Source: Sideroxyarcus sp. (GTDB taxonomy: Bacteria > Pseudomonadota > Gammaproteobacteria > Burkholderiales > Gallionellaceae). From it: a DNA stretch of 64,000 nt. The DNA is taken from contig DATGWO010000035.1 of assembly GCA_035299445.1 (NCBI GenBank), forward strand, positions 132,022 through 196,021. The letters run 5' to 3'. The notes under the pieces are model-generated. The model saw only the letters and a list, made by a program, of their open reading frames with translations. It made no database searches and had not been told where the DNA came from. The first letter of the stretch is position 1. Each line of letters opens with the position of its first letter. Positions 1 through 64,000 of this stretch are shown piece after piece. The translations under genes and the position numbers were made by a program.

Positions 1-283
1 CCAGCTGCTGCGGCATGTAGGTCTGCAAAATGGAAACTTCGAACTTCTCGACATCCACCAGATCCTGGCGGTTCGCCGCCTCGTACTGGCTGATCGAATC
101 GCGGCGCTGCTTGAGCATCTTTTCGATGATGGTAATCACGTCGGCATCGGTCAACTCGATGCGCTCGTCCACCTCTCTCTGTTTCATCGCAGCGAGCAAC
201 AGGCGGATCGCCCCGAGACGTGCCGTTTCCTTGGCACGCATCGCGGCTTTCATGTCATCGGAGATTTGTTGTTTCAAGCTCAT
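1..283 (-). CDS. GatB/YqeY domain protein, truncated at window start
   Basis: My translation MSLKQQISDDMKAAMRAKETARLGAIRLLLAAMKQREVDERIELTD is typical YqeY; lies downstream of rpsU. Confidence 0.9.
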   Translation of the reverse strand, partial: MSLKQQISDDMKAAMRAKETARLGAIRLLLAAMKQREVDERIELTDADVITIIEKMLKQRRDSISQYEAANRQDLVDVEKFEVSILQTYMPQQL

Positions 284-340
284 AGCAATGATAAACGCCG
301 CAACCCGGATAGGGATGCGGCGTCGCCTTATCGAAAAGGA

Positions 341-553
341 TTAATACAGCTTCGGAGGCAGAGTCTGGCTGCGCAGGCGCTTGTAGTGGCGCTTTACGGC
401 AGCTGCCAGCTTGCGCTTACGCTCGGCCGTGGGCTTTTCGTAAAATTCGCGGGCACGCAACTCGGTCAGCAGACCGGTCTTTTCCACGGAACGCTTGAAG
501 CGGCGCATCGCGACTTCGAACGGCTCATTCTCTTTAACACGTACTGTTGTCAT
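341..553 (-). CDS. rpsU: 30S ribosomal protein S21
   Basis: [27 protein letters not shown]...REFYEKP. Confidence 0.98.
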
Positions 554-625
554 GAACAAACTACCTTCTACCAAAAATTCGAGGGCGCGATTCTACAAAA
601 CAACGCCTTATTTAACAACCGATAT

Positions 626-1822
626 TTATTGCACCGAAATGCGCCCGAATTTGCGCTTGCCGACCTGGGCGACGACGACCGCGCCCGCTTTGAGCTGCAA
701 AGCCTTGTCGCTGACCTTTTCGCCGTCCAATTTGACCCCACCCTGCTCGATCATGCGCAACGCCTCGGAAGTACTGGCAACGAGATTGGCCTGCTTAAGC
801 AACTGCGCGATGCCGATTTTCCCTTCGGCGCTGTCCACGCTGATCTCGGGCATATCGTCCGGCAGTACGCCCTTCTGGAAACGCGCCTCGAATTCGGCCA
901 GCGCGTCTTCGGCGGCTTTTTGCGAATGGAAGCGGGCAACGATCTCCTGCGCCAGCATCACCTTGATGTCGCGCGGGTTGCGGCCGTTCGCCACTTCCTC
1001 CTTGAAGTTGGCGATCTGCGCCAGGCTACGGAACGAGAGCAGGTCGTAGTAACGCCACATCAGCTCATCGGAAACGGACATCAACTTGCCGAACATATCG
1101 GTCGGCGTATCGGTGATGCCGACGTAATTGCCCAGCGATTTGGACATCTTGTTGACGCCGTCCAGCCCTTCCAGGAGCGGCATGGTGAGCACGCACTGCG
1201 CGGGTTGGCCAAAATGCTTTTGCAGCTCGCGCCCCATGAGCAGGTTGAATTTCTGGTCGGTGCCGCCCAGTTCGATGTCGGCCTTGAGCGCGACGGAATC
1301 ATAGCCCTGCACCAGCGGATAGACGAATTCGTGGATAGCGATCGGCTGGTTGCCTTTGTAGCGCTTGGAAAAGTCGTCGCGCTCCAGCATCTGCGCCACG
1401 GTGTGGGTGGCGGCGAGACGGATCAGGTCGACGGCGCTGAATTTGTCCATCCAGGTGGAGTTGAACACAACCTCGGTCTTGGCCGGGTCGAGCACCTTGA
1501 ACACCTGGTCCTTGTAGCTCTGCGCATTGGCGAGCACCTGCTCACGCGACAGTGGCGGACGGGTGGCATTCTTGCCGGTGGGGTCGCCGATCATGCCGGT
1601 GAAGTCGCCGATCAGGAACAGGGCGTGGTGGCCGAGGTCCTGCAATTGGCGCATCTTGTTAAGAAGAACGGTGTGGCCGAGATGCAGGTCAGGCGCAGTA
1701 GGATCGAAACCGGCCTTGATGCGCAAAGGACGGCCTTGTTCCAGCTTCTTGACCAGTTCGGCTTCGATCAGCAGCTCGTCGCTGCCGCGTTTGATTTGGC
1801 TGAGGATCTCTTGTTGACTCAT
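626..1822 (-). CDS. tyrS: Tyrosine--tRNA ligase
   Basis: [27 protein letters not shown]-terminal S4 domain. Confidence 0.98.
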
Positions 1823-1980
1823 GTCGAAATACCGCTTGTCTGTTTCCTGCTTGGTGCCTGAGCGGATTTTGAGGGGTGGTCGCTTTCTGTTAAAGTGCCG
1901 CCCTGATTTCAGTTAAGTTGCTGTTGTGCCAGCGCCAATCCTCACCGGCACACCCAGCGACACCGCCTTGGGAGGCGCGA

Positions 1981-3279
1981 ATGTTACCGCAAAACACCTT
2001 GTCACACGCGCACAAAATGAAGCTGCGCTGGTTCGTCACCCTGTCGACCGTACCGTTGCTGGGCGTAGTCACCGCTTTCGGCATCATGCCGCAAACCGAT
2101 GCCGTCACACGCGGCCAGAAGACCGTGCTCGAAGAGATTGCGCTACCCAATGCCGCCTCGCTTACCGGGGCCACCGCGACATTCTGGCGCAACGAACGCG
2201 TCCAGCGCGGCGACACCATTGCCGAACTGTTGCGCCGCCTCAATGTGGAAGATCAGGCCGCCAGCGATTATCTGCGCAAGAACAAAGCGGCCGAAGTGCT
2301 GCGCCAACTGGGCGTGGGCAAGGAGGTGCAGGCCGAGACGGACGCCAACGGCGCTTTGCTGGCCTTGCGCTTTCTGGGCAACGATGCCAATCAGGTGGTG
2401 ATCGAGAAGAGCGCTTCCAGTTTCCGCACCCGCATCCTGCCGGCGCAGACCGAACAGCGCGTGCTGATCCGCACCGGCGAAATCAAGAGCAACCTGTTCG
2501 CGGCGACCGATGAAGTCGGCCTGCCCGACCCCGCCGCCAACCAGCTGGCCGATATCTTCGGCGGCGATATCGACTTCCATCGCGATTTGCGCAAAGGCGA
2601 CAAATTCACGGTGATCTACCAGATGACCTACATCAACGGCGAGCCCGCCCGCACCGGCCGCATCCTCTCCGCCGAGTTCATCAACCACGGCCACGCCTAT
2701 CGTGCGGCCTACTTCCAGACCACCGAATATACCGGCGACTATTACAACCCGGAAGGCAAGAGCATGCGCAAAGCATTTCTGCGCTCGCCCATCGAATTTT
2801 CGCGCGTCAGCTCCGGCTTCAGCAAGTCGCGTTTCCACCCGGTGCTGAACAAGTGGCGCGCCCACAAGGGCGTGGACTACGCCTCCCCCATCGGCACCAA
2901 GGTCAAGGTTACCAGTGACGGCGTGGTTGCCTTCGTCGGTAAACAGGGCGGCTACGGCAATATGGTCGTAGTCGAGCATCAGGGCCGCTACTCCACCGTA
3001 TACGGTCACCTGTCGCGCTTCGCCAGCGGCCTCCACAAAGGCCAACGCGTGGGGCAGGGACAGATCATCGGTTACGTCGGCATGACCGGCTTGGCCAGCG
3101 GTCCGCATCTGCACTATGAGTTCAAGCAGGGCGGTATCCAGCGCGATCCGCTGAAAGTGGCGTTGCCGGACGGCAAGCCGGTCAGCGAAGCGCAAAAGAC
3201 CGCCTTCGCAGAAGCGACGCGCGACCTGTTCGGGCGCCTGGATATGCTGCGCAACACACGCCTCGCCAAGCTGGACTAG
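1981..3279 (+). CDS. M23 family metallopeptidase (MepM/OapA-like)
   Basis: HKGVDYA, YGHLS and HLHYE motifs; N-terminal TM anchor; start uncertain. Confidence 0.9.
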   Translation: MLPQNTLSHAHKMKLRWFVTLSTVPLLGVVTAFGIMPQTDAVTRGQKTVLEEIALPNAASLTGATATFWRNERVQRGDTIAELLRRLNVEDQAASDYLRKNKAAEVLRQLGVGKEVQAETDANGALLALRFLGNDANQVVIEKSASSFRTRILPAQTEQRVLIRTGEIKSNLFAATDEVGLPDPAANQLADIFGGDIDFHRDLRKGDKFTVIYQMTYINGEPARTGRILSAEFINHGHAYRAAYFQTTEYTGDYYNPEGKSMRKAFLRSPIEFSRVSSGFSKSRFHPVLNKWRAHKGVDYASPIGTKVKVTSDGVVAFVGKQGGYGNMVVVEHQGRYSTVYGHLSRFASGLHKGQRVGQGQIIGYVGMTGLASGPHLHYEFKQGGIQRDPLKVALPDGKPVSEAQKTAFAEATRDLFGRLDMLRNTRLAKLD

Positions 3280-4380
3280 GTGAATACGCCGCCGGACCTT
3301 TATATCGGCATCATGTCCGGCACCAGCCTGGACGGCATCGATGCCGCACTGGTCGACCTCTCGCAAGCCGCTCCCAGTCTGACCGCCAGTCATTACCAAC
3401 CCTATGCGCCAGCGCTGAAAGAGGCGCTGCTCGCATTGCATCAAGTTTCCAATAACGAACTGCACCAGTCACAACTCGTCGCAAACCGTTTGGCGCGCGA
3501 GTATGCGGACGCGGCGCTGGCGCTGTTGCAAAAGGCGGGAATTTCGAAAGAGCAGGTGCAAGCCATCGGCTGCCACGGCCAGACCGTGCGCCACCGTCCC
3601 GAGCACGGCTATACCATCCAGCTCAATAATGCCGCGTTGCTGGCCGAGTTGACCGGCATCCATGTGGTGAGCGACTTCCGCAGCCGCGATATCGCCGCGG
3701 GCGGCCAGGGTGCGCCGCTGGTGCCCGCATTCCACGATCGCGTACTGCGCCACCCCAATATCCACCGCGTCATCCTCAATATCGGCGGCATCGCCAATCT
3801 GACTGACCTCTCCCCCAACAAGACCACCACCGGCTTCGACAGCGGTCCCGGCAATTTGCTGATGGATGCCTGGATCGAACGCCAACAGGGCAAGCCCTAC
3901 GACAAGGACGGTGCATGGGCTGCCACCGGCAAGATCATTCCAGCACTGCTGCAAAGGCTGCTGTCCGAACCGTTCTTCGCGGCAGCCCCGCCGAAAAGTA
4001 CCGGGCGCGACCTGTTCAATCTGGACTGGCTGCAAAAGCAACTCAGCGGCAGCGAAGAGCCGGCGGACGTGCAAGCAACCCTCCTCGCCCTGACCGGCGA
4101 AAGCATCGCCGCTGCGGTGCAGAACTTCTGTATCGGAACGAGAGAAATCTACCTTTGTGGCGGCGGTGCACACAACACCGCGCTGGTAGCACATCTGCAA
4201 CAGGCGTTGCCGCAACGCCGCATCCAGAAGACCGAGGAGTTGGGCATCGCTGCCGACTGGATGGAAGCCATCGCTTTCGCCTGGCTGGCACAACAGACCA
4301 TCCACCTGCGCCCCGGCAATCTGCCCGCCGTCACCGGGGCCAAGCACCCCTGCGTGCTTGGCGCAATTTACCCGGCATAA
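3280..4380 (+). CDS. anmK: Anhydro-N-acetylmuramic acid kinase
   Basis: GIMSGTSLDGID, GCHGQT, GGQGAPLVP, FDSGPGN. Confidence 0.96.
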   Translation: MNTPPDLYIGIMSGTSLDGIDAALVDLSQAAPSLTASHYQPYAPALKEALLALHQVSNNELHQSQLVANRLAREYADAALALLQKAGISKEQVQAIGCHGQTVRHRPEHGYTIQLNNAALLAELTGIHVVSDFRSRDIAAGGQGAPLVPAFHDRVLRHPNIHRVILNIGGIANLTDLSPNKTTTGFDSGPGNLLMDAWIERQQGKPYDKDGAWAATGKIIPALLQRLLSEPFFAAAPPKSTGRDLFNLDWLQKQLSGSEEPADVQATLLALTGESIAAAVQNFCIGTREIYLCGGGAHNTALVAHLQQALPQRRIQKTEELGIAADWMEAIAFAWLAQQTIHLRPGNLPAVTGAKHPCVLGAIYPA

Positions 4381-4383
4381 AAT

Positions 4384-4411
4384 GAAACAGGGCGCTTCCG
4401 CGCCCCGTTTC
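4384..4411. terminator. Hairpin between convergent anmK and erpA
   Basis: gaaacagggcgc-ttcc-gcgccccgtttc. Confidence 0.6.
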
Positions 4412-4431
4412 TGCCGCAACTGCCTGATAAC

Positions 4432-4782
4432 TTATGCCGAAAACGACGATCCGCAACCGCAAGTCGTGGTGGCGTTCGGGTTCTTGATCACGAACTGCGA
4501 ACCTTCCAAGCCTTCGGAATAATCGATCTCCGCACCGACCAGATACTGGAAGCTCATCGGATCGATCAGCAACTGCACGCCGTTCTTGCTCATCACGGTG
4601 TCGTCTTCGTTGACCACCTCATCGAAGGTAAACCCGTATTGGAAACCGGAGCACCCGCCGCCGCTGACGAATACACGCAGCTTCAGGTCGGCATTACCCT
4701 CTTCATCGATCAATTGCTTCACTTTGTTTGCCGCGCTGTCGGTAAAGAGCAACGGGTCTTGCATGTCGGCCACTGTGTTCAT
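4432..4782 (-). CDS. erpA: Fe-S cluster insertion protein ErpA
   Basis: [11 protein letters not shown] and C-terminal CGCGSSF. Confidence 0.96.
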
Positions 4783-4803
4783 GTCTGTCTCCTACTGTGT
4801 TGA

Positions 4804-5211
4804 TTATGATTCCGCAGCGCCAAGCTTGAACGCCACCACTTTGTCTGTCACCTCGGCAAGATGGATCAATCTTCCCTCAACGATCGCACCCAGCTGGATC
4901 TCCAGCGACTTGTAATGCACATCGCCTGTGACCTTGGCTTTGCTTTGCAGTTCCAGATACTCCGTCGCATCAACCGGTCCGGTTATTGCACCATTCACCA
5001 CCAGATGGGTAACTTTGATCTCGCCGTGCACCCGTGCATGCTCGCTCAGCACCAAAGTGCTCGGCTTGCTCGGATCGGCGATGACATTGCCGATGATCTC
5101 GCCGTCGACACGCAGACCGCCTGTGAAAGTCACATTGCCCTCGATCTTGGTACCCGCGCCAACCAAAGAGTCGATACGGTTTTGCGGTTTGCTGTGTCGG
5201 CTACTGAACAT
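4804..5211 (-). CDS. Bactofilin (polymer-forming cytoskeletal protein)
   Basis: SLVGAGTKIEGNVTFTGGLRVDGEIIGNV beta-helix repeats. Confidence 0.9.
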   Translation of the reverse strand: MFSSRHSKPQNRIDSLVGAGTKIEGNVTFTGGLRVDGEIIGNVIADPSKPSTLVLSEHARVHGEIKVTHLVVNGAITGPVDATEYLELQSKAKVTGDVHYKSLEIQLGAIVEGRLIHLAEVTDKVVAFKLGAAES

Positions 5212-5234
5212 GCTTCATTTCTCCTAAGTGACAA

Positions 5235-5981
5235 TCAGGAAAGATTGACTGTCTGTTTGATCCTCGGCTCCGGCAAACCCTTCTCGAACACCCGCACCTG
5301 GACGCTCTCGACCTTCATTTCCGGCGGCAGCTTAAAAACCTTGTCGATACGCTGGTAATACTTGAAGCTTAGCTGATGCGCCGCCACTTCCTGCGGCGAA
5401 CTCTCCTGCGGGAATTGTAGCACCACTTTTCTGCCGTCTTGCTCGCCGTTCACCACCAGCTGCAAAGAGCCCTGAAACTCCTTGCCGCGCTGCTGGACGC
5501 TTTGCACCAACAGCATGCGGCAGTGGTATTCGCCCGGCAGGGAATCCGTTTCGATCTTCAAGCGATGGATGGACAGTTCGGCCTCGCGCGCACCAGTCAA
5601 CGGCAGATTCTGGAAGAACAGCAGGTCTTCCCTCAGTCGCGCATTCTCATCGTTGAGGTTCTTCAGCTGCGACTCGACTTCTAGATCGACCGCCTGCTTG
5701 ATCTGCATCTGGCGCTCATAAGCGGCGATCTGATTCGCCTGATCCGCGTTCTGGCCTTCCAGAGAAGCCACCCGCTCACGCAGCGTATTCAATTCCCGCT
5801 CCGCCTCGCCGCGATGAAAACCCGCCAACGCCAAACCGGAGTCATACGCCCACCATACCATGAAGCCAAATACCATCAACAACGGCAACGTAATGGCCCA
5901 GCGCACATACCAAGGCACATGGGGGCGCACCGACAAACGCGGGGCGGAGATGCTGAATTTGCGGCGGAAGCTTCGTATCAT
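5235..5981 (-). CDS. Membrane-anchored coiled-coil protein (DUF6776-like)
   Basis: TM segment, coiled coil, C-terminal FKYYQR; usual neighbour of bactofilin/erpA. Confidence 0.7.
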   Translation of the reverse strand: MIRSFRRKFSISAPRLSVRPHVPWYVRWAITLPLLMVFGFMVWWAYDSGLALAGFHRGEAERELNTLRERVASLEGQNADQANQIAAYERQMQIKQAVDLEVESQLKNLNDENARLREDLLFFQNLPLTGAREAELSIHRLKIETDSLPGEYHCRMLLVQSVQQRGKEFQGSLQLVVNGEQDGRKVVLQFPQESSPQEVAAHQLSFKYYQRIDKVFKLPPEMKVESVQVRVFEKGLPEPRIKQTVNLS

Positions 5982-5985
5982 TGGT

Positions 5986-7014
5986 CTACGGCAACAAAGG
6001 AACGATATTCAAACCGACAGACTCATCCAGACCGAACATGATGTTCATGTTCTGCACTGCCTGCCCGGCCGCCCCCTTCACCAGATTGTCGATCACCGAC
6101 AGCACCACGACGGTATCGCCGCCTTGCGGTCTGTGCACCGCGATACGGCACAAGTTGGCGCCCCGCACAGAGCGGGTCTCCGGCATGCTGCCGGCAGGCA
6201 ATACGTCGACGAATGCCTCATGGGCATAGCGCTGCACGAATAGCGCCTGCAAATCCACATCCTTCTTCAGCCGCCCGTACAAAGTGGCATGAATGCCGCG
6301 GATCATCGGTGTCAAATGCGGCACAAACGTCAGCCCGACCGGCTTGCCCAATGCATTCGCCAGACCCTGCCTGATCTCCGGCAGGTGTCGATGCCCGGCC
6401 ACGCCATATGCCTTGAAATTGTCTGAGGCTTCAGCGAACAGGGTATGCACCTCGGCTTTGCGTCCTGCGCCGGAAACGCCCGATTTGGAATCTGCGATCA
6501 GCGAACCTTCTTCGATCACCCCGGCTTCCAGCAGCGGGATAAAGCCGAGCTGCACCGCTGTGGGATAGCAGCCGGGGTTCGCCACCAGCCGTGCCTGCCT
6601 GATCTTCTCCCTGTTCACTTCGGGCAGGCCATAGACAGCTTCTGCCACCAAGTCGGGGCAGGCATGCGACATGCCGTACCATTTCTCCCACTCGGCGATA
6701 TCCTTGATGCGGAAATCCGCGGCGAGGTCGATGACTCTGACGCCGGCATCCAGCAGCGCGCGTGTTTGCTGCATCGCGATGCCGTTGGGCGTGGCAAAGA
6801 ACACCACATCGCATTGGTCGAGATGGGCTTGGTCCGGATGGGCGAAAGGCAGATCGACATAACCGCGCAGGCTGGGAAACATCTGGCTGACCGGCATGCC
6901 GGCCTCGGCACGGGAGGTGATCGCACACAGCTCCACCTGCGGATGCCCCGCCAGCAAGCGCAGCAATTCGACACCGGTATACCCCGTCCCGCCAACAATC
7001 CCGACCTTAAGCAC
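5986..7014 (-). CDS. argC: N-acetyl-gamma-glutamyl-phosphate reductase
   Basis: [38 protein letters not shown]; GTG start inferred. Confidence 0.97.
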
Positions 7015-7067
7015 AGCATCCCTTTCCAGCATTAGCGCAGCCATAAATTCGACGCGAATCATAAATG

Positions 7068-7092
7068 AAAAGGCCGCCCAGTGGCGGCCTTT
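7068..7092 (-). terminator. Intrinsic terminator after rpsI
   Basis: aaaaggccgcc-cagt-ggcggccttt. Confidence 0.75.
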
Positions 7093-7110
7093 CCTGTACT
7101 GCAAAGCGAA

Positions 7111-7503
7111 TTAACGCTTGGAGAATTGCTTCCTGCGACGCGCCTTGCGCAGACCAACCTTCTTACGCTCGACTTCGCGTGCATCGCGGGTAACCAGACC
7201 GGCTTTGCTCAGGGTTGGCTTCAGGCTTGCATCGTAGTCGATCAGTGCACGGGTGATGCCGTGACGCACTGCACCCGCCTGGCCGGACTCGCCACCGCCA
7301 GTCACGTTAACCATGATGTCGAACTTGCCGACAGTCTCAGTCAGCTCGAGCGGCTGACGCACCACCATACGGCCGGTCTCACGGGAAAAGAACACGTCTA
7401 CCGGCTTGTCATTGACGATGATCTCGCCTTTGCCCGGTTTGATGAACACACGTGCCACCGCACTCTTGCGACGACCGGTACCGTAGTTATAAGTTACGCT
7501 CAT
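7111..7503 (-). CDS. rpsI: 30S ribosomal protein S9
   Basis: [12 protein letters not shown]...[19 protein letters not shown]. Confidence 0.99.
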
Positions 7504-7505
7504 GA

Positions 7506-7943
7506 TTAAGCCTTCAACAGATCAATGGGTTTCGGTTGCTGCGCGCTGTGCGGATGAGTCGCACCGCCGTAGACCTTGAGCTTGCTCAACATCGCGTAGC
7601 CCAGCGGGCCTTTCGGCAGCATGCCGCGCACGGCCTTTTGCAGCACGCGCTGCGGATGGCGCTGTTGCAGCTTCAGGAAATTGGTTTCGTACAGACCGCC
7701 CGGATAAGTCGAGTGGCGATAGTACATCTTGGCCTGTGCCTTGTTGCCGGTCACGCGCAGCTTGTCGGCGTTCACCACGACAACGAAATCGCCGGTGTCG
7801 ACGTGCGGTGTGTAGATGGCCTTGTGCTTGCCGCGCAGGCGGATAGCGATCTGGCTGGCCAAACGGCCCAGAACCTTGTCGGCGGCATCGACCAGCAGCC
7901 AGTCGTGCTGGACTTCGTGCGGCTTAGCGGAAAATGTTTTCAT
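7506..7943 (-). CDS. rplM: 50S ribosomal protein L13
   Basis: LGRLAS...[14 protein letters not shown]...HPHSAQQP. Confidence 0.99.
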
Positions 7944-7991
7944 GGCATTTCCTAAATCTTTAAAATGGATAACAGACTGCGAAGGGCGCGC

Positions 7992-8020
7992 ATTCTATGT
8001 GAGACCTTCGCCACTGTCAA
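7992..8020 (-). promoter_or_regulatory. Sigma-70 promoter of rplM-rpsI
   Basis: Minus strand TTGACA-17 nt-TAGAAT, about 50 nt upstream of rplM. Confidence 0.85.
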
Positions 8021-8027
8021 ACTCTTA

Positions 8028-9434
8028 TCAACCACGCCCGTCGCGAGCGCTCAACAGCCCGTCCAGCCAGCCTTTCCAGCGGGCGTATTTTCCGGCCACG
8101 CCATGCCCAGGCCGGGTTGGAACGATCCTTTCGGCATCCCTGCCGCCCGCCAAAGGCATACCGGCAGCGAGCCGGGCGGCGCCGCTCAAGCCGGCATCGG
8201 TTTGCCGCAAGCGGTAGATATCGAGCGGTACGGATTGGGCAACACCCTGCTGCAGGCAGGGTAAATTGGCCAAGCCGCCGGAGAGATAGGCTCGCGTGAT
8301 GCCGAATTCGCGCCGAAAGTCCTCCAATATCCGCGCCACGCGGAAGGCGATACCCTCTTGCAGCAGCAAAGCGATACGCCGCGCCGGCAGCTCATCGACC
8401 GATTCGGAAAAAGTAATACCCAAGTCATTGCGGAAATACGGCGCCCCCAACCCGCTCGGCTCAGCCAGACAAAAAATACCGTCGTTCGCCAGTCCCTCGG
8501 GAGCGCATGCATCGACCGGAAAAGGCGCCAGCGCCGCCGCAATGGAATTGAGCGTACCTTCACAAGCCAGCAATGGCTGCTCCATACTGATTTGGCAAAC
8601 CAATGTTTGCAGATACCCATCCGGCACGCTGCGCCCGGCAGGCAGATAACAGGCCACGAAGCCGCCCGTACCCAGATTGACCAGGGCCTCCGGCTGTCCG
8701 GTGCCGATACCGGCGAGCAACGCAGCCGACTGATCCCCCATGCTGGCCTGCAAGATCAGGCCATTATTGAGTGGCAGCCGCATCCCGGCGGAAGGCCGGA
8801 TTTGCGGCAAGATATGTTGCGGGACATCGAACAAGTCGCACAACCTCGGCGACCACTGCCGGGAATATACATCCAGCAGCAGGGTGCGCGCTGCCATCGA
8901 CACATCCGTCAGATGCTGCGCACCATCCGTCCAGCGCCAGACGAGAAAAGTATCCAGCGTGCCCAGCAGCCAGTCGCCATGCAGCAAGCGCTCGCGCCAA
9001 TCCGCATGCTGTTGCAGCAAGCCGCGCAGCTTGGGCGCAAGGTAATAAGGTGTCAGCGGCAATCCGGCCAGCTCGCGGATCAGCGGCGCCCGCTCGCGCA
9101 ATGCAACACAGCTTTCCGCACCTCTATCGTCCTGCCAGGAGATGAGTGGCGTCACCGGCCGCCCGCTGCCGCGCTCCCAGATCAAAAAGGAAGAACGCTG
9201 GCTGCACAACCCGAGGGGCGGGCGCGTATCGGTCTGCGTCAGACATCCCGTCAACACCAGCTCGACCGCTTCCGCATAAGCAGCCGCATCGCTTTCATAG
9301 CGCCCGCCGTCCGCAACGATAGCCGGCGCTGGCCGGGCGACGACGCCGCCCAAGGTGCCGTCTGCCGCCAGCAAACCGGCCTTGATCGTCGTCGTACCCA
9401 GATCGAGTGCGACCGCGACGATCATGCGCGGCAT
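8028..9434 (-). CDS. FGGY-family kinase, glycerol kinase-like (divergent)
   Basis: DLGTTT, SQRSS, SWQDDR, GTLDTFL, TDVSMAARTLL, GDQSAAL and SGLGAPY align with GlpK motifs. Confidence 0.8.
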   Translation of the reverse strand: MPRMIVAVALDLGTTTIKAGLLAADGTLGGVVARPAPAIVADGGRYESDAAAYAEAVELVLTGCLTQTDTRPPLGLCSQRSSFLIWERGSGRPVTPLISWQDDRGAESCVALRERAPLIRELAGLPLTPYYLAPKLRGLLQQHADWRERLLHGDWLLGTLDTFLVWRWTDGAQHLTDVSMAARTLLLDVYSRQWSPRLCDLFDVPQHILPQIRPSAGMRLPLNNGLILQASMGDQSAALLAGIGTGQPEALVNLGTGGFVACYLPAGRSVPDGYLQTLVCQISMEQPLLACEGTLNSIAAALAPFPVDACAPEGLANDGIFCLAEPSGLGAPYFRNDLGITFSESVDELPARRIALLLQEGIAFRVARILEDFRREFGITRAYLSGGLANLPCLQQGVAQSVPLDIYRLRQTDAGLSGAARLAAGMPLAGGRDAERIVPTRPGHGVAGKYARWKGWLDGLLSARDGRG

Positions 9435-10981
9435 GCCTCCACCTCTTGTGCAACCCTGACCGCATCCCAATCCAGCACGGGCGCAACCAGCTCGGCGAGC
9501 TGGCGCAGCTGCTCCGCACTCAGCCTCGCAAGAATCAGCAGCGGCATACGGCGGCGCAGCAAGTCATCCAGATGCACCGCCATCTCTTCGCGAGCGCAAA
9601 GCAGCAGGTCGGCATGGATGAACGGCAGCTCCGCCACGATGCGCCCTGCCAGCTGCGGCTTCTGCTCGACGAGATGGAATATCCGCGCGACATGCGTGCC
9701 GTGGCGACGCGCCAGCCATGCCGCGCTTTCCGCATCGATGCCCAGGCCTTGTGCCTGCGCGGCGACCTCGGCCGACCATGCGGCAAAGTCCTGCTGCGGC
9801 CGCCATAACAGCCCCCTGTCCTTGCTTGCGCATGGTGTCGCCAGACCGAGATGCGCGCATACCGTGTCGACGATGACTTTGGCATCCTCGCGCGCGGAAG
9901 TGATCTTGCCGCCCACCGCGTGGTGCACGCCGTTATGCGCCGTTTTCAACTCCCAGTCGCGGCTGACCGCGGAAGGATGCGCCGCATCGCTCTGCTTCAT
10001 CACGCGCAATCCGGCATAACTGCCGACGACATCCTGCTTCGTCCATGCGGTCTTGAGATAACCGTTGGCTGCAGCCAGCAGGTAGTCGACATCCGCCTCC
10101 TCGACAACCACGCGCCCGATGTCGCCGCGATAGTCGGTGTCGGTAGTGCCAAGCAGGGTGCGCCCGTACCACGGGATGATGAAGAACACGCGCCCGTCCT
10201 GTTTCGCCGTGAGCAAGATCGCCTCTTCAGTCGCCAAGGCGGGCAGCACCAGATGGATGCCTTTGCTCAGACGGCACCATTCCCGCCCCTGCTCCGTCGC
10301 AGATGTCCACTGGCCGGCGGTACTAACATATTGCCGCGCATGCACCGGCACTACAGCACCGCTGATGCCATCCTGCACGGTCGCACCGCACACCCGGCCG
10401 CGATCCTCGTCCCAAGTAACCAACTTGGCATAGTTCACGCACACCGCACCGTGCGCCATGGCGCCCGCCACCAGCTCCAGCACCAGCCGCGCATCGTCGG
10501 TCTGCGCATCGCCGTAGGTGAAGCCGCCGCGCAAACCGCGCTCGTCGAGAAACGGGAAGTGTTCGGAAAAGTGCGCATAGCCGAAGTGACGATGGCGCAT
10601 CTGCCCGTCCGGGAATCCCGCCAACGCGTCGTACAGCGTCAGCCCCGCCTTGAGCAGCAGCGTGCCGTTGCGGCTATCCTTATATACTGGCACACCGAAA
10701 CGCAGCGGCCACACCCGGTGCGGCGCGATCTTCAGCAGCAGCTGGCGCTCCTTGAGCGCCTTGCGCACCAGCTTGAAATCGTAAGTCTCCAGATAGCGCA
10801 GCCCGCCGTGGATCAGCTTGCTCGACGCGGACGAAGTCGCGCTCGCCCAATCGCCCTGCTCCACCAGCGCCACCTTCAATCCGCGCAGTGCCGCATCGTA
10901 AGCCGTCCACGCGCCATAGATGCCGCCGCCGCACACCAGCAGATCAAACTCCCCTTGCAATGCCGAAAAATCGCGTTTCAT
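9422..10981 (-). CDS. glpD: FAD-dependent glycerol-3-phosphate dehydrogenase/oxidase (GlpD-like)
   Basis: GGGIYG, SSASSKLIHGGLRYLE, DAQTDDARL, GTTDTDY, GGKITSAR. Confidence 0.88.
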   Translation of the reverse strand: MKRDFSALQGEFDLLVCGGGIYGAWTAYDAALRGLKVALVEQGDWASATSSASSKLIHGGLRYLETYDFKLVRKALKERQLLLKIAPHRVWPLRFGVPVYKDSRNGTLLLKAGLTLYDALAGFPDGQMRHRHFGYAHFSEHFPFLDERGLRGGFTYGDAQTDDARLVLELVAGAMAHGAVCVNYAKLVTWDEDRGRVCGATVQDGISGAVVPVHARQYVSTAGQWTSATEQGREWCRLSKGIHLVLPALATEEAILLTAKQDGRVFFIIPWYGRTLLGTTDTDYRGDIGRVVVEEADVDYLLAAANGYLKTAWTKQDVVGSYAGLRVMKQSDAAHPSAVSRDWELKTAHNGVHHAVGGKITSAREDAKVIVDTVCAHLGLATPCASKDRGLLWRPQQDFAAWSAEVAAQAQGLGIDAESAAWLARRHGTHVARIFHLVEQKPQLAGRIVAELPFIHADLLLCAREEMAVHLDDLLRRRMPLLILARLSAEQLRQLAELVAPVLDWDAVRVAQEVEACRA

Positions 10982-11721
10982 GCATCCCTCATTTGCAATG
11001 CCTTCTGCGGTACATCGCTGATCAGCACATCCACGCCGAGACGCAATGCGCGCCCGATCTCTTCGTCGCTGTTGCAGGTATACACCGCGAGGAATTTGCC
11101 GCGTTCGCGCACCGCCCCCGCCATGCCTTCATCCAGCGTGTCGATGCTCACGCACAATCCGTGTAGGAAAGGATTCTCGATCAAAGCGCGTTGCGCATCA
11201 TCCGCCTGATGTTCCGGCTCCAGATTGAGCACCAGCGGAAATGCCGGCGCAATGGAGTGCGCATAGACCAGCCCGTCGAGATTGAAGGATGACGCCATGA
11301 TGCGGCCGTCCGCCACATCGCCGGCCAGCGCCAGCGTCTGCCGCACCTTCAGTTCGCGCCGCGCGCCATCCTCCCATTCGCGCAATTTGATCTCCAGCAA
11401 CAGGCGGCAGCGCGTGCGGTAGGCAGCGATGAATTCCTGCAGACTCATCACGCCCTCGGCAGCTGTTGAGGCATCGAAGTGCTCGGCGAAATCCATCGCC
11501 CGCAACTGCGCGTGATCGTAGTCGTCGATGTGCTTGCCCGGCAAGCCCAGCTTTTTCAGGTCGCGGTCGTGCCACAGCACGGCCACCTCGTCGCGGCTCA
11601 GCTGGATGTCGGTCTCGATGCCGTCGATGGGATAGGCCAGCGCCTTGTCGAAAGCCGTGCGCGTATTCTCGGCCGCTTCTTTGTTGGCGCCGCGATGGGC
11701 GAAGATCATGGTGTGACTCAT
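10978..11721 (-). CDS. Glycerophosphodiester phosphodiesterase (UgpQ/GDPD family)
   Basis: IFAHRG, ENTRTAF, IETDIQ, LLEIK, YTCN. Confidence 0.9.
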   Translation of the reverse strand: MSHTMIFAHRGANKEAAENTRTAFDKALAYPIDGIETDIQLSRDEVAVLWHDRDLKKLGLPGKHIDDYDHAQLRAMDFAEHFDASTAAEGVMSLQEFIAAYRTRCRLLLEIKLREWEDGARRELKVRQTLALAGDVADGRIMASSFNLDGLVYAHSIAPAFPLVLNLEPEHQADDAQRALIENPFLHGLCVSIDTLDEGMAGAVRERGKFLAVYTCNSDEEIGRALRLGVDVLISDVPQKALQMRDA

Positions 11722-12872
11722 GGCAAACTTTCTATGAATTTCTGCATCGACGTTTCCATCGCCGCGTAGTGCGGATTGTAGGTCAGCCGGCGCAGCAGGC
11801 CGTATTTCAGGTTCTGCGGGAGCACCTCGCCCCGCCACACTTCTTGCGCATTCGCAGCGCAACAGACTGCATACGCGTCCACGTCATGCGGCAGATAATG
11901 CAGGCAGTTGGCATAGTCTCCCGTCTCGCCGTAATGCGCATCTTCCGGCGGCAGCACGATGGCGGTGTGGGCGCTGCCCAGGATACGTTTCTCCGGCAGC
12001 ACACTGTTCATCCACTCAATGTTCGGCTGCTCTATCCTTGCGGCGGAGTACCACACCAGCCTGCTGCACGGATGGCGCGCCTGCCGTATGAAGTTCAAGG
12101 TCGCCTCCGGCTTCACCGTGGCATCGTCCGCGCTGGCGACGACGAACACCGGAACGTCCCCGCCGCTCTTCGGCAAGGTCTGTATCAACCCATACATCTG
12201 CGCCGCCGCATTCTTGCAGAACGATTCGTATTTATACGGATCGTGATCCGGCAGCACGTTCACCCACGCCGCCTGCGGCAGCAGCCAGCTGTACAACTTG
12301 TGCAGGTTCGCCCAGCGCGCGCGCGCAGTGATCCCGAATGCAGGCGAGAACAGGAACAGTCCGCGCACCCGCTCGTCGCGCGCAGCCTGCAACACGCTCA
12401 GCGCGGCGCCCGCCGAGAAACCGGCCAGATACAACTCGTCCACTTCGGCCGCCAGACAGTCCGCGCCGTAAGCCACGGTCTGTGCCCATTCCTGCCAACG
12501 CACATCGAGCAGGTCGCCGGGCTGCGTGCCGTGCCCCGGCAACAGCGACGCCATCACGCGGAAGCCGTTGCGCTGGAAAAACGCCGCCAGATGGCGCATG
12601 TGATAGGGCGAATCGGTGAGCCCGTGGGTCAGCAGCACCCCGCGCCGATAAGGTTTGTTGCGCCCAGCCAGAAAGTCGCCAACAGGATGCAGCTCGAACG
12701 GAGAATTTCCGGCAACGATCTTTTCCAGATCGGTTTTGCCGGCATGCACTTGGCGCAACACCGCCTGTGTGTGCTGCACATAATCGGCGAACTGTAGCCC
12801 CTCCGCCGCGAAGTGCATGTCGGCGCTGGATGGCCGATACCGCTGTTCCAGCTTTACCGCGTGTTGCCCCAT
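11718..12872 (-). CDS. Alpha/beta hydrolase, monoacylglycerol lipase/carboxylesterase-like
   Basis: VLLTHGLTDSP, LPGHG, GFSAG nucleophile elbow, DDATV, SAH. Confidence 0.8.
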   Translation of the reverse strand: MGQHAVKLEQRYRPSSADMHFAAEGLQFADYVQHTQAVLRQVHAGKTDLEKIVAGNSPFELHPVGDFLAGRNKPYRRGVLLTHGLTDSPYHMRHLAAFFQRNGFRVMASLLPGHGTQPGDLLDVRWQEWAQTVAYGADCLAAEVDELYLAGFSAGAALSVLQAARDERVRGLFLFSPAFGITARARWANLHKLYSWLLPQAAWVNVLPDHDPYKYESFCKNAAAQMYGLIQTLPKSGGDVPVFVVASADDATVKPEATLNFIRQARHPCSRLVWYSAARIEQPNIEWMNSVLPEKRILGSAHTAIVLPPEDAHYGETGDYANCLHYLPHDVDAYAVCCAANAQEVWRGEVLPQNLKYGLLRRLTYNPHYAAMETSMQKFIESLP

Positions 12873-12879
12873 CGCCCCC

Positions 12880-12913
12880 CCGTCATCTAAACGTAACAAC
12901 TCGGCGCTACTGT
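12880..12913 (+). promoter_or_regulatory. Pho-box-like site plus -10 element
   Basis: CCGTCAT-CTAA-ACGTAAC with 11-bp period, then 10 nt, then TACTGT. Confidence 0.65.
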
Positions 12914-12944
12914 GCGCACCCAACACATCTCACAGGAGTGAGTC

Positions 12945-14819
12945 ATGCCTGCCATTCTACCCGCCGAACACTATCGTTCCACTTCCCGTGCACCGCGCGC
13001 GCAGTTCCTGGCCAATCTCGTTCTTGAAAAGGCGAAGGAAAAGGAGAGAACCATGACACCGCTGCACGAGATCATCGAACAGCGCAAATTGAACGCGCTG
13101 TTCCAGCCCATCATTGACCTCAAGAGCGGCGAGTTCCTCGGCTTCGAAGGCTTAATACGCGGGCCGGCGGACAGTCCGCTGCACTCGCCCGCCAACCTGT
13201 TCGGCGCAGCGGCGCAACAGGGCTTGCAGCTGGAACTGGAGATGGCGGCGCGGCTCACCGTGCTGGAGGCCTTCGCCAGGCAGGCGCTGCCGGGAAACCT
13301 GTTCCTCAACGTCAGCCCGGAGACGCTGACCAACCCCAGCTTCAAGAACGGCCAGACGCTGGCCTTCCTCGACCGGCTCGGCCTCGACCCCGGCCGCGTC
13401 ATCATCGAGATCACCGAGAACCAGCCCACCTTCGATTTCGAGGCCATGCGCGGGGCGCTGCTGCATTATCGCGGCATGGGCTTCCAGATCGCCATCGACG
13501 ACTTGGGCGAAGGTTTTTCCAGCCTGCGCCTGTGGTCCGAACTGCGCCCCGAGTTCATCAAGATCGACATGCATTTCGTGCGGGGCGTGGACAAGGACCC
13601 GATCAAACTCCAGTTCCTCAAATCCATCCAGCACATCGCCGAGAGTTGCGGCACCAAGGTGATCGCCGAAGGCGTGGAGACCGAAGCCGAATTGCGCGTG
13701 GTGAAAGACATCGGCATCGCACTCGGGCAGGGATATTTCATCGCGCGCCCGAACCCGACCCCGCCGCTGCTCGCTTCGCCCGAGACCAGCCGCATCATCA
13801 ACTCGTCCAACATCGCCGTGTTCCCCAAGGCTGAAGCCCACTACCGCACGCAGACGACCGCCAACAAGCTGCTAAGCTACGTCGAGCCGGTGCATCCGGA
13901 GACGCCGAACGACCAGGTGTTCGAGCGCTTCAGCCTCAACCCCGCGCTGCGCATCATCCCGGTGGTCAAAAGCGGCAGCCCGCTTGGACTCATCAACCGC
14001 TACCAGTTCATCGACCGCTTCGCCAAACCCTACCAGCGCGAGCTGATGGGCAAGAAGCCGTGCGACAGCCTGATCCAGGGCGAGCCGCTGCTGGTGGAGA
14101 AGAACATGCCGATCGAGGAGCTCAGCCATTTCCTGGCCGAGGCGGACAGCCGCCATTTCGCCGACGGTTTCATCATCACCGAGAACAGCCGCTACATCGG
14201 CGTCGCCTCGGGGCAGGACCTGTTGCGCGAACTGACGCAGATGCAACTGGAAGCCGCGCGTTATGCCAACCCGCTCACGCTGCTACCGGGCAATGTACCG
14301 ATCAACGAACACATCAACCGCCTGCTGCAAGCGAACACGCAATTCGTCGCCTGCTATTGCGATCTCGACCACTTCAAGCCGTTCAATGACACTTACAGCT
14401 ACCGCAAGGGCGACGAGATGATCCAGCTCACCGGTCGCATCCTCAACTGGGCGTGCGACCCGAAGCTGGATTTCATCGGCCACATCGGCGGCGACGACTT
14501 CATCCTGCTGATGCAGAGCAGCGACTGGAAGGCGCGCTGCGAACAAGCGCTACGCTCGTTCGAACAGGCCGCCTCGCTGATGTTCAAGGAAGAGCACTTG
14601 GTCGAGGGTGGCTACACCAGCGAAGGCCGCGACGGGCAGGTGAAGTTCCACCCGCTCACCAGCCTGTCCATCGGCGCGATCCAGATCGCGCCCGGCCAGT
14701 TCATCTCGCACCACGAAGTCTCGGCTGCCATGAGCGACGCCAAGAAGATGGCGAAGAAAACCCCGGGCAACAGCCTGTTCATCGAACAGCGCAACGCCTT
14801 CACCAGGACAGGAGACTGA
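12945..14819 (+). CDS. EAL-CBS-GGDEF c-di-GMP turnover protein
   Basis: FQPII, EGLIRGP, IAIDDLGEGFSS, KID, AEGVET; CBS-like middle; DLDHFKPFND, GHIGGDDF; second in-frame start with RBS at 13053. Confidence 0.9.
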   Translation: MPAILPAEHYRSTSRAPRAQFLANLVLEKAKEKERTMTPLHEIIEQRKLNALFQPIIDLKSGEFLGFEGLIRGPADSPLHSPANLFGAAAQQGLQLELEMAARLTVLEAFARQALPGNLFLNVSPETLTNPSFKNGQTLAFLDRLGLDPGRVIIEITENQPTFDFEAMRGALLHYRGMGFQIAIDDLGEGFSSLRLWSELRPEFIKIDMHFVRGVDKDPIKLQFLKSIQHIAESCGTKVIAEGVETEAELRVVKDIGIALGQGYFIARPNPTPPLLASPETSRIINSSNIAVFPKAEAHYRTQTTANKLLSYVEPVHPETPNDQVFERFSLNPALRIIPVVKSGSPLGLINRYQFIDRFAKPYQRELMGKKPCDSLIQGEPLLVEKNMPIEELSHFLAEADSRHFADGFIITENSRYIGVASGQDLLRELTQMQLEAARYANPLTLLPGNVPINEHINRLLQANTQFVACYCDLDHFKPFNDTYSYRKGDEMIQLTGRILNWACDPKLDFIGHIGGDDFILLMQSSDWKARCEQALRSFEQAASLMFKEEHLVEGGYTSEGRDGQVKFHPLTSLSIGAIQIAPGQFISHHEVSAAMSDAKKMAKKTPGNSLFIEQRNAFTRTGD

Positions 14820-14823
14820 GGAC

Positions 14824-14946
14824 ATGCACACCACCATCCGGCAAACCGAGCAGGATGCGCGCAGCATCTTCGCTTTGCTGCTCAGCAAGGGCTTCGATGC
14901 CACGCTGACTTTCTTCTGCACGGTCTGCGTTTTCTCGATGGATTGA
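14824..14946 (+). CDS. Putative 40-aa small protein, absent from the supplied ORF track
   Basis: MHTTIRQTEQDARSIFALLLSKGFDATLTFFCTVCVFSMD; GAGG RBS; fills the gap between the EAL stop and olsA start. Confidence 0.5.
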   Translation: MHTTIRQTEQDARSIFALLLSKGFDATLTFFCTVCVFSMD

Positions 14947-14949
14947 ACC

Positions 14950-15816
14950 TTGCCGTCCCGCTTCAATAAAACCATCGCCGTCTTCCGCGCCGCCCACCTC
15001 GCCCTGCACATCGCCTGCGGCCTGATGCTGGCCGTAGCTTATCCATGGTTCCGCCCCGGCATCCGCCGCCGCATCCTGCAGCACTGGTCGGCCAGATTAC
15101 TGTGCATCTTCAACGTCAAAGTGGATATCGCCGCGAACGATCCGCTGCACAACTTGCGCAGCGGCCTTATCGTCACCAACCACATCTCGTGGCTGGATGT
15201 GTTCGTGCTCAACAGCATCGTGCCGATGCGCTTCGTCGCCAAAGCCGAAGTGCGCCGCTGGCCGGTGTTCGGCTGGCTATGCGCACGGGCGCAGACCCTG
15301 TTCCTCGAACGCGGCAAAGCGCGCGAAGCGGCACGCATGAACGTACAACTGGTCGAACTGTTGCGGCAGGGCGAATGCCTCGCCGTCTTCCCCGAAGGCA
15401 CCACCACCGACGGCACTCGCATCGCGCATTTCCATTCCTCGCTGCTGCAACCCGCCATCGATGCCGCCGCGCAAGTGCACCCCATCGCCATCCGTTATCA
15501 GGATGAGGACGGCTCGCTCAGCATGGCAGCTGCCTACATCGACGAGATGTCGTTCGGCGCATCGATGTGGAATATCCTGAGCACGCCCGAGTTGCATGTG
15601 CGCCTCATCGCCACGCCGCCACTGGCCGCATGCACGCTGGACCGGCGCAGCCTGACAAAGATCGCGCACGAACACATCGGCAGCGCGCTGCAAGCCGCCT
15701 CTTCACCAAACTTTCATATTCCCTTAACTCCCGCGCAACATCACGAATCTATCCTGCCGCCATCAACCCGACAGGAGAGCCGCAGTGTTAGATCTAGTCC
15801 AGCAACAGCAGCGTGA
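14950..15816 (+). CDS. olsA: Lysophospholipid/lyso-ornithine lipid acyltransferase (OlsA-like)
   Basis: NHISWLD, FVAKAEV, FPEGTTT; adjacent to olsB. Confidence 0.75.
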   Translation: MPSRFNKTIAVFRAAHLALHIACGLMLAVAYPWFRPGIRRRILQHWSARLLCIFNVKVDIAANDPLHNLRSGLIVTNHISWLDVFVLNSIVPMRFVAKAEVRRWPVFGWLCARAQTLFLERGKAREAARMNVQLVELLRQGECLAVFPEGTTTDGTRIAHFHSSLLQPAIDAAAQVHPIAIRYQDEDGSLSMAAAYIDEMSFGASMWNILSTPELHVRLIATPPLAACTLDRRSLTKIAHEHIGSALQAASSPNFHIPLTPAQHHESILPPSTRQESRSVRSSPATAA

Positions 15817-16543
15817 AGCGCAAGGCAAGCTCACTTTCAGTCTGGCGCGCACCATCACCGAAGTGACGGAAGCGCAGCGCATCCGCTACAAGGTGTTCGC
15901 CGAAGAGATGGGCGCCAAACTGCCCAGCGCGGAATTGGGTCTGGATATCGACCGCTTCGACCGCTACTGCGACCACCTGCTGGTGCGCGACCACGCGGAC
16001 AACAAAGTGGTCGGCACCTACCGCATCCTGCCGCCCGAGCAGGCGGTGAAAGCCGGCGGCTACTACTCCGAAACCGAATTCGACCTCTCGCGCCTGGCTC
16101 ACTTGCGCGACCGCATGGTGGAAGTGGGCCGCTCCTGCGTGCATCAGGATTACCGCGACGGCGCCACCATCACCCAATTGTGGAGCGGGCTGGCGGATTA
16201 CATCGGCAAGCACGGCCACGAATACATGATCGGTTGCGCCAGCATCAGCATGGCCGACGGCGGCCACTACGCGGCCAGCGTGTACAACAAAGTGCACAAG
16301 CTGCACGGTGCGCCCGCCGAATACCGCGTGTTCCCGCACTGCCGCCTGCCGCTGGAATCGCTGAACCAGAATCTGGAAGCCGCCATCCCGCCGCTGATCA
16401 AGGGCTACCTGCGTCTGGGCGCTTACATCGCCGGCGAACCGGCCTGGGATCCCGATTTCAACTGCGCCGACCTGTTCATCCTGATGCCGGTGTCGCGCAT
16501 GAACGCGCGCTACGCCAAACACTTCATGCGTAAAGCCGCATAG
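15785..16543 (+). CDS. olsB: Ornithine N-acyltransferase (OlsB, GNAT family)
   Basis: AQRIRYKVF, DRFDRYCDHL, VGTYR, YYSETEFD, EVGRSCV, PPLIKGYLRLGA. Confidence 0.85.
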   Translation: MLDLVQQQQREAQGKLTFSLARTITEVTEAQRIRYKVFAEEMGAKLPSAELGLDIDRFDRYCDHLLVRDHADNKVVGTYRILPPEQAVKAGGYYSETEFDLSRLAHLRDRMVEVGRSCVHQDYRDGATITQLWSGLADYIGKHGHEYMIGCASISMADGGHYAASVYNKVHKLHGAPAEYRVFPHCRLPLESLNQNLEAAIPPLIKGYLRLGAYIAGEPAWDPDFNCADLFILMPVSRMNARYAKHFMRKAA

Positions 16544-16570
16544 CAACCCTGTTTCATTCTCTCCTCCTCT

Positions 16571-16602
16571 GCGCGCACGCATCCCCGGTGCGCGTTTTTT
16601 TT
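16571..16602 (+). terminator. Intrinsic terminator after olsB
   Basis: cgcgcac-loop-gtgcgcg followed by T8. Confidence 0.75.
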
Positions 16603-16608
16603 GGGGAG

Positions 16609-16626
16609 CGGTAACATCGCCATCAT
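16609..16626 (+). promoter_or_regulatory. Weak Pho-box-like site upstream of dgkA
   Basis: GTAAC-N6-ATCAT; a third TTCAT is 1 nt out of register. Confidence 0.4.
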
Positions 16627-16651
16627 CTCAACCTTCATCTGGAGCGCTGCA

Positions 16652-17020
16652 ATGGAAAGTCCCTACAAAGGCAAGACCGGTCTGGTGCGTCTGTGGAATG
16701 CGTTCGGTTATTCGCTGGCCGGCTTCCGCGCCGCCTACAAGCACGAAGACGCATTCAGACAAGAAGTGCTGCTCGCCGCCATCCTCATCCCGCTGGCGCT
16801 GTGGCTGCCGGTGAGCCATCTCGGCAAGGCGCTGATGATCGCCAGCGTGCTGCTGGTCATCATCGTCGAACTGCTCAACTCCGCCATCGAAGCCACCGTG
16901 GACCGCATCTCGCTGGAGAACCACGACCTCGCCAAGCGCGCCAAGGACATCGGCAGCGCCGCCGTGCTGGTGAGTCTGGTCAATGTGATCGTGGTGTGGG
17001 GGATAGTGCTACTGGACTAG
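16652..17020 (+). CDS. dgkA: Diacylglycerol kinase
   Basis: AFRQE, ELLNSAIEATVD, AKRAKDIGSAAV. Confidence 0.96.
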   Translation: MESPYKGKTGLVRLWNAFGYSLAGFRAAYKHEDAFRQEVLLAAILIPLALWLPVSHLGKALMIASVLLVIIVELLNSAIEATVDRISLENHDLAKRAKDIGSAAVLVSLVNVIVVWGIVLLD

Positions 17021-17091
17021 GCTCTCGCCGCAAACATAAAATCGCGTGCTCTGGCTTGCTGTATGGAAAGACTTAGTCCCCATCACTTTTA

Positions 17092-17298
17092 CTAGCCATT
17101 CCAAATTGATGTCCACATACTGCGAGTATTTTTCTCCTCAGGAGCACCGCACTGCCGTGCAGCCTCTTTAGCCTCGACCTCCATAAACACATGGAATGCT
17201 CCTGCATGTGTACGAAATACAAGATATGAATTACCGTCCTTTCCGGCAAAAGTCTTCATTTCAAGCCCGAACCCCTCTCGCTTCTCTTTCACCGTCAC
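17092..17298 (-). CDS. Small hypothetical protein in a low-GC patch
   Basis: ORF with AGGAG RBS 7 nt before a GTG; no family recognised. Confidence 0.55.
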   Translation of the reverse strand: MTVKEKREGFGLEMKTFAGKDGNSYLVFRTHAGAFHVFMEVEAKEAARQCGAPEEKNTRSMWTSIWNG

Positions 17299-17333
17299 TT
17301 CTATTCTCCTTCGCTTGTTTACAGAGGCATATG

Positions 17334-17963
17334 CTATTTGAACTGAATTGCTTTTACGTCCAGCATGGGCGAGAGCAAGCACGTAAAATGAACAGCAAGT
17401 AAGTCAGGGCCTGACGACTTGTAAAAGGACGTGCCCTTTACTGCGATGTCGTAGCGCTCTGCTTTTTTCCCTGCAATTAACGCGCCCGGATGATAGCTAG
17501 GGCTACCGATATGAACTTCGACAACACTAGAATAAACACTGTGATCTAGATTGGGGCGATTGATCTTGAGTGGGGCGGCTTCAAGGCAAACGTTGGCCGC
17601 CATCGAAATACCCTTGGAATTATGAATTCCAGGCTCGAACTGCTTCGGTCTAATTAAATGCCAGTAGCTTTGTTCGGGGCTGAAAGAAGCTGGTTCGTAT
17701 TTTCCCGTACCTGGAAGGCGAAAACACTCAACCAGCTGGGGATTCGCACCATCTATCGCAATAAAGGTAGCATCTGGATTGAATGAGCGAGCGCTCTCAA
17801 CATAGCGAGAGTCAATCTCAAAAGGCACTGGTTTTCCCTTCGCTCTTGCCGCACAAAGTTTCTCTTTGCTCGGATCGTTGCCAATGGCGTCATTTCGCAC
17901 CATCTCGGCTCTTGCTGTGCTTGTGAACAACAGAAGGCCGCCGATAATAATTAGTAAATGCAT
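17334..17963 (-). CDS. Secreted hypothetical protein in a low-GC patch
   Basis: Signal peptide MHLLIIIGGLLLFTSTARA; four Cys; no family recognised. Confidence 0.7.
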   Translation of the reverse strand: MHLLIIIGGLLLFTSTARAEMVRNDAIGNDPSKEKLCAARAKGKPVPFEIDSRYVESARSFNPDATFIAIDGANPQLVECFRLPGTGKYEPASFSPEQSYWHLIRPKQFEPGIHNSKGISMAANVCLEAAPLKINRPNLDHSVYSSVVEVHIGSPSYHPGALIAGKKAERYDIAVKGTSFYKSSGPDLLAVHFTCLLSPMLDVKAIQFK

Positions 17964-18098
17964 TCCCCCTCCCCCTTATATTCGACTTTAAGCCAAACTC
18001 CCAAAGCATCTCATCCAAAATATTGGATGTGCGCTGGATTAAACGCCTTATCCTTTTCCATGGCAAGCGCATCCGAAGGAAATGGGAGCCACAGGCAC

Positions 18099-18163
18099 GT
18101 GACACCGGCGTAACAAACTCTTCAAACAGTCTTAATCAGATGTTCACATGCGCACCGCACGAT
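18099..18163 (+). promoter_or_regulatory. Array of Pho-box-like half-sites plus -10 upstream of the GT4 gene
   Basis: GTGAC(18099), GTAAC(18110), TTCAA(18121), TTAAT(18132), TTCAC(18143) at exact 11-bp spacing; CACGAT 10 nt later. Confidence 0.6.
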
Positions 18164-18170
18164 GCGCGGC

Positions 18171-19385
18171 ATGAATACACCAGACCTGACCTCCCCATCC
18201 ATCCAGCCGCTGAATATCGCACTGGTCACTGAAACCTACCTGCCCGAGGTGAACGGCGTCGCCATCACCATCGGCCGCATGGTGCACGGCCTGCGCCTGC
18301 GCGGACACCGCATCCACATGATCCGGCCGCGCCAGCACAAGCAGGATGCTGCGGCACAGGAAGCGGGTTACGAGGAGACACTGGTGGCGGGCATGCCCAT
18401 CCCCGGCTACCCGGAGCTGAGGTCCGGCCTGCCGGCCAAGGGGCTGCTGACGCGCCTGTGGCAGCAGCAACGCCCGGACATCGTGCACATCGCCACCGAG
18501 GGGCCGCTCGGCTGGTCGGCGCTTTCTGCCGCACAGAAACTCGGCATTCCGGTGAGCACGGATTTCCACACCAACTTCCACAACTATACGCAGCACTACG
18601 GCATCGGCCTGTTGCAGAAGCCCATCGCCGCCTACCTGCGCCACTTCCACAACAAGGCGGCCTGCACGCTGGTACCCACCGCTTCGTTGCAACGACAGCT
18701 GGAGCAGGAGGGTTACAAGAACGTGCTGGTGGTTTCGCGCGGCGTGGATGCTGAATTGTTCCACCCCGCCAAACGCAGCACTGAGCTGCGCAACTCCTGG
18801 TGGGCCGACGACGACACGCCGGTGGTGATTCTGGTGAGCCGCCTCGCGCCAGAGAAGAACCTGCAAGTGGTGATCCAGGCATTCGAGCAGATGCGCAACA
18901 TCAACGGCAAGGCAAAGCTGGTGATGGTGGGCGACGGCCCGGCGCGCGCCGAGCTGGAACAGCAATATCCGAACGTGATCTTCGCCGGCATGCAGACCGG
19001 CGAGGCACTGGCACAGCACTATGCCTCCGCCGACATCTTCCTCTACCCCAGTCTGACCGAGACCTACGGCAATGTGACGGTGGAGGCGATGGCCAGCGGC
19101 CTGGCGACCATCGCCTACGACTACGCCGCCGCACAACAGCATATCCGCCACGATGTGAACGGCCTGCTGGCGCCGTTCGCCGATACCGAAGCGTTCATCG
19201 CGCAGGCCAAGGGGCTGATCAGCAACATGGCCCGCGTGCAGCGCATCCGCCTGGCGGCGCGCGACACGATGCATGCGCTGACCTGGGAACACATCATGGG
19301 GCAGATGGAAGCGGTGTTGATCGACACGGCACGCGCCACGGGAGAACGACATGTCCAACCTGAGCTTTCCGCTGCAACAGATTAA
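18171..19385 (+). CDS. GT4 glycosyltransferase, Agt/MgtA-like diacylglycerol glycosyltransferase
   Basis: IALVTETYLPEVNGVA, HIATEGPLG, TDFHTNF, ETYGNVTVEAMASG. Confidence 0.82.
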   Translation: MNTPDLTSPSIQPLNIALVTETYLPEVNGVAITIGRMVHGLRLRGHRIHMIRPRQHKQDAAAQEAGYEETLVAGMPIPGYPELRSGLPAKGLLTRLWQQQRPDIVHIATEGPLGWSALSAAQKLGIPVSTDFHTNFHNYTQHYGIGLLQKPIAAYLRHFHNKAACTLVPTASLQRQLEQEGYKNVLVVSRGVDAELFHPAKRSTELRNSWWADDDTPVVILVSRLAPEKNLQVVIQAFEQMRNINGKAKLVMVGDGPARAELEQQYPNVIFAGMQTGEALAQHYASADIFLYPSLTETYGNVTVEAMASGLATIAYDYAAAQQHIRHDVNGLLAPFADTEAFIAQAKGLISNMARVQRIRLAARDTMHALTWEHIMGQMEAVLIDTARATGERHVQPELSAATD

Positions 19386-19881
19386 AACCTGGGACGCGGA
19401 GCTGTGCGCGTTCTGCAACCGGCGCAGCCGCAACTTCACGGTACGCAATTTGTTCCGCCTCGCCAGCCGTCTCGGCGACGGGGTGTTCTGGTACACCTTG
19501 ATGGCCGTGTTGCTGCTGGAATACGGCGCAGCCGCCTTGCTCGCCGTGCTGCACATGATCGCCGTCGGCCTGGTCGGCACCGTGCTGTATAAGTTCATCA
19601 AGGGCAAGACCTTGCGGCCGCGCCCGTTCAACGTCTACCCCGCCATCCAGTGCGTGGGCAAGACGCTCGACCAGTTCAGCTTCCCTTCCGGCCACACTCT
19701 GCATGCGGTGGCGTTCAGCATCGTGGCGGTCGCCTACTTCCCATCACTGCTGTGGCTGGTCGCGCCGTTCGCCGTACTGGTCGCGCTGTCGCGGCCCATC
19801 CTCGGCCTGCATTACCCCAGCGATGTGCTGGCGGGGGCGGCGCTGGGGGCGGCGATCGCACTCACTTCGTTGGCAATATAA
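19351..19881 (+). CDS. PAP2-family lipid phosphatase
   Basis: KGKTLRPRP, FPSGH, SRPILGLHYPSD. Confidence 0.92.
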   Translation: MSNLSFPLQQIKTWDAELCAFCNRRSRNFTVRNLFRLASRLGDGVFWYTLMAVLLLEYGAAALLAVLHMIAVGLVGTVLYKFIKGKTLRPRPFNVYPAIQCVGKTLDQFSFPSGHTLHAVAFSIVAVAYFPSLLWLVAPFAVLVALSRPILGLHYPSDVLAGAALGAAIALTSLAI

Positions 19882-19920
19882 ACCCCATCATTCAGGCACA
19901 GGCCGGAATGACGAACAACA

Positions 19921-28031: not shown

Positions 28032-30407
28032 TTACGATCCGGCTTTTTCTTTTTCGGCCAGCCTGCGCCAAGTCTCCACCAGCGTGTCCGGATTCAGCGA
28101 CATGGTCTGGATGCCGATCTCCATCAGCCATTGGGCAAAGTCGAAATGGTCGGACGGGCCTTGCCCGCAGATGCCGACGTACTTGTCCAGCCGGTTGCAG
28201 GTGGTGATCGCCATCTTCAGCAAGGCCTTCACCGCCGCATCGCGCTCGTCGAAGCGGTCCGCCACCAGGCTGGAGTCGCGATCCAGACCGAGCGTCAGCT
28301 GGGTCAGGTCGTTGGAGCCGATGGAGAAACCGTCGAAATGCTGGAGGAACTCCTCGGCCAGCAAGGCGTTGGAAGGGATCTCGCACATCATGATCAGGCG
28401 CAGGCCGTGCTCGCCGCGCTTCAGGCCATGTTTCGCCAGCGTGGCAACCACGTCTTTCGCCTCTTGCACCGTGCGCACGAACGGGATCATCAGCTCGACG
28501 TTGGTGTAGCCCAGCTTCTCGCGCACGCGCTTCATCGCGCGGCATTCCAGCTCGAAACAATCCGAGAAGTTCGCCGCGACGTAACGCCCCGCGCCGCGGA
28601 AGCCGATCATCGGGTTCTCTTCCATCGGTTCGTAGATCTCGCCGCCCAGCAACTTGCGGTACTCGTTCGACTTGAAGTCGGACAGGCGCACGATGACCTT
28701 CTTCGGCCAGAACGCGGCGGCCAGCGTCGCCACGCCTTCGGTGATCTTCTCCACGTAGAACTCTTCCGGGCTGGCATAACCGGCGGCGCGCTTTGCCACC
28801 GCCTCGTGCAGCTTGCCCGGCAGCTTGTCGTATTCCAGCACCGCCTTCGGGTGGATGCCGATCAGGTTGTTGATGATGAATTCGAGCCGCGCCAGGCCGA
28901 TACCGGCCGACGGCAACTGCGCGAACTCGAACGCCAGCGTCGGGTTGCCGACGTTGAGCATGAGCTTCACCGGGATCGCCGGCAGCGCATCCTCGCTGTG
29001 GACCACCACCTCGAACGGCAGCTTGCCGTGATACACATAGCCGGTATCGCCCTCGGCGCAGGAAGCGGTGACGATCTCGCCGTCTTGCAGCGCAGTGGTA
29101 GCATGGCCGCAGCCGACGATCGCCGGGATGCCCAGTTCGCGCGCAATGATCGCCGCATGGCAGGTACGTCCGCCGCGATTGGTGATGATGGCGGAAGCCT
29201 TCTTCATCACCGGCTCCCAGTTCGGGTCGGTCATGTCGGTGACCAGCACGTCGCCGGCCTGCACCTTGTCCATCTCGGCGGTGCTGGCGACGATGCGCAC
29301 GCGGCCGACGCCGATCTTCTGGCCGATGGCGCGGCCTTCGGTCAGCACGGTGCCGCGCTGTTGCAAACGATACTTCTCGGTGCCGCCGTTGCCCGCATTC
29401 GACTTCACCGTCTCCGGGCGAGCCTGCAGGATGTAGAGCTTGCCGTCCACGCCGTCCTTGCCCCACTCGATGTCCATCGGCCGGCCGTAATGCTGCTCGA
29501 TGGATACCGCGTAGCGCGCCAGCTGCAACACGTCCGCGTCATTCAACGAGAACTTCGATTGATCGGCGACCGGCACCGGCTCGATGCGCGTGGAACGCCC
29601 GGCGGAGCGCTGCGCGTCGAACACCATGCGCTGCTGCTTGGAACCCAGCGCGCGGCGGATCACCGCAGGGAAACCGGCGGCGAGCTGCGGCTTGTGCACG
29701 TAGAACTCGTCCGGATTCACCGCGCCCTGCACCACCATCTCGCCCAGACCGTAGGACGAGGTGATGAACACCGCATCGCGGAAACCGGATTCGGTATCCA
29801 GCGTGAACATCACGCCGGATGCACCCAAGTCGGAGCGCACCATGCGCTGCACGCCGGCGGACAGCGCCACATCGGCGTGGGTGAAGTCCTTGTGCACGCG
29901 GTAGGAGATGGCGCGGTCGTTGTACAGCGAGGCGAACACTTCGCGGATCGCGTGCAGGATGTTGTCGATGCCGTGGATGTTGAGGAAGGTCTCCTGCTGT
30001 CCGGCGAACGAGGCGTCGGGAAGGTCTTCCGCAGTCGCAGAGGAGCGCACGGCGAAGCTGCCCTCGCCCGCCGCCGCGAGTTTGTCGTAGTGGCTGCGGA
30101 TCTCTTCTTCCAGACGCTTGGGCAGCGGCGCCTCGACGATCCAGCCGCGGATCTTGCGTCCCGCCTCGGCCAGCGCGGTGACATCGTCCACGTTCAGCGT
30201 GGACAGCGTCTGCTCGATGCGCTTGTCCAGCCCGTCGTTCGCCAGGAAGTCGCGATACGCCTGCGCCGTGGTGGCAAAGCCGCCGGGCACTTGCACGCCG
30301 GACGAGCTCAGGTTGGAAATCATCTCGCCGAGCGAAGCGTTCTTCCCGCCCACCTCGGGAATGTCGGCGATACCCAGAGACTGGAATGGAATGACGTAAG
30401 GTTGCAT
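28032..30407 (-). CDS. ppsA: Phosphoenolpyruvate synthase
   Basis: [35 protein letters not shown] (phospho-His), [15 protein letters not shown]. Confidence 0.98.
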
Positions 30408-30489
30408 GGCCTTCTCCTGATTATGTTGAACTACACTTCTTTTTGCCGGACATACCCGATCCGGCAAATCCCCTAAAACCGATAACGGT

Positions 30490-30675
30490 TCAATGCCGCT
30501 CGCGCTTGCACTGTGCCTCGCCGCAACGTTTGTTGCCGCAACCGCAGCCCTCGCCTTCCTCGCGCAACGCGCCGAACTCCGGATGCCGTGCCGCGAAATT
30601 CCTGGCTGCCGCACGCACCAGCAGCCAGCCGGCGAACAGCCCGAATACGATCAATACAGTCTTGAGGTAAATCAT
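30490..30675 (-). CDS. Small TM protein with a 4-Cys tail, last gene of the rnf operon (NqrM-like architecture)
   Basis: [61 protein letters not shown]; start overlaps the rnfA stop. Confidence 0.75.
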
Positions 30676-31262
30676 TCTCCTGCCCCCAATCCGGCAAAAC
30701 CCATGAAGGTCAGCGACAGCAGGCCAGCGAGGATCAGCGACAGCGCCGTGCCCTGCACCAGCGCCGGCACATTGGCCAGCTGCAACCGTTCGCGCAGCGA
30801 CGCCATCAGCACCAAGGCCAGCGTGAAACCGGCGCCGCCCGCGAACGAGAAGGTCAGCGATTGCGTGAAGTCGTATTCGCGCGCGGTCTGGAACAGCGCC
30901 ACGCCCAGTACCGCGCAGTTGGTGGTGATCAGCGGCAGGTAGATGCCCAGCGCACGGAACAGCGCCGGGCTGTATTTCTTCATCACCATCTCCACCAGCT
31001 GCACCGACGAGGCGATCACCACGATGTAGGAGATCAGCCGCAAGAACTCGAGATGCAGCACGCCCAGCAGCCAGTTCAACCCGTAGGCACACAGCGAGGC
31101 CACGACCATCACGAAGGTGGTCGCCACGCCCATCGGGAACGCCGTGCCCAGGCGTCCCGATACGCCGAGGAAAGGGCACAGGCCAAGGAACATGGCCAGC
31201 ACGAAGTTGTTGGTCAGCAGCGTGCCGATGAAGATCTGGCTCAGCGAATCAGTCATGTCCAT
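30672..31262 (-). CDS. rnfA: Rnf complex subunit A
   Basis: NNFVLAMFLGLCPFLG, LPLITTNCAVLG. Confidence 0.95.
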   Translation of the reverse strand: MDMTDSLSQIFIGTLLTNNFVLAMFLGLCPFLGVSGRLGTAFPMGVATTFVMVVASLCAYGLNWLLGVLHLEFLRLISYIVVIASSVQLVEMVMKKYSPALFRALGIYLPLITTNCAVLGVALFQTAREYDFTQSLTFSFAGGAGFTLALVLMASLRERLQLANVPALVQGTALSLILAGLLSLTFMGFAGLGAGE

Positions 31263-31890
31263 TGCCTCCTTCCATCGCTGCCTTCCTGCTGCGCAGCAGC
31301 GAGAACAGCAGCAGCCAGCCGCCCAGCACGAAGAAGCCGCCCGGCGGCAACACCATCACCACCCAGGGCTGGAACTGCTCGCCGAACAGCGCGACGCCGA
31401 ACAGCTTGCCCGCACCCAGGATCTCGCGCGTCGCACCCAGCGCCAACAGGCCGATGGTGAAGCCGATGCCCATGCCCAGCGCGTTGACCACAGCCTTCAG
31501 CGGCGGGTTCTTCGAGGCATGTGCCTCGGCGCGCCCGAGGATGATGCAGTTCACCACGATCAGCTGGATGAACGCACCCAATGCCTCGTACAGCTTCAGG
31601 CTCACCGCCTGGATCAGGTAATCGACCAGCGTCACGAAGGTCGCGATGATCACGATGTAGGTCGCGATGCGCACTTCCTTTGGCACCAGGTTGCGGATCA
31701 GCGACACCAGCAGGCAGGAACTGACCAGCACAAAGGAGGTGGCGAGGCCCATCGACAGCGCGTTCTCCGCGGAGACGGTGACCGCCAGCGTCGGGCACAT
31801 GCCCAGCACCATCACGAACACCGGGTTCTGCCGCCACACGCCTTCCATGAAGGTGTCGAAGGTGATCGCTTGATCGGCTTGTCGGCTCAT
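31249..31890 (-). CDS. rnfE: Rnf complex subunit E
   Basis: NPVFVMVLGMCPTLAV, LIVVNCIILGRAE, LPPGGF. Confidence 0.95.
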   Translation of the reverse strand: MSRQADQAITFDTFMEGVWRQNPVFVMVLGMCPTLAVTVSAENALSMGLATSFVLVSSCLLVSLIRNLVPKEVRIATYIVIIATFVTLVDYLIQAVSLKLYEALGAFIQLIVVNCIILGRAEAHASKNPPLKAVVNALGMGIGFTIGLLALGATREILGAGKLFGVALFGEQFQPWVVMVLPPGGFFVLGGWLLLFSLLRSRKAAMEGGNGHD

Positions 31891-32558
31891 GGCTGCAACT
31901 CCTTGATATGCGGGACCAGCAGCGGCATCAGCTTCTGCGCGCTGTCGTTGAGGCCGCGCCCGACCGCTTTCGATGTCACGGTGGCACCGGCGATGGCATC
32001 GATCTCCCAGGCGTTCTGCTTGCCGCCGTGCTTGACCACCTTCACCGCGTTCGCCAGCGCCTTCATCTCGGCATCGACGCGCACGTCGAGCGCCTCGAAG
32101 TTCTGCAGGAAGGCCTGGTCGGTGATGATCTTGTCGCCGATCCCCGGCGTCTCGCGCATGGATACTACGCCGATGCCGACGATGCACTGGCAGGCCGCGT
32201 CGTAGCCGTACAGCACGCGCACCACGTCGGCATAACCCTTGCCGGCGGCTTCGGCAGCGATGCCCTTCAGCGCGCCGGACTGGTCGTAGGCCGCATAGAA
32301 CTTCACGCCGCCTTCCGGCATCGCGCCCGTCAGCGGCTGGATGCCTGCCGGCGTCGCGGCGAACTCCTTCACGCTGGCCGCGCCCGGCAGCACCTTGAAC
32401 ACCGCGCGCTCCAGCGTGACACGCTTGTTCTCGGCGATGGCCTCCTGCGTGCCTTCGAAGGCACCGACGATGAGCACACCGCAGAAGCCGGCGACCAGCA
32501 CCATGGTGGCGATCATCCTGCCGCCCGGCGTGATCTGGTTTGGCAGCGGCTCGTTCAT
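31887..32558 (-). CDS. rnfG: Rnf complex subunit G (FMN-binding)
   Basis: TM anchor, ETPGIG, DAIAGATVTS flavinylation motif. Confidence 0.92.
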   Translation of the reverse strand: MNEPLPNQITPGGRMIATMVLVAGFCGVLIVGAFEGTQEAIAENKRVTLERAVFKVLPGAASVKEFAATPAGIQPLTGAMPEGGVKFYAAYDQSGALKGIAAEAAGKGYADVVRVLYGYDAACQCIVGIGVVSMRETPGIGDKIITDQAFLQNFEALDVRVDAEMKALANAVKVVKHGGKQNAWEIDAIAGATVTSKAVGRGLNDSAQKLMPLLVPHIKELQP

Positions 32559-33592
32559 TTGCCCCTCCGCTGGCGCGTGCCGAACACGCGCGGCTGGGTG
32601 TACTGGTCGATCAGCGGGGTCAGCGCATTGCCGAGCAGGATCGCGTACATCACGCCTTCGGTCAGCCCGCCGAAATAGCGGATCATCACCGTCACCACGC
32701 CGATCACCGCGCCGTAGATCCACACGCCCACCGGCGTCACCGGCGAGGTCGCCATGTCGGTCGCCATGAACAGCGCGCCCAGCATCAGGCCGCCGGAGAA
32801 CAGCACGAGGTGGATGGGCGGATAGGTCACCGGATCGTACAGGCGGAACAGCCAGGCGACCAGCAGCGCGCTGCCGAGCACCGCCACCGGGATGCGCCAG
32901 TCCATGAACTTGCGCACCGCAAGGTACAAGCCGCAGATCCCCAGCAGCAGGGCCGAGGTCTCCCCGGTCGAGGCGCTGACTGCGCCGGTCACCAGGTCCT
33001 GCAACGGATAGACGAAGTGCTCGAATTTCCAGCGCGCCAGCGGCGTCGCGCCGGTGAAGCCGTCGACCGATGCCGCCGCGACCCAGCCGCTATTGTCGTT
33101 CGGCAGCATGAACGGCAGCGTCAGCGTGGACGGGGCGAATTCGGTGAAGCGCTGCGGCGCATAGGCCGGCACCCAGATGGTGATAGCGGCGGGGAACGAA
33201 GCCTGCACGAAGGCGCGCCCCACCAGCGCCGGGTTGAACACGTTGTGGCCGAGGCCGCCGAACAGCGCCTTGCCGACGGCGATGGCGACGAAGCCCGCCA
33301 CCGCGCCCATCCACAGCGGGAAGGCGGGCGGCAGCGTCAGCGCGAGCAGCAGGCCGGTGATGACAGCGCTCCAGTCGCCCAGCGTGCTCGCCTGCCCCGC
33401 GGTGCGATTGAACAGCCGCTCGGTGGCAAGGCAGGCGGCGGTGACGGCAAGCAGCAACGCCAGCGCCGAGAGGCCGTATTGCCACACTGAGAAGGCGCAG
33501 ATCGGCAGCAGCGCCAACACCACGTGCAGCATGATGCGCTCCACGCTGCGGTCGCTGACCAGGTGCGGCGAGGTACGGAGTTCGATGCTCAT
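32555..33592 (-). CDS. rnfD: Rnf complex subunit D
   Basis: TSPH, FGGLGHNVFNPALVGR, DGFTGATPL, FMATD. Confidence 0.95.
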   Translation of the reverse strand: MSIELRTSPHLVSDRSVERIMLHVVLALLPICAFSVWQYGLSALALLLAVTAACLATERLFNRTAGQASTLGDWSAVITGLLLALTLPPAFPLWMGAVAGFVAIAVGKALFGGLGHNVFNPALVGRAFVQASFPAAITIWVPAYAPQRFTEFAPSTLTLPFMLPNDNSGWVAAASVDGFTGATPLARWKFEHFVYPLQDLVTGAVSASTGETSALLLGICGLYLAVRKFMDWRIPVAVLGSALLVAWLFRLYDPVTYPPIHLVLFSGGLMLGALFMATDMATSPVTPVGVWIYGAVIGVVTVMIRYFGGLTEGVMYAILLGNALTPLIDQYTQPRVFGTRQRRGK

Positions 33593-34923
33593 GCGGCGAC
33601 TTTCTCCCGATTGAACGCCTTTGCTACCCGGAACTGCTGCACCAAGGGGATATGCGACGGGCAGACGTAGCTGCAGCAGCCGCATTCGAAACAACGATCC
33701 AGATTGTAGCGCTCCGCCATCATTCCGTATTCGCGTTTCGCCGCCAGCAAGCCGAGCTGCGAAGGATTGAGGAACTTGGGGCAGACGTTCACGCATTCGC
33801 CGCACTTGATGCAGGCGTAGCTGCGTTGCGCTTCCGCGCTCGCTTCGGCGAAGGCGAGCACGCCCGAGGTGCCCTTGGTCACCGGCACATCCAGCGACGC
33901 GACGGTCATGCCCATCATCGGGCCGCCGAGGATGATCTCTTGTGCGCTGCTGCGCGCGCCGACCTGTTCCAGCACCCAGCGCAGCGGCGTGCCGATCGGC
34001 ACGATGTAGTTGCCGGGTCGTGCCACGGCCGGGCCGGCCACGGTCAGCACACGCTCGACCATGCCCTCGCCCGCCGGCAGCAGGCGGCCGAGATAGGCCA
34101 GCGTCATCACGTTGTTCATCAGCACGCCGATGGAGGCGGGACGTTGTCCGGCCGGTATCTCGCGGCCGAGCAGGGCATAGATGATGGTGTCTTCCGCACC
34201 TTGCGGATACTTGGTCTCCAGCGCCTGTACGGTGATCGCGCCGTCGGTCGGCAGTGCGGCGCGGATCGCCGCGATGGCGTCCGGCTTGTTGTCTTCCACG
34301 CCGATGATGGCATGCGGCGCGCCGCTCACCTTGAGCGCGATGCGGATGCCGCGCAGCAGGTCCTGCGTGCGTTCCACCATCACACGGTGGTCGCAGGTGA
34401 GGAAGGGTTCGCATTCGGCGCCGTTCACCACCAGCGTGTCTATCTTCACTTCTGGCGGTAGCGAGAGTTTCACATGCGCCGGGAAGGTGGCGCCGCCCAA
34501 ACCGGCGATGCCGGTCCGCTGTATCGCGGCCAGCAACTCCTGCTTGTCCATGGCTTCGATGTCGCACGGCTGCCCCGCCCGCACCTGCTGCCCGTCCGCC
34601 TCATACACGCGGATGGTGATGGAATCGACCATCTTGCCGTTGGCCGCCGGCATCGGGCCTATCGCTTCCACCACGCCGGTGGCCGGTGCATGCACCGGCA
34701 GCGACATCATGCCGTCGGCCGTGGCGATGAGCTGGCCGCGCAGCACCTCCTCGCCCACGCTCACGCAACACACGGCCGGTTTGCCGATGTGCTGCGACAG
34801 CGGCACGACCAGCCGTGGCGCGAACGCCATGCGCCTGATCGGCAGGCTGCCGGTCTCCTTGTGGTACACGGGATGGATGCCGTGCTCGAAGGTCGCCGCG
34901 CGATGGAAGAAAGGCAGTCGCAT
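33589..34923 (-). CDS. rnfC: Rnf complex subunit C (short form)
   Basis: GLGGATFP, NGAECEP, GGPMMG, CIKCGECVNVCP, CFECGCCSYVCP. Confidence 0.96.
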   Translation of the reverse strand: MRLPFFHRAATFEHGIHPVYHKETGSLPIRRMAFAPRLVVPLSQHIGKPAVCCVSVGEEVLRGQLIATADGMMSLPVHAPATGVVEAIGPMPAANGKMVDSITIRVYEADGQQVRAGQPCDIEAMDKQELLAAIQRTGIAGLGGATFPAHVKLSLPPEVKIDTLVVNGAECEPFLTCDHRVMVERTQDLLRGIRIALKVSGAPHAIIGVEDNKPDAIAAIRAALPTDGAITVQALETKYPQGAEDTIIYALLGREIPAGQRPASIGVLMNNVMTLAYLGRLLPAGEGMVERVLTVAGPAVARPGNYIVPIGTPLRWVLEQVGARSSAQEIILGGPMMGMTVASLDVPVTKGTSGVLAFAEASAEAQRSYACIKCGECVNVCPKFLNPSQLGLLAAKREYGMMAERYNLDRCFECGCCSYVCPSHIPLVQQFRVAKAFNREKVAA

Positions 34924-34930
34924 CTTCGTC

Positions 34931-37900
34931 TCAGTTGAACTTGGCCGCCCGTGCCTTCAGTTTTTCCAGGTTCGGCTCGCTCATGTTCCAGGGCGTACCG
35001 GGGTGGATGACGCCGGCGGTGCATTTTTCCGCCGCTTTAACGAGGTCCAGATAACTGCCCGCCTTCGGGTCGAGGACGATGACTTTTTTCGTTTCATTGT
35101 AGGCAAACACCTTGGGGTTGATATTGATGCATTCGTCGCAGGCGGTGCATTCCGGCGTGTCGATCCACACCGGATCGTAGCCGTCGGCATTCGCTGCGGC
35201 CTGGGTGACGACCGTCGCCGGTTGTGCCGTTGCATTGCCGCCGTCCGGCCCTGCGGAGAGTTGCTGGATCAGCTCCTGCCGCACACGGGCGGCGATGGCG
35301 CTCTCGTCCGCCGCTGCGACTGCACGCCCCACGCCGGCCACATCCTTGAGCTGCTTCCAGAACTGCAAGCGCTCTTCGCAGGAGTGCACCATCTCGGCCG
35401 ACACCAGCACGCGCATCAGGCGCTGCTTCTTGTCCACCGCCCAGATGAAGGGGAACTTGCCTTCGCGCCCGTCCGCGTCCAGCTTGAGGAAATCGGCCAG
35501 CAGCAGCATGTCGTCGTTCCATGTCTCCGGCGGCGCCTTCTTGAACTGCTTGGCAAAGCGGCCTTCGGACAGGGCGAAATCGGCGAAGGTCAGCGGCAGC
35601 GTCATGCTCTTCTTCTCGCCATCCTCCAGATATTCCAGCTTGTAGGCGATCCAGTCCGCCCCCAGCTCGGGATTGCCCTGCAGCGAGACGCTCTCGGAGA
35701 AAGTCACGCCGGCATCCGGATCGAACACGAACAACGGGAAGGCGCGCGACTCGGTCGCCATCTTGCTCTGCGCGACGGCGCTGTTGTCGCCGACGCCGTG
35801 CTCGGGCGGGCACACCGCGTACACGTTGAACAGGGCCGGGCGGCGGCTGTTGATGCCGTCGATGAAGCTCTCCAGCATGTGCGTGATGTTGCCCTGCGAC
35901 AGCTGCGCCACGTAGGAGGTGCGGTGCGCCATGCCGATTACGCTGATCTCCTTGCGCATCTCGGTCTTGCCGTGCTGGCTCGCGCCATAGGGCGACATGT
36001 CGGCCACCTGGCCGATGAAGCCGGAAGTGCAAGCCTGGCCGCCGGTGTTGGAGTACACCTGCGTGTCGACGATGAGGATCTTCACCGGCTTGCCGGACAT
36101 CAGCGCGCGCGACAGGTTCTGGAAACCGATGTCGAACATCGCGCCGTCGCCGCCGACCGCCACCACCGGCGGGCACAGCAACCATTCCTCGTCGTTGAAC
36201 TGCTCCCAGTTGAAGCGGGCGAAGAAACCATCCTGCTCGGCGGGATCGTAACCGCCCGCCAGTTCCTTCTCGGCCTGGCGCACGACCTTGAAGCCTTCCG
36301 CCATCTTGGCCATGTGGCCCTCGAACACGCCCATCGCGACGGACGGCGAATCCTGGAACAGGTGCGATGTCCACGGAAAGGGATAGGGGTTGAACGGGAA
36401 GGTCGAGGCCCATACCGAGGTGCAGCCGGTGGAATTGACGATGCCCATCTCGGCACGGCCGTTCTTGCTCGGACCTTCCATGTAACGCCAGCGCAAGTCC
36501 TTCAGCTTCTCCAGCATCTGGCTCACACGCTTCAGCCATTGAGGATCGATGGGCTGGCCGGAATGCCTGGCCAGCAGGCTCTCGGACAGATTGGCCAGGG
36601 TGAGGTCGCGGCCCTTGTGCTGCTGCACGGCCTCCATCAGCGCCGTGGTGTCGGTCAGGTCGACCGTGGAGCTGAGCTTCATGCGGACATGGTTCTCCAG
36701 GTCGGCGATCAGCTTGTCCAGCCTGGCGACGAACTTCTTCACGCGCGGCTGTTGCAGCGCAGTGACCGTGGCGGTGAACAGGTGGATGGATCCCTTCTCG
36801 CCGCAACCCAGGCAGGCGCCGTCGCCGCTGACCAGCGACATGTAGTTGTGCTTGTCCAGCAGCAGCGTTTCCAGCGCGCCGACTTTCTCGTCGAGATCGT
36901 CGATGCGACTGTATTGCGCCGGGGTGGTGGGCAGGTCGAGCCAGAAGTTCCAGTCGCGGCGCAGTTCGGCGATGGATTCCTTGGTCTGCGTGACCATCTT
37001 CAGCGCGTCGTCCTCGCACACATCCACGCACAGCGCGCAGCCCTTGCAGGTGTAGGGATTGATGGTGATGGAGAACAGGCCGCCAGTCCCCTTCTCTTTC
37101 TTTTCCTTCAGATTCCAGTACGGCTTGGTGGTGGCCAGCTTGAAGCCGCCGATCTCTGTGCGCAGCAGGTTCAGTTCGGCTTCCAGCTTGTTGCGCTCTT
37201 CGCCTTGGGCGGCGTCCTCGGCGAACGCCTCGGTGATGGCATTGGCCAGCAGTGCGCGCACGTCGAGACCGTCACGGTCCAGCGCGACGCGCAGTTTCTT
37301 CTCGATGGCACGGCTGAATTTGCGCAGGAAGCGGGTCGGGCGTCCGCCGATCTCGATGTTCTGGATGGCGGTGTTGAGCACATCGGCAGGTGTGGAGACC
37401 AGGCCGGGGATGGCGCTGTCCGGGCAGGTGGTGAAGCAGTTGCCGCAGGCGGTGCAGTTCTCCGCCTTCCATTCCGGATGCTCGAAACGCACGCCGGTCA
37501 TGTCGCGATACACGCCGGTCACGGCGGGGATCACCGACAATCCGATGAACGGGTCGACCAGGTTGCCGGAGCCTTCGCCCTGCATGTAGAAGCTGCCGGT
37601 CTGCTCCCAGAAACGGTGCACGTCGGAGACGCCGCCGTCGCCCTCCGGCAGACGTTTGAGCATGATCGGCAACGAGGCGGCCGTTTTTCCCGCCGCTTGC
37701 GCGCGCAGGCCTACCTTCATCAGTTCCGGCGCGATCTCGTGCATCTCGTCATAACCGCGGCGCACCACGCGCAGATTGTCCTCGACGATGCGCTTGCCCT
37801 TCTTGCCGAACTTGGATTCGAGCTGGTTCTCGATGGCGGTGAACAAGGTCTCTTCGGACAGGCCGGCGCGCTCCTTCACATCGGAGGCGCGGAAGAACGC

Positions 37901-39853
37901 GCCCTGGAAGGCGTTGCCCTGCATGCGCAGCTGCAGGTCGACATTGCTCGACTCCTCGCGCGCAATCTTGAACGCGTCGAGATAGAACACGCGCAGCTGC
38001 TTGTCCACGATGTACTTCTGGATGTGCCTGGGGAAGCTGGCCCACAGCGCTTCGGCGGAACCGAGGTTGCTCTGGATGATGAACACGCCGCCCTTGTTGA
38101 GGCCTTCCACCGCGTTGGTGTGACCGAACACTTGCGGGTCCGGCGACATCACCACGTCGACGTTGGTGTACTCGCAGTTGATGCGGATGGGTTCCGGCGC
38201 AGCCGACAGGTAGTAGGTGGTCGGCTGCCCCTTCTTCTCGGAACCGTATTTCGGATTGGCCTTGATGTCCCAGCCCAGCAGCTCGAACAGGGTCATCGCC
38301 AGGTTCTTGCCGGTAGTCACCATGCCCCAGCCGCCGATGGAATGCATGCGCACCGCGATGGCGCCCTTGGGCAGCAGGTTGGGGTTCTCGGAGCCGCGCA
38401 AAGCCAGCTCCTTGATGTTCGGGTAGGCAGCCTGCAATTCCTGCTGGCGGATCTCCTGTTTCGGATTGGCGGGGTCGCGCACGAAGTCCACCGACAAGTA
38501 GAAGAACTTGCGATGAGCGGCACCGGGCAACATGTTCTCGACCGCGGCGATCAGGCCTTCCGGTTGCAGATCGCGCGAACCCAGGCCGTAGCAGCCGGAG
38601 TACAGCGACGGCATCTCCTTCGCCGTTTCGTAGCAGGCGTAATCGGCGTAGGTCTTGTCGCGGCCGTTCTCCAGGCACTTGGTCACGGTGGCGCGCACTT
38701 CGCGCATCAGCGGCAGGTCTTCCGACAGCGGCTGGTCGGTGCGCTCCAGCACGGCCACGCCTTTCTTGCCCTTGAGCAATTGGCCCAGCACATCGCCAGG
38801 GAACGGGCGGAACATGGTGACGTTGACCACGCCCACCTTGAGCTGGCGGTTCTCGCGCAGCCAGTCGGCAACGGCTTCGGCCTGCACGACCATGCTGCCC
38901 TGGCCGAGGATGAGGTAGTCGGCGTCGTCGCAACGGTAAGCTCCCAGACGACCGTAGCGGCGGCCGGTCAGTTTGCAGAACTCTTCTGCGCTCTGGTCGA
39001 ACAGCGCGGGGATGTGGTCGAAGAAATAAGGACGTTGCGCGGCCACCGCCTGCATGTAGGCGTCCTGGTTCTGCACCACGCCGGTCTGCATGGGATTGTC
39101 CACATCCCAGGTGGACGGCACGCGGCGACGCTTGGGACCGTACAACATCTGCTGCGCGGGAGTCGGGGTATCGATCAGGTCGTCGGCGTCGCCGAGATAT
39201 TCGGCGATCAGCTCCTTCTCGGGCACCATCATCGGCTCGATCAGGTGGGTGGTGAGAAAGCCGTCCTGCGCGACGATGGCCGGGGTCAGCGACAGTTCGG
39301 CGGTCTTGCGCGCGATCATATTGAGGTCGGCGGCTTCCTGCGCATTCTTGGCGAACACCTGGATGAAGCCGGTGTCGTCGGCGCAGTGGTAGTCGTCGTG
39401 CGCACAATGCACGTTGAGCGAGGCCTTGGTGATGGCGCGGCAGCCGAGGTTCAGCACATAGGGCAGGCGCTTGCCGACGGCGGCGTATAGCGACTCATGC
39501 ATGAAGGCCATACCCTGCGCGGAGGTGAAATTGACCGCGCGCAGGCCGGTCATGGAAAGACCGGCGGTGACGCCGGCGGCGGCATGTTCCGATTCCGGCT
39601 CGACGAAGATCAACGGCTTGCCGGCGGCATTCAGATGTCCCTTGGCGACTTCCTCGGCCCAGTATTCGCCCATCTGCGTGGACGGCGTGATGGGGTAAGC
39701 GCCCGCACCTTGCGACGCTTCGCGCTCCACCATGATGACGGCGGTGTTGCCGTCGATGGCGTCGCGCGTACCGGGATACTTGACCTTGGTGCGCGCGCCT
39801 TCGGAACCGGTGGCGGCGTCGTTCGATTTGAACAGTTTGAATTTGTTGAACAT
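34931..39853 (-). CDS. por: Single-chain pyruvate:ferredoxin oxidoreductase (NifJ/Por family), 1640 aa, with inserts and a fused C-terminal ferredoxin
   Basis: DGNTA, YPITPS, GGWG, CTACGNC..CP, CKGCALC..C, GACLGCGE, NSTGC, GGDG, YSNTGGQ; C-terminal CTACDEC...C. Confidence 0.92.
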   Translation of the reverse strand: MFNKFKLFKSNDAATGSEGARTKVKYPGTRDAIDGNTAVIMVEREASQGAGAYPITPSTQMGEYWAEEVAKGHLNAAGKPLIFVEPESEHAAAGVTAGLSMTGLRAVNFTSAQGMAFMHESLYAAVGKRLPYVLNLGCRAITKASLNVHCAHDDYHCADDTGFIQVFAKNAQEAADLNMIARKTAELSLTPAIVAQDGFLTTHLIEPMMVPEKELIAEYLGDADDLIDTPTPAQQMLYGPKRRRVPSTWDVDNPMQTGVVQNQDAYMQAVAAQRPYFFDHIPALFDQSAEEFCKLTGRRYGRLGAYRCDDADYLILGQGSMVVQAEAVADWLRENRQLKVGVVNVTMFRPFPGDVLGQLLKGKKGVAVLERTDQPLSEDLPLMREVRATVTKCLENGRDKTYADYACYETAKEMPSLYSGCYGLGSRDLQPEGLIAAVENMLPGAAHRKFFYLSVDFVRDPANPKQEIRQQELQAAYPNIKELALRGSENPNLLPKGAIAVRMHSIGGWGMVTTGKNLAMTLFELLGWDIKANPKYGSEKKGQPTTYYLSAAPEPIRINCEYTNVDVVMSPDPQVFGHTNAVEGLNKGGVFIIQSNLGSAEALWASFPRHIQKYIVDKQLRVFYLDAFKIAREESSNVDLQLRMQGNAFQGAFFRASDVKERAGLSEETLFTAIENQLESKFGKKGKRIVEDNLRVVRRGYDEMHEIAPELMKVGLRAQAAGKTAASLPIMLKRLPEGDGGVSDVHRFWEQTGSFYMQGEGSGNLVDPFIGLSVIPAVTGVYRDMTGVRFEHPEWKAENCTACGNCFTTCPDSAIPGLVSTPADVLNTAIQNIEIGGRPTRFLRKFSRAIEKKLRVALDRDGLDVRALLANAITEAFAEDAAQGEERNKLEAELNLLRTEIGGFKLATTKPYWNLKEKKEKGTGGLFSITINPYTCKGCALCVDVCEDDALKMVTQTKESIAELRRDWNFWLDLPTTPAQYSRIDDLDEKVGALETLLLDKHNYMSLVSGDGACLGCGEKGSIHLFTATVTALQQPRVKKFVARLDKLIADLENHVRMKLSSTVDLTDTTALMEAVQQHKGRDLTLANLSESLLARHSGQPIDPQWLKRVSQMLEKLKDLRWRYMEGPSKNGRAEMGIVNSTGCTSVWASTFPFNPYPFPWTSHLFQDSPSVAMGVFEGHMAKMAEGFKVVRQAEKELAGGYDPAEQDGFFARFNWEQFNDEEWLLCPPVVAVGGDGAMFDIGFQNLSRALMSGKPVKILIVDTQVYSNTGGQACTSGFIGQVADMSPYGASQHGKTEMRKEISVIGMAHRTSYVAQLSQGNITHMLESFIDGINSRRPALFNVYAVCPPEHGVGDNSAVAQSKMATESRAFPLFVFDPDAGVTFSESVSLQGNPELGADWIAYKLEYLEDGEKKSMTLPLTFADFALSEGRFAKQFKKAPPETWNDDMLLLADFLKLDADGREGKFPFIWAVDKKQRLMRVLVSAEMVHSCEERLQFWKQLKDVAGVGRAVAAADESAIAARVRQELIQQLSAGPDGGNATAQPATVVTQAAANADGYDPVWIDTPECTACDECININPKVFAYNETKKVIVLDPKAGSYLDLVKAAEKCTAGVIHPGTPWNMSEPNLEKLKARAAKFN

Positions 39854-39862
39854 GATTTTCCC

Positions 39863-40744
39863 CTATGCTTCTGCGGTGACAGGTAACGGTTCGATGCGGA
39901 TGATCTTCTTGGCGGCCTTGCCTTTGCCGATGTGGCCGCCTTCCAGCCAGACGATGGCGCCGGTGGGGCAGCGCTCGATGGCGGCTTTGCTGGCGGATTG
40001 GTTCCTGGCATAGTCGATCACGGCGAGGTTGCGCTGCAGGCTTATCAGGCCGTCGGCCGCATCGGCCACGCAGCGCCCGCAGGCAGTGCAGGCCACTTCG
40101 CAGGCGGCTTCGGCGGTATCGGGATCGGATTCGTTGCGGCAGGCCATCCACAGTTTGTGCGACACGCCCTGGATGGAGAACAGGCCCTTGGGGCAGATAT
40201 CGACGCAATCGCCGCAGGCAGTGCACTTGTCCACATCGACCACGGGCAGGCCGTGCTGATCCATGGCAATGGCGTCGAAATCGCACACGTCGGCGCAATC
40301 GCCCAGACCCAGACAGCCCCAGGCGCAGCTCTTGCCGCCGCCACCGGCCACCGCCGCCGCACGGCAGGAGGACAGGCCGGAATACCGGGCGCGCATCCTG
40401 GCGACATGCTTGCCGCCGGCGCAGGCCAGCCGCGCCACGCGCTTCTCGATGTCGCCCAGGGCGACGCCGAGCAATGCGGCGATGGTCTTGTTCTGGTCGG
40501 GGGTGTTTACTGTGCAGCGGCCAGGCTCAATCTGGCCGGCGACCGCCTGTTCGGCGAAATTATGGCAACCGGCCGTGCCGCAGGCACCGCAATTGGAATG
40601 GGGGAGCAATTCTTCGACTTTTTCGATGCGCGGGTCTTCGAACACATACAGACGCTTGCTGGCGATGGCCAAGAAGAACGCCAGCAAGCCGCCCAAGACG
40701 GCCATGAACGCTCCGGTGACAAATACGCTGTATGCGATACCCAT
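39863..40744 (-). CDS. rnfB: Rnf complex subunit B (long polyferredoxin form)
   Basis: TM anchor, LPHSNCGACGTAGC, CAWGCLGLGDCADVC, CTACGDCVDICP, CEVACTACGRC, RCPTGAI. Confidence 0.93.
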   Translation of the reverse strand: MGIAYSVFVTGAFMAVLGGLLAFFLAIASKRLYVFEDPRIEKVEELLPHSNCGACGTAGCHNFAEQAVAGQIEPGRCTVNTPDQNKTIAALLGVALGDIEKRVARLACAGGKHVARMRARYSGLSSCRAAAVAGGGGKSCAWGCLGLGDCADVCDFDAIAMDQHGLPVVDVDKCTACGDCVDICPKGLFSIQGVSHKLWMACRNESDPDTAEAACEVACTACGRCVADAADGLISLQRNLAVIDYARNQSASKAAIERCPTGAIVWLEGGHIGKGKAAKKIIRIEPLPVTAEA

Positions 40745-40909
40745 GTCTCTCCCCTGCTGCAATAAATTCGCGCAGAGAACCACTTAGTCCGGCTCTCTAT
40801 TCGCTACACTTATTTGCGCCCCACTAAGCGCCAGGTGAATCACAACACCCTTGGATCACTACTGTTTTTCTTGTTGAACGCAGACTAAACCAAGCTACAA
40901 TCATTCTGC

Positions 40910-40954
40910 GAATCAATTGTTTCAATTTTGATTATTAAGAAATCAATTATTAAG
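40910..40954. promoter_or_regulatory. AT-rich inverted/direct repeats between divergent rnfB and lysR (candidate LysR operator)
   Basis: TTGAT-N9-ATCAA at 40928-40946; ATTATTAAG at 40931 and 40946. Confidence 0.45.
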
Positions 40955-40977
40955 TTTTGCCGCAGGGGGAGACCGGG

Positions 40978-41916
40978 ATGGCGGAAGACAAACAAAGCTA
41001 TTACAAGAACAATCGCATCAAACAGATGCGGGCATTTTGCGAAGTGGTGCGCACCGGCAGCGTCACTCTGGCGGCACAACACCTGTTTCTGAGCCAGCCT
41101 TCGGTGACCCTGCAGATCCAGGCGCTGGAGCGCGAGTTGGGCGTGACGGTATTCGAGCGGCGCGGCCCGGTGCTCAAGCTGACGCCGGACGGCGAGACGT
41201 TGTATGCCTTATCCGAGCCGCTGGTGAAAGGCGTGGACAGCCTGGAGGAGAATTTCGCCGCCCAGCACGGCAAGCTCGATTCGGGTGAATTGAACATCGG
41301 TGCGGGCGAATCCACCATCCTGTACATCCTGCCGGAGGCGGTGCGCCGCTTCGTCAGCGCGCACCCGCGCATCCAGCTGAAGATCCACAACGAGACCGGC
41401 CGCGACGGCCTGAAGATGTTGCGTGCCGATGAGATCGACCTGGTGGTCGGTTCCATGCTGGACGTGCCCGACGACATCACCTACCAGCCGGTGGTGACCT
41501 TCGACCCGGCGCTCATCGTGCCCTTGGGCCACCCGCTGGCGAACCGCACCGAGGTCACGCTGGAAGACATCAGCCACTACGGCCTGATCCTGCCGCCGCG
41601 CCACCTGTCGACCTGGCGCATGGTGAAATACGTGTTCCAGCAGCACAACCTGAACTTCACCGTGACGCTGGAGGCGGGCGGCTGGGAGGTGATCAAGAAA
41701 TATGTCGAGCTGGGCATGGGCATCTCCATCGTCACCGACATCTGCCTCACCGGCAACGAGAAGCTGGTGCGCATCCCGCTCAAGCAGTATTTCCCGCAAC
41801 GCGGCTACGGCCTGGTGCTGCGCAAAGGCCGTTTCCTGTCGCCGCAAGCCCGACGCTTCGTCGAAATACTGTACGAGGTATACGGCCTCAAGTCGGAACT
41901 CAACGCTCGGGATTGA
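40978..41916 (+). CDS. LysR-family regulator (CysB/CbbR-like substrate domain)
   Basis: [30 protein letters not shown] helix-turn-helix. Confidence 0.93.
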
Positions 41917-42715
41917 GTTCCTGCATCAACTGCACCGACAGCTCCTCGATCGATTTCGCCGTGGTGTCGAACCATTTGATACCTTCGCTACGCATCATCT
42001 TTTCGGCAGCGGCGACCTCATAGCGGCAGTTCTCCAGCGACGAATATTTGCTGTTCGGGCGGCGCTCGTTGCGAATGCGGTGCAACTGTTCCGGCGCGAT
42101 GGTGAGTCCGAACAGCTTGCTGCGGTAAGGCAGCAAACGCGAGGGCAGTACGCCGCGCTCGAAATCCTCGGGGATGAGCGGATAGTTGGCCGCCTTCAGC
42201 GAGAATTGCAAGGACAGGTACAGGCTGGTCGGTGTCTTGCCGCTGCGCGACACGCCGACCAGGATGATGTCGGCATTCTTGAGGTCGGCGTCCGACACGC
42301 CGTCGTCGTGCGCCAGCGCAAAGTTCATCGCCGCGATGCGCGAGTTGTATTCCGGGTTGGCATGGCCGTGCGAACGGCCAACGGCGCGGGTATAGCGCGC
42401 ACCGAGCTCCTGCTCGAGCGGTACGATGAAGGCATCGAACAGGTCGATGAAGAAGGCTTCCGCCTGATGCAGTATCTCGCTGAATTCCGAATTGGTCTGC
42501 GTCATGATGACGATGGGGCGCTCGGTTTCGCGCCGGCTCAATTCGTTGATGCGCGCCAGGCAGTCGCGGACTTTCTCCTCGCTGTCGACGAACGGGAACC
42601 GCAACGGCTTGAACTCGATGCCCTCGAACTGGGCCAGCAAACCATGCCCCAGCGTTTCGGCGGTGATACCCGTGCCATCCGACACATAGATCACTGTACG
42701 TTTTTGAGTGGCCAT
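41900..42715 (-). CDS. ppsR: PEP synthase regulatory kinase/phosphorylase (PpsR, DUF299)
   Basis: [32 protein letters not shown]. Confidence 0.95.
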
Positions 42716-42797
42716 CGTTCCGCTTCCTGAATGAATGATTCCATTTTTATCTATCCCAATGCGGTACACGCCAAGGGATTCTAACCTTGTAGATAAC

Positions 42798-42825
42798 AAA
42801 AAGGCCTGCTCGCGCAGGCCTTTTT
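42798..42825 (-). terminator. Intrinsic terminator after symporter 1
   Basis: aaaaaggcctgc-tc-gcgcaggcctttt, A/T-flanked. Confidence 0.7.
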
Positions 42826-42844
42826 GCACAACTACGACTTCGGC

Positions 42845-44932
42845 TTAGGCAGCTTCGGTCTTGATGTCGCCTTCCAGGTTCGGATAGCGCACATGGTCGA
42901 CCAGATCCTGCACTTCCTTGCTCGGCGCTGCGGTCAGCAGGCTGCCGACGATCACGCCGATGATGCCGGCGGGCATGCCGAAGATACCGGCAGAGATCGG
43001 GTTGATGTCCCACCACAGCGGCGCATTGACCCCGAAGAACGGATAGGTCATGTACATGTAGTAGGCGCAGGTACCCAGACCGGCCGACATGCCGAGGATG
43101 GCGCCCCACTTGTTGGCGCGCTTCCAGAACACCCCCAGCGCGAGCGCAGGGAAGAACGCGGAAGCCGCCAGCGAGAATGCCGCACCAACCAGGAACAGGA
43201 TGTCGCCCGGCTTGAGCGAGGTGATGTAAGCCGCAAATACGGCAACCACCAGCAGCAAGCCTTTGGAGATCGCCAGACGACGGGTCGTCGGGGCGTTCGG
43301 GTCGATCATCTTGTAGTACACGTCGTGCGACAGCGCGTTGGCGATGGTCAGCAGCAGGCCGTCCGCGGTGGAAAGCGCCGCAGCCAGACCGCCCGCCGCC
43401 ACGAGGCCGGTGATCACGTACGGCAGACCAGCGATCTCGGGCGTTGCCAGCACGATCAGGTCGCCGCCGATGGTGATCTCGGCCAGCTGCACGATGCCGT
43501 CCTTGTTGATGTCGGTCACGCTCATCAGCGTCTTGTCGACAGCCGCCCAGGCAGAGACCCAACTTGGCAGTTCGGAGAAGCTCGATCCGACCAGCAAGGT
43601 GTAGACGTCGAACTTGGCCAGTACCGCCAATGCAGGCGCGGTGAAGTACAGCAGGAAGATGAAGAACAGCGACCAGAACACCGATTTGCGCGCTTCCTGC
43701 ACCGACGGTGTGGTGTAGTAACGCATCAGAATGTGCGGCAACGCGGCCGTACCCACCATCAGGCACAATACCAACGCTAGGAAGTTCTTGCGCTTCTTGT
43801 CGATGGCGGCCTGATCCTTGCCGGCGAACGGTTCGGCATGCGAAGCGATCGGACCAGCTTTGGCTTTGGCGCCTGCGGCGGCTTTCATCCATGCAGCCTT
43901 CGCGGCGGCAGCATCGGCAGGGAAATCCGCCACGGCTTTATCGGCTGCTGCAACTGCGGCAGGATCGGCGTCCTTCTTGGCTTTCAGATCGTCAGCAGCC
44001 TTGACCAGCTTGGCTTTCTCTTCGGCCAGATAGTTGTCGCCGCCGGCTTCCAATGCCTTCAGCTTGCCTTCGGCAGCTTCCTGCCGCTGCTTGAAGATGG
44101 CACGCACTTCGGCTTCCTTGGCTCCGTCCGGAGTGGTCGGATCGTTCAGCACCTGCTCGCGCGCCGTGACCTTCTCCAGCACATAACCGTAGGCGACCTG
44201 CGGAACCGGATTGCCGGTGTGCTTCACGGACAGCCACACCACCGGGATCATGTAGGCCACGATCAGGATGATGTACTGCGCGACCTGGGTCCAGGTCACT
44301 GCCTTCATGCCGCCGAGGAAGGAGCACACCAGAATGCCGCCCAGACCGACGAACACGCCGATGCTGAATTCCAGACCGGTGAAGCGGCTGGTGATCAGGC
44401 CCACGCCGTAGATCTGCGCGATCACGTAGGTGAAGGAACACAGGATCGCGGCGAACACACCGATGGAGCGCGGGATATTGCCGCCGTAACGCGCGCCGAG
44501 GAAGTCGGGGATGGTGAACTGGCCGAACTTGCGCAGGTACGGTGCCAGCAGCAGCGCCACCAAGCAGTAACCGCCGGTCCAGCCGAGCACGAAGGCGAGG
44601 CCGTCATAACCGGACAAGTACAGGGTACCGGCCATACCGATGAAGCTGGCTGCCGACATCCAGTCCGCTCCGGTCGCCATGCCGTTGAACAGCGCCGGTA
44701 CGCGGCGTCCGGCCACGTAGTATTCCGACACGTCCGCGGTACGGGACATCACGCCGATGCCGGCATACAGCAACACCGTCGCCGCCAGGAACATATAGCC
44801 CAGAATCTTGTTCGGCACGCCCATCTGTTCGAGGATGGCGACGATGATGATGAAGGCGATGAAACCGCCAGTGTAGAAAGAGTAATAGCGCGTCAGCTGC
44901 GATGTAAAAGATTTGGTCGATTGCGTAGCCAT
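42845..44932 (-). CDS. Sodium:solute symporter, ActP-related (VC_2705-like subfamily)
   Basis: YYVAGR, GMATGADWMSAASF, GTAALPHILMRYYT, AAALST; Ala/Lys-rich periplasmic insert. Confidence 0.9.
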   Translation of the reverse strand: MATQSTKSFTSQLTRYYSFYTGGFIAFIIIVAILEQMGVPNKILGYMFLAATVLLYAGIGVMSRTADVSEYYVAGRRVPALFNGMATGADWMSAASFIGMAGTLYLSGYDGLAFVLGWTGGYCLVALLLAPYLRKFGQFTIPDFLGARYGGNIPRSIGVFAAILCSFTYVIAQIYGVGLITSRFTGLEFSIGVFVGLGGILVCSFLGGMKAVTWTQVAQYIILIVAYMIPVVWLSVKHTGNPVPQVAYGYVLEKVTAREQVLNDPTTPDGAKEAEVRAIFKQRQEAAEGKLKALEAGGDNYLAEEKAKLVKAADDLKAKKDADPAAVAAADKAVADFPADAAAAKAAWMKAAAGAKAKAGPIASHAEPFAGKDQAAIDKKRKNFLALVLCLMVGTAALPHILMRYYTTPSVQEARKSVFWSLFFIFLLYFTAPALAVLAKFDVYTLLVGSSFSELPSWVSAWAAVDKTLMSVTDINKDGIVQLAEITIGGDLIVLATPEIAGLPYVITGLVAAGGLAAALSTADGLLLTIANALSHDVYYKMIDPNAPTTRRLAISKGLLLVVAVFAAYITSLKPGDILFLVGAAFSLAASAFFPALALGVFWKRANKWGAILGMSAGLGTCAYYMYMTYPFFGVNAPLWWDINPISAGIFGMPAGIIGVIVGSLLTAAPSKEVQDLVDHVRYPNLEGDIKTEAA

Positions 44933-45195
44933 CAGTCGTCTCCCTCATGTACGCCATATTCGCGATCAAGCTTGCCCATCGCCCTGGCGTAGTACCAGAT
45001 GATGAGGACATAGATGATCAAGGAACCCTGCGCCCCCATGTAGAACGGGAACGGAAAGCCAAGGATGGTGATGGACTGCAAATCTCTTGCGAACCAACCG
45101 ATGACAAAAGTGACGATAAACCAGATCGCCAGCAATATCCCGGTCAGGCGAAGATTCTTTTGCCAGTACTGTTTATGCTTCTCAGTAAGCTGCAT
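44932..45195 (-). CDS. DUF4212 small symporter-associated membrane protein
   Basis: YWQKNL, GFPFPFYMGAQG; TGATG overlap with the symporter. Confidence 0.88.
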   Translation of the reverse strand: MQLTEKHKQYWQKNLRLTGILLAIWFIVTFVIGWFARDLQSITILGFPFPFYMGAQGSLIIYVLIIWYYARAMGKLDREYGVHEGDD

Positions 45196-45390
45196 GTTTC
45201 CCCCTGAACGTTTGAGCCGAACAGCACATCCATGACAGCGAATGCCCCCTGCCGAACTGCGGATATGCAATCTTGCCCGAAATGACGCTTGACCCGATAT
45301 TGCTTGGCGTTTTGACATTTCCCCCACGCCAATTAAAATCGGCTCCCCATAAGCCGGTTTGGTGCAAAACCAATCCCGCCTCAATGGCAG

Positions 45391-45422
45391 CTTACTGCCG
45401 CAACCTTACATATAACTTACAG
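45391..45422 (-). promoter_or_regulatory. CTTAC-N9-CTTAC-N6-CTTAC repeat, candidate response-regulator site
   Basis: CTTAC at 45391, 45405 and 45416. Confidence 0.6.
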
Positions 45423-45427
45423 CCACC

Positions 45428-46105
45428 ATGCGGATATTGATCGCGGAAGATGACGAAGTACTGGCGGATGGCCTGTCGCATTCCATGCGCCAATCCGGCT
45501 ATGCCGTAGACCGCGTCGGTACCGGGCTGGAAGCGGATTCGATACTGCGCGGCGACCAGCCTTACGATCTGATCATCCTCGACCTGGAACTGCCGCAGAT
45601 GGATGGTTTTGCGGTATTGCGCAACCTGCGCGAACGCAACCACCATGTCCCCGTCATCATCCTTACCGCCCGCGACAGCGTGGGCGACCGCGTCAAAGGC
45701 CTCGATCTCGGCGCCGACGACTACATGGCCAAGCCGTTCAGCTTGCAGGAACTGGAAGCGCGCGCGCGCGCGCTGCTGCGGCGCGGCCAGTGCGGCACCA
45801 ATCCCCTGCTGACCTGCGGTTCGCTCACGTTCGACAGCGTCGGACGCCGCGCCTGCATCAACGGCCAGCCGCTGGACCTGACCACGCGCGAACTGGGGTT
45901 GCTGGAAGCCTTGATGCTGCGTTCCGGCTGGGTCGTCAGCAAGGAGCAGCTGCTGGAACGACTCTACAGCTATTCCGAAGAAGCCAGCAACAACGCCATC
46001 GAAGTCTATATCCACCGATTGAGGAAAAAGACCGCCCCCGCCGGGGTGACCATTCGCACCATCCGCGGCCTCGGTTACGTCATCGACAACTTGCCCGCCT
46101 CCTGA
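45428..46105 (+). CDS. OmpR-family response regulator (TctD-like)
   Basis: MRILIAEDD, DLELP, ILTARD, DDYMAKPF, YIHRLRKK. Confidence 0.9.
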   Translation: MRILIAEDDEVLADGLSHSMRQSGYAVDRVGTGLEADSILRGDQPYDLIILDLELPQMDGFAVLRNLRERNHHVPVIILTARDSVGDRVKGLDLGADDYMAKPFSLQELEARARALLRRGQCGTNPLLTCGSLTFDSVGRRACINGQPLDLTTRELGLLEALMLRSGWVVSKEQLLERLYSYSEEASNNAIEVYIHRLRKKTAPAGVTIRTIRGLGYVIDNLPAS

Positions 46106-46155
46106 GCCGCACGGCCGGTGCCGGCATACGGCCCGACCAACCGGGAAGAATTGCA

Positions 46156-47544
46156 ATGAGCCACACCGAGAAAAAAGTCACTTCCTTGCGCAGCTACCTC
46201 ATACAGCGACTGCTCGTCTCGCTGTATCTGCTCTGGCTGGTCAGCACCGTCGTGGGCTATTTCGCCACCATCAACTATGCCAACCAGCCTTACGACCTGG
46301 TACTGCTGCAACGCGCCAACGCGGTGGCCGCACAACTCAAGCTAGGCACCGGCCAGGAACAACTGGACATCATCCCCTCGCTGCCGGATGGCTCCGATCC
46401 CGGCATGCCGGACCGCGTGATGTATACCGTCACCGATGGCGATGGCCGGAAACTGGCAGGCGACGCCAACACCCTGCGCCCGCTCTCCTACCGGCGCGGC
46501 AGACCGGGGCCGCTGTTCAGCAACGGCGAACGCGACGGCCAAAAGACACGCATGGTCAGCCTGACCTACCCGTCCAAGGGGCGGGTGCTGCAACTGCATG
46601 TCGCCGAGACCACCGTGCAACGCCAAACGCTGATCAGCGGCATCATCGCCAACATCGTCATCCCGCAGATATTGCTAGCACTCATGGCGCTGGCCGTGGT
46701 CGGCTACGGATTGAAACAGGGACTGCGGCCGCTAGAACGGCTGCGCCGCGAAATGCTCGACCGGCAACGCGACGACTTGCGCCAGCTGGACGGCAGCAAA
46801 GCCCCCGACGAGGTGCGGCCATTGATCGACGCCGTCAACGACCTGCTGGAACGGCTGAAGCGGGTGATGGCGGCGCAGAAACGTTTCGTCGCCGACGCCG
46901 CTCATCAACTGCGTACGCCGCTGGCCGGACTGAAGACGCAAGTGGAACTTGCCCTGCGCGAAGACGACCCCGAACACAAAAAGCGCATCCTGCAGCATGT
47001 GCAGACCAGCGCAAAACACAGCACACACCTGGTGAACCAGCTGTTGATGCTGGCGCGCAACGAACCTGGCGGACAAGGTATCAGCGTTTTCGCCGCGCTC
47101 GACCTCAACCAACTGGCGCGCGAACGCACCATGCATTGCGTGCCGGAGGCGCTGGCCAAGAACATCGATCTCGGCTTCGAGGGCTGCCCGCCCGCGCTGG
47201 TTCGCGGCGACGCCGACAGCCTTGGCGAGATGCTCGGCAACCTGATCGACAATGCCATCCGCTACACCCAGCCGGGCGGCCACATCACCGTCAGCGTGAG
47301 ACAGGAAGAGCGGGACGTCCTGCTGCAAGTCGAGGATAACGGCCCGGGCATCGACAAAAAGCACCACGCGCTGGTGTTCGAACGTTTCTACCGCGTGCTG
47401 GGGAACAGCCAGAGCGGCAGCGGACTGGGCCTGGCCATCGTGGCCGAGATCGCAAAACGGCATGGTGCGGAGCTGTCGCTGACCAGCATCCCGGACATCA
47501 AGGGCGCCCGCTTCAGCATCCGCTTCCCCTCAGCCGCCGCCTGA
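46156..47544 (+). CDS. Sensor histidine kinase (TctE-like)
   Basis: Two TMs, ADAAHQLRTPL, NAIRY, DNGPG, SGLGL. Confidence 0.9.
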   Translation: MSHTEKKVTSLRSYLIQRLLVSLYLLWLVSTVVGYFATINYANQPYDLVLLQRANAVAAQLKLGTGQEQLDIIPSLPDGSDPGMPDRVMYTVTDGDGRKLAGDANTLRPLSYRRGRPGPLFSNGERDGQKTRMVSLTYPSKGRVLQLHVAETTVQRQTLISGIIANIVIPQILLALMALAVVGYGLKQGLRPLERLRREMLDRQRDDLRQLDGSKAPDEVRPLIDAVNDLLERLKRVMAAQKRFVADAAHQLRTPLAGLKTQVELALREDDPEHKKRILQHVQTSAKHSTHLVNQLLMLARNEPGGQGISVFAALDLNQLARERTMHCVPEALAKNIDLGFEGCPPALVRGDADSLGEMLGNLIDNAIRYTQPGGHITVSVRQEERDVLLQVEDNGPGIDKKHHALVFERFYRVLGNSQSGSGLGLAIVAEIAKRHGAELSLTSIPDIKGARFSIRFPSAAA

Positions 47545-47550
47545 ACGATC

Positions 47551-48813
47551 TCAAAACAGGACGTAGACCGCTGCCCCGGCAAAATAGCCCAGCAGCGCCA
47601 GCCCGCTGATCCGTTTCACGTACCAGAAGAATTCGATCTTTTCGATGCCCATCGCGGCCACACCTGCCGCCGAACCGATGATGAGGATGGAACCTCCGGT
47701 TCCTGCCGCATAGGCCATGAACTCCCAGATGAAGGAATCGGCGGGGAACTGCGCCAGCGGATACATCCCCATCGATGCAGCCACCAGGGGTACGTTGTCC
47801 ACCACCGCGCTGGCCAGACCGATCAGCGTCACGATGACCGCTTGGTTCCCCACCGTCGCATCCAGCCATTGCGCCAGCGCGGAGAGAATGTGCGTGTGTT
47901 CCAGCGTCGCGATGGCGAGCAGTATCCCGGTGAAGAAGATCAGCGACGGCATGTCGATGCGCTGTAGCGCGGCAACCAGCGTCAGGCGCTGCTTCTCCTC
48001 CTCGCTCTTGTTGCGGTGGATCAGCTCGCCCGCCAGCCACAACAGGCCGAGACCGAACAGGATGCCCATGAACGGCGGCAGATGGGTCAGGGTCTTGAAC
48101 ACCGGCACGGCACACAGGATGCCCAGACCGGCGGCGAGCATGAAATTGCGCTCGAACGCCGATGTGCGGTATTCGCCGCCGCCGGCTTCGGCTTTGGCCG
48201 GGACGACGACCTGCCTGCCGCGGAAGAAATAACTGACGACCAGCAGCGGGACCATCAGGCTCACCAGCGACGGGAAGAACACCCCTTCCATGATCTTCAA
48301 CGCGGTGATCTGTCCGCCGATCCACAACATGGTGGTGGTCACGTCGCCGATCGGCGACCAGGCACCGCCGGCATTGGCGGCGATGACGATGATGCCGGCG
48401 AAGAACAGCCGGTCTTCGCGTTCACCCAGCAGCTTGCGGGTGACCGAAATCATCACGATGGTCGTGGTCAGGTTGTCGAGCACCGCACTCAGGAAGAAGG
48501 TGACCAGACCGACCAGCCACAACAGCGTAACCAGCCGCGTGGTCTTGATCTTTTCGGTGATGACCTCGAAACCGTCATGCGCGTCGATCACCTCGACGAT
48601 GGCCATCGCCCCCATCAGGAAGAACACGATTTGTGCGGTAGCCGACAATGTCTCGTTCAATTGCTCCGTGACATGGCCGGTATAGACCGCGTAGATGGTC
48701 CACAGCAGCCCGGCACCGATCAGGGCGGGAACGCTCTTGTTGACCTTCAGCGGGTGCTCGAAGGCAATCGCCGCATAGGCGACGACGAAAATCGCGATTA
48801 ACAGTGCATCCAT
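47551..48813 (-). CDS. nhaD: NhaD-family Na+/H+ antiporter
   Basis: LSAVLDNLTT, NAGGAWSPIGDVTTTMLW, SAVVDNVP, GTGGSILIIGSAAGV. Confidence 0.9.
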   Translation of the reverse strand: MDALLIAIFVVAYAAIAFEHPLKVNKSVPALIGAGLLWTIYAVYTGHVTEQLNETLSATAQIVFFLMGAMAIVEVIDAHDGFEVITEKIKTTRLVTLLWLVGLVTFFLSAVLDNLTTTIVMISVTRKLLGEREDRLFFAGIIVIAANAGGAWSPIGDVTTTMLWIGGQITALKIMEGVFFPSLVSLMVPLLVVSYFFRGRQVVVPAKAEAGGGEYRTSAFERNFMLAAGLGILCAVPVFKTLTHLPPFMGILFGLGLLWLAGELIHRNKSEEEKQRLTLVAALQRIDMPSLIFFTGILLAIATLEHTHILSALAQWLDATVGNQAVIVTLIGLASAVVDNVPLVAASMGMYPLAQFPADSFIWEFMAYAAGTGGSILIIGSAAGVAAMGIEKIEFFWYVKRISGLALLGYFAGAAVYVLF

Positions 48814-48919
48814 GGTCTCCACCCTTTCTAAATGTTCTGCGGCCCAATCTTAACAAACCGTCCGCGCAGTCTCGCAAGAATCGGGCCACATCCAGCCCAC
48901 AGACTTCGTGCCCGCCATG

Positions 48920-48952
48920 AAAAAACCCCGCCGAGGAGGAGGAGGCGGGGTT
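48920..48952 (-). terminator. Intrinsic terminator after actP
   Basis: Minus strand aaccccgcc-loop-ggcggggtttttt. Confidence 0.75.
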
Positions 48953-48975
48953 GGAAGGCGCAACTACGGACTGCT

Positions 48976-51060
48976 TTAATGTACCGATGCAGCCTCTGCA
49001 TTGATGCCGGTGTTCTGGCGCACGTAGAGTTCGTCCCACATCTCTTCGGCGCGCTTGTCACGGGTGAACAGCGAACCAAGGATGACCAGCAGGAAGCCGA
49101 GCGGGATGGAGATCAGTCCGGGGTTCTTCAACAGGAAGAACGGTTTCTCCAAGCCCATGATGCTGGTAGTCTGGCCGTCGAACTTGGCCAGGTCGGCTTC
49201 GGCTTTGGCCTTGGCCTTCTCGGTTGCGGCGATATCCTTCTTCACCTTGGCGAGGTCGGCTTCGATCGGGGCTTTCAGCTCAGGTGTGGCAGCCTTGGCG
49301 AGATCGGCTTCCAGTGCCGGCAGCTTGGCGTTCAGGGCGGCCAGCTTGTCGGCCGCGCCCGGCTTGGCAGGCTTCTCCGCAGTAGCCGGTTGTGCCGGCT
49401 TGGCCAGCACGCAACCGTCCAGCGCGAACAGTTCGCACATGAAGCTCGAACGCTCGACGGCGGGTTGTGCTTCCTTGGCCGGCACGGCCGGCTCGCCGTT
49501 CAACACTTTGTTGGCCGAGGCGATCACCGCCTTCGGATAGGTCATGTTGGGCGAGACCATCACCAGGCCGATGGCGGTCAACGTACCCACCACCATGCCG
49601 AGGAGGATGCCGGTGGTGTTGCACTTCTTCCAGTACAGCGTGAGGAACACGGCCGGCAGATTGGAAGAGGCAGCCACCGCGAACGCCAGCGCCACCAGGT
49701 GGGCGACGTTCTGGCCCTTGGCCAGGATACCGACAGTGATCGCGATGATGCCGACGATCACGGAAGCCACGCGCGCTGCCACCACTTGCTCCTTGGGAGT
49801 GGCATGGTCGCCGCGGATCACGCCGACGTAGATGTCGTGCGCCATCGCGGAAGCGGCTGCCAGCACCAGACCGGCCACCACCGCCACGATGGTGGCGAAG
49901 GCCACCGCCGCCACGAAGGCCAGCATGAAGTTGCCCAGCATCGAGTTCTCGCCGCCGCCGAGGAACTGCGCCAGCAGCGGACCGGCCATGTTGCCGCCGG
50001 CGTCCACTGAAGCGATCTTGTCCGGACCGACCAGCATCGCAGCGCCGGTGCCCAGGAACAGGGTCAGCACGTAGAAGCCGCCGATGATGCCCATCGCCCA
50101 GATCACGGAAGTGCGCGCAGCTTGGGCCGTCGGCACGGTAAAGAAGCGCATCAGGATGTGCGGCATGCCGGCGGTGCCCAGCACCAGTGCCAGACCCAGC
50201 GAGATCTGGTCGATCGGGTTCTTCAGGAACAGGCCCGGCTCAAGGAAGCGCTGGCCCAGTTCTTCCGGCGTCATCGTGGCAGCCTTGTCGCCCAGCAACT
50301 TGGCGACTTGTTTCTGCACGTCGGGATCGGCCACCACAGCTTGCAGGTACGACGGCAGGCTGAAGCCGTAAGGCGCCCACACCAGCATCACCAAGATGAT
50401 GGATGCCGCCACCAGCAGCACCGCCTTGGTGATCTGCACCCAGGTGGTTGCCTTCATGCCGCCGAACACCACGTAGGCCAGCATCAGGATGCCGACGCCG
50501 ATCACGGAGATCTCGTAGTCGATGCCGATCAGTGTCTTGATCAGCACGCCGCCGCCGACCATTTGCGCGGTCAGGTAGAAGGTGGACACGGTGATGGTGG
50601 ACAGCGCCGCCACGGTCTTGGTCTTCTTCGGGTCGTTGCGGAAGGCGAGGATGTCGCCCATGGTGTATTTGCCGATGTTGCGGCAAGGCTCGGCGATCAC
50701 CAGCAGCACGGTGATGTAAGCGACCAGCCAGCCCACCGAGTACATGAAGCCGTCGTAGCCGTACAGCGAGATCAGGCCCGCAATACCCAGGAAGGACGCG
50801 GCGGACAGATAGTCGCCCGCGATCGCCCAGCCGTTCTGGATGCCGCTGACCGAACGGCCCGCAGCATAGAACTCGGAAGTGGTATGGGTGGAGCGCGCGG
50901 CCCACCAGGTGATGGCCATGGTCACGGCGATGATCGCGCCGAACACGGCGAAGGTCATCCATTTGTATTCGTCGGCCACTGCGCCGCCCGCCGCGTAGGC
51001 TGCCGTGCAACCCACCAGGGCGATGGCCGCCAGGAAGAAACTGCTCACGTTCTTGCTCAT
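48976..51060 (-). CDS. actP: Cation/acetate symporter ActP with a long C-terminal loop insert
   Basis: FYAAGR, QNGWAIAGDYLSAASFLG, GGMKATTWVQ, GTAGMPHILMRFFTV, AASSNLP. Confidence 0.92.
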   Translation of the reverse strand: MSKNVSSFFLAAIALVGCTAAYAAGGAVADEYKWMTFAVFGAIIAVTMAITWWAARSTHTTSEFYAAGRSVSGIQNGWAIAGDYLSAASFLGIAGLISLYGYDGFMYSVGWLVAYITVLLVIAEPCRNIGKYTMGDILAFRNDPKKTKTVAALSTITVSTFYLTAQMVGGGVLIKTLIGIDYEISVIGVGILMLAYVVFGGMKATTWVQITKAVLLVAASIILVMLVWAPYGFSLPSYLQAVVADPDVQKQVAKLLGDKAATMTPEELGQRFLEPGLFLKNPIDQISLGLALVLGTAGMPHILMRFFTVPTAQAARTSVIWAMGIIGGFYVLTLFLGTGAAMLVGPDKIASVDAGGNMAGPLLAQFLGGGENSMLGNFMLAFVAAVAFATIVAVVAGLVLAAASAMAHDIYVGVIRGDHATPKEQVVAARVASVIVGIIAITVGILAKGQNVAHLVALAFAVAASSNLPAVFLTLYWKKCNTTGILLGMVVGTLTAIGLVMVSPNMTYPKAVIASANKVLNGEPAVPAKEAQPAVERSSFMCELFALDGCVLAKPAQPATAEKPAKPGAADKLAALNAKLPALEADLAKAATPELKAPIEADLAKVKKDIAATEKAKAKAEADLAKFDGQTTSIMGLEKPFFLLKNPGLISIPLGFLLVILGSLFTRDKRAEEMWDELYVRQNTGINAEAASVH

Positions 51061-51381
51061 TTAGATTCTCCCGCCGTTCACGTCATTGATGATCTCTTGC
51101 GCCATCGCGTCGAACTGGGCATTGGCCTTCTTCGAATAGACATAGGCGATGGTCCAGGCCACGACGAACTCGGACAAGGCGAACAGCAGGCCGACGTTGA
51201 TCACGCCCCACACCTTGGTCTTGAACAGATCCTGGTAATACGCTGCGCCTATGGGCAGCATGAAGTAATAGACGATGGAGAACACCATCAACCCCCACAG
51301 GAAGAACGTCTTCTTGCGGTGCAGCGCCTGGAACTTGGGATTGGCGTCGATCGCCGCCCAGTTGATATTCGGATTGGACAT
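51061..51381 (-). CDS. DUF485 (YjcH-like) ActP partner
   Basis: Two TMs; FDAMAQEI; directly upstream of actP. Confidence 0.9.
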   Translation of the reverse strand: MSNPNINWAAIDANPKFQALHRKKTFFLWGLMVFSIVYYFMLPIGAAYYQDLFKTKVWGVINVGLLFALSEFVVAWTIAYVYSKKANAQFDAMAQEIINDVNGGRI

Positions 51382-51451
51382 ACTCGCTCCCTTAAGATAC
51401 TCAACAAGTCGGGTATTGGATTCCCGGCTCTCTCGTACAACGGGACGCGAG

Positions 51452-51483
51452 ATTACGTGAAGATGCTTACGCTCAACTTACAG
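51452..51483 (-). promoter_or_regulatory. ATTAC-N9-CTTAC-N6-CTTAC repeat upstream of DUF485-actP
   Basis: Half-sites at 51452, 51466 and 51477; same spacing as the 45391 site. Confidence 0.6.
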
Positions 51484-52177
51484 CACTGACCCAGCGCTGA
51501 TTCTTTTCCAGATCGCGCAAGCCGGCCATGTCGGCGATATTCCTGGTCAGCGCCTGCGCGTGCGCCACCTGGAGCAGCTGCGCCGTGGCCAGCGCGTCCG
51601 CCAGGGCATTGTGACGGGCATCGATGCGGATGTTGAACTGCCCGATCCAGTCGTCCAGCGCGCGCAGCTTGCGCGCCAGCGGCGGATTCAGCCCCGGCAT
51701 CACATAGGCCAGATCGAGCCAGGGATGCTTGAAGTTCAGCCCCAGGTGGTCGCGCAAGGCGCGCTTGATCATGGTCTCGTCGAAGGTCGCATGGAAGGCG
51801 ACCAGCGGCGATTTGCCGAGATATTCCAGGAAGGCCAGCAGCGCTTCTGCCGGCGGCTCTCCTTTGAGTTGCGCCGAGGTGCCGATGCCGTGCAACAGGA
51901 TATTGTCTTTCTCGCTGGCCGCCTGCTGCTGCAACACCACGTAAAAACTGTCGCCCAGCGCGATCTTGCCGTTCACAACCGCCACCGCGCCGATGGAGAT
52001 GAGGCGATCCTGCATCAGGTTGAGGCCGGTGGTCTCCACATCCACCACCACACAGCGTGAACCGGCGACAGGCGCTTTCAGGTCGGCCGGCGGCAGCGCC
52101 TGCCAGGCACCGAGACGCCGCTGCTGCTGCTCGTCCAGTTGCGGCTTGCTGCCGAACCAGCGCGCCAACCAACTCAT
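51473..52177 (-). CDS. DEDDh 3'-5' exonuclease-fold protein (DnaQ-like)
   Basis: VVDVETTG, AFHATFD, RHNALAD. Confidence 0.88.
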   Translation of the reverse strand: MSWLARWFGSKPQLDEQQQRRLGAWQALPPADLKAPVAGSRCVVVDVETTGLNLMQDRLISIGAVAVVNGKIALGDSFYVVLQQQAASEKDNILLHGIGTSAQLKGEPPAEALLAFLEYLGKSPLVAFHATFDETMIKRALRDHLGLNFKHPWLDLAYVMPGLNPPLARKLRALDDWIGQFNIRIDARHNALADALATAQLLQVAHAQALTRNIADMAGLRDLEKNQRWVSAVS

Positions 52178-54078
52178 CACAGGTGATACTCCATGGACAG
52201 GCGCGCCTGCAGTTTGCGCGCCTGCCGAAACGCCTCTTTCAGGATGCGCCGATCGAGCTCGTTCAGTTTCTCCGGATCGATCAGGTTGTCCAGCGCCTCG
52301 TCGTTCGTCCCCTTCGCGCTGACCTCGTCGTGGTGGCGCAGGCGCAGCACCTGGATGAACAGCAGCGCATCGATCCACGCGTCGATCTCCGACTCATGCA
52401 GATGCATCTTCTCCGCACTCAGGCGCAAACGCTGGATGGTATTGGTCTGCGTCACGCCGGCCGCCAGGCTGAAGATGCGCGCCGCATCGACGAAGGGCGT
52501 GATGCCGTTCACCTTCAGGTCCAGTTTGTTCCCCTTGCCCACCACGAAGTCGCGCACCACGCCCAGCGGCGGCCGGTTGCGCAAAGCGTTCTCCGCCATC
52601 AGGTGCAGAAAGCGGCTGTTGTCACTGGCGACGCGTGCCAGCCAACCGCGCAGCTCCTCGGCCAGATGCTCCGCGCCGTACAGCGCACGGAAATCGAAGA
52701 AGATGGAAGCGTTGAGCAGCTGCTCCGGGGTGCCACCGCCGATCCAGCCGTTGAAAGTGCGCTTCCATTCCTCCAGCGACAGACACCATTTGGGGTTGCT
52801 CGCCATGATCTCGCCCTTGCACAGCGGGAAGCCGCAGCGCGCCAGCGTCTCGTTGATGCGCCGCGCCACCGGCAACAACTTCTCGCGCACCTGATCCGCC
52901 GTCATGCCCTGCGGCACCGCAAAGATGATGGCATTGTCCTGGTCGGTATTCAGCGTCTGCTCGAACCTGCCTTCCGACCCCAAAGCCATCCAGCACAGCC
53001 CGTCGTGCAAAGGCGTACCGACCAATCCGCTGGACTTGCATTCGAGCTCCACCACGCGTGCGTTGAGCAGATCGTTGAAGGTGGAGATGAACTGGGTCAA
53101 CTGCTCCGGCGCCACCCCCTGCGCCATCATGCTGTGCGCCATGCGGCGGATATCGATGGCGGCCTGCTGCAACACCTCGGTCGTCTCGGCATGGCGGATG
53201 GTCGAACCGATCTGGCGCAGGCCGACGCGCTGCAAGGCAAACAGGTCTTTTTCCGACAACAGGCCGACCAGCTTCTCGTTCTCGACTACCAGCACATGGC
53301 GGAAGCCCTGCCTGGCCATCAACAGCGCCGCCTCGTGCGCCAAGGCCTGCGGCGGCAGGCTCGACAGTTGCGTGCTCATGATGTTGATCACCGGCTGGTC
53401 GAGGTTGGCTTGCGGGATGGCGATACGGTCGAGCACGTCGTGCAGGGTCATGATGCCGAGCGGCCGCCCGTCGCCATCGACCGCCACCATGGAACCGATG
53501 CGTTGCTCGCTCATTACCGCCAGCGCCTGACGCACCGTGCTATCCGGCGCGCAGGTGACCGGCGCACGGCGGATGATGGCCGACAGCGGGCTGGCCAGCG
53601 ATTGCTGCTCGACGCTGGACTGGCTGTACTGCGCCTGGATGACCTGCTTGGAATGTTCCAGCAAGTTGGCGATGCGCCGCGTGCAGAAGTCGCGGAACGG
53701 CGCACTCATGCCGATCAGCTCGAGGAAGAACGCATGGGGAAGTTCATAGCAGAAGATATCGCTGCCCGCCCGGTAGACGCTCGCCACCGAGCGATTGGCC
53801 AGCAGCGCGCCCAGCGGAAAACACTCGCCTTCCATCAGCTCCAGCCAGGTATCGGCATCCGAAGCTTTGGCGACGTTCTGCTCGCCGTGCACCACCCCCT
53901 GCTTGATGATGAGAAAGCGGTCCACCGCGCCCTGCTCCGGCGAAACGATCACCTCACCTGCCGCGTAGTAGTCCAGCGTCATGTGCTCCATCATCCACAG
54001 CACATGCGCCAGCTCCATGCGGTCGAACGGCGCGTGTTTAGTAATGAAAGCCAGCTCCGAAGGATGGATCGCGCTCAA
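52177..54078 (-). CDS. cNMP-CBS-CBS-DUF294 nucleotidyltransferase
   Basis: cNMP domain (GECFP), CBS pair, GSEGRFEQTLNTDQDN, FFDFR; TTG start with GGGAG RBS. Confidence 0.9.
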   Translation of the reverse strand: MSAIHPSELAFITKHAPFDRMELAHVLWMMEHMTLDYYAAGEVIVSPEQGAVDRFLIIKQGVVHGEQNVAKASDADTWLELMEGECFPLGALLANRSVASVYRAGSDIFCYELPHAFFLELIGMSAPFRDFCTRRIANLLEHSKQVIQAQYSQSSVEQQSLASPLSAIIRRAPVTCAPDSTVRQALAVMSEQRIGSMVAVDGDGRPLGIMTLHDVLDRIAIPQANLDQPVINIMSTQLSSLPPQALAHEAALLMARQGFRHVLVVENEKLVGLLSEKDLFALQRVGLRQIGSTIRHAETTEVLQQAAIDIRRMAHSMMAQGVAPEQLTQFISTFNDLLNARVVELECKSSGLVGTPLHDGLCWMALGSEGRFEQTLNTDQDNAIIFAVPQGMTADQVREKLLPVARRINETLARCGFPLCKGEIMASNPKWCLSLEEWKRTFNGWIGGGTPEQLLNASIFFDFRALYGAEHLAEELRGWLARVASDNSRFLHLMAENALRNRPPLGVVRDFVVGKGNKLDLKVNGITPFVDAARIFSLAAGVTQTNTIQRLRLSAEKMHLHESEIDAWIDALLFIQVLRLRHHDEVSAKGTNDEALDNLIDPEKLNELDRRILKEAFRQARKLQARLSMEYHL

Positions 54079-54118
54079 GATTGTTCTCCCGTTACCACAC
54101 TGGACTGCCGTTACCGAT

Positions 54119-54910
54119 TCAAACGCCGAACACCTTGGCCAGCTCGGCACCGGGATCGTCGGCACGCATGAACGCTTCGCCGACCAGGAAGGTGTTCACG
54201 CTATGGCCGCGCATCAACTTCACATCGTCCGCCGTGAAGATGCCGCTCTCGGTGACGACGATGCGGTCCTGCGGGATACGCGCCAGCAGGTCCAGCGTGG
54301 TTTGCAACGTCACCTCGAAGGTGCGCAGGTTGCGGTTGTTGATGCCGATCAGCGGCGTCTTCAGTTGCAGCGCGATCGCCAGCTCGTCGCCGTCGTGCAC
54401 CTCCACCAGTACCGCCATGCCCAGCTTGTGCGCCAGCTTTTCGAACGCCTTCATCTGGCTCAGCGTCAACGCCGAGGCGATCAGCAGGATGGCATCCGCC
54501 CCCATCGCGCGTGCCTGGTAGACCTGGTATTCGTGCACCATGAAATCCTTGCGCAGCACCGGCAACTCGCAGGCCGCGCGCGCCTGCCTGAGATAGTCCG
54601 CGCTGCCCTGGAAGAACTGCTCGTCGGTCAGCACCGACAGACAGGCCGCGCCGTGCTTTGCATAACTCGCCGCGATCTCGGCGGGACGGAAATCCTCGCG
54701 AATCACCCCTTTGCTCGGACTGGCTTTCTTGATCTCGGCGATCACGGCCGACTTTCCGGCTGCGATCTTGCCGCGTATGGCCGCGACGAAATCGCGCGGC
54801 GCTGCGGCTTGCTCGGCTTCGGCGCGCAATTGCGGCAATGGCTTATTGGTCAGCGCGAAGGCGACTTCCTGTGCCTTCACCGCAAGGATTTTTTTCAGAA
54901 TATCGGACAT
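54119..54910 (-). CDS. trpC: Indole-3-glycerol phosphate synthase
   Basis: [32 protein letters not shown]. Confidence 0.98.
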
Positions 54911-54990
54911 GCTGTGCTTTCTTGAACAAGGCCAGCATTCTAGCGCATGCGCAATGCTAAAATGCGCGCCTCTCTAATGAGAAAAGCAAC

Positions 54991-56250
54991 ATGGAAAACA
55001 TTAAGGAATACATGAAGTCCGTCGGGAAACAGGCGCGCGCCGCATCGCGCCTGATGGCGCAGGCCGACGCCAACGCCAAGAACCACGCGCTGGAAAATAT
55101 CGCCACGGCCATCCTGCTCAACAGCGCGAAGCTCCTCGCCGAAAACGCCAAGGACGTCGCTGCCGCCAAGGCCAACGGCATCGACCCGGCCTCCATCGAC
55201 CGCCTGACGCTCACCGAAAAGACCGTCCAGGGCATGGCCGAAGGCCTGCGCCAGATCGCCGCGCTGCCCGACCCCATCGGCGAGATCAGCGACATGAAAT
55301 ATCGCCCGTCCGGCATCCAGGTCGGCAAGATGCGCGTACCTCTCGGCGTCATCGGCATCATCTACGAATCGCGCCCGAACGTGACGGCGGACGCCGCCGG
55401 CCTGTGCCTGAAATCCGGCAACGCCGCCATCCTGCGCGGCGGTTCCGAGGCCATCCATTCCAACCGTGCCATCGCCGCCTGCGTCTACCAGGGCTTGCGT
55501 GAAGCCGGGTTGCCCGAGACGGCTGTGCAGGTGGTGAACACCACCGACCGCGCCGCCGTAGGCGAGCTCATCACCATGCCGGAATACGTGGACATCATCG
55601 TGCCGCGCGGCGGCAAGGGCCTGATCGAGCGCATCTCCAGTGATGCCAAGGTGCCGGTGATCAAGCACCTGGATGGCATCTGCCATGTGTACATCGACGA
55701 CGAGGCCGATCTGCAAAAAGCCATCCGCATCGCCGACAACGCAAAGACCCACCGCTACGGCGTGTGCAACGCGATGGAGACGCTGCTGGTGAACGCCGAC
55801 GTCGCGGCACAAGTGTTGCCCGAGCTGTGCGCCATCTACACCAAGAAAGGCGTCGAACTGCGCGGCGACGATGCCGCACGCAAGCTCGTCGCAGGGATGA
55901 AGGTTGCCACCGAGGAAGACTGGCGCACCGAATACCTCGCGCCAATCCTGAGCGTGCGCGTGGTGGCCGGTCTGGACGAGGCCATCGCCCACATCAACAC
56001 CTACAGTTCGCAGCACACCGACAGCATCGTCACCGAGAACTACAGCAAGGCGATGCGCTTCCTGCGCGAAGTGGATTCCGCCAGCGTGATGGTGAACGCC
56101 TCCACGCGTTTCGCCGACGGTTTCGAATTCGGGCTGGGCGCGGAGATCGGTATCTCCACCGACAAGATCCATGCGCGCGGCCCGGTCGGGCTGGAAGGGC
56201 TGACCTCGCAAAAATTCATCGTGCTCGGCAACGGGCAAATCCGCATCTGA
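54991..56250 (+). CDS. proA: Glutamate-5-semialdehyde dehydrogenase
   Basis: [38 protein letters not shown]. Confidence 0.98.
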
Positions 56251-56267
56251 CAAGGAAAGAGAAAACA

Positions 56268-64000: not shown

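What the first reader, a model, noticed from the sequence alone, without database searches (positions are those of the whole stretch)
28032..42715. PFOR inserted in an Rnf operon and flanked by ppsA/ppsR: candidate ion-gradient-driven acetate assimilation module
Seen: rnfB-por-rnfC-D-G-E-A-small ORF run on one strand with gaps of 9 nt or less, or overlaps. ppsA follows 82 nt later. A LysR is divergent, ppsR lies just beyond it, and two ActP-type symporters are within 10 kb. Established: Rnf can run in reverse, using an ion gradient to reduce ferredoxin from NADH; PFOR can carboxylate acetyl-CoA to pyruvate; PpsA makes PEP and is controlled by PpsR. Inference: the block encodes acetate -> acetyl-CoA + CO2 -> pyruvate -> PEP without a glyoxylate shunt, in what looks like a microaerophilic betaproteobacterium. 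The alternative is forward pyruvate oxidation conserving energy under anoxia. acs is not in the window.
Basis: partly seen in the sequence, partly recalled or inferred. Interest (0 to 1): 0.85.

Follow-up and report, generated by a model that had tools for sequence, protein, structure and literature searches.

The report
Pyruvate enzyme inside Rnf pump operon
An iron-oxidising bacterium packs a membrane ion pump (Rnf), an oversized pyruvate:ferredoxin enzyme carrying its own tethered ferredoxin, and PEP synthase into one gene run. The layout is real and is shared by many CO2-fixing iron and sulfur oxidisers. Nobody has yet tested whether it builds pyruvate from acetyl-CoA plus CO2 or burns pyruvate.

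Summary
The minus strand carries rnfB, a 1640-aa PFOR-like gene, rnfC-D-G-E-A and a 61-aa Cys-rich membrane ORF, separated by gaps of at most 9 nt or by overlaps. ppsA follows 82 nt later, and the first strong terminator comes only after ppsA. A divergent LysR, ppsR and two monocarboxylate-type symporters flank the run.

The host is a Gallionellaceae Fe-oxidising, RuBisCO-bearing autotroph. The rnfB-POR-rnfCDGEA core is kept in 78 of 80 related loci across beta- and gammaproteobacterial lithoautotrophs. It was noted in passing in 2014 (Solemya symbiont) and has not been characterised.

The acetate-assimilation reading is partly supported:
- In favour, the genome has acs and only this one ppsA, and lacks isocitrate lyase, any PTA domain and nif.
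- In favour, ppsA sits in the same position in distant lineages.
- Against, 34 of 54 genomes with the module do have isocitrate lyase.
- Against, in Sideroxydans lithotrophicus ES-1 the POR, Rnf and PpsA proteins are abundant during purely autotrophic growth without acetate, alongside pyruvate dehydrogenase.

Direction is therefore open. I slightly favour a reversible, ion-gradient-coupled unit that PpsA pulls towards PEP (0.45) over energy-conserving pyruvate oxidation (0.35).

The parts
39863..40744 (-). rnfB, 293 aa, long anaerobe-type Fe-S subunit
   Evidence: NCBIfam PRK07118-type RnfB scores 188-214 bits, below the equivalog cut-offs. Pfam FeS plus Fer4 domains are present. The closest solved chains are A. 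woodii RnfB 9ERI (1e-50) and C. tetanomorphum 7ZC6; A. vinelandii 8AHX reaches only 5e-10.
34931..39853 (-). 1640-aa PFOR-like 2-oxoacid:ferredoxin oxidoreductase with two helical inserts and a C-terminal tethered single-cluster ferredoxin
   Evidence: Pfam POR_N, PFOR_II, POR, Fer4 and TPP_enzyme_C are matched, plus Fer4_13 at residues 1564-1617. TIGR02176 scores 411 bits against a cut-off of 911. The best PDB hit is Moorella PFOR 6CIN at 4e-90. Sixteen invariant Cys form four cluster motifs, and T56/R139/L146/V148 are invariant in 78 sequences (T56 in 77 of 78, one gap) within a conserved DTQVYSNTGGQ TPP motif. An AF2 model of residues 780-1640 has pLDDT 75.8; its C-terminal domain superposes on D. 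africanus ferredoxin I 1FXR with TM 0.85.
33589..34923 (-). rnfC (NADH/FMN subunit)
   Evidence: TIGR01945 scores 492 bits against a cut-off of 246.
32555..33592 (-). rnfD
   Evidence: TIGR01946 scores 299 bits against a cut-off of 207. The TGATPL flavinylation motif is visible in the translation.
31887..32558 (-). rnfG
   Evidence: TIGR01947 scores 82 bits, below the cut-off of 102. An AGATVTS FMN-attachment-type motif is present. The gene keeps the conserved position in all loci.
31249..31890 (-). rnfE
   Evidence: TIGR01948 scores 227 bits against a cut-off of 213.
30672..31262 (-). rnfA
   Evidence: TIGR01943 scores 239 bits against a cut-off of 229.
30490..30675 (-). 61-aa membrane protein with one TM helix, an RHPEFG motif and a four-Cys tail; its start overlaps the rnfA stop
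   Evidence: A Cys-containing ORF follows rnfA in 57 of 59 loci, about 45 of them clearly this family by their RHPE(F/L)GP motif. It matches no Pfam or NCBIfam family and gives no NqrM hit.
28032..30407 (-). ppsA, PEP synthase, the only copy in the genome
   Evidence: NF005057 scores 1232 bits against a cut-off of 598. tblastn finds no second copy in the genome. ppsA starts 213-423 nt after the rnfA end in 17 loci of two classes.
27893..27914 (-). intrinsic terminator after ppsA
   Evidence: A 9-bp stem with 6 G-C pairs followed by a T-run. It is the only strong terminator-like site downstream of rnfB on this strand.
40957..41916 (+). divergent LysR-family regulator
   Evidence: Pfam HTH_1 plus LysR_substrate are matched. 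The nearest NCBIfam model is the CysB family at 163 bits, below the cut-off of 402. The gene is conserved upstream in Gallionellaceae, Thiobacillaceae-type, Sedimenticola and Acidithiobacillales loci. The start may be the ATG at 40978.
41900..42715 (-). ppsR, PEP synthase regulatory kinase/phosphorylase
   Evidence: Pfam Kinase-PPPase scores 262 bits.
42845..45384 (-). VC_2705-family Na+/solute symporter large subunit (42845-44932) and small subunit (44932-45384)
   Evidence: TIGR03648 scores 766 bits (cut-off 321) and TIGR03647 scores 104 bits. A CTTAC-N6-CTTAC site lies at 45405.
48976..51381 (-). ActP/MctC-like monocarboxylate symporter (48976-51060) with DUF485 partner (51061-51381)
   Evidence: MctC scores 587 bits (cut-off 670) and ActP subfamily model NF006903 scores 518 bits (cut-off 750); the ActP equivalog TIGR02711 reaches 414 bits (cut-off 1099). 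DUF485 scores 94 bits. A CTTAC-N6-CTTAC site lies at 51466.

Best explanation
The operon encodes one functional unit. A PFOR-type pyruvate:ferredoxin oxidoreductase carries a tethered [4Fe-4S] ferredoxin that passes electrons to or from RnfB of an anaerobe-type Rnf complex.

The net reaction is pyruvate + CoA + NAD+ (ions pumped out) <-> acetyl-CoA + CO2 + NADH (ions flowing in). The free energy of the PDH reaction is roughly cancelled by moving about two ions against the membrane potential. The unit should therefore sit near equilibrium and be reversible.

In this Gallionellaceae genome I infer that its distinctive job is the uphill direction:
- NADH plus the ion gradient reduces the tethered ferredoxin.
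- POR carboxylates acetyl-CoA to pyruvate.
- The PpsA encoded directly downstream pulls pyruvate on to PEP.

POR-Rnf and PpsA would thus be the anabolic counterparts of PDH and pyruvate kinase. The acetyl-CoA would come from acetate (symporters plus Acs) or from internal C2 units.

Shown: gene content, tight operon structure, conservation, an intact catalytic and cluster inventory, the genomic context, and protein expression in a relative. Inferred: physical or electronic coupling of POR to Rnf, pyruvate as the substrate, and above all the direction.
For: Operon structure:
- Junctions from rnfB to the small ORF are gaps of at most 9 nt or overlaps, and the only strong terminator follows ppsA.
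- The core order is kept in 78 of 80 loci and in two loci with 58%-identity PORs.

Enzyme features:
- The fused ferredoxin and all four cluster motifs are invariant in 78 sequences, and the ferredoxin fold is confirmed.
- The residues that bind pyruvate in D. africanus PFOR (Thr31/Arg114/Asn996 equivalents) and the small hydrophobic pocket are conserved.

ppsA linkage:
- ppsA follows the small ORF in 17 loci from Gallionellaceae and from four gammaproteobacterial lineages, and ppsR comes next in five of them.
- This is the only ppsA in the genome.

Own-genome context:
- PDH E1 and pyruvate kinase are present, so the downhill route already exists.
- There is no isocitrate lyase in the genus.
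- acs is present.
- There is no PTA_PTB domain, so acetyl-CoA cannot yield ATP through acetyl-phosphate.
- nifH is absent, while the nif-linked Rnf of relatives is a separate cluster.

Cross-genome and literature support:
- ppsA adjacency is commoner in module genomes that lack isocitrate lyase: 9 of 12 against 7 of 31, Fisher p=0.0035, not corrected for phylogeny.
- Fe plus acetate stimulated growth of Sideroxydans CL21 (PMC9925335).
- Seah et al. 2019 (PMC6593406) argued for the same PFOR-as-pyruvate-synthase logic in Kentron.
Against: - In S. lithotrophicus ES-1 the orthologous POR (Slit_2486) and PpsA (Slit_2479) have log2 LFQ of about 27 in Fe(II)-citrate and magnetite cultures without acetate. 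That is about as high as PDH E1 at 27.5-28.4. Expression is therefore constitutive in autotrophy, where net flux runs from C3 to C2.
- 34 of 54 module genomes have a true isocitrate lyase.
- At lineage level the ppsA/ICL association is not significant.
- F. straubiae does not grow on acetate, and one of its rnf operons is higher under autotrophy.
- A Gallionella MAG is reported to have PFOR but no PDH (PMC13664910).
- The Rnf is of the type that usually oxidises ferredoxin in anaerobes.
- The symporters seem to be separately regulated.
- Reducing ferredoxin is costly for an Fe(II) oxidiser.
Confidence: 0.45

Rival explanations
1. Energy-conserving pyruvate oxidation. POR replaces or supplements PDH at low O2 or in anoxia. 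It converts CBB- or glycogen-derived pyruvate to acetyl-CoA, and Rnf turns the reduced ferredoxin into NADH plus an ion gradient. Under this reading ppsA is adjacent for regulating the PEP/pyruvate node, or for growth on pyruvate and lactate.
For: - The reaction is thermodynamically downhill.
- RuBisCO is present in 50 of 55 module genomes, and such cells must make all their acetyl-CoA from C3.
- POR, Rnf and PpsA are abundant in autotrophic ES-1 without acetate.
- RnfB is closest to the A. woodii and C. tetanomorphum enzymes.
- A Gallionella MAG has PFOR but no PDH.
- A plant-type FNR follows the operon in 18 Rhodocyclaceae-type loci, and a peroxiredoxin is inserted in four Sedimenticola loci.
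- iPGM is inserted in L058.
- This is the published reading in Dmytrenko 2014 (PMC4287430) and Chan 2023 (PMC10734482).
- CL21 grows on pyruvate and lactate (PMC12442390).
Against: - PDH E1 is present and abundant in the same cells, so the route is redundant.
- PpsA in the same transcription unit opposes pyruvate kinase.
- Without a PTA domain there is no ATP gain from acetyl-CoA by acetate fermentation.
- A tethered ferredoxin is not needed for the downhill direction (inference).
Confidence: 0.35
2. Ferredoxin supply for other low-potential consumers. Either POR (NifJ-like) or reverse Rnf feeds a general ferredoxin pool that serves nitrogenase, Fd-GOGAT, the second OFOR or hydrogenase.
For: - Rnf is classically linked to nif.
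- The Rhodoferax antarcticus authors suggested that the Rnf-adjacent PFOR could stand in for NifJ (PMC5374385).
- A second OFOR lies next to a Hox hydrogenase in this genome.
Against: - nifH is absent here and in three other complete same-genus genomes that keep the module.
- Relatives that fix N2 have a separate nif-linked Rnf.
- The ferredoxin is covalently tethered to POR in all 78 sequences, which argues for a private carrier rather than a pool.
Confidence: 0.07
3. The enzyme acts on another 2-oxoacid such as 2-oxobutyrate, glyoxylate or oxalate, or on another acyl-CoA, so the pyruvate/PEP story is wrong.
For: - The score is far below the PFOR equivalog cut-off: 411 against 911 bits.
- There are two large family-specific inserts.
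- prpE/prpB-like genes elsewhere suggest propionate handling.
Against: - The best sequence and fold matches are true PFORs, not OGOR, OOR or VOR.
- The pyruvate-contacting residues are invariant.
- ppsA is linked in two classes.
Confidence: 0.08

Closest known systems
rnf2 operon (rnfB-PFOR-rnfCDGEA) of the Solemya velum gill symbiont (Dmytrenko et al. 2014, PMC4287430)
   Same: It has the same gene order, with PFOR between rnfB and rnfC, in a CBB sulfur-oxidising proteobacterium.
   Different: It is described in one sentence only, read as pyruvate donating electrons to Rnf, and was not tested. The paper does not mention the fused ferredoxin, the small Cys-rich ORF or ppsA. Here the host is a freshwater Fe-oxidising Gallionellaceae with ppsA, ppsR and symporters around the operon.
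Rnf complexes of Acetobacterium woodii (PDB 9ERI) and Clostridium tetanomorphum (7ZC6)
   Same: All six subunits are present in B-C-D-G-E-A order. RnfB here is most similar to theirs (1e-50 and 2e-44). These are reversible ferredoxin:NAD+ ion pumps.
   Different: Those operons contain no PFOR and use free ferredoxin. The hosts are strict anaerobes. No small Cys-rich ORF is known there.
Homodimeric PFOR (Moorella thermoacetica 6CIN, Desulfovibrio africanus 1B0P; NifJ/YdbK type, TIGR02176)
   Same: The domain order, TPP motif, three internal [4Fe-4S] motifs and pyruvate-contacting residues match. The Moorella enzyme also works as a pyruvate synthase.
   Different: This protein is about 470 aa longer. 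It has a four-helix insert inside the ferredoxin domain, a helical insert of about 110 aa between ligands of the proximal cluster, and a linker plus a fourth cluster domain at the C-terminus. It scores less than half the family cut-off.
Pyruvate synthase plus PEP synthase route of rTCA and purple/green sulfur bacteria (Buchanan, Evans and Arnon, 1960s; from my own knowledge, not checked here)
   Different: There the ferredoxin is reduced by light, by H2 or by low-potential donors. Here a membrane Rnf driven by the ion gradient would do it, in a CBB organism.
Kentron symbiont model (Seah et al. 2019, PMC6593406)
   Same: PFOR is proposed as a heterotrophic carboxylase that turns acetyl-CoA from PHA or acetate into pyruvate in a microaerophilic thiotroph without a complete glyoxylate shunt. 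Rnf is present.
   Different: No operon link between PFOR and Rnf was reported. Kentron lacks RuBisCO.

Membership tests
Rnf complex (RnfABCDGE ion-translocating ferredoxin:NAD+ oxidoreductase) | All six subunits are encoded together. | tested here: met
   RnfC, D, E and A are above their NCBIfam cut-offs. RnfG (82 against 102 bits) and RnfB (below the equivalog cut-offs) are recognisable and sit in the conserved positions.
Rnf complex (RnfABCDGE ion-translocating ferredoxin:NAD+ oxidoreductase) | Covalent-FMN attachment motifs are present in RnfD and RnfG. | tested here: met
   TGATPL is seen in RnfD and AGATVTS in RnfG in the translations. This was read by eye against motifs known from Rnf and Nqr.
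Rnf complex (RnfABCDGE ion-translocating ferredoxin:NAD+ oxidoreductase) | Ferredoxin:NAD+ activity is coupled to Na+ or H+ transport. | not testable with these tools
   This needs biochemistry.
PFOR, single-chain NifJ/YdbK type (TIGR02176) | The score reaches the equivalog cut-off. | tested here: not met
   410.9 bits against a cut-off of 911.35, in three stretches.
PFOR, single-chain NifJ/YdbK type (TIGR02176) | Domain order, TPP-binding GDG...N motif and three [4Fe-4S] ligand sets are present. | tested here: met
   Pfam domains are in order. The motifs GGDGAM and DTQVYSNTGGQ are present. Cys 800/803/806/810, 936/939/942/946 and 1014/1017/1144/1348 are invariant.
PFOR, single-chain NifJ/YdbK type (TIGR02176) | Pyruvate-contacting residues are present (D. 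africanus Thr31, Arg114, Asn996, Leu121/Ile123). | tested here: met
   T56, R139, L146 and V148 are invariant in 78 sequences, T56 apart from one gapped row. N1269 sits in the conserved DTQVYSNTGGQ motif, three of whose other residues were counted as invariant. The mapping to D. africanus numbering is from my knowledge of 1B0P.
PFOR, single-chain NifJ/YdbK type (TIGR02176) | Pyruvate/acetyl-CoA activity. | not testable with these tools
   No enzyme of this long subfamily has been assayed, as far as the searched literature shows.
PEP synthase (PpsA) with PpsR | The score is above the equivalog cut-off and the regulatory partner is present. | tested here: met
   NF005057 scores 1232 bits (cut-off 598) and TIGR01418 scores 1151 bits. 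PpsR matches Pfam PF03618 at 262 bits.
ActP cation/acetate symporter (TIGR02711) | The score is above the equivalog cut-off. | tested here: not met
   The 48976-51060 protein scores 414 bits against a cut-off of 1099, and 587 against 670 for MctC. The 42845-44932 protein belongs to the VC_2705 family instead, at 766 against 321 bits. The substrate is inferred, not shown.
Acetate assimilation by pyruvate synthase in place of the glyoxylate shunt | Isocitrate lyase is absent from the genome. | tested here: met
   Only a 54-bit partial hit to the PEP-mutase superfamily is found in the own genome and the same genus, against 200+175 bits for true ICLs in other families.
Acetate assimilation by pyruvate synthase in place of the glyoxylate shunt | The module and isocitrate lyase are mutually exclusive across genomes. 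| tested here: not met
   34 of 54 module genomes have a true ICL.
Acetate assimilation by pyruvate synthase in place of the glyoxylate shunt | Malate synthase and ethylmalonyl-CoA pathway (ccr) genes are absent. | not tested
Acetate assimilation by pyruvate synthase in place of the glyoxylate shunt | The module is induced by acetate and CO2 label enters C1 of pyruvate. | not testable with these tools
   The only expression data found are ES-1 proteomes without acetate, in which the module is already abundant.

The most novel reading that the evidence does not exclude
The long POR is a physical subunit of an Rnf supercomplex. It docks by its family-specific helical inserts and uses its tethered ferredoxin as a swinging arm to RnfB. 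This would create a membrane-bound, ion-motive pyruvate:NAD+ oxidoreductase.

Driven by the ion gradient, the complex would carboxylate acetyl-CoA in micro-oxic CBB lithoautotrophs. That would give them a second CO2-fixing step and a shunt-free C2-to-C3 route: PDH and pyruvate kinase run backwards by dedicated enzymes. It would also explain why Rnf marks Fe-oxidising Gallionellaceae.
Probability: 0.3. Interest if true: 0.85.

Novelty: new variant of a known kind. Interest (0 to 1): 0.6.

Why it matters
- Hoover et al. 2023 (PMC10734462) listed Rnf among the genes that separate Fe-oxidising Gallionellaceae from Nitrotoga and called its function unknown. This operon offers a concrete, testable answer.
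- If the unit runs uphill, so-called obligate lithoautotrophs have a cheap way to turn acetate plus CO2 into all cell carbon. That needs 2 electrons per pyruvate instead of 10. It would change how carbon budgets at Fe/S redox interfaces and in chemosynthetic symbioses are read.
- If it runs downhill, it is an energy-saving replacement for pyruvate dehydrogenase.
- Either way, a ferredoxin-tethered PFOR wired to an ion pump is an uncharacterised enzyme system. It is abundant at protein level in a culturable organism (ES-1).
- It could also interest engineers working on CO2 or acetate assimilation.

Tried and rejected
- Nitrogenase support was rejected. nifH is absent here, and a separate nif-linked Rnf exists in relatives.
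- PpsA acting glycolytically for want of pyruvate kinase was rejected, because pyk is present in the cbb cluster.
- Acetate fermentation from POR-derived acetyl-CoA is unlikely here, because there is no PTA_PTB domain. An xfp-ackA pair does exist.
- The small ORF as NqrM or as a FeoB-associated protein: there are no significant Pfam hits. FeoB_associated reaches E=0.12 in 2 of 15 sequences and NqrM gives none.
- The CTTAC-N6-CTTAC motif as a link between the symporters and the rnf operon: three exact sites lie at the porin, SSF and ActP promoters, and none upstream of rnfB.
- Transcript evidence could not be obtained:
  - The look-up of encoding contigs had no record.
  - The F. straubiae expression table is truncated before the POR-linked operon.
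  - The held supplements of the ES-1 transcriptome paper and the CL21 paper had no relevant rows.
- The PFOR diversity review of November 2026 does not cover this Rnf-embedded subfamily.

Full report
**1. The observation**

ORF listing and start-codon placement give the following genes on the minus strand:
- rnfB 39863-40744
- a 1640-aa POR 34931-39853
- rnfC 33589-34923
- rnfD 32555-33592
- rnfG 31887-32558
- rnfE 31249-31890
- rnfA 30672-31262
- a 61-aa ORF 30490-30675
- ppsA 28032-30407

The junctions, in operon order, are gaps of 9 and 7 nt, overlaps of 4, 4, 4, 14 and 4 nt, and then an 82-nt gap before ppsA. NCBIfam and Pfam confirm the names. The only strong terminator-like site on this strand lies after ppsA, at 27914-27893. 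The 82-nt spacer holds a hairpin that lacks a U-tract.

The flanks are as follows:
- LysR (40957-41916, +) is divergent from rnfB.
- ppsR (41900-42715, -) converges on LysR.
- Beyond lie a VC_2705-type symporter with its small subunit (42845-45384), a TctD/E-like two-component pair and an NhaD antiporter.
- An ActP/MctC-like symporter with DUF485 occupies 48976-51381.

**2. The organism and its metabolism**

The closest POR homologues (84-90% identity) come from Sideroxydans, Sideroxyarcus, Gallionella and Ferrigenium. The window is part of a 2.69-Mb genome that is 99.96% complete.

That genome has:
- RuBisCO next to pyruvate kinase
- PDH E1
- a bona fide acs plus a prpE-like paralogue
- a second, Rsx-like rnfABCDGE cluster 30 kb upstream of the window
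- a second OFOR beside a Hox hydrogenase
- a phosphoketolase and acetate-kinase-like pair

It lacks isocitrate lyase, nifH and any PTA_PTB domain. The ppsA in the window is its only ppsA.

**3. The enzyme**

The POR is PFOR-like but not canonical. It scores 411 bits against the TIGR02176 cut-off of 911. Its best solved relatives are the Moorella and Desulfovibrio PFORs.

An alignment of 78 family members shows 16 invariant cysteines. They form the two ferredoxin-domain clusters, the proximal cluster (1014/1017/1144/1348) and a fourth CxxCxxC...C set at 1569-1611. The TPP motif and the residues that contact pyruvate in D. africanus PFOR are conserved.

An AlphaFold model of residues 780-1640 (pLDDT 75.8) shows:
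- a four-helix insert inside the ferredoxin domain
- a long helical insert between ligands of the proximal cluster
- a disordered linker
- a C-terminal domain that superposes on D. africanus ferredoxin I (TM 0.85, rmsd 0.7 Å)

RnfB resembles the A. woodii and C. tetanomorphum subunits far more than the A. vinelandii one. The 61-aa ORF (one TM helix, an RHPEFGP motif, a Cys-rich tail) recurs after rnfA in most of the 59 loci that keep rnfA, and it matches no family.

**4. Conservation**

More than 583 loci in the species-representative genome collection encode the long POR. Among the 80 best, 78 keep rnfB-POR-rnfCDGEA. Of the other two, one (L073, a Dechloromonas MAG) has flanks but no rnf genes, and L074 is too short to tell. 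Two genomes with PORs at 58% identity also keep the order.

Carriers include Gallionellaceae, Thiobacillaceae and Hydrogenophilales-type MAGs, Rhodocyclaceae (Sulfuritalea, Sulfurisoma), Rhodoferax, Thiothrix, Sedimenticola, Ca. Thiodiazotropha, Thiocapsa and Acidithiobacillales. Within the order the module is rare: 14 of 301 genomes and 7 of 144 genera. RuBisCO is present in 50 of 55 carriers.

Accessory genes differ by lineage:
- ppsA lies directly after the small ORF in Gallionellaceae and in four gammaproteobacterial lineages, with ppsR next in five loci.
- A plant-type FNR follows the operon in 18 Rhodocyclaceae-type loci.
- A peroxiredoxin is inserted in four Sedimenticola loci.
- A sensor kinase, a response regulator and iPGM are inserted in L058.

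**5. Prior knowledge**

- Dmytrenko et al. 2014 noted PFOR between rnfB2 and rnfC2 in the Solemya velum symbiont and suggested that pyruvate is an electron donor.
- Hoover et al. 2023 called the role of Rnf in Fe-oxidising Gallionellaceae unknown and did not mention the POR.
- Other Gallionellaceae papers read PFOR as fermentative or as a low-O2 substitute for PDH.
- A review of PFOR diversity from November 2026 does not treat this subfamily.
- Other agents of this scan reached the same description in other genomes. I treat that as agreement, not as evidence.

**6. Direction**

*For the assimilatory reading*
- ppsA lies in the transcription unit, in two classes of bacteria.
- PDH and pyruvate kinase already provide the downhill route.
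- The host lineage has acs and carboxylate symporters but no isocitrate lyase and no Pta.
- The ferredoxin is private to the enzyme, which makes sense if a very reduced carrier must be insulated in a microaerophile (inference).
- ppsA adjacency is commoner where ICL is absent (9 of 12 against 7 of 31, p=0.0035). The effect disappears when lineages are counted once.
- Fe plus acetate stimulated growth of Sideroxydans CL21.

*Against the assimilatory reading*
- ICL is present in 34 of 54 carriers.
- The symporters carry their own CTTAC-N6-CTTAC motif, which is absent at rnfB.
- F. straubiae does not grow on acetate.
- The published ES-1 proteome is the most telling. ES-1 has the same synteny: Slit_2477/78 porins, Slit_2479 PpsA, rnf genes, Slit_2486 POR, Slit_2488 LysR, Slit_2489 PpsR, Slit_2490 symporter.
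  - POR and PpsA sit at log2 LFQ 27.0-27.5 in Fe(II)-citrate cultures and 25.9-27.0 on magnetite.
  - RnfC is at 25.0-25.9 on Fe(II)-citrate (23.7-25.2 on magnetite) and PDH E1 at 27.5-28.4 on Fe(II)-citrate.
  - The module is therefore expressed strongly and coordinately without acetate.

*Energetics (my estimate)*
The free energy of the PDH reaction, about -35 kJ/mol, roughly equals the cost of moving two ions against about 180 mV. A POR-Rnf couple should therefore be near equilibrium, with its direction set by mass action and by PpsA pulling pyruvate away.

**7. Verdict**

I commit to a reversible POR-Rnf unit whose unique contribution in this genome is acetyl-CoA + CO2 -> pyruvate -> PEP (0.45). 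Energy-conserving pyruvate oxidation is a close rival (0.35). Supply of a ferredoxin pool (0.07) or a different substrate (0.08) are minor alternatives.

The thing is a new, uncharacterised variant of known parts, already noticed in the literature and repeatedly in this scan. It is attractive because a culturable relative expresses it abundantly and simple labelling would settle the question.

Noticed in passing
window 25286-25301, 45405-45420, 51466-51481: Exact CTTAC-N6-CTTAC direct repeats lie upstream of a porin gene, the VC_2705 symporter operon and the DUF485-ActP operon. That is 3 matches against 0.62 expected, and 3 of 100 shuffles reach 3. The motif is probably the site of the adjacent TctD-like response regulator (45428-46105). 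It is not present upstream of rnfB.
   Followed up: partly
window 30490-30675 and loci L001-L080: A 57-75-aa protein with one TM helix, an RHPE(F/L)GP motif and a Cys-rich tail follows rnfA in most of the 59 loci that keep rnfA. It matches no Pfam or NCBIfam family. It may be an Rnf assembly or Fe-S delivery factor, analogous in idea to NqrM.
   Followed up: partly
own genome C38:229993-239633 (outside the window): A second 2-oxoacid:ferredoxin oxidoreductase sits directly beside NAD-reducing Hox-type hydrogenase genes. It comprises an alpha subunit of 418 aa, a beta subunit, and a 541-aa subunit with a ferredoxin-like motif at its N-terminus (a GltD-like NAD(P)-binding part is my guess from that N-terminus and the length; no family search was run on it).
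   Followed up: no
own genome C11:13959-17470 (outside the window): A phosphoketolase (816 aa) is translationally coupled to a short acetate-kinase-like gene (234 bits, below the ackA cut-off), and the genome has no PTA domain. This is a possible route from sugar phosphates to acetate plus ATP that could feed an acetate cycle.
   Followed up: partly
own genome C14:121418-126660 (outside the window): A prpE-like acyl-CoA synthetase (654 bits to the acs model) lies near a member of the PEP-mutase/isocitrate-lyase superfamily that resembles methylisocitrate lyase. This suggests propionate handling in an organism regarded as an autotroph.
   Followed up: no
L058:14905-20307; L060:15047-15634; L033:19772-20629: Lineage-specific genes occur inside or at the end of the operon. 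A CHASE histidine kinase, a response regulator and iPGM lie between POR and rnfC in L058. A peroxiredoxin lies in the same place in four Sedimenticola loci. A plant-type ferredoxin-NADP reductase follows the small ORF in 18 Rhodocyclaceae-type loci.
   Followed up: partly
window 24041-26592: Two tandem porin genes lie downstream of ppsA, separated from it by a TPR gene on the opposite strand. In S. lithotrophicus ES-1 one orthologous porin (Slit_2477) is among the most abundant proteins. The other (Slit_2478) rises about 7.5 log2 units on magnetite (PMC12016527 Table S4).
   Followed up: no
window 47551-48822: An NhaD-type Na+/H+ antiporter sits between the two Na+-type solute symporter operons. 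This hints at a local Na+ cycle and bears on the unknown ion specificity of this Rnf.
   Followed up: no

Follow-up and report, generated by a model that had tools for sequence, protein, structure and literature searches.

In Sideroxyarcus sp., a long-form, single-chain 2-oxoacid:ferredoxin oxidoreductase (OFOR) is encoded inside an rnf operon and ends in a ferredoxin-type domain held on a linker predicted to be disordered. On balance, we lean slightly towards the view that this tethered domain is a built-in carrier that links the OFOR to the Rnf complex encoded around it, with the reductive direction the likelier one here. The window analysed is a stretch of 64,000 nt (GCA_035299445.1 DATGWO010000035.1:132022-196021), and all positions refer to it.

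An OFOR gene within a complete rnf operon

The OFOR gene (34931-39853, minus strand, 1640 aa) lies between rnfB and rnfCDGEA, which are followed by a PEP synthase gene. The segment 34931-35345 on the minus strand comprises the stop codon and the final 137 codons of this open reading frame. The features of the locus are as follows:

28032-30407, minus strand: PEP synthase gene ppsA, ~791 aa from MQPYVIPF (PPDK_N, PEP-utilizers and PEP-utilizers_C domains)
30490-30675, minus strand: 61-aa membrane protein with a Cys-rich tail, last of the rnf genes
30672-31262, minus strand: rnfA, 196 aa (Rnf-Nqr family)
31249-31890, minus strand: rnfE, 213 aa (Rnf-Nqr family)
31887-32558, minus strand: rnfG, 223 aa (FMN_bind domain)
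32555-33592, minus strand: rnfD, 345 aa (conserved in loci L001-L012)
33589-34923, minus strand: rnfC, 444 aa, short form (RnfC_N, Complex1_51K, SLBB and Fer4 domains)
34931-39853 including the stop codon, minus strand: long-form single-chain OFOR, probably acting on pyruvate (Pfam domains, homologues)
34934-34993, minus strand: conserved C-terminal extension beyond the ferredoxin core, residues 1621-1640, ending in ...TPWNMSEPNLEKLKARAAKFN
34994-35176, minus strand: ferredoxin core of the OFOR tail, residues 1560-1620, with putative [4Fe-4S] ligands Cys1569, Cys1572, Cys1575 and Cys1611
35177-35257, minus strand: predicted flexible linker of the OFOR, residues 1533-1559, SAGPDGGNATAQPATVVTQAAANADGY (low pLDDT, poor conservation)
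36974-37486, minus strand: OFOR domain V, residues 790-960, with two CxxCxxCxxxC motifs
39863-40744, minus strand: rnfB, 293 aa counted from Met14 of the open reading frame (TM anchor, PF04060 Fe-S motif, two Fer4 motifs)
40957-41916, plus strand: divergent LysR-type regulator (adjoins rnfB in 12 of 12 family loci)
41900-42829, minus strand: ppsR-like PEP synthase regulatory kinase/pyrophosphorylase (PF03618; syntenic in L002, L004 and L009)

Pfam and homology searches showed that all six Rnf subunits are encoded together, in the order B-(OFOR)-C-D-G-E-A. Only 9 nt separate rnfB from the OFOR start codon, and 7 nt separate the OFOR stop codon from rnfC. The 61-aa membrane protein at the end of the rnf genes has tblastn matches in nine of the 12 family loci and in L036, L086, L092, L101 and L108. 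A second, canonical rnfABCDGE cluster is located 30 kb away in the same genome, and the RnfB of the OFOR module is a distinct long form that is 25% identical to this canonical RnfB. The module RnfB also has an extra C-terminal motif, CTACGRC...(33 aa)...CP. We considered whether the OFOR tail is homologous to this motif and rejected the idea, as the match was marginal (13 bits) and driven by the Cys motif.

An ORF motif search of the 64-kb window returned no ORF with a CxxCxxC motif besides RnfB, RnfC and the OFOR. The claim of the first-pass annotation that the operon has no free ferredoxin gene thus holds, for ferredoxins of the CxxCxxC type, in the entire window. We also rejected a frameshift or gene-fusion artefact: more than 100 homologues from independent assemblies, 73-90% identical to the OFOR, encode the same protein of 1634-1667 aa, and the frames are uninterrupted in 12 family genomes. 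In environmental data, matches to the sequence were found in DNA metagenomes only.

The enzyme body retains the canonical cofactor sites

We annotated the OFOR using Pfam and recovered the domain order I, II, III of single-chain PFOR-type enzymes (POR_N at residues 50-276, E 1.2e-47; PFOR_II at 311-392, 3.8e-13; POR at 507-702, 3.4e-28), along with Fer4 motifs near residues 797-812 and 933-953 and TPP_enzyme_C at 1229-1291. The two CxxCxxCxxxC motifs of domain V, assigned to the medial and distal clusters, occupy residues 800-810 and 936-946. They are ~135 aa apart and enclose an insertion of ~125 aa that is typical of the long OFOR family. The TPP-binding GDG...N motif begins at residue 1235 (GGDGAMFDIGFQNLS begins at 1234). 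By analogy, Cys1014, Cys1017, Cys1144 and Cys1275 are candidate ligands of the proximal cluster; across 44 relatives, Cys1144 never varies and Cys1275 hardly ever does. The tail-bearing OFORs that are catalytically complete form class A, and each of the 23 full-length class A relatives examined keeps the two domain V motifs, the GDG...N motif and the candidate Cys of the proximal cluster. Judged by its sequence, the OFOR is a catalytically complete long form, with the three canonical cluster sites and the TPP motif intact. The ppsA and ppsR context suggests pyruvate as its substrate or product.

The classic homodimeric PFORs (D. africanus, 1B0P; Moorella thermoacetica, 6CIN; NifJ) share with the OFOR the domain order I, II, III, V, VI, the three [4Fe-4S] sites and the TPP motif. 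The phmmer match to 6CIN has an E-value of 4e-90; against 1B0P there are two matched stretches in all, and the best match listed covers residues 33-821. However, identity to the classic enzymes is only ~25-30%, and the OFOR is ~420 aa longer owing to the domain V insert (~125 aa), a helical insert of ~125 aa before Cys1144, an extra C-terminal region, and the linker and tail. The OFOR scores 410.9 bits with the NifJ equivalog model TIGR02176, under the curated cut-off of 911, and is therefore not filed as a NifJ equivalog.

The C-terminal tail is a ferredoxin-type domain

The OFOR tail is a single-[4Fe-4S] ferredoxin-type domain of the D. africanus Fd I kind, with a putative cluster. That a ferredoxin is fused at the C-terminus had been proposed in the first-pass annotation, and the peptide quoted there, VWIDTPECTACDECININPKVF...AAEKCTAGVIHPG, is found exactly in the OFOR translation. 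The Fer4 HMM scan of the last ~80 aa that it had recommended gave a hit to Pfam Fer4_13 at residues 1564-1617 (27.4 bits, above the gathering cut-off of 24.5). When the whole genome was searched with Fer4_13, the tail (34.7 bits, E 8.6e-8) was the sole match above the cut-off. Among PDB sequences, phmmer matched the tail to D. africanus Fd I (1DAX/1FXR, E 2e-5), and in the alignment to 1DAX Cys1569, Cys1572, Cys1575 and Cys1611 are in register with the cluster ligands. The AlphaFold2 model of the tail has a pLDDT of 92 and a pTM of 0.84. Its best Foldseek match is again Fd I (1FXR; rmsd 0.8 Å over 58 columns, target TM 0.85), and the top six matches are all small single-cluster ferredoxins (target TM 0.58-0.85). 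None of the four Cys varies in sets of 20 and 60 diverged tails, the 60 being 41-81% identical to the tail of the window and drawn from many phyla. These results agree with the earlier assignment of the CxxCxxC plus distal Cys pattern to single-cluster ferredoxins. A chance Cys pattern was considered and is ruled out by the profile, fold and conservation evidence.

The size of the domain, previously given as ~65 aa, is better described as a ferredoxin core of ~61 aa plus a conserved C-terminal extension of 20 aa (IHPGxP...RAxxF). The IHPGxP motif spans the boundary between core and extension, and the I, H, P, G, P and R do not vary among the 60 tails, which cover all three of the architectures described below. 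In the AlphaFold2 model the extension forms a helix (residues 77-84 of the 88-aa tail). In many relatives Pro follows the fourth Cys, but the window has Thr there, which counts against the carrier mechanism discussed below.

As the first-pass annotation had stated, the tail is additional to the internal motifs. Because the three canonical sites and the TPP motif are all intact, the tail cluster predicted from the sequence would be a fourth. Classic PFORs have no such fourth site; domain VII of the D. africanus enzyme (1B0P ~1170-1231) is a cluster-free cap, and the tail does not match it, small ferredoxins being the only PDB entries that match the tail. D. africanus Fd I is itself a redox partner of D. 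africanus PFOR. The monocluster ferredoxins (1FXR/1DAX; T. maritima, 1VJW; D. gigas Fd II, 1FXD; P. furiosus, 1SIZ) have the same CxxCxxC...C pattern as the tail, at 24-33% identity and an rmsd of 0.8-2.0 Å for the top five. Unlike them, the tail is fused to the OFOR through a linker, has the extra C-terminal helix and, in the window, has Thr after the fourth Cys.

The linker between the TPP domain and the tail is predicted, from the structural model and from sequence variation, to be a disordered tether of variable length. Its pLDDT is <50 for residues 1535-1556. In 44 relatives its length ranges from 28 to 105 aa; Ala makes up 25% of it, Gly 15% and Pro 8%. Column identity is 0.17 in the linker and 0.70 in the tail. 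The earlier description of this linker as Ala/Gln-rich needs a small correction: in the window it is Ala/Gly/Thr/Gln-rich and across the family Ala/Gly/Pro-rich. The design recalls the lipoyl arms of 2-oxoacid dehydrogenase E2 subunits, in which a small carrier domain on a variable, flexible, Ala/Pro/Gly-rich linker works beside a TPP enzyme that decarboxylates 2-oxoacids. The likeness is one of design only: the carrier group is lipoamide in one case and a putative Fe-S cluster in the other, there is no homology, and swinging of the tail is hypothetical.

Linkage of the tail to rnf is very strong but not exclusive

We collected tail-bearing loci with a back-translated DNA pattern for AAExC(4)IHPGxP. 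The resulting 119 loci are a sample and not a census, since tails that vary at these positions are missed. Among the matches listed, rnf genes adjoin the tail gene in 76 of 119. Where the sequence continues for 1 kb or more downstream of a class A OFOR, rnfC comes directly next in 46 of 48 cases among the matches listed, and these rnfC-adjacent loci belong to Pseudomonadota, Bacteroidota, Gemmatimonadota, Acidobacteriota, Myxococcota, Planctomycetota, Verrucomicrobiota, Calditrichia and Rokubacteria. Within the family (Gallionellaceae), all 12 relatives with the long form share the arrangement of lysR divergent from rnfB-OFOR-rnfCDGEA, and ppsA is present in eight of the 12 stretches fetched. 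An even sample of 401 Pseudomonadota genomes contained two carriers, which is too sparse for statistics, and the only other match has the same operon. Carriers of this catalytically complete lineage include iron oxidisers, purple sulfur bacteria, sulfur-oxidising symbionts, a methanotroph, Flavobacteriia, Gemmatimonadota, Acidobacteriota, Myxococcota and Planctomycetota, among others.

Not all tails are linked to rnf. Among the matches listed, 32 of 119 belong to degenerate scaffolds whose operons are of the nfnAB-like/korAB type and whose fetched loci contain no rnf genes. The operons of this rnf-less class C combine the tail protein with KorAB and an NfnAB/GltD-like NAD(P)H oxidoreductase pair, and such a pairing with NAD(P)H modules fits a carrier role. 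The degenerate scaffolds of classes B and C have kept the tail and lost the CxxCxxCxxxC cluster motifs of their own chain, and the only element shared by all three tail architectures is a domain-VI-like scaffold that precedes the tail. The expectation that the fusion would be confined to rnf-embedded PFORs is therefore contradicted by the class C loci. Embedding in rnf also requires no tail on the embedded protein, because tail-less long paralogues occupy the same slot between rnfB and rnfC in class B operons. Since the IHPGxP...RAxxF extension is present without rnf as well, it cannot be a docking motif specific for RnfB. The earlier interpretation of the fusion in terms of Rnf is supported in part.

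We compared these loci with the classic PFORs (~1200 aa) of sister genera, none of which (0 of 9) has a tail or is embedded in rnf. In three of the nine loci a canonical rnfABCDGE seems to lie near the classic, tail-less PFOR. As sister genera seem to pair the two in this way, a free ferredoxin is evidently able to do the job. No free ferredoxin gene was seen beside these classic PFORs with a GC3 filter, which may miss genes. At locus L138, a LysR orthologue with 81% identity adjoins a classic PFOR.

A proposed tethered carrier between OFOR and Rnf, and alternative readings

In the mechanism that we slightly favor, the tail would accept electrons one at a time from the distal cluster in domain V, or hand them to it, and exchange them with RnfB, the cytoplasmic Fe-S subunit of the Rnf complex encoded around the OFOR. 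NADH, the ion gradient and the pyruvate/acetyl-CoA + CO2 couple would thereby be connected without a free ferredoxin pool. As hypotheses, a swinging shuttle and a supercomplex of Rnf and OFOR are both plausible; the idea, also raised in the first-pass annotation, that such an arrangement limits the loss of low-potential electrons to O2 is hypothetical too. In the reductive direction, NADH and the membrane potential would drive electrons through Rnf and the tail into the OFOR acting as pyruvate synthase, and PpsA would convert the product to PEP, for C2 assimilation or anaplerosis. Gene context makes this direction likelier, because the operon runs into ppsA, a pyruvate dehydrogenase E1 is present in the genome, and a genome search for isocitrate lyase gave only a partial family match and none that was convincing. 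What the domain is, how it is conserved, the character of its linker and the linkage to rnf are observations; cluster binding, the partnership with RnfB, the swinging motion and the direction of the reaction are inferred.

The same observations can be read in other ways. The tail, with its fourth cluster, could be docked on its own enzyme as a static extension of the internal wire, an exit port for soluble ferredoxin, flavodoxin or any other acceptor, with no swinging and no dedicated contact to RnfB. The domain-VI-like scaffold is all that the three architectures have in common, and the invariant extension could bind it. In addition, RnfB subunits elsewhere take soluble ferredoxins, according to an Rnf review (PMC12174285), and relatives manage with a classic PFOR, a nearby canonical Rnf and no tail. 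We nevertheless consider this reading unlikely, as a linker that is disordered in the model, poorly conserved and so variable in length would be unusual for a fixed domain. Moreover, in classes B and C the chain has lost its CxxCxxCxxxC motifs, so that the tail there extends no internal wire of its own chain, and the fact that different phyla keep the gene between rnfB and rnfC speaks for a dedicated partner. Another reading makes the tail a protective or regulatory cap comparable to domain VII of D. africanus PFOR. Its main task in microaerophiles and aerobes would be to keep O2 away from the distal cluster or to act as a redox sensor, and it would carry no catalytic flux. The carriers are largely microaerophilic or aerobic (iron oxidisers, methanotrophs, Flavobacteriia, Gemmatimonadota), and a protective C-terminal extension has a precedent in PFOR (PMC13768988; PMC12337175). 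However, the tail has a full ferredoxin fold in the model and four invariant Cys, and its sequence does not match the 1B0P C-terminus. Scaffolds that have lost the CxxCxxCxxxC motifs to be shielded still carry it, and a fixed cap would be badly served by so long and floppy a linker. Of the readings considered here, we give this one the least credence.

It is also conceivable that the tail is a general-purpose tethered ferredoxin whose partner is not Rnf, delivering low-potential electrons from the OFOR to consumers such as nitrogenase, assimilatory reductases or an Nfn-like enzyme, in which case the linkage to rnf would come only from a common regulation of low-potential electron metabolism. 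Class C has the same tail in a non-Rnf context, the genome has its second, canonical rnfABCDGE, and in papers on Gallionellaceae Rnf is connected with nitrogen fixation (PMC10734482). Against this, attachment to a large dimeric enzyme would suit a carrier poorly if it had to serve many dispersed partners, and the order rnfB-OFOR-rnfC with its 7-9 nt gaps is kept across many phyla. The divergence of the module RnfB from the genome's canonical RnfB, with its long form and extra Cys motif, also counts against this reading, which we regard as quite improbable.

Comparison with previous descriptions

The gene order of the window has been described before. In the rnf2 cluster (rnfBCDGEA) of the Solemya velum gill symbiont, a PFOR gene lies between rnfB2 and rnfC2, and pyruvate was suggested as the electron donor (Dmytrenko et al. 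2014, PMC4287430). The window has this same order, and a symbiont protein of the family (P0325), which contains PF13370, shows 59% identity across the C-terminal 851 aa. That report concerns gene order only; the ferredoxin tail, the breadth of the family, the variant architectures and biochemistry are absent from it. Another atypical PFOR is the two-subunit enzyme of Magnetococcus marinus (Mmc1_1741/1742), which is ~30% identical to the Moorella enzyme and has an unusual domain arrangement (PMC12337175, PMC13768988). It demonstrates that divergent PFORs can be active in both directions; three clusters were fitted and no ferredoxin tail is mentioned (PMC12337175, PMC13768988). We liken it to the OFOR by description alone, as a PFOR with unusual domains, and it was not named among the matches of two protein searches.

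We found no description of the tail in the literature searched. A PFOR review of Nov 2026, the latest in the literature searched, covers domains I-VII only, and a keyword search of the 2025 Rnf review gave no link between Rnf and a PFOR. The tail thus looks undescribed beyond automatic Pfam labels and the gene-order remark of 2014.

Implications

In the usual picture, PFOR and Rnf are two separate enzymes of anaerobes, and a pool of diffusible ferredoxin connects them. A broader proposal, which we put forward tentatively and hold to be somewhat doubtful as a whole, is that Rnf and the long OFOR form one membrane-bound, ion-translocating NADH:(acetyl-CoA + CO2)/pyruvate oxidoreductase that uses no free ferredoxin. 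The tail would swing from the distal cluster to the additional cluster domain at the RnfB C-terminus and back. Microaerophiles and aerobes, in nine or more phyla, could in this way use NADH and membrane potential to build pyruvate out of C2 units and CO2, or could conserve energy from pyruvate oxidation, with low-potential electrons kept out of an O2-exposed pool, and the korAB-linked variants may be the same design for 2-oxoglutarate. If the tether does wire the two enzymes together, it would define a new bioenergetic unit, capable of pyruvate synthesis driven by NADH and the gradient or of energy-conserving pyruvate oxidation in oxygen-exposed bacteria. It would also offer a compact design for engineering ferredoxin-dependent carbon fixation, and models of acetate assimilation and CO2 incorporation would change for these abundant environmental groups.

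The long OFOR and its C-terminal ferredoxin domain

The minus strand of the window (G+C ~62%) encodes a long 2-oxoacid:ferredoxin oxidoreductase (OFOR) with a complete Pfam domain set. Its features, given in nucleotide positions or protein residues, are as follows.

34931-39853, minus strand: long OFOR, ORF of 1640 aa
Residues 50-276: POR_N (Pfam)
Residues 311-392: PFOR_II (Pfam)
Residues 507-702: POR (Pfam)
Residues near 797-812 and 933-953: Fer4 motifs (Pfam)
37051-37453, minus strand: insertion 1 of the long family, residues ~812-935, between the two domain V cluster motifs
About 36424-36801, minus strand: insertion 2 of the long family, between Cys1017 and Cys1144, before the TPP domain
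Residues 1229-1291: TPP_enzyme_C (Pfam)
Residues 1564-1617: Fer4_13 (Pfam; 27.4 bits, gathering cut-off 24.5)
34931-35345, minus strand: stop codon and last 137 codons, the region flagged by the first-pass annotation

The best solved relative is the Moorella PFOR 6CIN (E 4e-90), which matches in two stretches, and the score against the NifJ equivalog TIGR02176 (NCBIfam) is only 411 bits, below the 911 cut-off. Judged by these matches, the protein is therefore classed as a divergent long OFOR, not a classic PFOR. Two mostly helical insertions of ~125 aa distinguish the long family from classic PFOR.

The first-pass annotation had proposed a ferredoxin fused to the C-terminus, and the tail peptide that it quoted occurs verbatim in the ORF. 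The profile scan that it called for returned Fer4_13, and a genome-wide search (2.69 Mb) found this tail to be the sole Fer4_13 match above cut-off. Among all PDB sequences, the only matches to the last 96 residues were small ferredoxins with a single cluster, namely D. africanus Fd I (E 2e-5), D. gigas Fd II and T. maritima Fd; their cluster ligands are in register with Cys1569, Cys1572, Cys1575 and Cys1611. In diverged tails aligned as sets of 20 and of 60 sequences (identity to the window's tail 41-81%), the four cysteines never vary; the same holds for the AAE motif that precedes the last Cys and for the IHPGxP...R motif beyond it. For the last 88 residues, AlphaFold2 gives a model (pLDDT 92, pTM 0.84) whose top Foldseek matches are 1FXR (target TM 0.85; rmsd 0.8 Å across 58 columns), 1VJW, 1FXD and 1SIZ, and which contains one extra helix beyond the ferredoxin core. 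The profile and PDB matches, invariant cysteines and predicted fold uphold the proposed domain: to the extent that sequence and models can tell, the tail is a real ferredoxin domain. Since the three canonical cluster sites of the OFOR are intact, as is its TPP motif, the putative cluster held by the tail would be a fourth, additional to the internal clusters as had been claimed.

When the last 600 residues are modelled, confidence is high for the TPP domain and the tail, and pLDDT falls below 50 at residues 1535-1556. We compared the linker, taken as the span from the last core helix to the tail, across 44 catalytically complete relatives. It is 28-105 aa long (median 46, the window's being the shortest), and Ala makes up 25% of it, Gly 15% and Pro 8%. 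Column identity reaches 0.70 and 0.73 in the tail and the TPP domain, respectively, against 0.17 in the linker. These properties are the signature of a predicted flexible tether.

Gene neighbourhood

The minus-strand gene order is rnfB, OFOR, rnfC, rnfD, rnfG, rnfE, rnfA, a 61-aa Cys-tailed membrane protein and PEP synthase. Junctions in the rnf/OFOR series are few-base gaps or overlaps, and PEP synthase lies 82 nt beyond the membrane-protein gene. A LysR regulator gene is divergent from rnfB, followed by a ppsR-like kinase gene.

39863-40744, minus strand: rnfB
39968-40102, minus strand: extra RnfB motif CEVACTACGRC...(33 aa)...CP, ORF residues 228-272, C-terminal to the usual Fe-S sites
30490-30675, minus strand: 61-aa single-helix membrane protein with a 13-residue tail motif, overlapping the rnfA stop codon
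C35:101200-106300 and C38:231800-233800 (contigs of the same genome, outside the window): canonical rnfABCDGE and multi-subunit OFOR

Besides RnfB, RnfC and the OFOR, no ORF in the 64-kb window has a CxxCxxC motif; for ferredoxins of this motif type, the operon indeed lacks a free gene, as first reported. At a distance of 30 kb, the genome contains another rnf cluster, of the canonical rnfABCDGE type. The RnfB of the window's module is a long form, with ~100 aa more than the canonical RnfB, to which it is only 25% identical. Similarity between its extra motif and the OFOR tail is marginal (13 bits). The canonical cluster is of the proteobacterial type, and its RnfC is long; also outside the window, the genome encodes a separate OFOR made of several subunits. 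By tblastn, 9 of 12 Gallionellaceae loci have the 61-aa membrane protein in this position. It was also found in five other fetched loci: L036 and L086 (close relatives labelled Proteobacteria), L092 and L108 (Rhodocyclaceae/Rhodocyclales) and L101 (Thiorhodococcus).

The host family is Gallionellaceae, and the top named matches are Sideroxydans lithotrophicus and Sideroxyarcus (84% identity each). The long form is present in 12 of 60 other family genomes (13 of 61 counting the window's own). All 12 loci share the lysR|rnfB-OFOR arrangement and the start of rnfC; the fetched sequence reaches rnfA in 10 and includes ppsA in 8. Other genera of the family encode a classic ~1200-aa PFOR, ~28% identical to the window's OFOR, and none of nine such control loci has the tail or the rnfB/rnfC embedding. 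Within Gallionellaceae, the tail goes together with the rnf-embedded long form. In three of the nine controls (L138, L140 and L141, from genomes G011, G004 and G016), the classic PFOR is followed by a PPDK/PpsA-like gene, and canonical rnfABCDGE lies 2-5 kb downstream. A LysR orthologue, 81% identical to the window's, precedes the classic PFOR in L138. The exchange of classic and long PFOR resembles non-orthologous gene replacement inside a single regulatory unit. A PFOR-Rnf-PEP functional axis therefore seems to be family-wide.

Three tail-bearing architectures

We searched the last 600 aa of the OFOR against 1.8 billion representative proteins. The same C-terminal tail was found on many diverse long OFORs and on many ~800-870-aa proteins, and it is absent from other long forms. 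We also scanned GTDB species genomes with a back-translated AAExC(4)IHPGxP DNA pattern, which gave at least 120 loci. True C-terminal tails were present in 119 of the 120 loci listed, comprising 64 of class A, 23 of class B or unclassified and 32 of class C.

Class A contains complete enzymes of 1640-2000 aa. Among the loci listed with ≥1 kb of downstream flank, rnfC comes next in 46 of 48; rnfB is usually immediately upstream where that flank is available, and Bacteroidota place it after rnfA instead. Cultured carriers with rnf include Marichromatium gracile DSM 203, Thiorhodococcus mannitoliphagus DSM 18266, Methylotuvimicrobium sp. KM1, Flavivirga rizhaonensis, Seonamhaeicola aphaedonensis and Aquiflexum sp.; MAGs with rnf come from Gemmatimonadota, Acidobacteriota, Myxococcota, Planctomycetota, Verrucomicrobiota, Calditrichia and Rokubacteria. 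Class A-like tails in a Methylomarinum MAG (L037) and an Acidobacteriota chromosome (L109, CP070717.1) have no rnf in >4.8 kb downstream. These are rare exceptions to rnf embedding, with any rnf genes located elsewhere.

The typical class B order is korA-korB-X-rnfB-Y-rnfCDGEA (whole 8-kb loci L053, L063, L064, L022, L033 and L099). X is a degenerate ~800-890-aa copy of the domain VI region that keeps the tail, lacks CxxCxxCxxxC and usually lacks the TPP motif. Y, between rnfB and rnfC, is a tail-less PFOR paralogue of 1450-1590 aa that keeps both domain V CxxCxxCxxxC motifs and lacks the GDG...N TPP motif; it resembles an electron-wire protein without catalytic function. The tail gene is directly followed by rnfB in 16 of the 23 class B or unclassified loci listed.

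Class C has the order nfnA-like (DHODB_Fe-S_bind), nfnB/GltD-like (Fer4_20 and Pyr_redox_2), korA, korB and a degenerate scaffold with the tail. Examples are L041:417-7999, L029, L032, L048, L058, L061, L085 and L118, among others. The scaffold is a ~740-870-aa degenerate domain VI region of long OFOR ending in the same tail; it has lost the CxxCxxCxxxC cluster motifs and usually the TPP motif, and no Pfam domain is found in it at E≤1e-4. Carriers include Alphaproteobacteria, Burkholderiales, Actinomycetota, Chloroflexota, Acidobacteriota and other groups. No rnf genes occur within the fetched 8 kb in any of the 32 class C loci among the 119 listed, so the fusion is not confined to rnf-embedded PFORs. 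Overall the trait is rare, with the tail in 2 genomes of an even sample of 401 from Pseudomonadota.

Proposed role of the tail

The tail is invariably found with an OFOR, either its own polypeptide or an adjacently encoded KorAB, and with a partner on the NAD(P)H side, which is Rnf or else an NfnAB-like pair. This constant pairing is what a dedicated one-electron carrier between the two would show. Gene order suggests RnfB as its partner in the window. The first-pass annotation had interpreted the fusion as a tethered shuttle between RnfB and PFOR, perhaps within a supercomplex. Both ideas would be consistent with the linker being floppy, with there being no free CxxCxxC-type ferredoxin gene, with the long RnfB and with the deeply conserved gene order. 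Three observations constrain them: the tail also occurs apart from rnf; its conserved terminal helix is common to rnf-less class C and so cannot be an RnfB-specific docking motif; and tail-less paralogues also occupy the rnfB-X-rnfC slot. The interpretation is thus supported in part: the ferredoxin domain, the linker and the rnf linkage stand, exclusivity to rnf does not, and the shuttle and supercomplex are plausible proposals.

Gene context favours pyruvate synthesis, driven by NADH and the gradient and feeding PEP, because the genome encodes PDH E1, a genome search gave only a partial match to the isocitrate lyase family, and the operon continues into ppsA with ppsR alongside.

PFOR and Rnf have been named separately in Gallionellaceae genome papers. 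For the Solemya velum symbiont, a 2014 genome paper (PMC4287430) noted a PFOR gene flanked by rnfB2 and rnfC2 and proposed that pyruvate serves as electron donor; we find that a Solemya velum symbiont protein (match P0325) belongs to the long OFOR family and carries PF13370. Automatic Pfam labels already assign Fer4_13 to these long OFORs. A review of PFOR diversity (November 2026, PMC13768988) describes domains I-VII without the ferredoxin tail, a keyword search of a 2025 Rnf review (PMC12174285) found no Rnf-PFOR link, and our literature search turned up neither biochemistry nor structures for the tail-bearing lineage. The long tail-bearing OFOR is an uncharacterised, widely conserved form of a known enzyme kind, of which the window's is a typical member, and it makes ferredoxin-free Rnf-OFOR coupling directly testable.
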